A DNA stretch of 64,000 nucleotides from Okamejei kenojei. Lineage: Eukaryota. This document shows, one piece after another, positions 1 to 64,000 of the stretch. Below the pieces are notes generated by a model. It was given only the letters and a program-made list of their open reading frames with translations. It did no database searches and was not told where the DNA came from. Location: assembly GCA_035221665.1 (NCBI GenBank), contig CM069144.1, forward strand, positions 29,078,001-29,142,000, read 5' to 3'. The position numbers were made by a program, and so were the translations under genes. How positions within the stretch are numbered: the first letter of the stretch is position 1; every line of letters begins with the position of its first letter.

Positions 1-329
1 AAAGCTGGAGTAGCGGGCAGCATCTCTGGGGAGAAAGGAATGGGTGACATATTGGGTCTTTTCCCCTTCATCTTAAACCTGTCCTCTGGTCCTTGATTCA
101 CCTACTCTGGGTAAGAGACTCTGTGCATCGTTATATATCCCTCCAAACCTTTCCTATCCATGTACCTGTCTTGTATGTGAGTGTGTGTATATATACACAC
201 GGATCTTTATTTTCTCTCTGATTTATCATATTGTTTACAGTGTACTGTGTTTACATATTCTGTTTTGCTGCAGCAAGTAAGAATTTAATTGTTCTATCTG
301 GGACATATAACAAAACATTTTGACTCTTG

Positions 330-482
330 ATATAGCCCTTAGGGCTAACGGAACCAAGGGATATGGGGAGAAAGCAGGAATGGGGTACTGATTTTGGATG
401 ATCAGCCATGATCATATTGAGTGGCGGTGCTGGCCTGAAGGGCCGACTGGACTACTCCTGCACCTATTTTCTATGTCTATGT
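330..482 (+). mobile_element. CR1/HER1-like LINE 3' tail fragment
   Basis: gggatatggggagaaagcagg...gatgatcagccatgatcatattga...ctactcctgcacctattttctatg; the same tail occurs at 22.5, 31.1, 32.3 and 45.5 kb. Confidence 0.75.
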
Positions 483-1774
483 ACCTAAATATATAATGTT
501 GGTTAATATAAATATGGTTAATTATGATACGTTGACAAAGAATTAAGTTTGGTATCTTTGCTGCACCTACTCTTGTGATATTCAATGCAACAAAGTCGAC
601 GGGAGCATTACTTCAGATCTGACCTGGGAGTGTTTAATCGAGCAGAATAGAAAGGGCTTTACAATGCATCGAACCCAAGTTCAACTATAATGGGAATATT
701 TGAGGAGTGATTAAATGAGCTAAACTGAGGCTCAGACCTAAGCTTTCCAATTTCTGAACTATTTGTGGAGGGAGTTTGATAGATTACCATAATACTTTAT
801 ACGATCTGAAAACTGATGGGACACTGTGGAATGACTTTATTCTCCTGTAGCTGATTTGGTGGTTCTGAAAGTGCATATAGGACCTCTAGACTTTAATGTT
901 CTATTAATGTATAATGAGTTATTCCATTTAAAATGCTCGATTTCAATCTTGGGGCAGTATGTCCTGTTTTAGTGAGCAAGTGGTATTTTCAAATCACAGT
1001 TTTGGGTATCTGATCCAGGCTTCAATGATTCTCTTTCCACTTTGCTGAACTTATTGGATTTATTGTGTACTTTCATTTCCAAGACGAGAAAGAATAACAA
1101 TGCTTGCTACAGATGACAATTTTCAAAAAATATATTTTTATGATTCCTAACAATAATTCAAAGTTAGGAAACAAATGTGTTAAATTTCAGTTCCAGATAG
1201 TATTAAAACAACAATATTAAAGTATGTCACACATGAACATGGAAGCCATGACTTTGTTTAGTGGGTATCTGAATTGTCCAAAATAGAAGACCATTTAGCA
1301 TTTCGAGTGGCTTTTTTAATGTGCAATCTTATTTGATCTTGTTCTCCCCCTCCTCCTGCATTTCCCTTTGATTTTCCTTTCTCCAAACGTTTTGAAGGCC
1401 ACCATTGAATCCGTCTCGATTGCACTATCAGGCAGTGCTTTCTAAATCCTAACACTGATTATACATGTTTTGGCTTCCCCATGTCAGCTTCTTATTGATC
1501 ATCTTGAATTTGTGCACTGATTAACAATGCCTCGACAATGAAGAGTTGTTTCTTTTTATTTACTGTATCTAAATGGTTCATGATTTTACACAAATCTCTT
1601 CTAACCTTCCACTTCAAACTCCCTCTTAGTTTTTCTACACTAGTTTTCCAAGGAAAACAACCACTAACTTTGCTAGCTTTATCTATCCAGTCTATGATCC
1701 ATCATGTAGAAACAAGGAACTTTCTACGATGGATCATATACTGGATAGATGCTAGTTTACAGGAAAAAATGGCA

Positions 1775-2093
1775 CAGGCGACATGGTGACACAGCAGTAG
1801 AGTTTCTGCCTTACACCGTTTCCTGCGGCACCGGACACCAGGGTTCGATCACGACTATGGGTGCTGTCTGTAGAGAATTTGTACATTCTCCCCGTGACCA
1901 CGTGGGTTTTCTCTGAGATCTTCAGTTTCCTCCCACACTCCAAAGACGTAGGTTAATTGGCTTGGTATAAGTGTAAATTGTCCTTAGTGTGTGTAGGGTA
2001 GCGTTAATGTGCGGGGATCGCTGGTCGGCGTGGACTCGGTGGGCTGAAGGGCCTGCTTCCCTGCTGTATCTTTAAACTAAACTAAACTAAACT
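1775..2093 (+). mobile_element. tRNA-derived SINE (HE1/V-SINE-like), near full length
   Basis: A-box/B-box-like head (tggtgacacagcag...gggttcgatc), conserved core tttgtacattctccccgtgacc...gtaaattgtcc, and (TAAAC)n tail. Confidence 0.8.
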
Positions 2094-2280
2094 CAAAGTG
2101 CTGGAGTAACTCTGCAGGTCAGACATTATCCCTGGAGAACATGGTAGGTGACGTTTCAGGTCAACATGGATAAGCGACATTTCTGGTATGAAGAAGAGTT
2201 CCGACATGAAACATCACCTATCCATGTTCTCCAGAGATGCTGCCTGACTGGCTGAGTTACTTCAGTACTTTCTGTTTTTA
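2090..2280. mobile_element. Penelope-derived fold-back element, degraded
   Basis: aaagtgctggagtaactc...gagttacttcagtacttt inverted arms around a degenerate tgaagaag...gaaacatcacc core. Confidence 0.6.
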
Positions 2281-2513
2281 ATTTATATGATCCATCTTTC
2301 TTGGAATAATTTTAATGAAACTCTTATCCAAAGCTTTCATATAGTTTGTCAAGTATAGGGACCACAATTGGACTGAATGAATATTCTAACTGGATTTGAT
2401 CTGTGTTTTATATTGGTGTGGCATAAATTATTGACTTATCCTGTGCCCTTCATGAAGGCCAGACTCCCGTATCCTGTACTTTCCAGTTAATTTGAAATGT
2501 CTCTTTCAAATTA

Positions 2514-4520
2514 ATTTTTTTTTTTATTTAAAAAAAAGTTTTTATTAGAGATAAACAATAAATTGGCAAACACATATTATGGTAGAAACATTTTATGTAC
2601 ATCAATCATACATTATTAATATTATCAATTGAATCATTCTGCCTCTAATAGTTTTTTGTTTTTTTTTATAGTTTAAGAGTAATAAAAAAGAGAGATTTTT
2701 TTTTTTTAAATCATAAGGAATGGAATAATTTATCATTAATACATCATTGGACATAAGATCAAGGAATATAGAATATAACTTTTCATCTGATCCTGAGTCC
2801 AAGTTTCAGTTAGGTTCCCCTGCCGAACCAATCTACCCTTTCAAATAATCGATGAATGAAGACCATATTCTAACAAAAAGTTCTTGTTTGTCCATTAAGG
2901 CAAATCTGATTCTTTCCAGGTGTAGGGTCTCTGACATTTCCATAATCCACATTTTAATTGTGGGGGTTATAGGACCTTTCCAAAATTTTAATATTAATTT
3001 CTTCCCGATTATTATACTGTAATCTAGGAAATGTATTTGTCTTGTTGTAAGTGTTAAACTTTGTTCTGATATTCCAAGTATTATTAGTTTTGAATCCGGA
3101 TCCAGTTTAGTATTAATAACTTTAGAAGTTATTCTAAAAATATCAATCCAGAAATTTTTAATTTTTATACAATTTGCAAAAGTATGTGTTAAGTTAGCCT
3201 CTAGATGCTGACATTTATCGCAGATAGGAGAGACATGTGGAAAGATTCTATTCAGTTTTACTTTAGAGTAATGTAATCAGTGTAATACTTTAAATTGTAT
3301 TAAAGCATGCCTGGCATTTAACGAGCATTGATGTATATATTGTAAACTTTTGTCCCAAATATCTTTTGTTATGGGTTGGCTTAATTCATTTTCCCATGTA
3401 TGTCTATATGATTCCGTCGATGGGACATCTTTTTAATTCCATAATTTTTCCATTGTGTGAAACCTTTATCCAGCATGGAAGGTTTGAATAATGGATTGTT
3501 TACAATAGGGAGACAGAGTTGTATATTATCCAATTTTAAAGCCTTTTTTAATTGTTTCCAGATTTGTGTACAACTATGTATGATAGGGTTTTCCCTATAG
3601 GTTTTTTTGTGCAATTTTATCGGTGCAAACATAATCGAACCGATTTCAAAAGGTAAACAGTCCTCCTTTTCCATACTTAACCAGTCTGGTTGTTGATCCA
3701 TTTCTTCCAACCAGAAATTCATATTTTTAACATGGACTGCCCAAAAAGAAAACAGAAAATTTGGTAGAGCTAAACCTCCATTAATCTTTGATTTACATAA
3801 ATGTTTTTTACTTATTCTATGATTCTTATAATCCCAAATGAAACTTGTAACAGTAGAGTCGACTTAAAAAAAAAAAGATTTTGGAATATATATCGGAATT
3901 GACTGGAATAAGTACAATAATTGCAGCAAAAAGATAATTTTTATAGCATTAATTCTACCGAACATTGAGATGGGAAGTGTTTTCCAATATTGAATATTTT
4001 TGTTTAGTTTATTTAGTAAAGGTGGGAAATTTGATTTAAATAAAGAAGTATACATCTTAGTTACATATACATACCTAAATATTTAAATTTTCCCTCAACT
4101 ATTTTAAAAGGTGATTGTTGTAATGTATGTAAATTGAGTTCCGTTATTGGCATGATTTTGCTTTTATTCCAATTAATTCTATATCCTGAAAACTGACCAA
4201 ATTGAGTTATTAGATATAATAAATTTGGAATACTAGTTTCTGGCTTTGTAATATATATTAATACATCATCTGCATATAAAGAGATTTTATTCATTGTGTC
4301 TTTAGTATTGTACCCATGTATTTCAGGAAGAGCTCTGACACTTTCTGCGAGTGGTTCAATTGCTAGAGCGAATAATAATGGGGATAGTGGGCATCCTTGT
4401 CTACAACGACTAGAAAGATTAAATTTAGTTTATAACACTTGGTTTGTTAGTATTCTAGCTGTTGGGTTAGAATATAAAAGTTTAACCCATGTACAGTACT
4501 TCTCTCCCAAATGAAAATTT
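2514..4520 (-). mobile_element. L1-clade LINE, 5'-truncated, frameshifted ORF2 3' half
   Basis: Minus-strand peptides RQGCPLSPLLFALAIEPLA, KISLYADDVL, SGYRINWNKSKI, WKTLPISMFGRINAIK and the CCHC knuckle CDKCQHLEANLTHTFANC; poly(A) tail at ~2514-2530. Confidence 0.88.
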
Positions 4521-4739
4521 TCCATCACCGAAAATAAATTTATATTTGTACTCAGACCTATCGATTCCTATCTCCTTGTTCTACAATGAAAATAAAACAA
4601 TTTTTCTTGTATGTTCTCTCATGCTTTCAACAGAGTGGTGTCACCCAACTCCTTTTTACATTGAATTCCTTCAATCATTTTGACTGCTAATTCCATTGAC
4701 CAGTCCAGACCATGGCGTTCTGCACGATTTGTGCATAGA

Positions 4740-5392
4740 TAGTCATTACTTGATTGAGTTTTTTTGAGGTGATGACAAAGGAGATTGATGCGTGCATGGT
4801 GGTGGATGTTGTATACATGGATTTTAGTAAGGCTTTTGATGAGGTCTCTCATGGTAGGCTGATCCAGAAGATTAAGATGTACAAGATTCATGATGACTTG
4901 GTCGTATGGATTCAGAACTGGCTTAGTCTTAGACGATAGAGGGTTATGGTGGAAGGTAGAATGCGGCCTGAATTAGAGGGTTTCAGCTACAGAGATCGGT
5001 TGCATAGACTTGGATTGATTTCTCTGGAGCATCGGAAGTTAAGGGGAGACTTGATAGAACTATATAAAAATATAAGAGAAATTGTTAATGTAGACAGTCA
5101 GAACCTTTTCCGCATGGTGGGAATGTCCATTGCGATAAGGTCAGAGGGGGAAAGTTTAATGGAGATGTATGGGACAATTTTTTTTACAGTGGCGGGGGCC
5201 TGGAACACATTGCCAAGGGTGCTGGTGAAGGCAGATACAATTGTGGCCTTTAGGAGGCTTTTAGATAATCACATGAAGTACAGGAAATAGAGGAATATGG
5301 ATCATGAGATCAGCTTAACTAGGCATCATGTTCACACAAACATAGCGGACCAAAGGGCCCGTTCCTGTGCTGAACTGTTCTATGTTCTACTG
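4740..5392 (+). mobile_element. CR1-clade LINE fragment, internally deleted
   Basis: VDVVYMDFSKAFDEVSHGRLIQKI joined directly to the C-terminal LEHRKLRGDLIELYK segment and a CR1 3' tail. Confidence 0.85.
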
Positions 5393-5435
5393 CACGGGAA
5401 TGTAACTCATGCGGAATTTTATTTTTTACTTTTAG

Positions 5436-5585
5436 AAACCCTGTGTCTACCTATGGTCCTGTCAACTTTCAGCCACTATTCGTTCTTTCACATGGCAGCA
5501 AACATGTACGTGTTATGGAGTTTCTCCTCCAGCATCGTATCACTTCTCGGGCAGGAGCAGTTCATGGCCGTTTACCTATCAGCAG
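5436..5585 (+). CDS. PARL: PARL coding exon (equivalent to human exon 6), mitochondrial rhomboid protease
   Basis: tttag|AAACC...GCAG|gtagc, 150 nt; encodes [50 protein letters not shown], the rhomboid FSH...HMAANM segment of PARL. Earlier exons are not in the window. Confidence 0.95.
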
Positions 5586-5859
5586 GTAGCACACTTTCAT
5601 TTTGAAATGTAATATCTATGGCAGTGTATTTGGATCTTAAGGAAACTTCCACACAGAAAATATAACGTTGAAAGAGACCAATGCTACCTGTTGGATTTTC
5701 CCTGCAACCTATTCAGGAGAGTGAGGTACCAGAGGAGCCTCCCAGGATATGGGAGCAGATCCGACCTTTGGATTAACATCATAACATTGCATTTTGTACA
5801 GCATAAAGTGTTTAGCACATCAGATAGAATCAATTTCTTCACATCAGGAAGACATTTTA

Positions 5860-6059
5860 GGGACTGCACAATGGCGCAGCTGATAATGTCGGCTCAAGGA
5901 GTTGGAAACCTGGTTGGATCCTGATCCTGGGTGCTGTCTGTCTGGAGTTTGCACGTTCTCCCTGTGACTGCGTGGCTTTCCTCTGGATGCTCAGGTTTCC
6001 TCCCACTTCTGACAGATGTTCATGTTTGTGAGTTAATTGGTCTCTGTAAATTGCCCTAA
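5860..6059 (+). mobile_element. tRNA-derived SINE 5' part, cut at the Rex1 insertion
   Basis: gtgctgtctgtctggagtttgcacgttctccctgtgac...gtaaattgcccta core. Confidence 0.75.
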
Positions 6060-6077
6060 TTAGGGTTAGGGCAATTT

Positions 6078-8609
6078 ACTGTGCATTTATGTGAACAACT
6101 CATGGTGTACAGATGCTGTCAGGATTGGTAGTCACTGCTCTGCTGACCTGGAATACCTGATGATAAAGTGCAGGCCCTTCTATTTGCCCAGGGAATTTAC
6201 ATTGATTGTTATCACTGCAGTATATGTACCCCCAGACGCTAATGCCAGGCTAGCAATGGAGGAGCTGCAAGATGCTATAAGCAAACAACTAGCTGCACAC
6301 CCAGAGGAGGCTTTTATTGTTGCAGGTGATTTTAACCACTCCAACCTTAAAACTGTACTCCCCAGATTCTACCAACATGTCTCCTGCCCAACCAGAGGAA
6401 ACAAGACTCTGGACCTAGTATACACCAATATTACTGAAGCTTACAAAGCCCTCCCCCTCCCCCACCTGGGACAGTCTGACCACCTCTCTCTGTTCCTGCT
6501 CCCCAAATACACACCTCTGATCAGACGCGTGAAACCTGCAGTGAGGACAGTGAAGGTCTGGCCTGAGGGGGCTGTCTCTGTCTTACAGGAACAGTTTCAG
6601 CAAACAGACTGGAGTCTGTTCGCCACTCAGGCCACCTTCAACTCGCAAGTGAATATCAACTCATACACCTCAACCGTTCTGGACTATATAAAATTCTGCA
6701 CGGACAACGTCACTACCCACAAAGACCTTCCCTAACCAGAAGCCGTGGCTGAGCAGGGAGGTCAGATTCCTGCTGAAGGCTCGCGACGCCGCTTTTAAAT
6801 CTGGCGACGCTGAGGGATACAGCTCATCCAGGGCCAATCTGAAAAAGGGAATTAGGAATGCTAAACTCAATCACAAACGGCGGATCGAGGAGCATTTCCG
6901 AAACAACTCTGACCCCAGGCGTATGTGGCAAGGAATAAAATCCATTGCCGATTACCATAAAGTCAACACCCCCCCAGACAATGCCTCCCTTCCTGACGAG
7001 CTAAACCATTTCTACGCCCGCTTTGACCGGGACAACAAAACTCCAGCCATCAAAGTTGCTCCACCCCCATGTGAACAACCCCTCAGTCTCTCCACCTCTG
7101 CTGTACAAGATGCACTGAGCAAGGTGAATGAGCACAAAGCTGCTGGCCCCGATGGCATCCCCGGGCGGGTGCTCAGGGCATGTGCTGGACAACTATCCCC
7201 GGTCCTCACTGACATTTTCAATCTGTCACTGGCCCAGGGTGTCATCCCCACTTGCCTCAAGACATCTACCATTGTGCCAGTGCCCAAACAATCAGCGACA
7301 GGGAGTCTCAACGATTTCCGGCCAGTGGCACTCACCCCTGTCATAGCCAAGTGCTTCGAGCGGTTGATCTTGGCTCACCTCAAAGCCAGCCTCCCCCCCA
7401 CACTGGACCCCCATCAGTTTGCCTACCGGTCCGACAGGTCTACAGAGGACGCCATATCGGCGGCCCTACACTCTGCCCTGACCCACCTGGACAGCAATAA
7501 CACCTACATCAGGCTGCTGTTCATTGACTTCAGCTCCGCCTTTAACACTGTCATACCCGCTAGCTTGATCACCAAACTCAGTGGTCTTGGCATCTCCACT
7601 TCCCTCTGCAACTGGATACTGGACTTCTTCACTAACAGACCACAGTCTGTTAGGATCAACAACCTCACCTCCTCCACTATAACACTGAACACTGGCGTGC
7701 CACAGGGCTGTGTGCTCAGTCCTCTCCTCTACTCTCTCTTCACCCATGACTGCATCCCTACGTATGGCTCCAACGCCATCATAAAATTTGCCGACGCCAC
7801 CACGGTGGTAGGACTGATCAGCGACAACGACGAGTCAGCCTACAGGGAGGAGGTCCAGCACCTGACAACCTGGTGTGCCGATAATAACCTCGTCCTCAAC
7901 TCCCAGAAGACGAAGGAAATCATTGTCGACTTCAGGAAGAACAGAGGGGGCAGACACACCCCCATCCATATAAACGGGACTGAGGTGGAGCGGGTCTCCA
8001 ACTACAAATTCCTCGGAGTACACATCTCGGAGGATCTGTCCTGGTCCCTCAACACCTCCAAGCTGATCAAAAAGGCGCAGCAGCGCCTTTACTTCCTGAG
8101 GAGGCTCAAAAAAGCCCACCTGTCCCCCCTGATCCTGACCAACTTCTACCGATGCACCATTGAAAGCATCCTGACCACCTGCTTTACGGTATGGTACAGC
8201 AGTTGCACCATAGCAGACAGGAAGGCACTACAACGGGTGATGAAAACCGCCCAGCACATCATCGGTGCCCCGCTCCCTGCATGGATGCCCTCCACCGAAA
8301 GCGGTGTCTGAGACGGGCTGGGAAGATCATCAAGGACCCCTCCCACCCTAACCATGGACTGTTTGTCCTCCTACCATCGGGGAGGCGGTACAGGAGCCTC
8401 AGGTCCCGCACCAGCAGGATGAGGAGTAGCTTCTATAATAACACCAACGCACAGCTGAATTCAAAGTCCTGCCGATAGATTTCCACACCTGTATTTATTT
8501 ATCTGTATTTACCTATATATTGCTATCACTTCGTACTGTCACTAAACTGCATTTCGTTGTACCCATACTTGTATCTGTGCAATGACATTAAAGTTGAATT
8601 GAATTGAAT
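6078..8609 (+). mobile_element. Rex1/Babar-clade LINE (APE endonuclease + RT), 5'-truncated, in a PARL intron
   Basis: CIYVNNSWC, CRPFYLPREF, IVAGDFNH, GQSDH (APE); KAAGPDGIP, LFIDFSSAFNT, GVPQGCVLSP (RT); frameshifts near 6725 and 8280; ends ATTAAA plus (TTGAA)n. Confidence 0.92.
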
Positions 8610-8824
8610 AATGTTTTTTTCATGACCGATCCCCATATTGTTTATTTACTGAATTAGAGGAATGGCAGAGTTACTTTTGTGAATTTTTTATTTCTCTTAA
8701 CTTTTGCCCTGATATTTTTATTTGTCTCGTTTATTCCAATATACCTTTCATCTCTTAACTGGCATTCTCTGTACATTAGCTAGTCCATATGTTCATTGCC
8801 ATATGTCTTTTTTTCTCTTTCTAG

Positions 8825-8895
8825 GGGTTATTTCTACATTTACAAGTTATTTATATAAAACGGGCACTGGTCGATTGGGCGCATCCCTTGGAGCT
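8825..8895 (+). CDS. PARL: PARL coding exon (exon 7 equivalent)
   Basis: ctag|GGGTT...GGAGCT|gtgagt, 71 nt, phase fits the previous exon; encodes GVISTFTSYLYKTGTGRLGASLGA. Confidence 0.95.
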
Positions 8896-9693
8896 GTGAG
8901 TATACTTGTAATTTGAATTAATTAACAATGTGCTGCTCATCAAGATATTTGTGTAGTTTCACCATGAACAATTGAACATCATTGCATCAACAGCCTTTGT
9001 GAACTAATCTGGAAAATAACCTCATGGAAGTAAAGGTTTAATGTGTCCTGCAAGTTACATTTTGTTTTTTCCCAGTTTTCCAGCTGGACTCATCGTTTAT
9101 CTATCTGTTATAAACTAAATACTCCCAACTGATCCTTTACTTATTTATCTGATTACATTAACCATGTTATCCTGCTCTCCCCAATCTTTTAACGTACCCA
9201 ACGTTCCAGTTCCATGAAACTGTTATCTGGTTGATTTTGAAATATTCATCTGTCAGTGACTGATTGGTCTAAGTCCATGCATGTCTTGAGCAGACCTCTT
9301 AGAGAATATTTCAATGTCATGCTCACCTGGTCCCTGTTATAAGGGCGTTGCCTAAATCACACTGTTCGGAGATGCCAGAATACCTACTGCCCATAGAAAT
9401 ACTCAAAAACATTTTTTTAAAGAGACTCAGCCATACTCCCTGACTGTCAACTATGAAGAAATCAATGATGTTTCTAAATGTCTTTGACATTCAAAAACTT
9501 TTAAAATAAATCAAATTATTTTTAAAAATAATAATGTTTGAGGAAATAAAAATAAAAATCTTTGAGTAACATCTTCTGGTGCTGCGTGGAATCAGAAAAC
9601 CTCTAGTGTGTTTTTTATTACCAGAAATTACTATTTTGCTACCTTAATATCGGTCAAACGTTTTTAAGCTACTGTTTTGTCTTCTCTTTCCAG

Positions 9694-9795
9694 TCTGGTG
9701 CAATAATGGCTGTACTTGCTGCAGTCTGCTCCAAAATGCCTGAAGCAAAGCTGGCTATAATCCTACTGCCTATGTTCACCTTTACAGCCAGCAGC
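9694..9795 (+). CDS. PARL: PARL coding exon (exon 8 equivalent) carrying the catalytic Ser
   Basis: ttccag|TCTGGT...AGCAGC|gtaagt, 102 nt; encodes SGAIMAVLAAVCSKMPEAKLAIILLPMFTFTASS and completes the GASG rhomboid motif. Confidence 0.95.
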
Positions 9796-9883
9796 GTAAG
9801 TGTTGGCTGAACTTTATAAATTTAGTGCAATTAACTTTTTGTTTGGCATCTAGTCGCAGTTTGTTTGCTGCTATACACTAAGA

Positions 9884-10688
9884 CAGGGGTCTCTACTCTA
9901 TGGCCTACATCCGGTCCGCCACGAGATTTTATCTGGCCCGCAGCAAGCGGTAGGTAGCGGTAGGTTCTGTGGTAGCGCAGTTCTAGAGATGCGGCGCAGA
10001 AACATCGAAGTGATGCCCGCATGCACTAGCAATATCCTACACACACTCGAGACAAATTCAATTAACCTGCAAACGTGCAGTGTGAGAGGAAACCAGAGCA
10101 CCTGAAGAAACTCCGTACAGACAGCACCCGTAATCAGGATGGAACCCGTGTCTCTGGCGCTGTGAGGCAGCGACTCATGCTGCGCCACCGTGCCACTGCT
10201 CCCATGTTGCAAAGGCAAGTTGTGCGGGATGATAGCGTGGGGTGGGGATTGGAGCGAGGGGGAGCTTGTTGGCGGCAGGGTAGGCAGGGATCGGTGTGTA
10301 GCGGTCTCCCCCCGTGAGGGTGACCCGTGAACAGCTCCCGCACCGGGGCGCCACACTGACCTGGACCCTTTGACCGGGTCTCCACCGACGTGGGCCGGCG
10401 CGGCCAGGGGATATCCCCCTCTCCCCCTCCCCTCTCCCTCTCCCTGCGGGTCTGTGTGTGTTTCGGTATGTGGGAGTCCACGTTTTGCGGGTGCGTTTCT
10501 ATGTCACTGTGTGTGTGTGTCACTGTATGTATGTCACTGTATGTATGTCAGTGTGTGTTGTCGGGTGTGTGTGTGGCAGGGTGTGTGTGTGCGCGTGTGT
10601 GTCACATTTCTTTATTTTTTCCTACGGCCCGCAAAAATGTGCCTAATATATAATGTGGCCCTCATGCTGAAAGGTTTGGAGGCCCCTG
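9884..10688. mobile_element. Non-autonomous hAT (Charlie-like) element containing a nested SINE and GT microsatellite
   Basis: Termini CAGGGGTCTC / GAGGCCCCTG; flanks cactaaga / cactaaag (decayed 8-bp TSD); minus-strand SINE at ~10020-10200. Confidence 0.65.
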
Positions 10689-10931
10689 CACTAAAGGAAT
10701 AGTGGCCCAGTAGCATTGAGTCCGATCAGGTCTATGTCAGCAAAGTGCTGGCATTCGTTCACCGAAAAATATTTGTGCAGCTGTGGCATAATCTGTCAGA
10801 TCTTGCCATTTTAATGATTCACTATCTCAGCTTGACAGGGTGGGATTCTAAGTCTGGGCTGTTGGTCAAGCACCCTAACTACTTGACGTCGTATATTTAT
10901 GCGGTAAACACCATTTCATAGACGGTATGAC

Positions 10932-11150
10932 CAGGTCATCCCCAAATTACGACAGGGTTCCATTGTGAAATACTGTTCATAAACCAAGCAGATCACAAGT
11001 CAGAAATTTGGTTGTGAATCGAGTTCTCACATGGCATGACACGACGGTAGTCTTGCAACGGCTAGCAAACCGATCCCGCCGGTCTCCCATGTACTTGTTC
11101 ATATGTACAAGGTGCACATAAGTCGGATGATTGTGAAGTGGGAGGATCTT
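10932..11150. mobile_element. Old Tigger/MER2-like MITE remnant
   Basis: caggtcatccccaaattacgac...gtaagtcgg...gtgaagtgggagga ends; a similar remnant lies at ~14250-14526. Confidence 0.35.
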
Positions 11151-11504
11151 TATAATGACAGTTATTTAAATTAAGATTGGCTTCAGTGCAATTGCTGTGC
11201 ACAGCAGTGCGTAATCTCATAACAATGAAAACAAAACTCTTCTGTCAATTAGAAAATAAGTAATTTGATGTAATTCTTACCCTTTAATCATCATCTCATG
11301 ACATGTGACTGACATTGCATTTCTTGTGATGTTCGCCTTAAGTATAAGACGCAGAGCAAAGAATAACTTGATTAAGCACTGATTTTTAGAGTTGAACGAT
11401 TGTGATTGTTATTGTTTAAGAACAAAATCCCAGTTTTTCCAAAGGTGGGCAGCTGTAGTTTTTTGCAGAAGTGGTTTCAGCTGTCTTTTATCCCTCTTTT
11501 GTAG

Positions 11505-11602
11505 GCTCTGAAAGCAATTATTGCCATGGATACAGCAGGCCTAATTTTGGGATGGAGATTTTTTGACCATGCAGCTCACTTGGGTGGTGCACTTTTTGGA
11601 AT
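11505..11602 (+). CDS. PARL: PARL coding exon (exon 9 equivalent) carrying the catalytic His
   Basis: tgtag|GCTCTG...GGAAT|gtgagt, 98 nt; encodes ALKAIIAMDTAGLILGWRFFDHAAHLGGALFG (AHLGG motif). Confidence 0.95.
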
Positions 11603-11804
11603 GTGAGTCTCAAATGATTTCATTTTAATTTATTTTAAATCCAGTCAGCAGTTTCTTCTATGACATATAAAAATAAAGCTTTTCAAATGGGTTCAATATA
11701 TATTGGTTGTAAAATAAAATGGTGGATATCAGACTAAACTATTAAAGGTAATTAGTAAATTTCCAGTTGAATAAAAATGGGGTGCTGCAACCACATTCCA
11801 TTGG

Positions 11805-12075
11805 TTTAATTTAGTTTGGAGATACAGCGCAGAATTAGGCCCTTCCGCCCACTGATTCCGCACCAACCAGCTCCATACACCAGTACTATCCTACACACTA
11901 GGGACAATTTACAATCTTCACCAAAGCCTACAAACCGTGTGTATGTCTTTGGAGTGTGGGAGGAAACCGGAGCACCTGGCGAAACCCCACGGTCAAAGTG
12001 AGAACGTACAAAATTCGTACACACAACACCCGTAGTCAGGATAAAACCCAGGTGTCTGGCGCTGCACCACAGTAC
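11805..12075 (-). mobile_element. tRNA-derived SINE
   Basis: Reverse complement of the family at 1775-2093 (tttagtttggagatacagcg...gggacaatttac...aaccggagcacc). Confidence 0.78.
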
Positions 12076-12464
12076 TGCCCCAAGGTTATTAGGGAAAAGA
12101 TGCAAACTCTCCGGGCAACCTACTTACCTCCCGAGAAGTGCACTCATATCTCCTACGCTTAGCTCAGCTGCATTTTATACATGGCAAAGGACTTAAGACG
12201 GGTCATATAGGCCAAATACAGGCAAATGGGACAAGCTCGGGTAGGCTCCTTGATCGGCATGGAGGAATTTGGCCAAAGTGCATGTCCATGCTGTAGGCCT
12301 GTGATTTACATGATACAATGCTGTACTTGTGACTCAGCCCGGCAGGATACTATATGATTCATAGCCCTGTTCTAGCTGGTATGCTTTCAAATCATATATA
12401 TATTGATTATTATTGTTGAAATTACTATGGTACATACAACAAAAATATAACACAGGAGATGCAA

Positions 12465-12935
12465 GATACTGCAGATGCTGGAATCTCTAGCAAAACATAA
12501 AGTGCTGCAGGAACTCAGTAGCTCAGGATGACATACTGGTCAACCTGAGGAGTACCTTCAACAACAGACTAGTTCCACCAAGATGCAATACAGAACACCA
12601 CAGGAGATCCTTCTTCCCTGTGGCAATTGTACAACTCCTCCCCCTTCTGTCGTGAGTTAGACTGACTCCCTGCCCCAATGTATGCACATCCCCAACCCTT
12701 TCCACTCATCACTTTAATTTCATATTTCATGTATTTTGTGTTTTATGATTGTTGGCAGATCAATTTCCCTCCTGGGATAAATAAAGTTGTATCGTATCTA
12801 TGAAAGGAATGGAGACACAATGTATCGGGTTGGGACCTTTCTTCAGGCCCAATCTGAAGAAGGATCTCGGCCCAAAACGTGGTGTGTGTCCTTTCCTTTC
12901 ACAGTTGCTGCCTGAGCTGTCGCGTTTTGCTAAAA
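12465..12935. mobile_element. Penelope-type fold-back element interrupted by a Rex1-like LINE 3' fragment (12530-12800)
   Basis: actgcagatgctggaatc...gaactcag, then a LINE tail ending aataaagttgtatcgtatc, then cttcagg...ctgaagaagg...tgctgcctga. Confidence 0.65.
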
Positions 12936-13262
12936 AAAATTGAGTTTTGCTAAAAAAATATCAAATATTGTTCCATTAAATTTCTTCACATACAGATCCT
13001 GAGACAGTTCAGAAATTAATAAATGAGATTGATCTGTCCATAAAATAGAATGTGATTAAAATACAGCCTTAAAATGAAATCTATGCAAATTAGTCAAAGT
13101 TCAAATGTATTTTTGGTAGCGGAATAAATTCCTGAAGAGACATGTAACAAAGCAAGGAGTATGTATTTCAGTTTAATATTTGAACTAAGTAAATTGTTTG
13201 AAGTGGCATTGTCATTTGTAGCATTGGCACTTGCTTTAAAAAAAAGTAACTTTTTCTTCCAG

Positions 13263-13377
13263 TTGGTATATCTTTCATGGCCACGAGCTGATCTGGAAGA
13301 ACAGGGAGCCTCTGGTGAAGGTGTGGCATGATCTAAGGAATAAGGGCCCTGGAACTGGAGGAAATGGACCCTCATAG
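13263..13377 (+). CDS. PARL: PARL last coding exon
   Basis: ttccag|T TGG TAT...; encodes WYIFHGHELIWKNREPLVKVWHDLRNKGPGTGGNGPS then TAG at 13375-13377. Confidence 0.93.
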
Positions 13378-14734
13378 GGAAGAAGCTGCATTTATTTTCA
13401 AAGATTCCCGAATGGATTAAGAGGAACAAGGACTGAAGCAATAACTGTGCTCAGGAGAAGGAAGAATTTACACCAAGACCCTGAATTTGTACAAAACTGC
13501 AAAGTACTGTGAATTGTAAACTGAAATCAGACTACAGAACTGCCTGGTTAGGAATGAAGAGGAGCATTTCAAAATGGTAGCATTGGGCAGACATTTAGCA
13601 GCCTCAAAAATTGAAATCTAAATTTTCAGCAGTTTGAAGCCGACTTATTTAAACTTTTTCAAACACCTCCACCTTTCACACTACCTCCTATCTGAAGGAC
13701 GAATCACCAAAACAAAAATGGTGTCAGCCAAATTTACCTGTCATGCTTAAAATCCATTATCACGGTATAGTCTTCATAGTGTACAGAGTTGAAGTGTTTT
13801 ATTTGTCTCGTACAGGGCGCATGTTTACAGAGTTACTCAAAACTGGAAATGCTGACGAAACAAGCTCAGAATGTGCGCAATGAAAACTGCTGAAGGAAGA
13901 TTAACCAGCTACGTCCTTGCAATTTACCAGCAGCCATGAACACCTTGCTCTTGTCCAGCTGGGTCCGCTCCCCCTATTAGGCCCTCGGCTAGCATTTTTC
14001 TGGAGTCAAATGGGAATTTTTAGTAGCCACTCACATACTTTGAACTTATTAGTCAGCCTCGATTCATAATCTATAGATTTAACTTTGTAATGCAAATAAG
14101 ATTTTCCACATAATACCTGTGTTGAGAATGTAATATTTGAATATTATGGCTTATAGATTGCCACCTTATTACGATTGAGGTCACCCCTCTCCATTTATAC
14201 TACTCAGAAAATTGGCTACTCTGTCCCAAAGCTCAACTGTCTAAATCACATTTGAGTTACAATAGTGTACCATTCCTGAGAACTCTTTGTAATCTGAACA
14301 TTTTTGCAAGTCGGAAATGTGGCTGTTCAGCAATATATTTAAATTAAAACATAGGCCATCCAAGGACAACAGGTAGTTAGACCAGACTGTTTAACACAAC
14401 ATTCAGATATTGTCAAAAAACAGTCCCCACAGGAGAAGATGCCTGCGGCAGGCAGCAAATCCATCTCACTGAACTCTCAGATGCTCATTCGTATGGATGG
14501 GCTTTTGTAACATAGGTGAGGACCTGAAATGCAAGAAAGAATGCAGTCAAGACAGAACAGCTCAATAACACCCACCATATGCTTTTAGGCTTTCAATGCT
14601 GTAGTGAGTTATATGCACTAGTCACATCAATGTTAAGTGACCACCAGTTGGAAGCTTTACTGTCATCACTGTTTTATTTGCAATGTCTTCTTGTGCAGTC
14701 TGCTGAGAAAGAAAATAAAAACAAAACAGATGCA

Positions 14735-14935
14735 AGAGACTGCAGATGCTGGAATATTGAGCAAAACTCAAGTGCTGGAGGAACTTAGCAGGTCAAGCAG
14801 CATCCAGAGATGGAATGGACAGGTTATATTTCGGGTTGGGTCTGAAGAAAGGGCCTTCCCGAAACATTGCCTGCATATTCCTTTTCCAGATGCTGCCTGA
14901 CCTGTTGAGTTTCTCCAGCATTTTTAATTTTGCTA
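14735..14935. mobile_element. Penelope-type fold-back element
   Basis: Arms tgctggaggaacttagcaggtcaagcagcatc / gatgctgcctgacctgttgagtttctccagca around gggtctgaagaaagggccttcccgaaac. Confidence 0.7.
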
Positions 14936-15851
14936 AATAAAAAAAACGGCTGCTTTTCAGGTTTATAAGAGCATGTTCCGTACAAAAGTATTTTTAATGC
15001 ATGTCACAACTTTCAGTGAGCTATGAGCTTTTGTCACTTCATTGAATTTTCACAATTAATGTAATTCACGTAAATGAATACAAGTTGCATAGGTGTTTCT
15101 GAAAGAACATTGATGGGGAAGCACACATTCAGTTACATAACATGACCTGATAGTTAAAATAAAATGATAGGTATTCACTTTTCATTTTTGGAAAGAAGAT
15201 GCAAGCCAGAGTTGTTTACAGGATTTGGAATTCAAGTTCTGGAATTTGTAATTCTTACCGGCATTGTGTTTCCATCAGTTTATGGTCTGGCAAGGGAAGT
15301 TTACCGCCTTTCATGATTCTGATTATCGTGCCGACCTGACAATGACCCATAACTGGAGGCAAAACAAAATGACAATTAGATCGCACTTCACTCAATCAAC
15401 CAAAGCACCTCAACAATGGATCACTTATAAAGTGCTTACTCATTGCAGATGCCTTTTTGTGTACAGCACAGTTCAGCAAGCAACAGACATGGTTGAATTG
15501 ATTGTTGGTCTCTGGGACAAATATAGAAGGTACTGGGTTAGCTCTTCAGATTGTGCTGCTGGGTATTTCGTGTCCACCTGAATAGATTGCCCAATTCTCT
15601 GTTTAATGTCCTTCTGAATCTTTATACATCCAATGTTTCTGGAGTCAAGTCTTTGTCTAGATTACGTGAAGAAGACTACATGTGCTACTTGAACCCAGGA
15701 ATGTCTGCATCAATTGCTAGGGTGCTTGCTTACAGTTGGGATACTGAGAACAGCGAATAAAATCTGTCACCAGATGAAGATTGCGATGGGCAACGTCTTA
15801 AACTGGGAAAATCTGCTTTCTTCCATCACAGAGCTTCCATGGAGCTCCTTA

Positions 15852-16031
15852 TGCCCCTGTCCCACTTAGGAAACCTGAACAGGAACCTCTGGAGACTGCG
15901 CCCCACCCAAGGTTTCCGTGCGGTTCCCAGAGGTTTTTGTCAGTCTCCCTAAAGTGGTTTCCGTTTTAAAAAGTCATAATTTTTAAGTATCCAGAGGTTT
16001 CCGTTCAGGTTTCCTAAGTGTGACAGGGGCA
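15852..16031. mobile_element. PIF/Harbinger-type MITE, 180 bp
   Basis: ~43-bp TIRs tgcccctgtcccacttaggaaacctgaac / gttcaggtttcctaagtgtgacaggggca; TTA on both flanks. Confidence 0.85.
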
Positions 16032-16689
16032 TTAGTTTTACTGTGCTCTCAATAATTATCCAATATACATTTCCTCCCAGCATAAACCTTGTGATTACAC
16101 ACTATTTCCGTATGAAAGAGGTTTTGTAAGAGTTTAGTGAAGTGCTGCATGGTCATATTGTGCAATTTATTTTGAAATGGAACTGTTCAATGCTAATTTC
16201 ATGTAAATTACTCATTCTTTTTGTCATTCTCATAGTGTGATTCGTCTCGGTCTATACACTTACCCGATCAAGCCAATTTGAAGTTTGTAGCATTGATTAA
16301 ATGCAATACCTCTTGATATAGTTTTTAATGCAAATTCTTACTCTGACCATTCGTTAGTATCAAACAAGATTAATAGCTAAGGTGTACTCAGACCAAGGCA
16401 ATACAGAGGGATACAGAAGAAGCAAATCAATTGCATTTGATTAACCATTTTGATTAAAATGTTGTTCCCAATGTATGACTAGATTATTTTTTATTTGGTT
16501 TATGGTTATGTAGTACAAAGTGTGCCAGCCACCTACAAATAAAATAGGTCCCAGATTTTCATTTTTCCTATCATTCCTTATTTCATAGAAGGCACCAATG
16601 CGACCCATTGATCCGTGCTGGCTCTTGAAGAAATGTCCTTCTCCCACCCTTTAAAATCCTAATTATTTCAGCAACTGCCTACAATAGAG

Positions 16690-17280
16690 ATAGTTTATAT
16701 TTGCCATTTAACCTGATAAGTAGCACACAGCTTTGGTGTAGAGACATAGAGCACATAAATAAGTCCTTCTGCCCTCCCGTCCATGCTACCACCCCAGGCA
16801 ATGTGTTTCAGATTGCAACCACCCTCTAAGTAGAAATCATTGGCCTCTTCTTCTCTAGCCCTCTTAGTCCTCAAGTTAAACCTCTTCCCTTTAGATGTCT
16901 TAATTATGGAGAAAATTGTCTTACTATCCATCTTATTATTTTAGATGGATTTATGTCCCTTATATTTTGCACCTTTCTATCAAGTCCTCCCTTAGCCTCC
17001 TGCACTCCAAAGGAAATAAACCCAGTCTACAGTCTCACCTTATTAATATATTCCATCCCAGGCAACAACCTGGTAAATCACGTCTGCATGTTCCCCCAGT
17101 GCAGACAGGTCCTTCCTATAACTTGGTGACTAAAACTGTACATTAAAAATTAGCTTGTGGCAAAGTTTTATAATGTTATATCATGATCTCCATGCTTTTA
17201 GAATTTGATGCTCTGGCTAATGAATCCTGCATGCTACCTTCACTGCCCTACCTGCCTATGCTGCCACATTTAGGGATCAA
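16690..17280 (-). mobile_element. Degraded CR1 LINE 3' fragment
   Basis: ccaccccaggcaatgtgtttcagatt...cctcttagtcct...aaggaaataaacccagtc, reverse complement of a CR1 ORF2 end. Confidence 0.55.
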
Positions 17281-17329
17281 TGGTGAAGGAAACCCATGCA
17301 GTCACAATGATACCATGCACATTCTCCTA

Positions 17330-17670
17330 CACTGGCAAAGTTGGTACAGCTGCTACCTCACAATGCCAGAGACGGGTTTGATCCTGACCTTGGGTGTTGT
17401 CTGTAAAGTGTTTGCATGTTCCCCCTGTAACCGTGTGGGTTTCCTCCGAATGCTCCAGTTTCCTCTCACATTGCAAAGACCAGTGGGTTTAATTTGCTTC
17501 TGTAAAATAGCCCCTAATGTGTAGAGAGTGGAGGTGAAAGTAGGATGACAGAACTGGTGCGAATGGGTGATTGATTGTTGGTGTGGACTAAGTGGGCCTA
17601 AGCAAAGATCATGTTATGCTCTAGTATCTTTGGGCCTAAGGGCCTGTTTCCATGCTTTATCTTTTAATCA
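17330..17670 (+). mobile_element. tRNA-derived SINE
   Basis: gggtttgatcctgaccttgggtgttgtctgt...tttgcatgttcccc...gggcctgtttccatgc. Confidence 0.7.
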
Positions 17671-19554
17671 CACAGCAGGGGAGGTCGGAATAGATAAGCT
17701 TGTTACAATCCCTTTGCTGAACTTGTATGCAAGCAGAATCTTCAAAATTATAACCCCACAAGCTTCAGTTGCTGGGGTGGTGTTTACTCACAGTTGGTAC
17801 ATAGTAAGAACCAGGTGCAATGAACTGAGATGTTGCCAATCTCAGATGAAGCCTGAGATTGGCAACATCTTAAAAAGGGAAACTATGGAGCTGTTTTAAT
17901 ATTCTTGCAGCAATGGTCAAAAATATGTTTCCTCACTGTACAGGCCTGTTGTTGCATCCTTACCATATGGAAGGAGTTTTGTAAGATGTTAGTGAGTTGT
18001 TACATTGTCATATTGTGTAATATATTAACATTGAAACAGTGCCATACCAATTTCCAGTAAATTATTCCATTATTTGATCATCCTGTGTTTGACTACATCT
18101 CCAGACCAAATGCTTTCCCACTCAATGTTGGCATCAACAGTGTTAATTATTGCCCGCCTAGCCTCACAGGTTAAAAATTAGCCATGCGTTTTGAAACTGC
18201 TTCAAATCCAAGGGTCCCAACCCCACACTTCTGTCCATTTCTCTCCACAAATCCATTGCGGAGTTTCTTCAGAATGCTTTTTGCCCACATTTTAACAGCC
18301 AGTTTTCATTTCAATGTTTTCTCATGCAAGAACTCAGCTAATGGATGAGATTTGGGATTTGGGATTTTGGACACTTGGAGGTTAGGCTGTGGTTGTATCA
18401 TTGAGGAGACGGTGAGATGTGGGGAGGGCAAAGGATTCCTCCTGGAACACCAAAAATAAACAATCTGAAAGATTGATTCAGATCTTCCAGCAGTCAGTTT
18501 GGACTGATTTTGGAAAACTGCCCCTGTTCTTCTCTTTGAACTAAAAATGTAAGCTGGCTTCTCAAGACATCAGTGGATTTGTTCTCCATATCTGATTGCG
18601 CCCTTGAGGTTGAGTGTTCTGCTCACTGGCTTACAGCAGATGGAAATTGGGGTACAATGGGAAGGGAATGAGAATTGTTACCCTCATTTTAAACGCTTTC
18701 AGCCAATGTGAATATTATTAATAGAATTTGTTGTAAATATGTTGAAAATCCAATTCTCCAATCATGGTTATGGTCAGTCAAATAGCAGAGCTAAATATGT
18801 GAAATGCTACTCTTTTTAAATATCCCTGGAAATCTGGAATCCCCTGCATGACCCGGTCATGCATATTCCAGTCTCCCAAAGGCTGTTGACTTCAGTGACC
18901 GAAGCCTATTGACCCATCAAAAGGTTTGTCCCAAAATGGTTTTATCATCAGAAATGCATGTGCTGACAGAAACTGCAGAATTGCCATTCCCTAGGAATTA
19001 TCACGAAGGATCATCAGAGGCAACCTGTTAATTAATTACTAACTTCAAGTTAAACAAACCGTAATCTGTTTTCAGGTTCCTGTTACTGTGATTTATTTTT
19101 GTTCCATTGTTTGGACTCCTTGATTCCTTAACTAAAGGTATTTGTAATCCCAAGCAAGAAAATGATTAAATATTTTCCAAATGGTTGCCACAGATCAGGC
19201 AAATGATGCAATTTCTTGATAAAAGTGGATGAGACTAATCCTTGCTTTGTTTGTGCAGATCCCTGTGGAATAGGCTTGTACATCCAATGTAACCAGTGCA
19301 AAATGCTTACTACTGCCTCTTGTGAATTGCTCGCAGATCACAGTCCTTTGGGCAATGCACAGCTGTTATGGCAGCCAGTAGAAGGAAGGAAAGGCTTAGC
19401 AGGGTGGCCGTGTTGGGAGAGGGGTTGTGTTGACTTGAAGTGCTATGATGAGTGGGAGTGCAGTGTTGGGGCTCAAGAGGGGTTGGCTAGGGTATTGGGC
19501 AACAAAGTATGGTCTGTTTTTCTGTGTAATTCTTCCTAGGTTTTTGGTGTTGGA

Positions 19555-20405
19555 AAGATGGAAGGTGGGATAGTGGAATGCTCCTCCTGCGGGATGTTGG
19601 AAGTCGGGGATTTCCAGTGCCGCTGAGGATAACACCTGCAGTGTGTTCAGCTGCAGCTCCTTACGGACCGTGTTAAGGAACTAGACCTGCATCTGGATGA
19701 CTTCAGGATTAACCAGAGGTGTCGGAATGTCATAGGAATTACAATGAAGTAGTCATGCCTAAGGTACATGTAGGAAGTAGATGGGTCACCATCAGGAAAG
19801 GGAATAGGCAGGATGCAGGAATCCCCTGGGGTCATTCCCTTTGACAATATGTATTCTTCTTTGGATATTGTTGTAGGGGAGGACTGGTTGGGAGAACAGC
19901 GGCAGCAGTGGTCCTGTCTGCAATGTCAGGCCTGGCTGGGAGGCGCAGCCAGGGAGGGAAAAGTCAGACAGAGCCATAGGTGATTGGAGACTCATTAGTT
20001 AGGGGGGGCAGACAGGAGATTATGTGGCAGCAAATGGGACTCTGGCATGGTGTGTTTTCTCCCTGGTGCCAGGTTCCAGGATGTTGTTGCAGAACATTCT
20101 CGAGGGGAGAGCAAGCAGCCAGAAGTTGTTGTGCACAACGGCACAAATGGCAGGTAGGAACAGGGATGAGGTCCTGTGAAGCGAATATAGTGAATTACAC
20201 GGATTAAAAAGCAGTATCCCAAGTGCAGTAATCTCCGGATTACTCACAGTGCAACATGCTAGCAACAATAGGAATAGGAAGAATGGATAGTTCAGAAGCC
20301 AGTGCAGGCAGACAGGGATTCAGATGTTTAACCATAGGGATCTCTTCTGGAGTAGAGATGACTGTACAAGAGGGAGGGGTGATGATATGGTGAATGCACA
20401 GTGTT
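19555..20405 (+). mobile_element. CR1 LINE ORF1 relic (zinc finger/leucine zipper + GDSL esterase)
   Basis: ECSSCGMLEV, LQLLTDRVKELDLHLDDF, VIGDSLVRG and VISGLL motifs, with many frameshifts. Confidence 0.7.
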
Positions 20406-22451
20406 TACAGACATGAATCTATTTTATGTTTATGGGCAATGCTGATTCAATTAAGCCGCAATGTAGACTTATTTTATTTCCTGCCTTTTAAAGCAAGCTG
20501 CAAGCCCTTTCTACCAAAGATCTTTGCTTTCTTCTCAAAAGCCCAAACGCTCTGACTGAAGTTATTCATTCAGGCGAGTAATGAATACCAAGGTGTGACT
20601 TTCCCGTACTCAAATGTTAGGTCAATTTTAATACCCTGGACTTGGAACAAATAACAAATGACAATGAACCAACTGAGGCTTTCCGGTAGGCTGCTCAAGA
20701 ATAAAGTGCCACTGAAAAATGAACAATTGCAGAACATCAGATTAGGTAACTCAATAATTTAACAAGACTTTCTTTGCAGCAGACTATGGCTCGGTTATGG
20801 TATTGAGAAATAACCAATCCACCATCAGTCACACAATGCTTCAAGCTAGGAGCAGCTCAGCAGGAACTTTGAAAAGCTGACACTGCCAAAAAGCTGACAA
20901 ATCGAGAATGAAACTTTATAATGCTAGACTTGAAACTAAATGATATGGGCTTTGAAAATTAATCTGCAGTACAATGAATGTCTGTCATTTTTATTGTACT
21001 AAAAGGAAACAAGAGTTTGTAGTGTAAATCTAAATGTTGAAGGGGACAAAATTAGAAATTCCAGAATTAGCATTTCCATAGAAATCCAAGGGTATGCAAT
21101 CATTTTTTCCCCACACATTGTTACTGATTAAGTACATAAACACTTTACAATTGAAACTTTTAAAACAGAAAAGAACTGTTAGGGACGTATGTAGGATTTG
21201 GAGAGGCAGTGGGCAATTATAACCTTATTGGGTGGGTCATGATATGAATGTCTATTTTCTTTAACGGCAGACTCATGGGGTCATCTCTTAGTCTTGTGTT
21301 AACAGAAATATTATCGTCTCAGATCCATTACCCCGTTAAATTCACAGATATTCAACACTTTCCATTCCCAGTTACAGAGCACTGAAAACTAGCCAGCTCC
21401 TTGTCCTTCCCCATTCATTCTCCTATTTCAAACTGGCACTTTTTTCTTTACTCCAATTTAAACTGGCAAACTTGTTCCAATTCAGATGAACTGCTACTTT
21501 CTTATTGTTAAAAATTAAAATCATCAGATGTTGGCAGTCTTCCTGTCTACTCACTCCAGCTAAATGAAGGCATCCTCCAATCACCATTACTTTAAAAGTC
21601 TGCTTCCAAGGTTGCCTCTATTCCTCTCCATCTAACTGATCCCAGATTTTGCCTCTTTCGCTTTCTCCGTTCTCTTGTGCAAATCATGATACACTTTTGT
21701 CTATTCTTCCTTCCAGTCTCTTTCGACTTGCCCTTCCTATTCTTTATTTTATTATCTATTCTCTCTTAATGCACCTGATCAATCTTATTCAGTGTCACTT
21801 TCATGTCATTTGTTTTTGCCTTGTCTCTTCATTTCCGTCCAATGTTTTTATTCTTTTTGGCTTTGCATGTGCCCAGACTTTGCATTTGCAGTGAATTTAG
21901 CTGCAAAACACTGCCAAGAGAAATGCAAAGTATTATAATTTGGTTAAATGAACGGGGAGGAACAATATAAACTTGCGTGAATTATTCTAAAAGTAGTAAA
22001 GGAACAAAGAAATCAGTGTAGTTCTTAAAAGGTGAAAAATTGGTTGACAGTGATTTGGTCATACAAGACTGTGAGGAGGTTGCAAAGAGGCCTCATAGGA
22101 ATTTAGTCAAGTTGAGATACTTGTCAAACACATGGCAGATGTGGTATAATGTAGATAATGAGAGGCCATCTACTTCAATTGGAAAAACAGAATGTTATTG
22201 TAATGATAATAGTTTGGGAAATATTGAATGACTAAGGTAAAAAAGCCCAGGGTGTTTTTTTAAATATTTTCAGGTTATAATGATACACAGACTGATAATA
22301 TTTCCAGTTTGGAATGCAAGGGTTGCGTGTGAATCAACTCTAAAGTGACCCATATTTATTGTGGTAGAGATGACAAATAATAGAGAAAACAACATTCCAA
22401 GCATTTGATTTTGTTCTGTAATATTTTAACTTTCATGTCCTCCATTCCAGG

Positions 22452-22856
22452 AGACATAGATACATAGAAAATAGGTGCAGGAGTAGGCCATTCGGCCCTT
22501 CGAGCCTGCACCACCATTCAATATGATCATGGCTGATCATCCAACTCAGTATCCTGTACCTGCCTTCTCTCCATGCCCCCTGATCCCCTTAGCCACAAGG
22601 GCCACATCTAACTCCCTCTTAAATATAGCTAATGAACTGGCCTCAACTACCTTCTGTGGCAGAGAATTCCTGAGACTCACCACTCTGTGTGAAAAATGTT
22701 TTCCTCATCTCGGTCCTAAAGGAATTCCCCCATATCCTTAGACTGTGACCCCTTGTTCTAGACTTCCCTAACATCGGGAACAATCTTCCTGCATCTAGCC
22801 TGTACAACCCCTTAAGAATTTTGTAAGTTTCTATAAGATCCCCCCTGAATCTTCTG
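22452..22856 (-). mobile_element. CR1/HER1-like LINE 3' fragment
   Basis: RRFRGDLIETYKILKGL...SRTRGHSLRI followed by the standard tail. Confidence 0.85.
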
Positions 22857-23269
22857 GCTGAAGAATAATTTGGCAGTTGCTTTGCCCAAATATGTGCCTG
22901 CAAGCTTAAATGTTGGATATTAATAAACTGTGTGATCATTTAGTTTAGTGTTACGTGTACTGAGGTATATTACATGTTATCCTGTCAGCGGAAAAACTAT
23001 ACATGATTACAATCAAGCCGTCCAGAATGCACAAATACAGAATAAAGGGAATAGTGTTTCGTGGACTATAATGTCTAGTAAAGTCTGATTAAAGATAGTC
23101 TAAGGGTCTTCAATGAGGTAGATGGTAGTTCGGGACCTCTCATCTAAATGTCACAATGATTTTTGATATAGTTTTCAAGAAATAAACATATCTTTTTGTA
23201 AAGATATCGACTTGGCAATCATAAGTAGGGATGGCAATTTTTTTTCTTGGGTCAATTGCTGTAATCTAT

Positions 23270-23434
23270 CGTACACAAAAGGCTGGAGAAACTCAGCGGG
23301 TGCAGCAGCATCTAAGGAGCGAAGGAGATAGGCGACATTTCGGGTCGAGGCCCTTCTTCAGACTGGTCAGGGATCAGGGAAACGAGAGATATAGATCTCT
23401 CGTTTATTTCTCTATATCTCTCGTTTCCCTGATC
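23270..23434 (-). mobile_element. Penelope-type terminal fragment with hammerhead-like core and perfect hairpin
   Basis: Minus strand reads ctgaagaagggcctcgacccgaaatgtcgcc; 24-bp perfect inverted arms at 23372-23395 / 23411-23434. Confidence 0.7.
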
Positions 23435-23899
23435 TTACATCAGACTCCATTGAGGCACAGTAAATATATCCAAAGGGACTAGATTTATTTAAGGCAAAGT
23501 ATTATTTATATATATATATATATTGGATCTTTAGATCCTTAGATACCCCATGACACAAGTCTAAGGGATGTCTAAGTCTAAATCTAAACTAAGTCTGCAG
23601 CAGACCCCATGAGTCTGCTATAAATGAAAATAGACATTGATATTATGACCCACCCAATAAGGTTATAATCAAAACTTGTAAAGCAGGTACACTGCATGAC
23701 TTGGGTCATCCATTAGGATCACAATACAAACATATAGGGATACCCTAAACACAGTGAAATACAAGCCTACCATTATAGACCATAAGTATAATGTAGTCTA
23801 ATAATTGGCTTTTAGAGTTTTCCTGGTCCCCTTCCAAGCGTTGAAATCAACCTCTGGACTGCTTGATCATGGATTTGAACTCAAAGTAGGTTTTGTATC

Positions 23900-24420
23900 T
23901 TCAGATATATTTGGAATTAATAATCCACTATTTTGACCCTGTATTACAACCATCTCAGGCAGTGGTTCAACGTTCATGCTTGGTTTATTTTTCAGTGGAG
24001 ATCATTTGATTGACCTCCAGATTGGTTCCTGCCTCAACTATACCTGTTTAACTCTTGGAGACACATTTGGTTGAACAACCTCTGATGTGATCTCAATCCT
24101 CTTTTCACAGAGTTCTGCAGATATATTCCTCATGATAGGATGCAAATTATACCTTTGAGCAAGAAATTGGGCGCATTCTGAGGTTAGAAATTCTCTGCAA
24201 CTCTTGTTCTTGATGTTCATCTCTTCTGACCTCTCATCAACTCCATTTGAAACTGGGTGATATAAAGAAAGAAGAGCGTGTGTGATACCATCACGTTTCA
24301 TAAAGTATTCGGACAGCTGGATCCTGAGGGCCATTATTGAGTACAAATTCTTCAAGTAAAGCATTACTTTAATTCACTTTCAGTACTGGAAAATTATCAT
24401 TCTCCTTTTCACTATTCTAG
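23900..24420 (-). mobile_element. Old Gypsy (K02A2.6/Mag-like) integrase relic
   Basis: ORF 24038-24364: FMKRDGITHALLSLYHPVSNGVDERS...FLAQRY...SAEL resembles the integrase core NGIxH...PYHPxSNGxxER...SPAEL. Confidence 0.55.
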
Positions 24421-25024
24421 ATGTGTTCTCTGAGAAGACCTGTTTTGTCATGACAAGACCTCAAACAAGTTTTAGGCAGCAGTGGCACAGCTGATTGAGT
24501 CGGTGCCCCTGATCTCAGGTGAAATCTGTGTGGAGCTTGCAAATAAAAACTTTGGGAAACAATGCCCTTGCTCAAATGTCAATATTCACTAATTTCAGAA
24601 AAATGTTATTATTGTCTTGATTATCTAATAAATAGATTAGTTAACAAGTTAAAATATCCATAACTTTAAGCGCTGGCACTTGAGAGCTGAAAGCCAGAAG
24701 TCAACTAATCTACATCATCTCTGTCCTGAACTATTTGTGGAAACTTTTTTTGTTTCTGTTACTTCAGATGAAAATTTAAGCACTACATCAACTTGAGTTT
24801 ATTGTTCGTATCAAAAAACATTGATTGATTGGCTAATTGTTTTTTAAGAATGTTTAAAGTAGTGAATGAATGATTTTAAATTTGGTTTAGTTAATATGGC
24901 AACAGATTAAACCTTTCCTTTCTCTGAGTACATATCATTGCCATTTTTTTAGCTGGATTATTTATATCCAGATCATTTTTTGATTAGTGCTAATTGATAA
25001 GTTACTACAAAATGAATTTTTATA

Positions 25025-25796
25025 CTAGACCAAGTGGGATCCGTTGGGTCCCGTCCCCTCAACCGGGTGGTGGAGGGGCTGCGGCGTCACACACACTACC
25101 CACCCACCACACCCTAACCACCTTGATATTATATTAATATTATTCATTCATTCCTTTTACCCATCCCCCGCGCTATCCACTCACACATAGGCCCCAACTC
25201 GCAGGCGCGGCTCGAGAGGGAGGAGTGCAGAGACAGAGGGGGCGGGGGGAAGGCAGAGAGGGAGCAGAGGGGGAGCGGGGGGGCAGAGGGGGAGCGGGGG
25301 TAGAGTTTGAGGGGTGGGGGGGCGCAGCTTCACAGGGGAGGGCTGGTTCCCGAATGAAACACTCCCCTCATTCCAGCTCCAGGCTGTTTCTGCCCAGGTC
25401 TAGTCACCGGGCTCGGCCTGCGGCAGCAACCTCCCCACCGTGCGCCAACCTGGGGCAAGTACAGGGCCCGACTTGCTCGTTCTTTCTGCGTCTTTTGAGT
25501 AATCGGGGGGGGGGGCGAAGGAGTCGGCACGCACAGCAGCCCCATTGTGACATCATCAGCAAAAGACAGTCGTTTATAAATCTAAAGTTTTGTCAGATTT
25601 TTGAACATTTTCAGTAATAACTCGAGAAATAAAGCATCAAATTTTCAGATTATGTGATTTCGGACTCCACAGGAAAAATCTCTACTGGAATGTTTACATT
25701 TTACCGTTAGCGTGTCGTTTTTTTCGAGATATGATTATACACAAACAACAAATGCACACACACACACATCCAAGATCAAACTTTTAAGTATACAGA
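25025..25796 (-). mobile_element. Non-autonomous Helitron
   Basis: Minus strand begins A|TCtgtatacttaaaa and ends with hairpin gggacccaacggatccc + acttggt + CTAG|T; inserted between A and T with no TSD. Confidence 0.75.
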
Positions 25797-27214
25797 TTTG
25801 CAAAGAAAGAACATTTTGATACAAAGTATACCGAATGTTTCACATCGTCTAATTTACGCATTTATGTTATAATCTGAGAAAATGTGGCAGCTATTTTTCT
25901 GTCATTAATGTGGTAATTGAAGAAATGCCCATCAGGACACTTGGAAAACCCCCATCTTCCATTCAGCAATGAGATCTCTGACGTCTGTGTGAAAAGAAAA
26001 TGGTGTCTGGCCCTGATATCTGAGGAGGTAATTATGCAAAACTCCTTTGATTAAAGATTTTGGGTGTCAAATGTCTTTGGCTCAGTATTAGTACTCTTAC
26101 CTTGATTGGCTGTTCAAGGTTCAAACTCTGCTCTAAGGTTTTAAGAATATTTCTGGTGTAAAATTTCAGTTTGGAACCATTGGCGGTTTTGGCTTTGAGA
26201 TAGGATCCCTGATGTCATCCCATGGAACTTTTTGAAGAACAAAGGAATTGTCCAACCAGCAAAATAATTTATGACTATTTGATGAGGAAGACAGGCGCCA
26301 CCAAGACCAAAATCTCTGGTGATTTATATCAATACTGTCAGTAATATTTTGAAATGCAAAGTGGCTACTTTATCTTTCTACATTACAAAGTGTTCTCTGC
26401 AGAATATACAGATAAGAAATAGGAGTAGGTTATCTGGCTCTTTGGGTCTGTTCTGCCATTTCAAGAATTAACTGTGCGTATTTGTCATATGCACCAGATA
26501 TGTGCCAGAACAATGGCGGTTTACTTGCTTCAGCTTTACAAGAACACACGATGCAACACAGCAAAAGTATACAATACAATAAACATTTGACAGTTTTTCT
26601 CCTCTGACAGAGAAAGTGGGAATGAATTCTCAATGTCTTATTTCAACATCAGTCTTTATTAATAACCTGTTTAAACTTAAAACACCATGACAATCAATAA
26701 CAATTTATTGAGGGATTTAAAAAAAAATTAAGAGTGTGATTTATCAAGAAAGGGCTTTTCAGTCACATTGCTGTTTTAAATTCAATTTCAAAAATATCTT
26801 CTGAAACATTTTTCAGGATCAATGATATGGAAAACATCTTGAAAACACAAATACTAGCAATATTCAAAGCAACACTAATGAATCCTACTGCAGTCCAGGA
26901 ACCTTGCAGATCTACTTGCTGTTTATCTGTAAACATTACATTCGTACTTCCAGTGGGCATGTTTCTCAGAATTGCCATCAATTAATTCACTCCAGGGAAT
27001 CACACTAATGATCCAACATCATTCCTGATATGCCCAAATTACAGCAGCCTCCTCCCATGCACTCAAAGCAACCTGGTAATATTCTGCCAAACTCTTTGTT
27101 TGCTGTTTAGATTCTCAGTGAAAATCTGTACAGAATATGATGTTTGTGTGTGGAATTTCACAAAATGTTAAGTGCTTTAAGGTTCAGCAGCTGTTGCTTA
27201 TTTGATTATTCTAA

Positions 27215-27777
27215 AGGGCCTGTCCCACAGGTGATTTTTTTAGGCGACTGTCATTGTCGTAGTAGGTCGCCGAAAAACCGGCGACTGTACCCGCTCTAGG
27301 ACAAGCTACAACAACCTACCACTTAGTCGATGTTAAGCTAAGGCAAGCTACCGACAACCGGCGACGCATTAGGACGTCCACCTACGACCACAGGTGACAA
27401 CCTACGACAACCGGTCAACCTATGTCCACCCGCGACAAGCTACGACCCTGTCGGCGACAACTGAAGACAATTCAGTCGCCGGTTGACGTAGGTTGACCTG
27501 GGTAGTCGCCAATGGAATTCACCGAAGTCAGCACCGGCGACAACCTACGTCATCCTGGCGAGAACCTACGACAGCACCGATGTCAGAAGTCAAGCTGCGC
27601 TCATTGGCGTCAAGCCCACTGTCGTCGACAATTTTTGAACATTTCAATATCCAGCGGCGACCAGAAAAACGCGACAACTCTTTGGGCGACAGACTACTCA
27701 CGACCATACAGCCGTCACCCCAGCGACCATGTGGTGACAGCCTAGTCGCCTGTAGTCACCTAAGTGAGACAGGCCCA
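27215..27777. mobile_element. PIF/Harbinger-type non-autonomous element
   Basis: TIRs agggcctgtcccac / gtgagacaggccca with TAA/TTA flanks; internal degenerate ctacgacaac repeats; CpG-rich. Confidence 0.75.
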
Positions 27778-27930
27778 TTAGTCATTTGATATTCTATGTG
27801 CTCCTATCAAGACATGCAGATGGCCCTCATATTTACCTCAGAATTTGTGGAAAGTCTATCAATTTGATTCTTTCCATCTCCTTTACCAAGCCATTGTCAC
27901 TTTCATCCAAATACTTTCACCACTGCATAC

Positions 27931-28551
27931 CTACACATCATCTAGAGTGTACATTGATATCTGACAGCTCTGGTCAGCAATGAATATTCTTTTGGAACCC
28001 TTTATATCCACACCAGAAATCCAATTCACTTTGTCTCCATGATCAATACTGAGCTTTGGCAAAACATGATCATTTTTATTTTTGTTGTTGTCTTTTGCAC
28101 TATGGGCAATTCCTTTACGCCCGCGTGCTTTTTTAGTAGTGCATCCAACTTTTGATTTTTGCCTAGATGACGTTGATGGTCGTTTGTCATTAGTCAGGAT
28201 TTGTTCACTCAGGTCCCACAGCAGAATTTTTGCATCATTCCCTCCAGAAATCAACCAGTAAGGATGCGAAAGAGAGTTCAGAAAATGAACCTGAGAAACA
28301 CCCATATTGTGACCGCAGAATCGACGTTCGAACTCAAACCTTGTTCCTCTTACTCTGAATAAACGTATCTTGCCATCTTCAGCACCACAGGCAAATACAT
28401 TACCGCAACTGGCAACTGTAGTGAAGTGAGCCAATGGTGGATTAAAAAGCTGACACCCAGCCATTTGCTGATTATCTTCTTCCTCTTGTGCAAGATCTTG
28501 AAGGTTCACAGTCCATACTGCGTGAATTTTCTGCAAGTTCCACAGCATCAC
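27931..28551 (-). CDS. WDR53: WD repeat-containing protein 53, coding exon 2 (to stop)
   Basis: Phase-0 acceptor ...ccctgggaag|GTG; encodes VMLWNLQK...GCQLFNPPLAH...CGNVFACGAEDGKIRLF...HGDKVNWI...IADQSCQISMYTLDDV*. The spliced CDS is 364 aa. Confidence 0.9.
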   Translation of the reverse strand: MMLWNLQKIHAVWTVNLQDLAQEEEDNQQMAGCQLFNPPLAHFTTVASCGNVFACGAEDGKIRLFRVRGTRFEFERRFCGHNMGVSQVHFLNSLSHPYWLISGGNDAKILLWDLSEQILTNDKRPSTSSRQKSKVGCTTKKARGRKGIAHSAKDNNKNKNDHVLPKLSIDHGDKVNWISGVDIKGSKRIFIADQSCQISMYTLDDV

Positions 28552-29209
28552 CTTCCCAGGGAAATTGGAAAGCAAAATAAATTCAAAAGAAAATGGTTGA
28601 AATTTATGGTTGAAAATGGTTCAATTAATCATTTTTGACATATCAAGTAGAAATTAAATACAAGAGAAAAGTTTCAACACAATTTTCTGGTTAACACTTG
28701 CCCCTTAATTCTGTATACTGACTATTGATCTTTATCGATCCTCTCTAATTGGTTGATGTACAAATGTATTAGGGGATTTTCATGTCTGCACTGTCCACTC
28801 AGTTGTTATCAAGTTGCACAGTCAATAGATTACAAGGCAAATGCCTTGTCTGTTGCAATCTGGATTTTTCCAGTCTGGGAAAGAGATACAGTGTTGTAAT
28901 TGCCTAAAACCCATAAGGAATTGCAGGAAAAGACAGACATGCTTTACAGACCGTCTTATCAAGAAATCCCTGATAAATAAAGGCTCATATGTTGTAAGAT
29001 CCAAATCTGCCTAGATTGGATGTCCCATTTTCAGCATTTTGTTCACACATCACAATTTATAGCATTTTCATGGAAGCATGTAGTTCAAAGCAGAAACAAA
29101 ATTTAAAAGGATTCTGATTTCCAAGGCTCAGGAGTCCACTACTGGTTTAGTAACAATGAATGCAAAAATATTGGAGCTAACCAAAGTTTAAGATTGTGAT
29201 ATATCCGGC

Positions 29210-29685
29210 CAGTCTGATTAAGGTACACTGTTTACACCATCAACACCACTTCATGTACAAGGCTCGTATCAGGCGTGTGGAATGCTCTCCCCTTGCCTGG
29301 ATGAGGGCAGCTTCAGCAGCACTCATGTTCAACACCGAACAGGACAGCAGCTTGCTTGATAGGCACCTCATCGACAATAGTAATTCACTCCATCACTTAG
29401 CAGCAGCAGTTTGTACTATTTAACGATACACTGCAACATCTCACCAAGACTTCTTAGGCAGCACCCATTAAAGCCTATAAGTAGCACAGAATGCATGGGA
29501 AGCAAAAACATGGGAACACACTACCTGGACGTTGCCCTTCAAGCCACATACCATCCTGACTTGGAAATATAATCGCCATTCCTTTGCCATCACTGGGTCT
29601 AAATCCTATAATTTTCTCACTTGTGAGAATATCCGCACCTCAAAGCCTGCAGTAGTTCAAGAAAGCCCCCATCCCATTAATAAAT
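29210..29685 (+). mobile_element. Old LINE 3' remnant (RTE-X-like)
   Basis: YKARIRRVECSPLAWMRAAS...SLHH..AAAVCTI peptide and a ttcaagaaag...aataaa tail. Confidence 0.5.
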
Positions 29686-31089
29686 TAAAAAAACTACTGC
29701 ACTAGAGCTCAGATTTGTATATATTTTGAAATTATACTTTCTATAATAGCCATTCTATTTACAATGACATTCAGATGCAAAATTGATACATTTTGTATTT
29801 TTGATTTACCAAAACTCTCATCCTTTTACTTTTAACTCAAAGAACATTTTAATAATGAACCAAATGACCTCTTCCACCCCCCCTCCGAATTTATTTACTA
29901 ATACTGGGAAACACAGCATAATAATACAATGAACATTCAAAGTGATAAATGACGTTCAAATGCAAATCTGTAGCTAAATATTCACTTGATGTGGTTGGGC
30001 ACTTTTTGCAAGGAGTACAGCAATGCACATTGTGCATGCCATTATGGTAATATTACTTTGATCAAATGTTTAATAAATTCAGCCTGAGCAAATGGATTAC
30101 AGATTTTTCGACCATTTTTGAAAAGAACACCCTACATAACAATATGTTATGAAGCACTAATTGAAGTATTTTCCTCAAATGTTATTAAATTGTTGAATAA
30201 CGAGGTGCTCTTTTACATGCAGCACGTGTGAAATGTATTACTATCTTACACGTACTGTTGACCCAAGCTCCTAGTTTAAACTTTGGCATGGTGAAACTAA
30301 GCTTATCTATTGTGTACCCAAAAGTGCAGGAAAAGTTCAAGCCACAGTTCATTTAATTTTTTTAGAAATTGATTAGCATCAAAAAAACCTTCTGGTGCTG
30401 AAATAATTGTCATTGCAATACACAATGACGATTGCACTTGGCATGTATATTGTGGTTTTGTTCAAATTATGGCGTCTAAATACAGAGAAATCAACTCCGA
30501 GATTTCCAGCAGTAATGCTGTCTGATAAACAACAGAATAAAAGGCGGAAATAATTTCATACCCGTTTGGTAAGATAGGAAAAATCCTCTTATTTAAGGAT
30601 AAATGTATCATAGCATCAAATGGCTTAAAACTTCATACAGAGCTTTTCAATATTCAGATATACAGTAACAAAAACAGTAGCTATTTAAAGGTGACTTGCA
30701 CTGTTGCATATCCTTGATCACTGAAAAGAAGACGAGGTGGAAGGTGAAATTTTGACTAGCACACACGAGTTTAGAATCTGAAACAAAGGCATTCAGTCAG
30801 TATGATATTTTAGTCTATAAAGATCTAACCCAGCACTGAGAGAATTGGCACTAAGGCTGATGTCTAATGCAACATATCTGTTTGGAAAAATGTATATTTA
30901 CTGGATTGGTCAGAAAATGTTTCAGTATTTAAAAAAAAGCATAATGAAATGTGATGGTCCCTGCGAGTGCTGCAATTACTGAATTGCCCGTTATGATGAT
31001 GATGAATCACCTTGAATCACTATCATCCTTTGTCCAAGTATCATATAGTGATGTTTGATAGGGAACTCCAGTAATTAAACACCATGGTG

Positions 31090-31220
31090 ATGAGGGGGTA
31101 TGGAGAGAAGGCAGGTACAGGATTCTGAGTTGGATGATCAGCCATGATCATATTGAATGGCGATGTAAGCTCGAAGGGCCGAATGGCCTACTCCTGCACC
31201 TATTTTCTATGTTTCTATGA
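31090..31220 (+). mobile_element. CR1/HER1-like 3' tail
   Basis: ggatgatcagccatgatcatattgaatggc...cctattttctatgtttctatg. Confidence 0.75.
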
Positions 31221-31794
31221 TGGAACAACGTATATTACCTAGCAAGTCAGAATGATTCAACTTCCTGGGGAACTTGAAAATTGAGGTGTTTCCCAGTATT
31301 TTTCAGTGACAGAGATCACAGAATTGAGAGATTCTGAAGAAACTCTGGAGACTTGTTACAATGCATTTTTGGTATTGATGTATACTACAACTGTGTGCCA
31401 TTAGCAGATGGAAAACAAGTGTTTCTGGTGGTGAATTACATGCCAAGAGGCTACTTTGTCTTGGTGTTGCATTAAGGTTATTAGAACTGCATCCAGGTAT
31501 TGTTTACCCATTTCAAACAGATGTAAAAGCCATTGAATTCAGAGAAAGAAGTATGTTGTTGGAAAAGGTCAGCCCAAACATTGGCTCACAGCCTAAGGTG
31601 GTTTTCAGGCTGAACCAGTCACCTGGCATCTGATTGATTGAATTGAACCTCCAGCTTGTTTTGGAATTCTCTCTTGGCATCCCTGAAACGATTACTGAGA
31701 TCAAAGTTGGCTTTCTTGTAGTGCAGGGGTCATCCTTCTTGAAAGTCTTGGATCTCAACATTAGTAAAGATTGTGTCTCTTTATTCATCCAAGC

Positions 31795-32422
31795 TTGGCA
31801 TGTTGGCCTTTATAACAAGAGGAATCGAATATAGGAGCAAAGAGGTCCTTCTGCAGTTGTACAGAGCCCTAGTGAGAACACACCTGGAGTATTGTGTGCA
31901 GTTCTGGTCCCCTAACTTGAGGAAGGACATTCTTGCTATTGAGGGAGTGCAGCGTAGGTTTACTTCCCGGGATGGTGGGACTGTCATATACTGAGAGAAT
32001 GGAGCAGCTGGGCTTGTACACTCTGGAGTTTAGAAGGATGAGAGGATATCTCATTGAAACATATAAGATTGTTAAGGGCTTGGACACGCTAGAGGCCGGA
32101 AACATGTTCTCAATGTTGGGGGAGTCCAGGACCACGGACCACAGTTTAAGAATAAGGAGTAAGCCATTTAGAATGGAGACGAGGAAACACTTTTTCTCAC
32201 AGAGAGTGGTGAGTCTGTGGAATTCTCTGCCTCAGAGGGCGGTGGAGGCAGGTTCTCTTGATGCTTTCAAGAGAGAGCTAGATATGGCTCTTAAAAATAG
32301 CGGAGTCAGGGGATATGGGGAGAAGGCAGGAACGGGATACTGATTGGGGATGATCAGCCATGATCACATTGAATGGCGGTGCTGGCTTGAAGGGTCAAAT
32401 GGTACACCTGCACCTATTGTCG
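31795..32422 (+). mobile_element. CR1 LINE 3' fragment in the WDR53 intron, inserted in an older minus-strand LINE relic
   Basis: LLQLYRALVRTHLEYCVQFWSP, EFRRMRGYLIETYKI, FSQRVVSLWNSLP plus tail. Confidence 0.88.
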
Positions 32423-33077
32423 ATTGATTAGGATAGACCCCAATTTTCTTTGTTGGAATGAAGTTGTCAATATATTTCATGAAAAAAAAATGATGACCGA
32501 GGTATACTAATTCAAGCTGGATGAGGTAGTCCTCAATATGTTCCAATCCACTGACACACGGTAATCTTGAAGCCGACACTTAGCCTCCTCAGTCTACTGT
32601 GGTATAATTTTTTGTTGGTGGTTTTTGAGAATCTGGATCAAACCACAGCAACAAGCAGCCTGATCTATTACAGGGGTGTTCAGCCCCCTAAGCTGACTAA
32701 CAAACAAAGGGGCTATTACCCATCTCATAGAAGTTTCAATCCTCTAAACTCTACACAATAAATTATGCTGCAAATGTGACAATTAGTTCAGCTGAAAAAC
32801 ATCTCCTCCTTAAATAAACCAACTTTTTCCCTTAACACATTGTTACTCTGTACACTTAAACCATCTGCATTTGGCATATCCAAACTAAAAGTAAATTTGT
32901 CTGATTATCAGCTGGAATCATGCATAATTGTCCCTGGACATGGAACTCATTCTTTTCTAACTTTGTTGGGCCACAAAAACCCAAAGTGAATGGTTTCTTC
33001 TCATTATGGTACCATGACTATGAGAACTATTTCAAATGCCCCACGCCCCCAATTCCTTTTGATAATCAGTTATATTA

Positions 33078-33602
<525 letters not shown>

Positions 33603-34299
33603 TCAAAGTTTCCTCTCACAAAATACAAGTTAGGATAATGAATGACAGCAGGAAATGACCAATTTGCCATGGTTAATTCACAATCATACACTCAATGCAT
33701 TTTGCTCACTAGGGCTAGTACACTATATTTTCTATGATCACCCCTCTCCTCTCTGCATCACCTCTTCCCTTCCCATCCTTCCATCAACCCCTCCCTATCC
33801 CTCTACCCACCACCCCATCTCTCCTGACCCACATCCCTCCTGATCCACCCTCCCTCCTAATTTACTCCTCCCTGCTTTGCTCCCACCTACCACGTCATTG
33901 CTTCTCCCAACGCCCCCTCTCTCCTCTCCGACCACCTCCCCGTTTCTTTTCCCTCCCTATTGGTCACAGTGTTACAACGTGGAAACATGGCCCACTTGCC
34001 CACATGTCCCATCTACACTGGGCCCACCTGCCTGCATTTGGCCCATATCCCGCTAAACCTTTCCTATCCATGCATCGGTCTAAATGTTTCTTAAACATTT
34101 AAAAAAAAGGCCCTGTCTCAACTACCAATTCTGGCAGCTTATGCGTGAAAATGCTACTCCTCGCGTTCCTGTTAAATTGTAACAATATACCATTACCAAT
34201 CCGAACTAACCTCCCTCACTCCCGACCACAACCAACCCTTCCTCCGTCCTTCATCTCTCCCCTCATCCACTCCATGCCTCCACTCCCATCACAACTCCG

Positions 34300-34850
34300 C
34301 ACCCTCCGCCTCCTCTAACTTCTGCGGCCCCTCTCGCCAAAGGTCCTACAGCTAGCTATAGGATCTTTGCCTCTCTGTGCTCCAGTGCTAGTATCTATGG
34401 CCCATGGCCGCACCCGGTAGTTTGACCAGTCGGCCTGCCTCAGCTGTCGAACCAACCTCGGCTGCGCCGTCACCTCCTCTCCCCCCCCCCCCCCCCCCCA
34501 CCACCGGAGCACGTCACACAGCGAGTCACGTGGCCACAACCTCCGCGCAACGGTCGTGCGCGTCCCCGAGACCGTCGTCGCCGCACCCGCCCATGACCTG
34601 TGCGCGTCCCCGAGCGACGTCGCCGCACCCGCCCACGAATTGTGCGCGTCCCCGAGACCGACGTCGCCGCACCCGGCCACGACCAAAGATATGTGCGCGA
34701 CCCGGAGACCGACCCAGAAACCAGTCTGATGAATCTTTACCTCGCCCTTAAGTATAACCATATTTTAGGTAAGAATACCAGATTCGCAAGCCTTCCAGAC
34801 ATCACTATGACCGCAGTAAATCCTGTTTACCCCTGTACTTAAATCCTTCC
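34300..34850 (-). promoter_or_regulatory. CpG island and probable WDR53 promoter with a non-coding first exon
   Basis: CpG-dense stretch about 0.8-1.2 kb upstream of the WDR53 ATG exon. A minus-strand donor GAG|gtaaag at 34741/34740 could splice to the acceptor at 33574. Confidence 0.6.
34545..34712. repeat. GC-rich minisatellite, ~40-bp unit, about 4 copies
   Basis: Repeated tgcgcgtccccgagaccgacgtcgccgcacccgccca. Confidence 0.85.
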
Positions 34851-35202
34851 AAATATAAGCCAGTATACTCCTCCATCTTAGCATTCATAAGAGATGTGCA
34901 CCTTGGTCCCTCTAATAATGATCAACATTTTAAACTTGTCACAATTTAAAATAATACTGTTTTTTTTCATATTATGTACTATCTTGTCACTTTCTGGCCC
35001 ATTCTCTTAGCTTAACAATATCCACATGAGGCATCTTTACATCCTCCTCTGCACTTACAATTTCACCAAGTGTTTTACCATCAGCAAACTTAGCAAGGTG
35101 ACATTTAATTTATTGAATAATTGGAACATTAGCATTGATCCATGCAGTGTTTCATTGGTCACAGCCTGACAATGATATCTCATCTTTACCCTACTTGAAG
35201 GT

Positions 35203-35304
35203 AGACAAAAAGATCCTTCTCGACCCGAAATGTCGCCTATTCGCTCCATTGATGCTGCCTCACCCGCTGAGTTTCTCCAGCATTTTTGTCTACTTTTGAT
35301 TTTT
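35203..35304 (+). mobile_element. Short Penelope-type element with 14-bp TSD
   Basis: ccctacttgaaggt duplicated at 35189-35202 and 35305-35318; interior ctcgacccgaaatgtcgcc...gagtttctccagc. Confidence 0.75.
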
Positions 35305-35439
35305 CCCTACTTGAAGGTTGCTTTTGGGTTGCAAGGCCAGTCAAATATCCTGGTGGGCAAGATTTGATCTACAAATAGTTGAAAAATATTCTGAGTTATG
35401 TTGACTTCATATCACATAGATTACACAGATAACAGTCTA

Positions 35440-36062
35440 TGTGAGATATGCAATGTGCTCACAATCACAACTCAAAGACTAAATCTTGGAAGCAAGAGAT
35501 TCTTTATTATATTTACGAGTCTGCAGAATCGGGTGCCTCTCCAAGTTGAGACACACCAAAGTCAGGAAAGTCATCCCCCTTTATACACACAATTCTACAT
35601 TCAACCTCCTCTCCTTGGACCCGCTCCAATCAGACACTGAGGTGGACAACCTGTAGGTACTTCCCCCAGTAGCTCCCACATCATACATAGCATGTTCATG
35701 GTAATGAGCAGTTTCTTGACCAGGGGTGTGTTGTAATATTCATTTATTTTATTAAGCATGCTCAGTTGTTCATGACCTATCCTAGTTTTATTCACCTCCA
35801 AGTGAACTCTCTCAGTCCTCCTATATCAGCACTAAAGCTGAGCTATAGTGACAAGGGTCCCATCTATCACCCCCTTCTACTGATAGGGAGCTATCTACAT
35901 CACTCCCTTCTACCGCTATACAATGCTATTACTTCTTTCTCAAGGATGGGTCTGGTAACGTTTATACACAGCTGTGTCAGAACCCTCTCCCTGGCCCCTA
36001 TCGGTTTGAATCCTCTTTAAAGCACCTTACAATAGTGGGGTTTAATCACTTTATCCCTCACA
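35440..36062 (-). mobile_element. Solo LTR, 623 bp
   Basis: TGTGAG...CTCACA termini; GTCTA duplicated at 35435-35439 and 36063-36067; TATA-like (~35584) and AATAAA (~35508) motifs on the minus strand. Confidence 0.75.
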
Positions 36063-36074
36063 GTCTAGATTCTA

Positions 36075-36480
36075 TCAATCGGTGGTGGCCAATGCCATCT
36101 TCTTTGCTGTCGTGTGCTGGGGTAGGGCGAAGGCCGTGGATACCAACTGAATTAACAAGCTCATCAGGAAGGCTGACTCTCTCCTGGGGTTGGAGTTGGA
36201 TTCACTGGGGATGGTCTTGGAGGGGAGGATGCTCCTCAAACTGCTCACCCCCTCCATGACACACTGGTCAACCCGAGGAGCACCTTCAGCAACAGACTGG
36301 TTCCATCAAGATGCAGCACAGAACGCCACTGGAGATCCGTTTACCATGTGGCTATCAAACTGTACAACTTCTCCCCTTCTATCATGGGATAGACTGACTC
36401 CCCTTCCCAATCTTCCACATCCCCAATCCTGGACTTTCCACTCGTTACTTTCATTTCATGTTTCATGTATCTTTCCATAT
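36075..36480 (+). mobile_element. Rex1-like LINE 3' fragment
   Basis: VVANAIFFAVVCWG...LTSSSGR; the tail matches 12530-12800. Confidence 0.7.
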
Positions 36481-36904
36481 CACTTTCTGCAATAGTTTAT
36501 TCCTCTGGTTGCTTACCGAATTAAAACAAAACTCCCTCATCTTTTTTCAGATGGCTTGGGACGTTCATTTTCTGCTCCCTGCTCTAATCCAGCGGCACTT
36601 AACACTTACGCAAGACATGGATGGAAATTGCATTTAAAACATGGGGGGGGGGATGACGACACAATTTCTTGGTGGCCTGATGACAAGTGTACATGACAAC
36701 TAACAATGTTATTCCTCCCCCCCACATTCTGCCCCCTACACACACACACACACACGCACACACATATCTTACAGACATTTTACACGCATCTTACTAAAAC
36801 AATCCAGGGGCCTGGGGAAGACTTGAGAGACAGTGAAAGATGGCCAAAAGTGGTGTAAATTAAAATAGAAATATATTTGCAATGAGGCCTAACATCAAGG
36901 AGTT

Positions 36905-37640
36905 GCTGGCCTCTAACTGGAATTGACCTTGAGGGCTCTGGTCGCAGAGCCTGTTGTCTTACCATCACGGAGCTGGCTGACTTCGGAGACTGTGGTGGCG
37001 TCGTGGCTGCGACTCGACTTTGGAGGCTTCGGCCGCGGGCCCTGTGGACTGCAACATCGGGAGCTCGCAGGTCCCTGGTCGGTGACCGGCTTTCGGGAGC
37101 TCTAGCAACAGCAGCATCTGCACTGAATCGTGGGGCTTGAATCGGCCCATTCGCGGGGTCTTTAATCGCTCGGCGGGGGCTTTAACATCGAGAGCCTCAA
37201 TCATCTCGATGTAGCAGTTTGACTGCCTGACCGCGGGCGAAGAAGCAGGGAAGAAATAAGACTTTTGTTTAAGAAGGAACTGCAGATGCTGGAAAATCAA
37301 AGGTAGACAACAGTGCTGGAGAAACTCAGCGGGTGCAGCAGCATCTATGGAGCGATGGAAATAAAGAAGGGTTTCAGCCCGAAACGTTGCCTATTTCCTT
37401 TGCTCCATAGATGCTGCTGCACCTGCTGAGTTTCTCCAGCACTTTTGTCTACCCAAGAGATAAGACTTTTTGCCTTCCATCACATTGAGGAGGTGTCTGG
37501 AGGAGATTCTCTGTGATGGATATTTGTGTTAAATTGTGTTAATTGTGTGTTTTTTTGTTATTTTTACTGACATGACTGCATGGTACGAACTTTTTTGGAT
37601 GACAATAAAGGAAATTCAATTCAATTCACTCAATTCAATC
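36905..37640 (+). mobile_element. Non-LTR element 3' region with (TTCAA)n tail, interrupted by a fold-back element
   Basis: CpG-rich body ending aataaaggaaattcaattcaattc. Confidence 0.5.
37267..37454. mobile_element. Penelope-type fold-back element with 16-bp TSD
   Basis: Flanks aagaaataagactttt (37251-37266) / aagagataagactttt (37455-37470); inverted arms; partial core aagaagggtttcagcccgaaacgtt. Confidence 0.8.
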
Positions 37641-37870
37641 TAATGGTAATTGTACCCACATCAGACAGTTTTAAGAAATTCACCCGTAAATTTTATTCAA
37701 AGGAACGCGTCAGTAATACTTGAAGGTCAAAACACAATTATATTTATATTTACTGAGTGATAATACGATGTTAACCATGGCAGTTAACAAGCCTTAACCG
37801 TGGCAGTTAACAAATAGGTTTTGTCTCAGAGGATTCAAGTGATAACCGACTCCGATCGTTCCGCAGTACT

Positions 37871-40407
37871 TATTTTACTTCGGAGTCACGTGAGTGACTA
37901 CGTGAAGAAGACCCGCCAGGCGCATGCGCGTCGTTACGTCCGCGCATGTCGCACTGAACGGGCTGGAGGGCACAGCTCCGCCAGTGGGTAAGTAGGAACT
38001 TCTAAGGTAAGTGTTTTTACAAACTTTCCTTAGAGGTATTTCCATTCCGTAAAGCTGGCTCGAGCAGTCAGTAGGCGTGGGCAGTTGGAGCTGTCATTTC
38101 GGAAGATCCGTTTTAGCGTGGGTCCAGGGATTCACCAAATTGATCGGGTCGGGAGATAAGAGCGGCAACGCCGGATCCGATGCCGGGTGCCGTTTTACCG
38201 GCAGCAGTTCAAATAGTGTGCTAAATTTCCACACTAGCTCCATTCACAAAAGGCAGGCCAACTGGAATTTGATTCAGAATGAGCCTGGTTCATCTATTTA
38301 TATCCAAGGGTACTAAGCAGACTGAGGCTGCTCCTAGTCATGAAAAGGCAAATATAAAGTCACAGACCTGGGTTCTCTGACCAATAGTTGCTCTTCCCCT
38401 GATCATACAAGACTGTGGGGGAGGTTGGGAACATGCAGCTGACGCTCCAACCTTCATTACATAAGGGTCCAAGGGCCAGTAATGTCCAAGAGGGCCATAC
38501 CAAGACCAACATATGGAGGGTCAATTATTGGGGTTCCTTCCAGCGCCTTGTTTAGGACTGGACGATGCCTCCCTACTATATGATGGGAGAAGCGGGCAGA
38601 TTGCAGCTGACCCTGATGCTGGTGTCCCTGCTTATGTGCAAACACCAGCGAGCACAAGAGCCACGCTCTGGGTGTCTCGGAAATGGCACGGAGTTGCTAT
38701 TCCGGAGGGGACTGGTGAGTCAATGGAGTATCAATTATGTAGTACCTCACCAGCTCCAGCAAGATATGATGCAAGTGACTGCAAACAAATATGAGACATC
38801 TGTTTAATGTGCATTACTGAAAGTGCCTATGGTGACCCATGTTCTGGGCACCCATGATTCCTTCTTTGATGGGACAGGAGGTTCGGTGTTAACACGTCCT
38901 CCAACTGATGGCTGCAGCAATTACTGCATTTGGCACTATGGTCCAAGGGACAATCATTCCTCAAACTCACACAGATATGTTGGGTATTTTATGCAATGCA
39001 TTTTTCAGGAAATTGCATCAGGGAATATCGCCATCAGGCCGACACTAAACCAAAAATTTGTTACTCTATGTAGGGCGACTGCTGTTCAAATGCCTGAAAT
39101 ATAGTTTAGAACGGACTTTGTCATGAACATTTGTGAAATTCATGATGAGGCCAAAGCAATTGGCTTCATGTAGTCAAGCATTTCGAGGCTACCTATTCGC
39201 AACCCTGGGTTAATAATGCAAGTCAGATCCAGGGGCTGAGTTCAGCAGGGGCAGGCCAGTGGGGCAACGAGGGTACCCACCGAGACAGACCGGCTACAAT
39301 CCCAATATGAGTAGACAACAGCTTTACAGGTCAACTGTAGAGGTACAGGGACTTTTCTTAACGATAAAGTTCTGGTGGCCAATCTCCTATTGGAGGTTGA
39401 TTACAAATGTTTTCTAATGAATGGTGCTGTATAATGTATGATATGTTTATACTAAATACTGTCTCAAGTCTCCCATTGAGTTTATCTCAGGGATAGATCC
39501 ACCTCAACAGCACAAGCCTAATAAAATGTGGGTGTTTTCTGCTCCAGAGCCTGAACATATAGATAATGGTCATTGATAAAGCCATTAATCATCCTCCACA
39601 ATTGTTTCTAATATTTCCCCAGATCTCAAAAAGATGGGTGTTGTAGAGTAATTTTCGTCCTCAATTACTTAAATTCGTTACTGCTTAACACCTGCTATCA
39701 CAGGGCTGTTATGTGGCAACTATTTGTTTGCAACATGTGTATTATTCACTGCCAATTCATGCTCATTATCGCAGGTACTTGAAATTTAATTGGATGGCAC
39801 AGCTGTGGCAATACAAAGCATTGACTCTTGGATTAAGTTCAGCACCCAGGCTATTTATTAAATTGTTAAAACCTGTGCTGGTGCTATTCAGCCCATCATC
39901 ACATTGTAATGGGTTATTTAGCTGATATCTTAATTATCAACAACACTAATGAGTCAGCTGACGAATCGGTGCTTGAGGCATTAGGGGTTGCTCCATCCAA
40001 CTAAGTTCAAGTTACAGCCAGCCCAAAATATTGAGTATTTGGGGTTTCTTATTAATTCCGTTGCTATAACAGTAACATTACCAACAGCCAAGGTTGTCGA
40101 TGATGATGATGTCTGTACTTGCCTCCCACAAATCTTTATCCCTCCATCTGAGAAGACGCTAAGGACATTGATAAATGGGGAGCAGGTTCGTGCAGTACAT
40201 TCGAGCCTTTGCATTATCAACATTTGCAGAGAGCACGTGAACTAGCACTAAAATCGAATGCAGGCTATTTTCATCGGGTTCACCGGTTACCAACCACAGC
40301 TCTCGCAGAATCCAGTGGTGCGTTGTTAATGTTAATCTAGCTACCAATAACATTTAGGGTACTAGACCCTTCACTAATCTTCCAGACTGATGTCAGCGCT
40401 CTCGGAT

Positions 40408-40442
<35 letters not shown>

Positions 40443-42710
40443 GGGGGCTACGGACACCGAGTATAGCTGTAGGGGGGTCACTTCATGAACACGAAGGGAT
40501 GATTCGCCTAACACATGGGATAAATTCTTTCGCATTATTGAGGGCATTTTATGGGTAAAGGCATATTGCTCCTCAATGAAGGATTTACACATTCAACTCC
40601 AGATTGATAACACCACAGCAGTGGCATATATTAATCATATGGGAGGAGTACGGTCATTATCATGTGTTAACTGGGTACCGTCATGTGGCATTGGTGTATG
40701 TCAAGGCATATCTGCGTTTCAGCCATTTATTCACCACCTATAGCTAATGTGGTGGCCGACCATAGGTCGAGTATGTTTCATGCCAATATAGAGTGGATGT
40801 TCAATTCTAAACTTTGTCACACAGTTGTCACTCGATTTGGGTTGCCAGCCATTGATCTGTTCCATCCAGATTACATCACCAGTTGCCTAAATATGTTTCA
40901 TGGGAGCCAGATCCAGGTGAAGTTGCCGTGGATGCAGTCTCGTTACATTGGGGGCACTAAAATCTTATGCAATTTCTCCACTTTTTTCATCCTGAACTGT
41001 CTCACCACAATTGAGCGAGTCTCCGCCACAGGTGTTTTGGTGGTTCGCAGATTACCCAACACAACCATGGTTCCCCTTCGTGTTTTCAATGATGGTTCAG
41101 TCATTCATGATAATTCCCAGCTGCAGTAATTCTTGGTGCAGCCGGTTACAGGAGAAAGTCACCCTTTACATGACCGTATTAATTGTTGGTCTGCAGGTTC
41201 TGACCAGACAATTCCAAGGTCTTGGATTGTTGAACAGGGCCATGGCGGTTCTCACTGCAGCTTGGCGAAATAGCACTCAAAACACACTATATGGTTCGCA
41301 TAAAGAAATGGGAACTGTTTCTATGAACAATCCAATATGTCATATCAATATGCAAGCATATGTGATGTGTTGGAGTTCCTTGCTAAGTTGCATTTTGATG
41401 AGCACCTGCGTTATAGTGACATTACCAGCGCTCGGAGTGTGTTGTCCTCTTATTGGATGTAGTCTTCAGAACAACATCCTATAGGGTCTCATCCGTTAGT
41501 ATCCCGATTTATGAGGAATTTTAATAAAAATCCTCCGAAACCTCGCTATACAGAAATCTGGGACATCACTCCTGTTCTCACAATGCTTCGGCAATGGGCT
41601 CCAATTATTTCATTATTTATGCAGAGATTAACTCTTGCTGTGGTTATGCTAATAGCGCTGGTTTCAGCACAACGTGTACAAACATTACAATTCTTACAAA
41701 TACCATGCATGCATTTGTCTGGAAATGACATTACCTTCTATGTTTATGATTTAATCAAACAAAGCAGGCCCGGTCTGGCTGGAATCAAGGTGACGTTTAA
41801 AGCCTATCTTGTTGACCAAATGTTATATGTAGTTACGCCATATAACTTAAGCCAATATATTAAGGTAACAAGGAGTCTCAGACGTTCTGAGACAGGACTG
41901 ATCATTAGTCACAAAAAGACATATACAAGAGTGTCAGCACAAACTATTTCTACATGCTTGAAACAGGTTTTCAATTATGCTGGAGTCGACATTTCTGTCT
42001 TTAACTTTCACTCCACCAGGGCGGCATCAATCTCCACGGCGAAGGCTCAGGACGTGCCGCTAGACTAAATCTTCGAGGCCGCAGGATGGTCTCGAGAAGC
42101 AACATTTTCTCAATTTTCTAACAAACCTGTACAGACCGTGCCACGGTTTGGGCATGCTGTTTTGGGTCACATTTAATTCATTTGCTTTATTTTCTATCAT
42201 TGTTTGTAATTTTCCCTGAGACAGAGGGGTTATTCCTGCTTTAGTATTATTAACAATAGTTATTGAATAATTCGAAGCAATGTTCAATATATTATTTATT
42301 CCCTACTGTGTCAACCGAAGCAGATTGTCGTATGGTGTGCATCGACGGCATGAAAATACAGAGCTTTGAAATCTTCACGTAGTCACTCACGTGACTCCGA
42401 AGTAAAATAGTAAGATTAAACGAGAACTTACCAGTTCGAAGTTTGATCCTTATTTTATGAGGAATGACGTTGAGGGATTACGTGCCCTCCGCTCCCACCC
42501 TCATAATCTAAGAGATCATCTGGTAGTTCTAGTCTTCTACGAGCCTTACTATGTTATTTTGGCTATTTGTTTTCTGTGTTTTCACGCCGCTGCTTTGAAG
42601 TATGACGCGCATGCGCCTGGCGGGTCTTCTTCACGTAATCCTTCAACGTCACTCCTCATAAAATAAGGATCAAACTTCGAACTGGTAAGTTCTCATTTAA
42701 TCTTACTATT
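37871..42710 (+). mobile_element. DIRS1-type tyrosine-recombinase retrotransposon, full-length but with decayed ORFs
   Basis: RT (RRYLKFNW...YKALTLGLSSAPRLFIKLLKPV), RNase H (LQTDVS..GWG; IDNTTAVAYINHMGG), methyltransferase-like region (PAIDLF; YPTQPWF), YR (VSAQRV...HSTRAAS...AAGWS); ITRs 37899-37932 / 42604-42637; ICR 42372-42484. Confidence 0.93.
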
Positions 42711-45149
42711 AAACCAGCAAGCATTTTAAAAACGTAAAATTCCAAGGCGGTTTGTTGCAATCTGTTTCGTGTATTGTATGTGGAATGGATGAGTGCCTTG
42801 CTACCGTTTATCATTACCAAAGGATGACATAAGCCCTGTTAACATCACGAGATTTTGCTGACACAAAAATACATTTACACATGATTAGCCTATTTAGCAC
42901 TATTTCTTGCGGAACCCCTAGAGAACCCTAGTGTTCCGGAGAATCCCAGTCGGTTGAGAAACTCTGGTCTAGAACCTAGAGGTGCCTGCTACTAGGCCTA
43001 CTCATACTCAAAAGCTGAAACGGGATTTCTCCGACTCCGGACACCTCTAGCTCTTCCTGAAGATTGCATCATCAATTAATTATTTTCAGAGTCTGAGTGA
43101 GCTGACCATGCATGCGGCTGTGACTCCACTGTGCGTGGTCGGATGGGAACTGATTGCGGCTTGCTAATGTCTGTTGCTGGCTAAGGTAAAAATACATGTT
43201 TGACAAAACATGGGGAGGATTATCCCCCACCCCTCAAAACATGGAGGCGCGCACCACCCCCGCCCCCCCCCCCCCCAGGGGTTTCCACCCATGCCACGCA
43301 ACTGTTAGAATTGTAGTAATTTACATGGTAAGAGGAGACAGTTTAGGCTTCCACACCACGTCCTCAAAAATTTAAATTGTTAGTTGGACGTAAATTGAAT
43401 TGAGCAAATCCAAAATTAATTTCCTTTGATTAACCTGTGCCTCTATGAATACTGATTGATGCCCTCCCTTTGATTATCTTGCAACAGCTTCCCCATCACT
43501 GTTTTAAGGTTGTTTTTTTTGCAGTTCTCCTTTTCTCCATTTATAAACAATTGTACCATAATAGAAACATCACAACTGTAGCCAAAGAGCATCACAAAAT
43601 GATGGAGCCTATGGCATCTCCACCATCCTCTTGCATTTTATCAAAGCCTGGATATCCATCTACTTTCAAAGATGTTAGATCCTTTAATTCAACTTTAGAA
43701 TGTTTATCACCATAACCTTAATTATAATAGCAATATCTTGCTCCTCATTTGGAAATTTACATATCCTCTGTCTTGAATTTTAAATTACCATTTCAATCTC
43801 TAAGAGGAGGTGCTCTTTTCTTTTCACATTTACAGAGTATGTTGGAGATTTCCTTGATCCTCTCTATTTTATTTAATGTACCATATTTTCTAATTATTTC
43901 ACTTCTCATTCTATATACGTGTGATTTTGCAGTGTTGAATTCCTTGTATTTGTCATACATTTTTGCATTATTCTCCTCTGTATAGTCCTTGACATTTTTG
44001 GGTGAAGAGAAGCAGGAGTTCCCTCTTTTCATGGGATCTATTTGTCCTGAATGTTCACATCTTTGTCCTGTGTGCCACTCACTGCTCTGACTCTAGTTAA
44101 TTTCAAGTAGCCATTTCCAGTTTAAACTTTAGTTTGAATTTGTGTTTACTGCATCTGTGCTTAAAGAAACCTTGGTTTAGATCACTATTGCTACTGCATC
44201 TTCAGCATGATTGTGTACTTAATTGAGGAGAGGTTAGATTAGGTGGCTTGTAATTCCTTCAAAAAATATTTTAAGAACTCTAGCAGTCAGTTTTTTCACT
44301 GCATTAATATTTTTCTCAGATTATATATAAAGTAGAAATTTACACTTGTTGGGAAATCTATTGAAACCACATGTTCCGGGCAATTTCATCAATCAATCAT
44401 AAATGGGGAAAGACTTTCATCATTTATTTGCTCCTCTAGTTAAACATGAACTTGAATCATTTTTTGTTAATAAGTACCTCCAAGTTCAAATGATCTTTGA
44501 CCATATTGAGCAGAAATGACCAGGTTCTTATTTGACTATCCTTTTCCAAATCATATGTAGTAATATTTCATCTTTTGCAACAGCTTTAATTTAATTTGTT
44601 CGAAAGATTATATTGTTACCCACTCAAGCAGTATAGTACAATTTTGAAGCTTAAGTTGATTAAAACATCTTAGCAACAAGTTTGACTAACCTTTACAAAT
44701 ACATTGAATGTTCAAACTTAATAATATTTGCTTTAACACAAACTATTATGTCGAATAAACGCTCAAGCTTTGTCATAATGTAATAACTGCTTTTATTTCA
44801 CACACCTGACTATTTACAGTGTTTAAAATACAACAGGGGACAGAGAATATCCATTCATGACATTGTATCTTATCCAACATAGATCGCCCACAACGACAGA
44901 TAAATCTGTATCAAGAGCAGAGTTGGTGAGAGCTGATTACATGGATACATGAAGAAAGCATTAGGAGGCAGTTATGATTTGTGATATCTTAATTTGGGGA
45001 TTGAAGTGCACCATGGATCAAAGGAAATTGTGACACCATTTTCTATCCAGTACCAGAGAGGACCACTGACATGGTGGAACCTTACATTTGAGGACTTTTA
45101 AGAAAGTCCTTTTTTTTCTTACCACAACTATCTCTGTGGTTGTATAAAT

Positions 45150-45440
45150 GAACCATAGAGTGATGATATTGGGAGATTCCTATAACCCAAATATCTACTG
45201 GGATAGTATTAAAGGAAATGGAGGGGAAGTAATTCGCAAAATGAGTTCAGAACATCCTTGACCAGCATAGGAAGGATGCGTAGCTCTATCTGGTACTAGA
45301 AAATTAAGGTGTCATATGAAATCACTTCAGTGTAACTGGTCATAATATAAAGGTTTAAGTTAGTAATAAAGAGGAGCAAGTGACAATTTAAATCAGAACA
45401 CAAACTGGAAGAGAGTTAACTTCAGTGTAATGAGAGAGGA
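45150..45440 (+). mobile_element. CR1 endonuclease-region relic
   Basis: gtgatgatattgggagattcctataacccaaatatctactgg resembles the VxxGDFNxPxIxW APE motif. Confidence 0.45.
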
Positions 45441-45442
45441 CT

Positions 45443-45810
45443 GAGACAATAGACAATAGGTGCAGGAGTAGGCCATTCGGCGTTTAGAGCCAGCACTGCC
45501 ATTCAACGTGAACATGGCTGATCATCCCCAATAAGTACCCCGTTCCTGCCTTCTCCCCATATCCCCTGACTCCGCTATATTTAAGAGCCCTATCTAGCTC
45601 TCTCTTGAAATCATCCAGATAACCTGCCTCCACCACCCTCTGAGGCAGAGAATTCCACAGACTCTTTGTGAGAAAAAGTGTTTCCTCAGCTCCGTTCTAA
45701 ATGGCGTACTCCTTATTCTTAAACTGTGGCCTCTGGTTCTGGACTCTTCCCAACATCGGGAGCATGTTTCCTGCCTCTAGCGTGTCCAAACCCTCAACAA
45801 TCTTATATTT
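45443..45810 (-). mobile_element. CR1/HER1-like LINE 3' fragment
   Basis: Reverse complement of the family at 32.0-32.4 kb. Confidence 0.85.
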
Positions 45811-46079
45811 CAGGAGAAACTGGGATCCAACGGTTGACAGGAAAATCTTAAACAGAACAATGGGAGACCCTTAAGGGAACATTTCATCACAGGGTAGGTA
45901 AAATTCACAAGAAGGAAATAGAGAAAGCCAAGGAACCAATACCAATGGTATCGGGTTTGTCTGGTTACAACTTTGGGACAGCCAAGTAACATGCTAACAT
46001 TTACAAGCACCAGCCATCACAAACTATGTAGTAATAAAAAGAATGGGTCTAAATCTGCTCCATCATGGGAAAGAGCTTC

Positions 46080-46830
46080 TCAGTGTGATTCTGCTCAAAT
46101 ATGTGTAAACCGTTCATGAAAGGGTGCAGGCTTCAGGCAGCTCCACTGCAGCCTCAAGTGCGAGGGAAATGTGCCATAGTACCAGCCGGACGATCCCACA
46201 TTAAACGCAATGAGATGTCATTAAGTCAGATAATACTGTAACTCCTGTCGGGCCCACGATGGTAAGGGCCTCCCTCTCTGCGACAGCATACCTCATCTCA
46301 GGCAAAGTTAATTTCTGACTGATGAAAACCACCAGGTGCTCTTCTCCAAAGTCCTGAGAGAGGACGGCTCATAGCCCCGTCTCAGAAGGATCCATCCACA
46401 CAATGAAAGATCTATTGAGGTCAGGGTTGTGCCGCACGGGCTCACTGGTGTGGGCCGTTTTTAACTTCTGGAAGGCTCTTCTGCCTCTGTTCACTGTATT
46501 TTCTCCGGTTGGCCCTTCCTGGTTAGCTCTGAGAGTGGGACAGCCAGTGAAAAAAGAGGGATAAAACAACGATAATAGCCAGCTAACCCCAAGGTGGCAT
46601 GTATCTGCGTCTTGCTGGTGGGCCGGGGAATGTCCCAGCAACGATGAAATGCTCTTGTGGTTCAAGTAGGCCTTGGCTGATGCGATATTCTAGGTACTGT
46701 ACCTCCGACTGTCCGATGCTGCACATTTTTGGGTTGATTATGAGCCTGGCCTGCAGTAAAGCCTGTCGTACACCCCAGAGGTAGAGCAGGTGTTCTTCCC
46801 AATCCTCCCAGTGGACGTTCCAAACCTCCC
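46080..46830 (-). mobile_element. Gypsy pol (RT-RNase H) relic
   Basis: WEEHLLYLWGVRQALLQARLIINPKMC; FQKLKTAHTSEPVRHNPDLNRSFIVWMDPSETGL.AVLSQD. Confidence 0.65.
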
Positions 46831-48537
46831 AGTAAAGAATGTCACTACATAGCTGATAACATTATGTTTCATTTGACCATTTAATATCACTGTTGAAAGA
46901 TTTATTAAAAAACATTTAATTTTTTAAATATCTTTATTTATTAGAGATACCGTAAGTTACGTCAGTGTACATCCCTTATATAGTATTACAATCATTGTAC
47001 CCCTTAATTTTTTTTAAGGTCAGGGGAAGAGAGAAAATAAGATAAATAACAGCAAAGAAAGAGAAGAGTGAAAAAGAGATGTGAAAGTGAAAAAGCATGA
47101 GGGAAAGGAAACCCTTGAAGAGTTAGGGACCAGAGATTAAGAGATAGACCCTGGAGTGGAAATAAAAGAAAAAGGGAAAGAAAGAGAAGGAAAGAAGAAA
47201 AGCCAGTTACCTTATTATTAACATCTCGCAAAAGGAGTCTACCAACAAATTTATTTCATCATATCAGTTCTTATTTACTGTTTGTGTAGGAAATGATGAT
47301 CCAAAATAAAAACTAATCCATTTAGCCCTTGGTTTTAAGATAGTGTAGTTATTTGGATTATTCCTAATCAGAAAGGATAGCATTATACATTGTGGCATTA
47401 GGGATACCACCAGATCAGCAATAACTATACTGGCAATCGTAGGAAGATTAACTTACATGATAGGCTTTTTTTTCCAATGTCAAACAATAGTATTTATAAG
47501 GTCCAGGCCCATTCGAGGGTGCATTCCCTCATTGTCAGCGAGGAGATACAGGTAACTTGGATTAATCCCAACAGCTTCCCCTGACCTTAAGAGGAAGTGC
47601 CGGCAGTCTCAGGTTTGTCTGGATGGTTTTGTTCTGAGCCAGGAAAAACGGAAGCACGGTTAACAGTGGATTTTCCACTCTCTCTTTTTACTGACCTCCT
47701 TTTCCCTCTGGCTGGAGCTTGTAGGTTTATAAGGAGCAGGACAGACAAGGTGCACGTGATTTGATCTGATAGCCACAAACTGGAACATGCTGTGGTTCGT
47801 TTGCCCGTGTCCTCAGTTTACTCCAGGTTGCTGGTGCTTTCCAGTAGCCAAGCATTGTTTGCGGTGCTTATCGTAGGCTTCCTCTGGCCCGTCCACGAGT
47901 GATGGGGTTTGGAGGGGGCCCTAAGGGAGGACGTGTCATCACAACATGTATTGGAAAAATCACACAAAGTCATTCAACATAATACTTTTCCTGAATAAAT
48001 CACTGATGCAGTTCAGTTTCTGTATCTTTGTGATCACTTGATGATATGCTGGACTCACCAACTCCAATTGTGCCCATTCATATTGCAGGTAGGTGCTGAT
48101 GAACAGTGACTGCAGTATCTATTAAAACTATTCAATAAATATGCAGTAATTGTTGAATACAGCTTCTCTTTAGCAAGCAATATCACGTTTAATGTGCATG
48201 AATTCCTGAATGTCACAGATCACTAAAAGATTAATATATCCCCTGATAAGGGAGGTAATACTTCAGAGAAGAGACCCACATGATAACATATCCAAGCAAG
48301 TAAATTCTTATTGATATTGTGACATTCTACAGAAACCTCTTTTCCATGTTAAACATTGCACTAAGTGATATGTTTATTTCTCCATGAAGTTGTCATCTGA
48401 GAAACTCGACTGTTTACAAGGCTTCATGAGGATTTTTTGAAATTCATCAATGTGTTTGGAGATGCCACCCTTCAGCTTTATGCAGTTTTCAGAACTTATG
48501 CAGTTCTAGTTGTTGGGATCTTGCAGGTGATCCAACC

Positions 48538-49988
48538 TGTAAATGAAAACTTTACAAGCTCTTAAGTGTACAACATCTTTTAATGATAGCACTGGGTATT
48601 ACATACACCTTCAAGCACCGGCTACATTTTTCTACTGAGGGGAAGGCGTTATGATTGATGTTAACTGGGCGGGGTTAATGGGAGTGAGGTAACTATATTA
48701 TTGGTTGCATATAAACCATCTACATCCTTCCCCTTAGAAATCAAAAAAACAGATTGTTGTCACGACAACCGAATTAAACAGCAGAATTAAACGAAATCGC
48801 CGTAGCGAACAGGCGGCTTACTGATCCTGCCCGAGCGCGTACGGATGTCTCCCCCTCCCCCCGAAAGAGCAGAAGAAGCAGGAGGACGCAAGGCAGCCGG
48901 GGAACCAGGGAATGGCATTGGGGTGGGAGAAACAGGAGAGGGAGAACCGCGATCGGCAACAGGGGACCCGCGCAGAGGGGAACCAGGCGCCCGCGACGGG
49001 GACCGAGGCATGCAGGGAACACCAGCCGGGGCGGCAGCCGGCTGCTGATAGGAGAGTGGCCCAGGGGGCTGCGGCTGTGGCTCATTAACCGCAAGCAGGT
49101 GTTGTCGGCTTCTTCGGTAGATGGAACCCTCACAGTCGACCAGATACGAACGAGGTGAGTCGGCCACCCCAACCACGGTGGCCAGACGGTAGTGCCCACT
49201 GGCGGTCTGCAAACGAACAACCTGTCCGGGCAACAGAGGATCGAGTGGTCTGCACGACCGATCGTGGGAACGCCGCTGGCTGTCATGTTTCTCTTGAATT
49301 CGCCGCTGCACGGAGGCGGGCTCCAGCACCCGAGGTTTCAGCTGGCGCTGGGCAATCGGGACGGTGGATCTGGTAGTTCTGGACATCAGACGCTGAGCAG
49401 GGGACCCCATGGCCGGATCCCTGGAAACATTCCTGAGGTTCAGGAGATCCAAATACAAATCAGAATTGGATAGTCGCGCCTGTTCCATCAGAAGCTTGTA
49501 TGAAGGTGTATGTAATTACAGTTCGGGCATCTTTTTCATGGCATCAGGTCCGACAAGGTTGAGGAGGAGGGAAGCTTTAAGGGAGTCAGGATCAGCGCGG
49601 TGTGCGACGTTGACAAAGTGTGTGAAATCAAATTCAAACGTGGCCCAGCGCTCAGAGATGTCAGCATCAAAGACAAGCTGCTCGGGCTTTCTGCAAGAGG
49701 ACGCCATGGCCAAAGAGATCAAAGCACAAAAAACACAAATCAAAAAAAAGAAATAAAAACCGATAAACAGGAGACGCAAGTATCTTCCAGCTTCGACACC
49801 ATGTAAATGAAAACTTTACAAGCTCTTAAGTGTACAACATCTTTTAATGATAGCACTGGGTATTACATACACCTTCAAGCACCGGCTACATTTTTCTACT
49901 GAGGGGAAGGCGTTATGATTGATGTTAACTGGGCGGGGTTAATGGGAGTGAGGTAACTATATTATTGGTTGCATATAAACCATCTACA
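48538..49988 (-). mobile_element. Internally deleted Gypsy (Mag-like) LTR retrotransposon with identical 187-bp LTRs
   Basis: LTRs 48538-48724 and 49802-49988 (TG...CA, identical by eye); TSD CAACC; PBS tggtgtcgaag; PPT gggaagga; gag start (MASSCRKPEQL...ERW) next to the integrase C-terminus (SPAQRLMSR...PRSYLV...TRSGRISKPP). Confidence 0.93.
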
Positions 49989-51714
49989 CAACCCAATGAA
50001 AGATCAGTTGTCATTGGAATATAATGGAAATTTTAATCTAGTAATTAGCTGGAAACAGTAACAATTCATTTTCTGGATGAGATAGGATGAGTAGAATTCC
50101 TGGATTTGGATTCCATCATTGTACTATCCAGCCATGCTAGCTCAGGGTAACGCTACCTGTATTGCTGTTGTTGAAGGCTATCCAATTACTTCAAGAGTGG
50201 AACATTTTGCTGAGACATTGTGCTGCATGAATAGTAAGATTAAACGAGAACTTATCAGTTTGAAGTTTGATCTTTATTTTATGAGGAGTCGAGTTGAGGG
50301 ACTACGTGAATAGAAGCCCGTACAGCCGTTGGTGCGTCAATCTTCAAAGCAGCGGAATGAATTCACAGCTAACAATGACTGAAGTATAATGGTAAGATGA
50401 TAAAACTAGAACTACCAGATGAGATCTATGAGGGTGGGAGCGGAGGGTATTTGCAAGTTGGTATCTACCGTAAACAGCAACTGTGGCCCGATTTCCGAGC
50501 CATTCTTGCAAGACAATCTTGGTCCTTCTACTGAACCTGCCCAATTCTAACCTGCTTGGAAAGCTAGTATTGTCCATTTTACATGGTTAGACCCCTCAAA
50601 GTAGCTGATATTGTCTCAATCATTTGTAATGTATAACTAAGTGTACACCTTACCAAGCTGTAAGTGGTCCCTTAATTGCAGAGTAGCACAGGTACAGTGC
50701 GTGGAACCTCTGGCCAGCTTTCATGCTGCCACCAACTTCAGTGAACCGCTGCCGAAGAAGACGTGGGGTGCATTGTCGCCGAAACAATAAAACCTTGCTC
50801 GTTCCAATAGCTAGTGCTCCGTCCTCCAGGTTTCACCTATGGAAACATCTTACCTGAATAGAAGATTCGGCAGCCAACTGTAATGTCCCCCTGAGGGTGG
50901 TGTTCACTGCATATGTGTTTGGGATGGCAACTTTTCTGCCAGGCATAGACCTCTAACACATGCCCTACATCCCTTGGGCATGCTCTACGGCTATACCCTC
51001 AGACTCGGCGTCAACCAATCCCGCATGCTCTCCTCTTACATGAGGGAGCCATTAAGCAGCACGGTTACAAGGTGCTGCTGGCGCAGCTTCAGCAATACGC
51101 CGATTTTGCCATGGCCCCAGCGTCAGACTATTTCCCATTTAGGGCCATTAGCACCATTTTGCAATATAATTAAAGATTTACTTAACAACTACTGGAGCAC
51201 TAATGAATACTGTGTGTCCATCATTGTGACTTTATTAACTTCAGCTGGAGAAACAAGGTGTGTTAACAATGCCCTATATGGCACTTAATAGTTAACCATT
51301 TAACAAGATAACAGTTGTCCTACTTGCACAGCTGAATCGCATCTATACTATTAACAATTAATCTAATGACTAGAAAAGCTGTTTTATAACAACAAAACTG
51401 TTACCAGAGTCTATTGACTGCAATCTGTTGCCCAGGCCGGTGTCACGGCCAATTGAATACCTAAAAGTGAATCCCAATGTCCTACAAGTCTATTTAATAG
51501 AAACTTAATCTAACTGGATAGAGGAGCCCAATTTCTCAAATATAGTTTGAGACTTAACAGCGGATTTTAGCACATACATAACCAGTGTTTTTGAACTGTG
51601 AATAGTTCTCTTTGAGTGCTTTTTTGTCATCATTCTGTTATATTGCCTTATCATAGCAATGCCTCCTCATCCCCCATGATCACTGTAAATGGGAATATCC
51701 TACTAAACAGCTAT

Positions 51715-52165
51715 TCCCATAAAGCAGCCCTGAACAAGGTACCACTGGCGCCCATGAAGCAGCCCTGAACAAAGGTGCTACTTGCGCGGCCTTTCCCATA
51801 GGCCAGTATTTGCCATAGATTTGGCGTTCTCATGAAGCAGCCCTGAGCAAAGGTGCTGCTGGCATAACCTCTCCAATAGGCTAGCCTGCCATAACTTGGC
51901 ATTCCCCTGGAGCAGTCCTGAGCAAAGGTTCTGGCACCGCCTCAGCAATAGGCGTGCCTGCCATAGCTTGGCATCCCCATTAGCAGCCCTGAGCAAAAGT
52001 GCTGCTGGCACAGCCTCTCCAATAGGCAAGCCTGTCATAGCTTGGCACCCCCATGAGCAGTCCTGAGCATAGGTACTGCTGGCACAACCTTTCCCATAGG
52101 CTGGCACTGCCATAACTTGGCATCCCCATGAAGCAGCCCTACCCAAAGGTGCTGTTGGCATAAAC
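51715..52165. repeat. Minisatellite, ~65-bp unit, about 7 copies, inside the second DIRS element
   Basis: Repeated ataggc...tgccataacttggcatccccatgaagcagccctgagcaaaggtgctgctggca. Confidence 0.85.
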
Positions 52166-52394
52166 TTTACTGTTGACACGGCTCTCACATTAAGCCACAC
52201 TGACCCAATTCCTGCTGAAGGATTGTCTCTAACTTCATTCCCAGAGAGGAAACCTCCCAACATCTTTCCTAATTGTACTGACTATTTTTTGTCAGTTGTC
52301 CCCATATCCTAGGGATTATTATGGTTTGGGAACCCCATAGGTGAATTTCCCCTCCCCAGGAATCAATATCAATATATATATATATACATATGTG

Positions 52395-52660
52395 AGTTTA
52401 ACCCCATTTCCTGCGAACTACTGCGTTCTGGGAACCGCATATACTTGGGTTTCCCCTCCACCGGAACCCAGCCTAACCGTTTAGGTTAGTTTTAACCCCA
52501 TGTCCTAGGGACTACTGCGGTCTAGAACCACATATACTTGGGTTTCCCCTCCACTGGGAACCCAGGCTGACCGTTCAGGTCAGTTTAGCCCCATACCCTA
52601 GGGACTACTGCGGTCTGGAACCACACTATTCTCGGGTATCCCCTCCCCGGGAACCCAACG
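52395..52660. repeat. Tandem repeat, ~92-bp unit, about 3 copies, inside the second DIRS element
   Basis: Repeated aaccccat...actactgcggtctggaaccacatatacttgggtttcccctcc...ggaaccca. Confidence 0.85.
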
Positions 52661-54072
52661 TGTGGAATCACTGACCGCGTTATCAGTGTCTCCGATCACG
52701 AACCCGACATTCCCAGCTCTCTGCTTCCGTGGTTGGACCAGGGTTTTCCACAAAAACCCTAGGCTGGTTCCCTCGTCGGCCATCACGAACATCCCGCAAA
52801 AACCTCGGAGGTTCCTACAGGAGACCTGCAACAGGTAAGGAATAGCACTTACCTGAGGTTTTAGACTTACCGTTGGTGGAGCTGCGCAGCTCCACAGTCG
52901 TCTGCACGAAAATGTCTGACGCAATGAGAAGCATGAACGGCTGTATGGGTTCTTCACGTAGTCACTCACGTGACTCCGAAGTAAAATGACAACCTTTTAC
53001 CAGAACAAGGAGTGGTAATTTATGTTGACATTACAGGAAGATGATATTGCATGATGATTTACATTGTTAAGTGTGTATCTCATGTTAAAAATGTGTTAGC
53101 TTGGGTCTTGTTCAAAAGTGCAGAATCTAATTTCACAATTGATATGAAGGGATCCAAAAAGAGTTACTGAAAAACCAACGCTGTTCAATCTAAAATCTGG
53201 GCATGTTAGATCGACGTGGCTCCCTTTTTCATTCCAGTTTATATTATTGACCATCTCCTCAGTTCAAGGCACATATTCCTTTATATCTAGTTTGATTCGG
53301 CTACATAAATGAAAGCTTGCATTCAACCAAGTCTGTTCATTTTTAAGCTGACGATGTGCACCATAGTGTCTGCTTAGGTTTGCTGGATGGCAATATAATC
53401 ATTTTCACTTTTACAAATCTCAGTTAATAACATATCTTTATGTTATTTCTCAACAAGAAAATAGAAGAGGAGTGCATGCTTACTTTCAGTGACTGATGTA
53501 CAAAGATACCGAAGTCTTGTTGCACCTCCCCTTTTCATGGTTCCACTTCTCTCCCCCATCCCACACCCAACTTCACCAACCACACACCTCATCTGGAATC
53601 ATCAACAGAATGCCAGCACACCCACACTTACCAGGGCTGGATGCAGAGGGCTGATCTCAAAGTGACCTGGTCTATCAAGAGTTCTGATCTACAACTGAAC
53701 ATGACAACAAACTGTAGAGGCCTCATCCTCAGACTATCCCTGTCATTTAACAGGAAATATGCAAAGTGTGATTATCTTATTAATAATTAGTAAGAAATGG
53801 AATCAGCAGTAAAAATTGTGCCACACACAAACAATTAAGCAAATTGGTCCTCGGTCACCACCATTTTATAAGGCTTAAGAAGTGCAAACAATCCAAAAGA
53901 GTCACAGTGGACTGAAAACAGATTTTCAGTTTATGTTTAACTTAAAATCATGGATTAACTGACCCTCAGCCTTGCTGATGACTAGAAGTCTTGGAAGTAA
54001 ATAACATAAAGTATGGGACAGGAAGGGTGCTTACTTGATTTGCCCCAATAGTCTGCTTTACTGAGTATGAGT

Positions 54073-54294
54073 GTTTAAGAAGGAACTGCAGATACAGGAA
54101 AATCGAAGGTACACAAAAATGCTGGAGAAACTCAGCGGGTGCAGCAGCATCTATGGAGCGAAAGAAATAGGCAACGTTTCGTGCCGAAACCCTTCTTCAG
54201 ACTGAAGAAGGGTTTCGGCCCGAAACGTTGTATATTTCCTTTGTTTCATAAATGCTGCTGCACCTGCTGAGTTTCTCCAGCATTTTTGTGTACC
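54073..54294. mobile_element. Penelope-type fold-back element with 15-bp TSD and hammerhead-like cores on both strands
   Basis: ttactgagtatgagt at 54058-54072 and 54295-54309; ~90-bp inverted arms centred on cttcttcag-a-ctgaagaag. Confidence 0.88.
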
Positions 54295-54799
54295 TTACTG
54301 AGTATGAGTATCAGCAAGTATGTTGTAATGCAACAAATGGAAAATGTTGTGCAACGGCAACAGAAAACAATCCTAATATTTATTTTATCAACACTTTGTA
54401 CACTTATGTTAACTGAATCGCATCTGCCCTGGTGGCAGACCTCTTGGCAGATGCCAGCTTCTGCACCTGGCTCCTCATGAGTCTGAGCATGTCGATCATC
54501 ATCATTGTTGCGCCTTACAATGCTATGTAGGCCAGTGGGCGCAACTTCTACTGAAGTGTAGATGACCGTTGGCTCGCTAGGAGCTCATCCACCCTTTGAC
54601 AGGTTTTGACAATGAACCTCATGAGTTGCTTGATGAGCCACATGAATCTCTGCATCACATTCTACTGATGCATGGTCTTTCAGAAGTTCCATATAAAGAG
54701 CACTGAGTTGGTGACTAATGCACTTTCCTTTCTCTATGTCATTAAAACTAAAATCATATTTGAAATCAATCTGCTGCACATTTTCTGTCGTTTAGTTGA

Positions 54800-55110
54800 G
54801 ATTAGTTTGGTTTAGTTTAGTTTAGCGTGGAAACAGGCTCTTCGGCCCACCGAGTCCACAGTGACCAATGATCATCCATATCATCCATACACTCGTTCTA
54901 CCATGCAAACTAGGAACAATTTACCGAAGCAATTAACCTACAAACCTGCACACCTTTGGAATGTGGGAGGAAGCTGGAGCAGCTGGAGAAAACATACACG
55001 GTCACGGGGAGAACGTACAAACTCTGCACAGACTGCACTCGCAGTCAGGATCGAATCTGGGTCTCTGGCGCTGTAAGGCAGCAACTCTACTTCTGCGCCA
55101 CCATGCCACC
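54800..55110 (-). mobile_element. tRNA-derived SINE, near full length
   Basis: (GTTTA)n tail and reverse-complement core and head of the family at 1775. Confidence 0.8.
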
Positions 55111-55879
55111 CCTACCCTTGGATTCTTTAAGGTCTCCTCAGTGCAGAGAAAAGATAGACACCACTTGTCAATTATACAGAATAATCTTTCTCATAACATG
55201 ATGTGAAACCTGTTGAGCAACCCCAGCATCCTCTACTCATGTCACAACAAGCCATTTCTGAGGGTGGGGAATACTGGAGGTACTCAGCAGATCATGTGGT
55301 ACCTATGGCGATGAGGAATGGATGGTGCATGCTGGGGAAGGTTCCACGATGTGGGTAATTTCTCTCCATACAGATACAGTACCTCCCAGTCTGTTAAACA
55401 CTTCCAGTATTTTCAGTTTTTGTTTCAGAATTCTAGCATCTTCAATGTTTTGCTTGTCAGTACCCAGCCATTTCTGAGGTTTCTTTCTCCACTGACTCCA
55501 CTTTCTCCATTGCTTCATCTGCCAGGCTTTCCTACCATTCTTCTTTACTTCTGATTTCCAGTAATTGTGTTCTGTATTTCACAATTTCAGGAGTGTTTAC
55601 TTGTTTTGTTTTTCTGTACTCCCTCTCCTTGTACAATCTCCAGACACGTCAGCTGCCATTAACAAGTTCTCACCAAGCTCTCTCAGCTATCATCAATCTG
55701 TGCTATATATTTTCTTATGGTCTACATCCTATCAGAGACATTTTATTTGCTACCCTTACACCCTTTCAGTTTTGCAGGTTCTTTATAAAGGAAATAATGA
55801 ATGGAATTGACTTCCAGGCAAATAATTAATTGTCATACTTTGGATAAGTCATAGGTCAGTATTAATGCTGCTTCAGGCC

Positions 55880-56742
55880 CCAACTAATTGTGTGCATTTC
55901 TAGCTGCTGTATTTGGGAAGGAAATTATTGAACTGGAAAGAGGACTGAGGAGATTTGTCAGGAGTTTGGGATGAAGCTTACAATTATGAGATAGACTGAA
56001 GAGGCTGGTTTGTTTACCTTGGAGTGGAGAGAAGCTGAAGGGTGACCTAATACAAAATAATGATCATTGATAGGGTGGAGAATGGGAATCTTTTCCCCAC
56101 AATAGATGTCAAAGGCCAGAGGGCTTAGGTAGATTGTGGTAGAAGGATGATATTCAGGCTGGAAGTCTGTAACCAGTGGAGTTTCGTAGGAATATGTGCG
56201 GGACCTCTACTGTTTGAGATATATATAAATGTCTTGGAAGTAAACAAAAATGGGTTCGTTAGTAAGTTTGAAGATAACACCAAGAATGCTGGGGTTGTAA
56301 ACTGTGAGGACGGCTGTGAAAATATACAATGGGACATAGTTCCGCTTCCAAAATGAGCAGATAAATGGCTGATGGAGTTTAATCCGAGCAGGCAGGTATT
56401 CCACTTTGGGAGTTAAAATGTAAGGAGAAAATATCCAATTAATGGCATGACACTCCCAGCTTTGATGTACAGAGGGAACTTGGGGTCCAAATCCATAACT
56501 CCCTGAAAGTGGCAACATAAGCTGACTCGGACCAATCCTCTTACTGCACTCCAAATGTGCTGCTATTACATCTTTAATAATTGTCTCCAGCATCTTCCCC
56601 ACCACCGAGGTCAGGCTAACTGGTCTATAATTCCCTGCTTTCTCTCTCCCTCCTTTCTTAAAAAGTGGGATAACATTAGCTGCGCTCCAATCCACAGGAT
56701 CTGAACCAGTATCTGTAAAATATTGGAAAATGATCACCATCA
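55880..56742. mobile_element. Mosaic of CR1 fragments in both orientations
   Basis: + strand GPLLFEIYIN...SKFEDNTK; - strand DWSAANVIPLFKKGGREKAGNYRPVSLTSVVGKMLE. Confidence 0.8.
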
Positions 56743-57469
56743 TATATGTGTGAACTCTCAGGACCAGACGTCAACTTTCAGATCCAAACTTGAATACTTC
56801 CAGTTACACACTTTATAATATAAATAATACTTAAAAGATCCTCACTATAATAAGAAAATAAATAATTAACATGACTGTGACAAGCCTTGCAAAAGAACAA
56901 AAAATAAAATCAAAAAAAGCTTTTATCACAGGTTGCTGCAACTTTCTAGTTGCCACAAGGTCAATATATTCTCAATAAATATTGCAAAACCAGACACCAT
57001 GGAAGCTGCAATGTAAATATTTAATAATCGACTGAAACCATGATTCACTTTGCCCCATATGTTGATTAAAGTTTTAGAATTTTCTTTCACAAAGTGATTT
57101 TTTATTTAGTTTCTGACAATGGTGGAAGGTGAATCAAGTTTTTTAGTAATGTAATAAGTTTCCAGTTCAAATTAGCATAATTTTAGAAGTAAGATATAGG
57201 AATGACCTAATTTTGTAATTGCTTGAAGAGGCAGACAAGGATTTTTTTTCTATTCAGTTAATCATTTTAATATAAACTATAATTTCTGATGGATAAACCT
57301 TTTAGCTGCCATTGGTAGGAGATTCATGAATATTTTTTTAAAAAGTGCTTTTAAAAATTCATTACAAATTCTATTATTGTAGCACTTATCAAAAGACACC
57401 AGGTTCGCACTTATAAATTATGTGTTCCATGGACATTCCTGAGAATCCCACTTAGGGATAAGATAGAGA

Positions 57470-58130
57470 AGAAGAAAGCAGGAGCTGCAGATGTTGGAAT
57501 TGTGAGCCAAACACAAAGTGCGGGAGAACTCAATGGGTTAGGCAGCATCTATGAAAGGAACAGATAGGCAACATTTCGGGTCAGGACCGTTCTTCAGACT
57601 GATAGTAGTAGTGGAGAAAGCTGGACAAAAGTCCAGGGCGGGACATAGACAGGCAAGTGATAGATGGGGTTTTGACCCAAAACATCACCCATTCCTTCTA
57701 CCCAGAGATGCTTCCTGTCCCGGTGAGTTACTCAAGCTTTTTGTGTCTATCAACTGATAGATGAATACAGGTGAAGGGGATATTTGAGTGGTAGATGAAT
57801 GGACAAAGGCTAGAGACGAAAAAGAGAAAAAAAAGGGTATCAGATCAGGAGTGAATATGAGTGAAATGTAAAGACAGAGGGAGGGATATATGTGGGAGGA
57901 GATGGAGGGCTAAGAAGGGTGGGATAATGGGAGAAACAAGTGTGCTCAGGGTGGGGGTGGGAGAAGGAGGGTGTTGTTTAAAATTGGAGAATTCAATGTT
58001 CATACGGTTGGGTTGTAAGCTACCCATGTGGAATATGAGGTGCTGCTCTTTTAGTTTGTGTGTGCCCTCACTCTGACAACGGAGGAGGGCCAGGTCAGAA
58101 AGGTCATTATGGGGATGGGAAGGGGTGTCC
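57470..58130 (-). mobile_element. Penelope-like element 3' fragment (GIY-YIG endonuclease C-terminus + terminal repeat)
   Basis: LKEQHLIFHMGSLQPNRMNIEFSNF followed by a terminal region with ctgaagaacggtcctgacccgaaatgttgcc and an inverted partial copy. Confidence 0.75.
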
Positions 58131-58829
58131 CCACCATTTACAAATGAGAAAGCCAAGAAATGTGAGTACAGAGAAGAGGAACACGAGATGGCAACAAAAA
58201 TAAGTGAGGAAGAAACCAACAAGAAGAGAGTGCGAAAAATCAAATTATTATATCTGACAGAATTTTTTTTAAATAGAAATAATTAAATAAATAATTTACC
58301 AGAAATATTTAGATTAAATGAGGAAGATAAAGATGAAAATCAACAAACAAAACAGAAAAATAGCAACGTTTAGCTACATGATAGGTAACAAAACAGTACA
58401 GTGATAGAACCAATCCCCACAAAATAATATTAGAAATACCTTTATGTGGTATATTTAAAGAACATTGTCCCATCACAATTCATAACATCAGAGCACAGAA
58501 ATTATATAACTTTTTTATTTAATGGTGGAGTCATGATGCTTATTTTACAAGATATGTATTTTACAAGATGAAGAAACTGTGAAAACTCTGATATTGTAAA
58601 AATGTGATTTTGGTTTGCACATCCAAATCTAAAGTTAAAATTCAGTGAATACCTCAATTAAGTAACTAATGAAACAGGTAAATATGGAAACCTGTAACTT
58701 TGAGAAAAGCTGGTAAAATTAAACAAATAAAAACCTCTCAGTGCCATGAAAATAATTTATACTACAAGATGGATGGAATACTGCAAACCAACTGATGCAA
58801 AATAACTTTTCTGATTTCTTGGACAATGC

Positions 58830-59080
58830 TGTTATTGTGACCTTGCTACCTTCAAGAGGAGGTCAAATACTTTTTGGGCTTCTCTGAGTTTGGACTCTGT
58901 TCCCATTTCTGTAATCCTTCTGCATCAAACAAAGATTAGTTAATTTAATTAGATGTGGGGTGAGTTTAGATAGATCCTCTGGTGAAATATAATCCAAACA
59001 AGTCAACATGGGCCTTATCTCTCATTCTGCACACATAGCAATTTTTAGGCACTATAAAAGGTGGGGAGGGAGCACAAACG
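58830..59080 (+). promoter_or_regulatory. Transferrin promoter with TATA box
   Basis: TATAAAA at 59053-59059, about 105 bp upstream of the ATG. Upstream motifs: GATA (cttatct, ~59014), HNF1-like gttaat (58939), forkhead-like aaacaaa (58927) and nuclear-receptor half-sites (tgacct 58838, aggtca 58860). Confidence 0.6.
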
Positions 59081-59159
59081 TTCTGTCTCAAACTGCTCAC
59101 AGCAGGTTTGTGAAAAAGTCACACAACTCCTCTATTCCGTCCATCTAAAGTGTGGCAAG

Positions 59160-59199
59160 ATGAATTTGCTCTTCACTGTTGTAGTCTCTGGACTTATTT
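59160..59199 (+). CDS. TF: Transferrin exon 1 (signal peptide)
   Basis: gcaagATG encodes MNLLFTVVVSGLI plus 1 nt, then donor |gtgagt; the phase-1 junction joins exon 2 in frame. Confidence 0.8.
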
Positions 59200-59585
59200 G
59201 TGAGTATTAAACATTGGTTTTGAAGGAATTAATCTGAAAGTATTATTCAATTATATCGTTCTTTGTTGGACATGTTTTAAAAAAAAAATCATCTTTTTAA
59301 ACAAACTTTTGTTTCAAGTAGCATAGAATCAAAAATGTGTAGGATTTTCTTTTTGATTATAGAAGATTTATTGAAAATGTTGTGGGAATTTTAGAAATAG
59401 CATTAACTATAAATTGACAAATCAAAAGTGTATCAGAAAGATGAATGATGGAAAAAATACAATAATTAAATCATGGCCTTTTTTCTATAGGTGTAAAATA
59501 GGCTTTAATTCCCTTATATAACTTTGACTGATCGTGTTAATCTTAATGCAGTGACATAATCAGAAACTGATATTTATTCAGTGCC

Positions 59586-59812
59586 GTGTTAAAGAAGGAA
59601 TTGCAGATGCTGGAGAATCGAGAGTACACAAAAGGCTGGAGAAACTCAGCGGGTGCAGCAGCATCTAAGGAGCAAAGAAGATAGGCGACGTTTCGGGTCA
59701 AGACTCTTCTTTAGACGGTCTGAAGAAGGGTCTCGACCCGAAACGTCGCCTATCTCCTTCGCTCCTTAGATGCTGCTGCACCCGCTGAGTTTCTCCAGCC
59801 TTTTGTGTACCC
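59586..59812. mobile_element. Penelope-type fold-back element with 13-bp TSD in transferrin intron 1
   Basis: tttattcagtgcc at 59573-59585 and 59813-59825; long inverted arms. Confidence 0.88.
59717..59750 (+). ncRNA. Candidate minimal type I hammerhead ribozyme
   Basis: ggt-CTGAAGA-a-gggt(ctcg)accc-GAAA-cg-TC-gcc. The core is complete, stem II has 4-5 bp, stem III is the palindromic ACGT (dimer type) and stem I has only 3 bp. Activity is untested. Confidence 0.5.
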
Positions 59813-61036
59813 TTTATTCAGTGCCAATATCTTCTCATTCTCAGCAAAAAATGTTGAATACACCCAAGACACATTGATGGACAAAATTGATATTATTTCA
59901 TAATAATTGTAAAACTGCCTTTTTGTTGCAGTTGCTGTCACAGGAGACTTTCAGCTGCCACAATTTGCTGTGTTTCATTGCTACTTGACATTTGCCATCT
60001 CATAGTGAGGACCTATGACCTAAGAATAAAAATAAGTAATCCCTCATTTGCACTGCAGCAAATAAGAAGTAATCTTGTGTGAATCAGAAGTTGGTTAGAT
60101 AACAGATCTTGCCATAAATAATGTATAGGATGGAACTGCAGATGCTGGTTTAAACCAAAGCTATAAATAATAGTGTGGCCAAGTAGAACAGATATATTTC
60201 ATGGAAAATTAGGAGGTGTGTGAGGAAACACTGGATAGTAGGTTATGAGGAGACATGGGAAGATTGGAGGAAGATCCTATGAATCATAAACACCAACTGA
60301 ATTGAATTAATTATTTTGTGCCATGAATTATAAGTAATTCTCAGCTAACACCAGTTTCTGCATATTTTCTGAAAAAAGAATGGAATACAAACCAATATAT
60401 TAAAATTATTTATTTTTCGGAAAATAGTTTTGGCCTTTTATCAGGTCTCAACTTCTGAAGGAGTTTATTTAATTTGTTACAAGACTCCGAGCCACCGATT
60501 GTTGCATAGCAACCAAGTGAATTTACATTATAACTTAATATTTATAGTCCATTTACAGAAGCTGTAAAAATATCCTATCTGAGCCACTACTAAAGGGATA
60601 CTGGACTCTGGATAAATACCAAGAGCTTTCAGTTGACATGATGATGCAGAGCTGGTACAGGAACTACATTTCCAAATCAGACTGATCTAAAATTGATATT
60701 GAAAACACATCATTTTTGCAAAATACCAACAAGATTGGCTCGGTAGATGAACAGTTACTGCTGAATATGATATTCTTTTTCATATAGCTAAATAAAACTT
60801 TCCAACACAAATTAATGTCTTAACATGTGAAGAACTGGGTTAGTCTTATATTACCATAGTGGCCTCAGGCAGGCTTAGTTCCTAGAAAAGCTAATGTCGT
60901 CTAACATGTTGCAGGCTGAAATAACAGCATAACCCCCCCCCCCCCCCCCCCCCCCCCCCATAATATTTCCAATCCAAGGATCGATAGACTTTTATGTATA
61001 ATTGATGTATGACCAACCTTCATTTCTTCTCTTTAG

Positions 61037-61194
61037 CACTTTCATTTGCTGCTGAAGTTCCTATCAAGTGGTGTGTCATTAGTAGTGCGGAATTGGCAAA
61101 ATGCAACAGATTGAAAAAAGCAATGGAAACAGAAGGTTTCTCATTTGAATGTGTAAAGAAGAAAGATGTTAAAGAGTGTATGACAGCCATCAAG
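61037..61194 (+). CDS. TF: Transferrin exon 2 (start of N-lobe)
   Basis: ctctttag|CA...AAG|gtggga; encodes LSFAAEVPIKWCVISSAELAKCNRLKKAMETEGFSFECVKKKDVKECMTAIK, the transferrin WC...KC...CV...C..AI pattern. Confidence 0.88.
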
Positions 61195-61454
61195 GTGGGA
61201 ACTTTTTTCATTCTGTTTTGATCCAATTATTTCATAACTGAGTTGTCAAGCTGTACTAGACAACAAACTAGACATGTCTAAGTAAATAGATGTATTAATA
61301 GTAATCATTAGGCTTTCAACATGTAACTTGACAAATTTTGTTATGGAGGTCCTGCTTTCTAATTTGACTAGATAAACTCATGGCAGCCATACTTTAGGTA
61401 GTAGCAGAAAACAACGAATCACCTCACACTAACACAGTTGGCACATAAAGATTG

Positions 61455-61832
61455 TGTAGGAACAAACTGCAGATGCTGGTTTAAATTGAAGGTAGACACA
61501 AAATGCTGGAGTAACTCAGCGGGTCAGGCAGCATCTCTGGAGAGAAGGAATGGGTGACGTTTTGGGTTGAGACCCTTCTTCAGACTGATGTCAGGGGAGG
61601 GGGCAAGACAAAGATAGAATTTAGTCGGAGACAGTAAGACTAGTGGGAGAACTGGGCAGGGGGAGGGGAATGAGAGAGAAAGCAAGGGCTATCTGAAGGT
61701 AGAGAAGTCAATGTTCATACCGCTGGGGTGTAAACTACCCAAGCAAAATATGAGGTACTGTTCCTCCAATTTGCACTGGGCCTCACTATGACAATGGAGG
61801 AGGTCTAGGACAGAAAGGTCAGATTGGGAATG
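61455..61832 (-). mobile_element. Penelope-like element 3' fragment
   Basis: KLEEQYLIFCLGSLHPSGMNIDFS on the minus strand, followed by ctgaagaagggtctcaacccaaaacgtcaccc and terminal repeat. Confidence 0.78.
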
Positions 61833-61869
<37 letters not shown>

Positions 61870-62084
61870 GATGATAAAGGTCGTTATTTTTCTTTTGATG
61901 ACAAAGAAGGAAAAGAAAATGAAAAATTAGGACTTAGGGCACACATCAGATGACTAGCTCACGATGAACCAGGCTGAATAAATTAATCTAAGAGTGGAAG
62001 TGGAAAGGAAAAGGCAAAGAGACATCCAGAGAGATTGTTGAGACTGGTGGTAACATGAAAATAAGTGGGAGGACTTGGAGCGCA

Positions 62085-62452
62085 GGCAAGTAAGAGGTGA
62101 TCTTTTAGAGTTGTACAAGATCATGAGAAGAATAGATGGGGTGAATGCACAGAGTCATTTGCCCAGATTGGGGGAATAGGCAAGCAGAGGATGTACGTTT
62201 AATGTGAGGGGCTGAAAGATTTAATGGGAAACTGAGGAACAACAGGTGTATGGAACACGCTGCTGGTGGAAGTCGTTGAGGCACGTACTATCATAAAGTT
62301 TAATTAACATTTAGACAGGTACATGGATTGGATAGGTTTAGAGGAATATGATCCATAGGCTAGTAGGACTAGTGAAGACAGGGCATGTTGGTCGGCATGG
62401 GCAAGTTGGGCCAAAGGGCCTTTATCCATGTTCTGTGATTCTATGACTCTAG
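62085..62452 (+). mobile_element. CR1 LINE 3' fragment
   Basis: agaggtgatcttttagagttgtacaagatcatg...gggccaaagggcc...ctatgactcta tail. Confidence 0.7.
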
Positions 62453-62893
62453 AAAGAATGAAAGGTCATAGTGGGGGTGCAAAAATATTTGCTGAAATGC
62501 TTCAATGGTTGTTGATTTTTATCTGCAAGTTTAGACTAGTGAAGTGGATTGTTCTCCTTTGAGCAAAGGAGGTTGGGGAAGATTTAAAGAAAAATGTGAT
62601 CATGATTGGTTCAGATGGATTTTAGGAAGCTATTCCCAATAGCAGATGGTATAAAGGTCAGGGAACATAGATTTTTAATTTTGAGCAACAAAAACAAGAG
62701 TAATATGAGGAGAAACCTTTTTTCTGCAAGAAGTAGTTGTGAATTGAAAATTATTTAAGACTGGTGGAAACAGAATCTTCCAAAAGGGTATTGGATAACC
62801 ACATTGCAGGGTGGATAATTTGCATGTTTATGGAGAAGGAAGAAACTGCTATACTACAAGTAGCACAGACTCAATGGACCAATAGTCTCTTGA

Positions 62894-63655
62894 TGGGCCT
62901 GTCCCACTTAGGCGACTTTTTAGGCAAGTGCAGGAGATTCTGCAGGTGAGTGCAGGAGACTGACCACATGGTCGCCACATGTTCGCTGATGGTCTCTGGT
63001 GAGTCTCCTTCATGGTCGCGAGGAGTTCCTGCATTCTGGGAACTAATCACGGCCTCAGTATGGTCACCGCAAATTTTTCAACATGTTGAAACATTTTCTG
63101 CAACCAAAAAATTGGTCGCCATGGAGAAAATTGATAATCCTATAGACATAGGGGCAGTTGTAGCGGGGTTGCCATGTAGTTATGGGTAGTCAAAGTAGTC
63201 GTAGGTAGTTTTAGTTAATCGCCTTTGCTGACCAATCATTTTCATTGGCTCATTGCGGAAAAAAAACGTAAGCAGGAGTTTTCAGAACCAAGGATAACCG
63301 ACCGGCAATGTTAAATGTCCGCCGAACTTCACAGCTGTGTATCTCTGGCTTATTAAAAGTTGTCTGGCTTCTTAAAAGTTTTCTCTACCCCCCTCTCCCC
63401 TCTTTTAAAGGACTTACCGTACACTGTGCTAGCCGTCTTAATTACAGCGCCCATCTTCCTGTTCATCATATTGTGTGTACACCTTGGCTTTGTACCATGT
63501 GAATTTCAGGCAGCGCTCCCCTGCTTGCCCTGGCCCCCGTCTTTGTGATGTGTTTGTGTGTGTGTGTGTGTGTTCCACTCTCACAGTCCCCGTTCCAGTT
63601 CCCGGTTTTTCAGGCGGGTTTTTCCGCTGAAAAATCGCCGAAGTGGGACAGGCAT
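62894..63655. mobile_element. PIF/Harbinger-type non-autonomous element in transferrin intron 2
   Basis: TIRs gcctgtcccacttaggcgactttt / aaaatcgccgaagtgggacaggc, the same TIR family as at 15852 and 27215. Confidence 0.78.
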
Positions 63656-63810
63656 AGCAATTCTATGATTCTTCATTGAGACGTTACCTTGATGGTTTCA
63701 GAAGAAGAGGATATAATTGGAATGAAAATTTGATGCCTTCAGTATATTCCAAAATTGAAAAGAAGGCACCTGCATTCTTATTAAAAAAAATACGTGCTTC
63801 TTATTTGCAG

Positions 63811-63913
63811 AATAATGCGGCGGATGCTATAACAGTGGATGGTGGAGATATTTATGAGGGAGGTCTCTTGACTCATGGACGCCTAAAGCCAATTGCAGCT
63901 GAACAAACTACAG
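63811..63913 (+). CDS. TF: Transferrin exon 3 (includes the iron-ligand Asp); gene continues past the window
   Basis: tttgcag|AAT...ACAG|gtaagt; encodes NNAADAITVDGGDIYEGGLLTHGRLKPIAAEQTT, the transferrin ADAxxxDGG signature. Confidence 0.9.
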
Positions 63914-64000
63914 GTAAGTGCCAAACATAAGCACTGGATACAAAATTTATTAACATACGATAAATGGAGAAAAATTACTTGAGGTAAAACTCCAAAAAAT

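Follow-up and report, generated by a model that had tools for sequence, protein, structure and literature searches.

Two short inverted-repeat elements, here designated E54 and E59, lie at 54073-54294 and 59586-59812 of the window, that is, of the whole 64-kb stretch of DNA that was analyzed. Positions within their arms are counted from the C of CUGA, the start of the hammerhead core. E54 is enclosed by target site duplications (TSDs) of 15 bp (54058-54072 and 54295-54309). It begins with a 35-nt tail (54073-54107, minus strand), present at one end only, which corresponds to the 3' end of the sense RNA copy (about +93 to +127). The tail is followed by the tail-bearing arm (54108-54200, minus strand), a putative 3' part of a pseudo-LTR (pLTR) with a minimal type I hammerhead at 54200-54173 that has a mismatch in stem II, and by an inverted tail-less arm (54202-54294, plus strand; 0 to +92), whose hammerhead core (54202-54229) ends in GUU. 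The arms meet on a native self-complementary 9-mer, TCAG-N-CTGA (54197-54205). E59 is built in the same order: a 13-bp TSD (59573-59585, repeated at 59813-59825), a 36-nt tail (59586-59621, minus strand), a tail-bearing arm reaching about -7 with a decayed core (G5>A; 59622-59719, minus strand), and an inverted arm starting at -2 (59718-59812, plus strand), which has an intact minimal hammerhead (59720-59747) with a predicted cut after GUC (59747).

The initial annotation described both elements as near-perfect palindromes. This holds for the inverted arms, which match at 91% identity over 95 nt in E54 (54106-54200/54202-54296) and at 92% over 102 nt in E59 (59615-59716/59718-59819; E=7e-39), but not from end to end, since 34-36 nt at one end are unpaired. 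The opposite-strand pairs of cores were also recovered as described, with cores of the form CTGAAGA-A-stem II-GAAA-CGTH on both strands and the left-arm core decayed in each element.

The relatives initially noticed at 2090, 12465, 14735, 35203 and 37267 are all real, and the family is larger, comprising 13 loci in the window (~2.7 kb, 4.3% of 64 kb) when solo arms and two long remnants reaching the protein-coding end are included. Eight of these copies carry an inverted 5'-truncated copy head-to-head at the 5' end. E37 (37267-37454) consists of a tail and an arm to +33 joined to an inverted arm from +3, between TSDs at 37251-37266 and 37455-37470, and E35 (35203-35304) of a ~10-nt inverted stub and an arm from +13 with a partial tail, between TSDs at 35189-35202 and 35305-35318. 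Three inverted copies are older: E14 (14727-14934; tail-bearing arm to +14, inverted arm from -2, weak A-rich 12-bp TSD), E12 (12455-12930; both cores present, left arm interrupted by an unrelated ~270-bp insert at 12528-12795) and E2 (2088-2277; tail-less at both ends, with a templated ~20-nt duplication at the junction). E23 (23271-23446) is a tail-less arm of the E59 subfamily that runs ~40-45 nt into the UTR and then into a short UTR-only inversion. Further fragments lie at the window edge (16-57, an arm fragment, minus strand), at 55270-55324 and at 60122-60154 (tail only). A motif scan for stray copies in bacterial and archaeal genomes returned none. One hairpin is situated in what is probably the first intron of a transferrin gene and would there give rise to ~95 bp of double-stranded RNA.

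The two long remnants, both on the minus strand, connect the arms to a coding sequence. E61 (61454-61833) contains the last 47 codons of a GIY-YIG endonuclease (EN) and a stop codon (61832-61689), then a 105-nt pyrimidine-rich UTR, a hammerhead at 61583, an arm and a tail. E57 (57475-58129), which belongs to an older subfamily, contains an EN end (58129-57977), a ~280-nt UTR, a hammerhead at 57597, an arm and a tail. The hammerhead core thus follows the stop codon after 105 nt in E61 and ~280 nt in E57. Nested inside E57 is a solo tail-less arm of another subfamily (57667-57751, plus strand; +8 to +90), flanked by an 11/12-bp duplication (57655-57666/57752-57763).

The EN remnants in the window cover the last 47-59 aa of the protein and are contiguous with the arm. 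Matches with 47-66% identity over 47-59 aa (E from 1e-9 to 4e-16) were obtained at the ends of RT-EN proteins of Stegostoma, Rhincodon, Hypanus and Mobula, and relatives of the matched shark and ray proteins score for both RVT_1 and GIY-YIG. The CX2-5CxxC linker between RT and EN that marks the Neptune/Nematis clade, a region that lies outside the window, was present in 12/12 relatives examined (in one, the last Cys is replaced by Phe). At permissive settings, the read-through end of the zebra-shark protein P0003 had its best match at the same hammerhead position (E=0.002). The ORF-end remnant alone matched no Pfam family, and a PDB search with P0002 gave no matches; for the 47-aa remnant, all ESM Atlas matches were below 0.9, and one SegE GIY-YIG cluster at 0.86 serves as a lead only. 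We also considered the arm and tail as a conserved ORF start and rejected this, as the reading frames differ among subfamilies and no relative's N-terminus matches the arms.

The unpaired one-sided tail measures 35 nt in E54, 36 nt in E59 and 34 nt in E37, at the start of each element. It was also found in E14, E12, E57 and E61 and, in part, in E35, and it is absent from both ends of E2. The 3' ends cluster at two sites ~35 nt apart, at about +92 and about +127. Tail-less ends near +90 are also seen in the absence of a tailed partner, namely in the solo insertion at 57667, in E23 and at both ends of E2. The region of the tail and the reverse transcription start has no special stable structure (z = 0.84, -1.34 and -0.18). 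The four target duplications of 13-16 bp reported initially were confirmed: 15 bp exact in E54, 13 bp exact in E59, 16 bp with one mismatch in E37 and 14 bp exact in E35, the last partly overlapping the end sequence of E35 itself. Only 1/300 random site pairs reached 13 exact bases. No TSD was found for E2, E12, E23, E57 or E61.

The cores fit the consensus CUGANGAH ... G10.1-C11.1 ... GAAA, palindrome, NUH (from the supplement of PMC4209133), and both are kept in 3/8 inverted copies only (E54, E59 and E12). Excess conservation of core nucleotides, which the initial annotation had proposed to look for, was seen among 12 related arms: core identity was 0.935 versus 0.807 for neighboring positions (permutation p=0.011) and 0.86 for the distal arm. 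In the same number of arms, 84.7% of the stem I/II cells were paired, a level reached in 22/500 shuffles, with just two two-sided changes. The Rfam scan (E<=10) gave 16 matches, none of them to a hammerhead family; the miRNA-like ones all scored below the gathering threshold and reflect the hairpin. A covariance model built from 12 window cores retrieved only the cores it was trained on and two degraded members of the family, and no tandem same-strand cores occurred among the 12 strong matches, which are the training copies. As the cores lie on opposite strands, one transcript would hold one ribozyme and its antisense. The suspicion that the fold-back hairpin competes with the ribozyme fold was borne out by computation: in the whole hairpin, adopting the hammerhead fold carries a penalty of ~35 kcal/mol, with P(stem II)=0.00, versus 1.6-4.3 kcal/mol in single arms. 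On this modeling, the ribozymes appear to be passengers, unable to fold within the hairpin. Ribozyme cleavage was also considered as what defines the element end and was rejected: 0/19 arm 5' ends fall at the cleavage site, and 17/19 extend beyond it.

The contiguity of the arm with the 3' UTR and the GIY-YIG C-terminus in E61 and E57 identifies each arm as the end of a Penelope pLTR that carries a minimal type I hammerhead. For the E54 and E59 subfamilies, the tie to EN is through homology to E61 and E57 alone; the window contains no intact ORF. This linkage upholds the initial suggestion of a Penelope connection and of target-primed reverse transcription, and, of the two origins then put forward, stereotyped inverted-end insertion products of Penelope fit the tail, the TSDs and the pLTR linkage well. 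Each hairpin is probably a dead-on-arrival insertion with extreme 5' truncation, formed afresh at its site by an EN+ Penelope-like retrotransposon (PLE) of putative Neptune/Nematis type. The ~200-base hairpins most probably represent a known Penelope-type insertion scar in its smallest form, rather than a new self-copying ribozyme parasite.

The junctions agree with formation at each site, within the limits of one 64-kb window in which 8 inverted copies underlie the junction statistics. All eight junctions differ and none is shared, while both arms of each copy carry identical subfamily variants, with at least five subfamilies represented. Across 15 copy pairs, 126 informative sites are common to both arms of a copy versus 7 common to a side, and in the arm tree the arms of E2, of E14 and of E59+E23 group by copy. 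Unique junctions could also stem from later deletions at the hairpin tips. In six of the eight inverted copies, the inverted arm starts between -5 and +3 relative to CUGA, next to an acceptor-like site; under a uniform null, such clustering has a p of about 3e-4 to 3e-3. Reverse transcription may terminate at the hammerhead 5' edge owing to an intron acceptor, or the RNA 5' end, at that point; this proposal fits the scar and parasite models alike.

We propose that RT-EN would nick both strands of the target 11-16 nt apart. One nick would prime cDNA synthesis at the tail end (about +127) and the other at a second start site (about +92), with RNA uncut by the ribozyme as the template. Both cDNAs would tend to halt at the 5' edge of the hammerhead, and their ends would anneal through 1-9-nt microhomology, followed by fill-in. 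We hold this mechanism as a whole with about two thirds of the confidence given to the identity of the hairpins.

A variant of the Penelope-scar explanation, with the same identity and a different step, is self-priming: a single cDNA primed at the tail end halts near the hammerhead, folds back on TCAG-N-CTGA and copies itself, and EN-mediated resolution at about +92 leaves the one-sided tail. Such a course was proposed from the junction palindromes of Adineta PLEs (PMC3846280), and EN-mediated resolution has been proposed for the tail (PMC8557442). It accounts for the E54 junction, which is centered exactly on the native 9-nt palindrome, and for the two arms of a copy always coming from one subfamily. 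The asymmetric junctions of E37 (+33/+3) and E14 (+14/-2), however, have little fold-back complementarity, and the tail-less ends at ~+90 that lack a tailed partner (57667, E23, E2) are expected if +92 is a priming site of its own, as in PMC11167929. The present data are compatible with both twin priming and fold-back, and we consider self-priming possible, though the less likely course.

The other origin put forward initially, an independently mobile ribozyme-bearing hairpin, is improbable. Under this explanation, a hairpin master is transcribed, its 3' tail and RT start stay free, and the RNA is copied whole by the PLE RT-EN as a non-coding Penelope parasite; the tail does stay free of the hairpin in the computed fold. 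The density of the hairpins (8 inverted copies in 64 kb) and the narrow range of the inverted-arm starts would be in keeping with it, and non-autonomous PLE derivatives are known as tandem retrozymes (bioRxiv 10.64898/2026.07.22.740005). In addition, two C>T changes at CpG sites are common to E54 and E37 and confined to the inverted arm, as expected from a common hairpin ancestor, which is a hint against fresh-scar origin; the chance of such a pair is ~0.0014 (pooled independent decay, post hoc), and in this pair alone 2 sites are side-shared versus 2 symmetric. Against this, fold-back points unique to each copy had been named beforehand as the refuting observation, and no two junctions in the window are identical (8/8 differ). 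The at least five subfamilies with like arms would require five homogenized masters, and the E59 subfamily is also present as a non-hairpin arm reaching the UTR (E23). A ribozyme that is unable to fold in the hairpin would give a hairpin parasite no advantage, and by analogy with the Anolis element, whose protein needs arm-region RNA, the hairpin would probably bury what the protein requires. Hairpin masters may exist elsewhere in the genome, the sample being eight copies from one window. It is similarly doubtful that some hairpins are self-perpetuating and that E54 and E37 descend from a single master. Such hairpins would be a retro-mobilized MITE mimic distinct from tandem retrozymes and, if true, a new type of non-autonomous retroelement.

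That the elements are MITEs, i.e., non-autonomous cut-and-paste DNA transposons with long terminal inverted repeats, as their ~200-bp size, long inverted repeats, many copies and absence of coding capacity would suggest, is extremely unlikely, in agreement with the earlier doubt about cut-and-paste: the inverted repeat stops short of one terminus by the 34-36-nt tail, TSD length varies (11-16 bp), and the solo and longer 5'-truncated forms run into the GIY-YIG ORF, a linkage that refutes this reading.

The origin of the inverted pLTRs and tails of PLEs has been described as unresolved (PMC8557442; PMC11167929). Thirteen loci in 64 kb suggest, by extrapolation, very many copies genome-wide, a natural data set on the spacing of nicks, the sites where RT starts and the microhomologies at junctions. 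It would suffice to distinguish twin priming from fold-back and would allow the question to be addressed of why cDNA halts at the ribozyme edge. The abundance and fixed break points of the hairpins could help to clarify Penelope insertion. Such hairpin repeats are also prone to misannotation as MITEs or microRNA hairpins, given the sub-threshold miRNA-like Rfam matches.

Among known systems, the hairpins resemble non-LTR retrozymes in being short, non-coding, pLTR-related and hammerhead-bearing and in occurring in vertebrates with PLEs (bioRxiv 10.64898/2026.07.22.740005; see also PMC7229834). Retrozymes consist of units in head-to-tail tandem whose ribozymes lie on the same strand and can dimerize, whereas the hairpins are single head-to-head pairs with opposite-strand ribozymes. 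PMC4209133 describes minimal type I hammerheads in metazoan PLEs with a CUGANGAH core with an extra base, G10.1-C11.1 and a GAAA-CG-UH palindrome, and a short helix I of 2 bp in Culex, D. virilis and Oikopleura (text of Fig. S3); the core structure found here is the same, short helix I included. The same paper also reports opposite-strand hammerhead pairs 100-700 bp apart in Schistosoma and dual min-HHRs, compared with a core spacing of 1-10 nt here; one of its supplement files has no shark or skate entry.

For Poseidon of Anolis carolinensis (PAc), PMC11167929 reports that both strands are cut and extended, that two RT starts bound the tail and that uncleaved RNA is the template. As in PAc, the hammerhead here precedes two 3' end sites by about 90-130 nt, and the distance between these sites corresponds to the tail length. 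PAc belongs to the Penelope/Poseidon clade, with an ORF that starts at stem II, whereas the relatives here possess the CX2-5CxxC linker and the arm has frame-breaking indels. Arm length varies by 1-2-nt indels between subfamilies, and the arm may therefore not code for the ORF start, unlike in Anolis. No tiny palindromic products are described in the parts of PMC11167929 consulted.

The hairpin form matches the published PLE form of a tailed pLTR end, a head-to-head inverted tail-less pLTR end and a TSD. The closest parallel is provided by the inverted-pLTR insertions of the EN+ PLEs Pen2a/Pen2 of Adineta (PMC3846280; general scheme in the Fig. 2 legend of PMC8557442), which share the head-to-head inverted 5'-truncated pLTR, the 30-40-bp tail at one end, the junction palindrome and the TSD around the whole unit. 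The TSDs are longer here (11-16 bp versus 8-10 bp in Adineta; PMC3846280), which counts against the scar explanation. Unlike the Adineta PLEs, the hairpins occur at very high density and lack the ORF wholly, so that the unit shrinks to ~220 bp and mimics a MITE. No description of these palindromes in cartilaginous fishes was found in the literature, and Repbase or Dfam may already list them; the copies appear to be new, very abundant examples of an already published insertion type.

The two main hairpin copies are real palindromic elements, as the initial annotation had claimed: the arms of the copy at 54073-54294 (E54) lie at 54106-54200/54202-54296 and are 91% identical, and those of the copy at 59586-59812 (E59) lie at 59615-59716/59718-59819 and are 92% identical (repeat finder; mutual alignment of the latter E = 7e-39). 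The description "near-perfect palindrome" holds for these inverted arms, but not for the left ends, where a tail of 35 nt in E54, 36 nt in E59 and 34 nt in a further copy, E37 (37267-37454), has no partner. The previously noticed pairs of opposite-strand cores were recovered, with CTGAAGA-A-stem II-GAAA-CGTH on both strands pointing outward from the centre, and the decayed core is the left-arm one in both E54 and E59. Likewise, the four target-site duplications (TSDs) of 13–16 bp were found, measuring 15 bp at 54073, 13 bp at 59586, 16 bp (one mismatch) at 37267 and 14 bp in the copy at 35203; at least 13 exact matches occurred in 1 of 300 random site pairs. These were the clear cases among ten places tested, one other showing a weak A-rich repeat and five no TSD. 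According to BLAST, the family occupies 13 loci and about 4.3% of the window.

Judged from sequence comparison, the hairpin arm is the end of a pseudo-LTR (pLTR) of a Penelope-like element (PLE), because of the order of parts in two longer remnants, their RT-EN relatives and the linker of the latter. In the minus-strand remnant E61 (61454-61833), 47 codons of the endonuclease (EN) end and a stop are followed by 105 nt rich in pyrimidines and then by the hammerhead, arm and tail, and the order is identical in the older E57 (57475-58129). The 47-aa piece had two matches among four candidates, in Rhinoraja longicauda (81%) and Leucoraja erinacea (74%), both being skate gene models into which this repeat has been incorporated; the DNA of the window would accordingly be of probable skate origin. 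The L. erinacea protein has a GIY-YIG domain upstream of the repeat part (Pfam E = 0.0013, under the curated cut-off); this domain as a query led to a zebra-shark protein that carries GIY-YIG together with an RT motif and a Cys linker, and that protein led to RT-EN proteins of 800–950 aa and to named relatives from Rhincodon, Chiloscyllium, Hypanus and Mobula. Seven of the 12 shark and ray proteins tested matched the remnants and six matched both (E 1e-9 to 4e-16), which supports the earlier suggestion of a Penelope link. The linker CX2-5CxxC was present in all 12 relatives examined (one imperfect); a section of PMC8557442 assigns it to Neptune and Nematis, not to Penelope/Poseidon. PLE RT or EN sequence also occurs in skate and ray gene models with host-gene names (P0001, P0002, P0158, P0203), representing either annotation artefact or exonisation.

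The arm motif agrees with the metazoan minimal hammerhead (min-HHR) consensus in the supplement of PMC4209133, also in the extra base that precedes G10.1, in the ACGU palindrome and in the 2-bp helix I; an Rfam search detected no hammerhead in the family. The proposed check of core conservation gave a divided answer: among 12 related arms the nine core positions exceeded their neighbours (0.935 vs 0.807, p = 0.011), but the distal arm reached 0.86. In the covariation check, stem pairing was equalled by 22 of 500 shuffles, with only two two-sided changes in 12 arms. Predicted folding favours the earlier caveat that hairpin and ribozyme would compete: the hammerhead fold would cost about 35 kcal/mol in whole-element RNA, with a stem II probability of 0.00, and 1.6–4.3 kcal/mol in single arms. 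Because the two cores sit on opposite strands, an in-cis hammerhead dimer is not possible. Counting from the C of CUGAAGA as position 0, none of 19 arm 5' ends (assigned partly by hand) coincided with the predicted cleavage site (+27/+28), and in 17 cases the arm extended past it, in agreement with the use of uncleaved RNA as template by the Anolis PLE, as reported in part of PMC11167929.

The 3' ends formed two clusters, tail-less at about +87 to +93 and tailed at about +127 to +130 (young copies). The tail-less end also occurs without a partner, in an 85-bp solo arm (57667-57751) within an 11-of-12-bp duplication; this younger arm lies in opposite orientation inside the UTR of E57, a case of PLE-into-PLE nesting. 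The junctions (left arm end/right arm start) were distinct in all eight inverted copies: centred on the native TCAG-N-CTGA in E54, -7/-2 in E59, +33/+3 in E37, +14/-2 in E14 (14727-14934), +14/-2 plus a templated duplication in E2 (2088-2277), 0/-4 in E12 (12455-12930), +81/+13 in E35 (35203-35304) and about -45/-34 in E23 (23271-23446). The right arm started within -5..+3 in six of them (p = 3e-4 to 3e-3 after correction for window placement; the nulls were crude uniform ones, and core-bearing copies had seeded the search for copies). The three longer copies, which represent three subfamilies, all have a 75–79% pyrimidine tract and CAG-T just before the core (61584-61615, 57598-57630 and 23362-23395, minus strand). 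The resemblance of these sequences to a splice acceptor, coinciding with the preferred junction, may be regarded as a lead; a passage of PMC4209133 places the 3' end of the D. virilis PLE intron at helix I.

Most likely, the hairpins were made by PLE RT-EN through two-strand nicking, two cDNA starts and microhomology joining. The enzyme would cut both strands with nicks 11–16 nt apart, and the two cDNAs would be primed, respectively, at the tail end and about 35 nt upstream of it. Each would halt near the 5' edge of the hammerhead, and their ends would be united via microhomology. In vitro work on Anolis Poseidon, in the relevant part of PMC11167929, showed two RT starts, two-strand cleavage with extension, and ribozyme independence; by analogy, we infer that two starts and two-strand cleavage of this type may operate here, along with the cDNA stop point and end joining. 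Fold-back self-priming of a single cDNA, set out in a section of PMC3846280, is a live alternative.

Independent mobility of some hairpins is improbable. If a hairpin master had been copied, left arms should resemble left arms; when six copies were compared in all 15 pairings, 126 sites were alike within a copy and different between copies, against 7 common by side (6 to 0 for E54 vs E59). Fold-back points that differ from copy to copy, named by the initial annotation as contrary to such mobility, are what the eight junctions display, although tip deletions could have rendered them unique afterwards. Two CpG C>T changes confined to the inverted arm and common to E54 and E37 (chance about 0.0014, post hoc) favour mobility, but two other sites are symmetric in this pair. 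A tree of 17 arms, with two short rows omitted, paired arms by copy in E2 (93/88) and E14 (87/77) and put the two arms of E59 in one group with the non-hairpin E23 (97/89), while E54, E37 and E12 were placed without resolution. CpG decay in the young arms (E54, E37, E59, E23, E35) gave 8 TG vs 1 CA when read in the element sense, whichever chromosome strand the arm lies on (p = 0.04, small numbers). The family draws its interest from the fixed stop point and from the opportunity to examine, across many copies, how PLEs integrate.

The window also contains a plus-strand Transferrin-family gene (59160-59202, 61039-61194, 63826-63927), two exons of which match Pfam Transferrin; 59160 is likely its signal-peptide first exon. 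Intron 1 would hold E59, and the following intron E61. Two minus-strand exons (33602-33075 and 28620-27931) belong to a WD40-repeat gene, which we take to be WDR53. A long non-LTR retrotransposon at 6070-8311 (+) has endonuclease and RT domains in frames of 221 aa and 539 aa, and E12 is broken at about 12528-12795 by a similar-looking 3' end, which may be of the same family. Other remnants include a broken LINE with an RT fragment (2833-4429, minus) and an LTR-retrotransposon-like structure (48518-49988) with 207-bp direct repeats of 96% identity flanking a 242-aa frame. A frame resembling tyrosine recombinase (41463-42068, plus; Pfam E = 0.0014), listed together with 74-bp and 94-bp tandem repeats in the region 51050-52660, is possibly with them a DIRS-type remnant. 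The repeat finder located four inverted-repeat elements outside the hairpin family (15848-16035, 27385-27508, 62890-63660, 42406-42710), two of which have common GCCCCTGTCCCACTTAGG-like ends and the appearance of genuine MITEs.

On the features tested, the hairpin family belongs neither to MITEs nor to retrozymes. Our search of the literature returned no account of these ORF-less palindromes in cartilaginous fishes; min-HHR pairs on opposite strands were previously noted in part of PMC4209133. The hairpins are well explained by known PLE biology. Sections of PMC3846280 and PMC8557442 describe inverted 5'-truncated pLTRs with a one-sided 30–40-bp tail, a junction palindrome and a TSD, features also summarised in a portion of PMC8969392, and the hairpins resemble these published insertions in the inverted pLTR, the tail on one side, the junction palindrome and the TSD.
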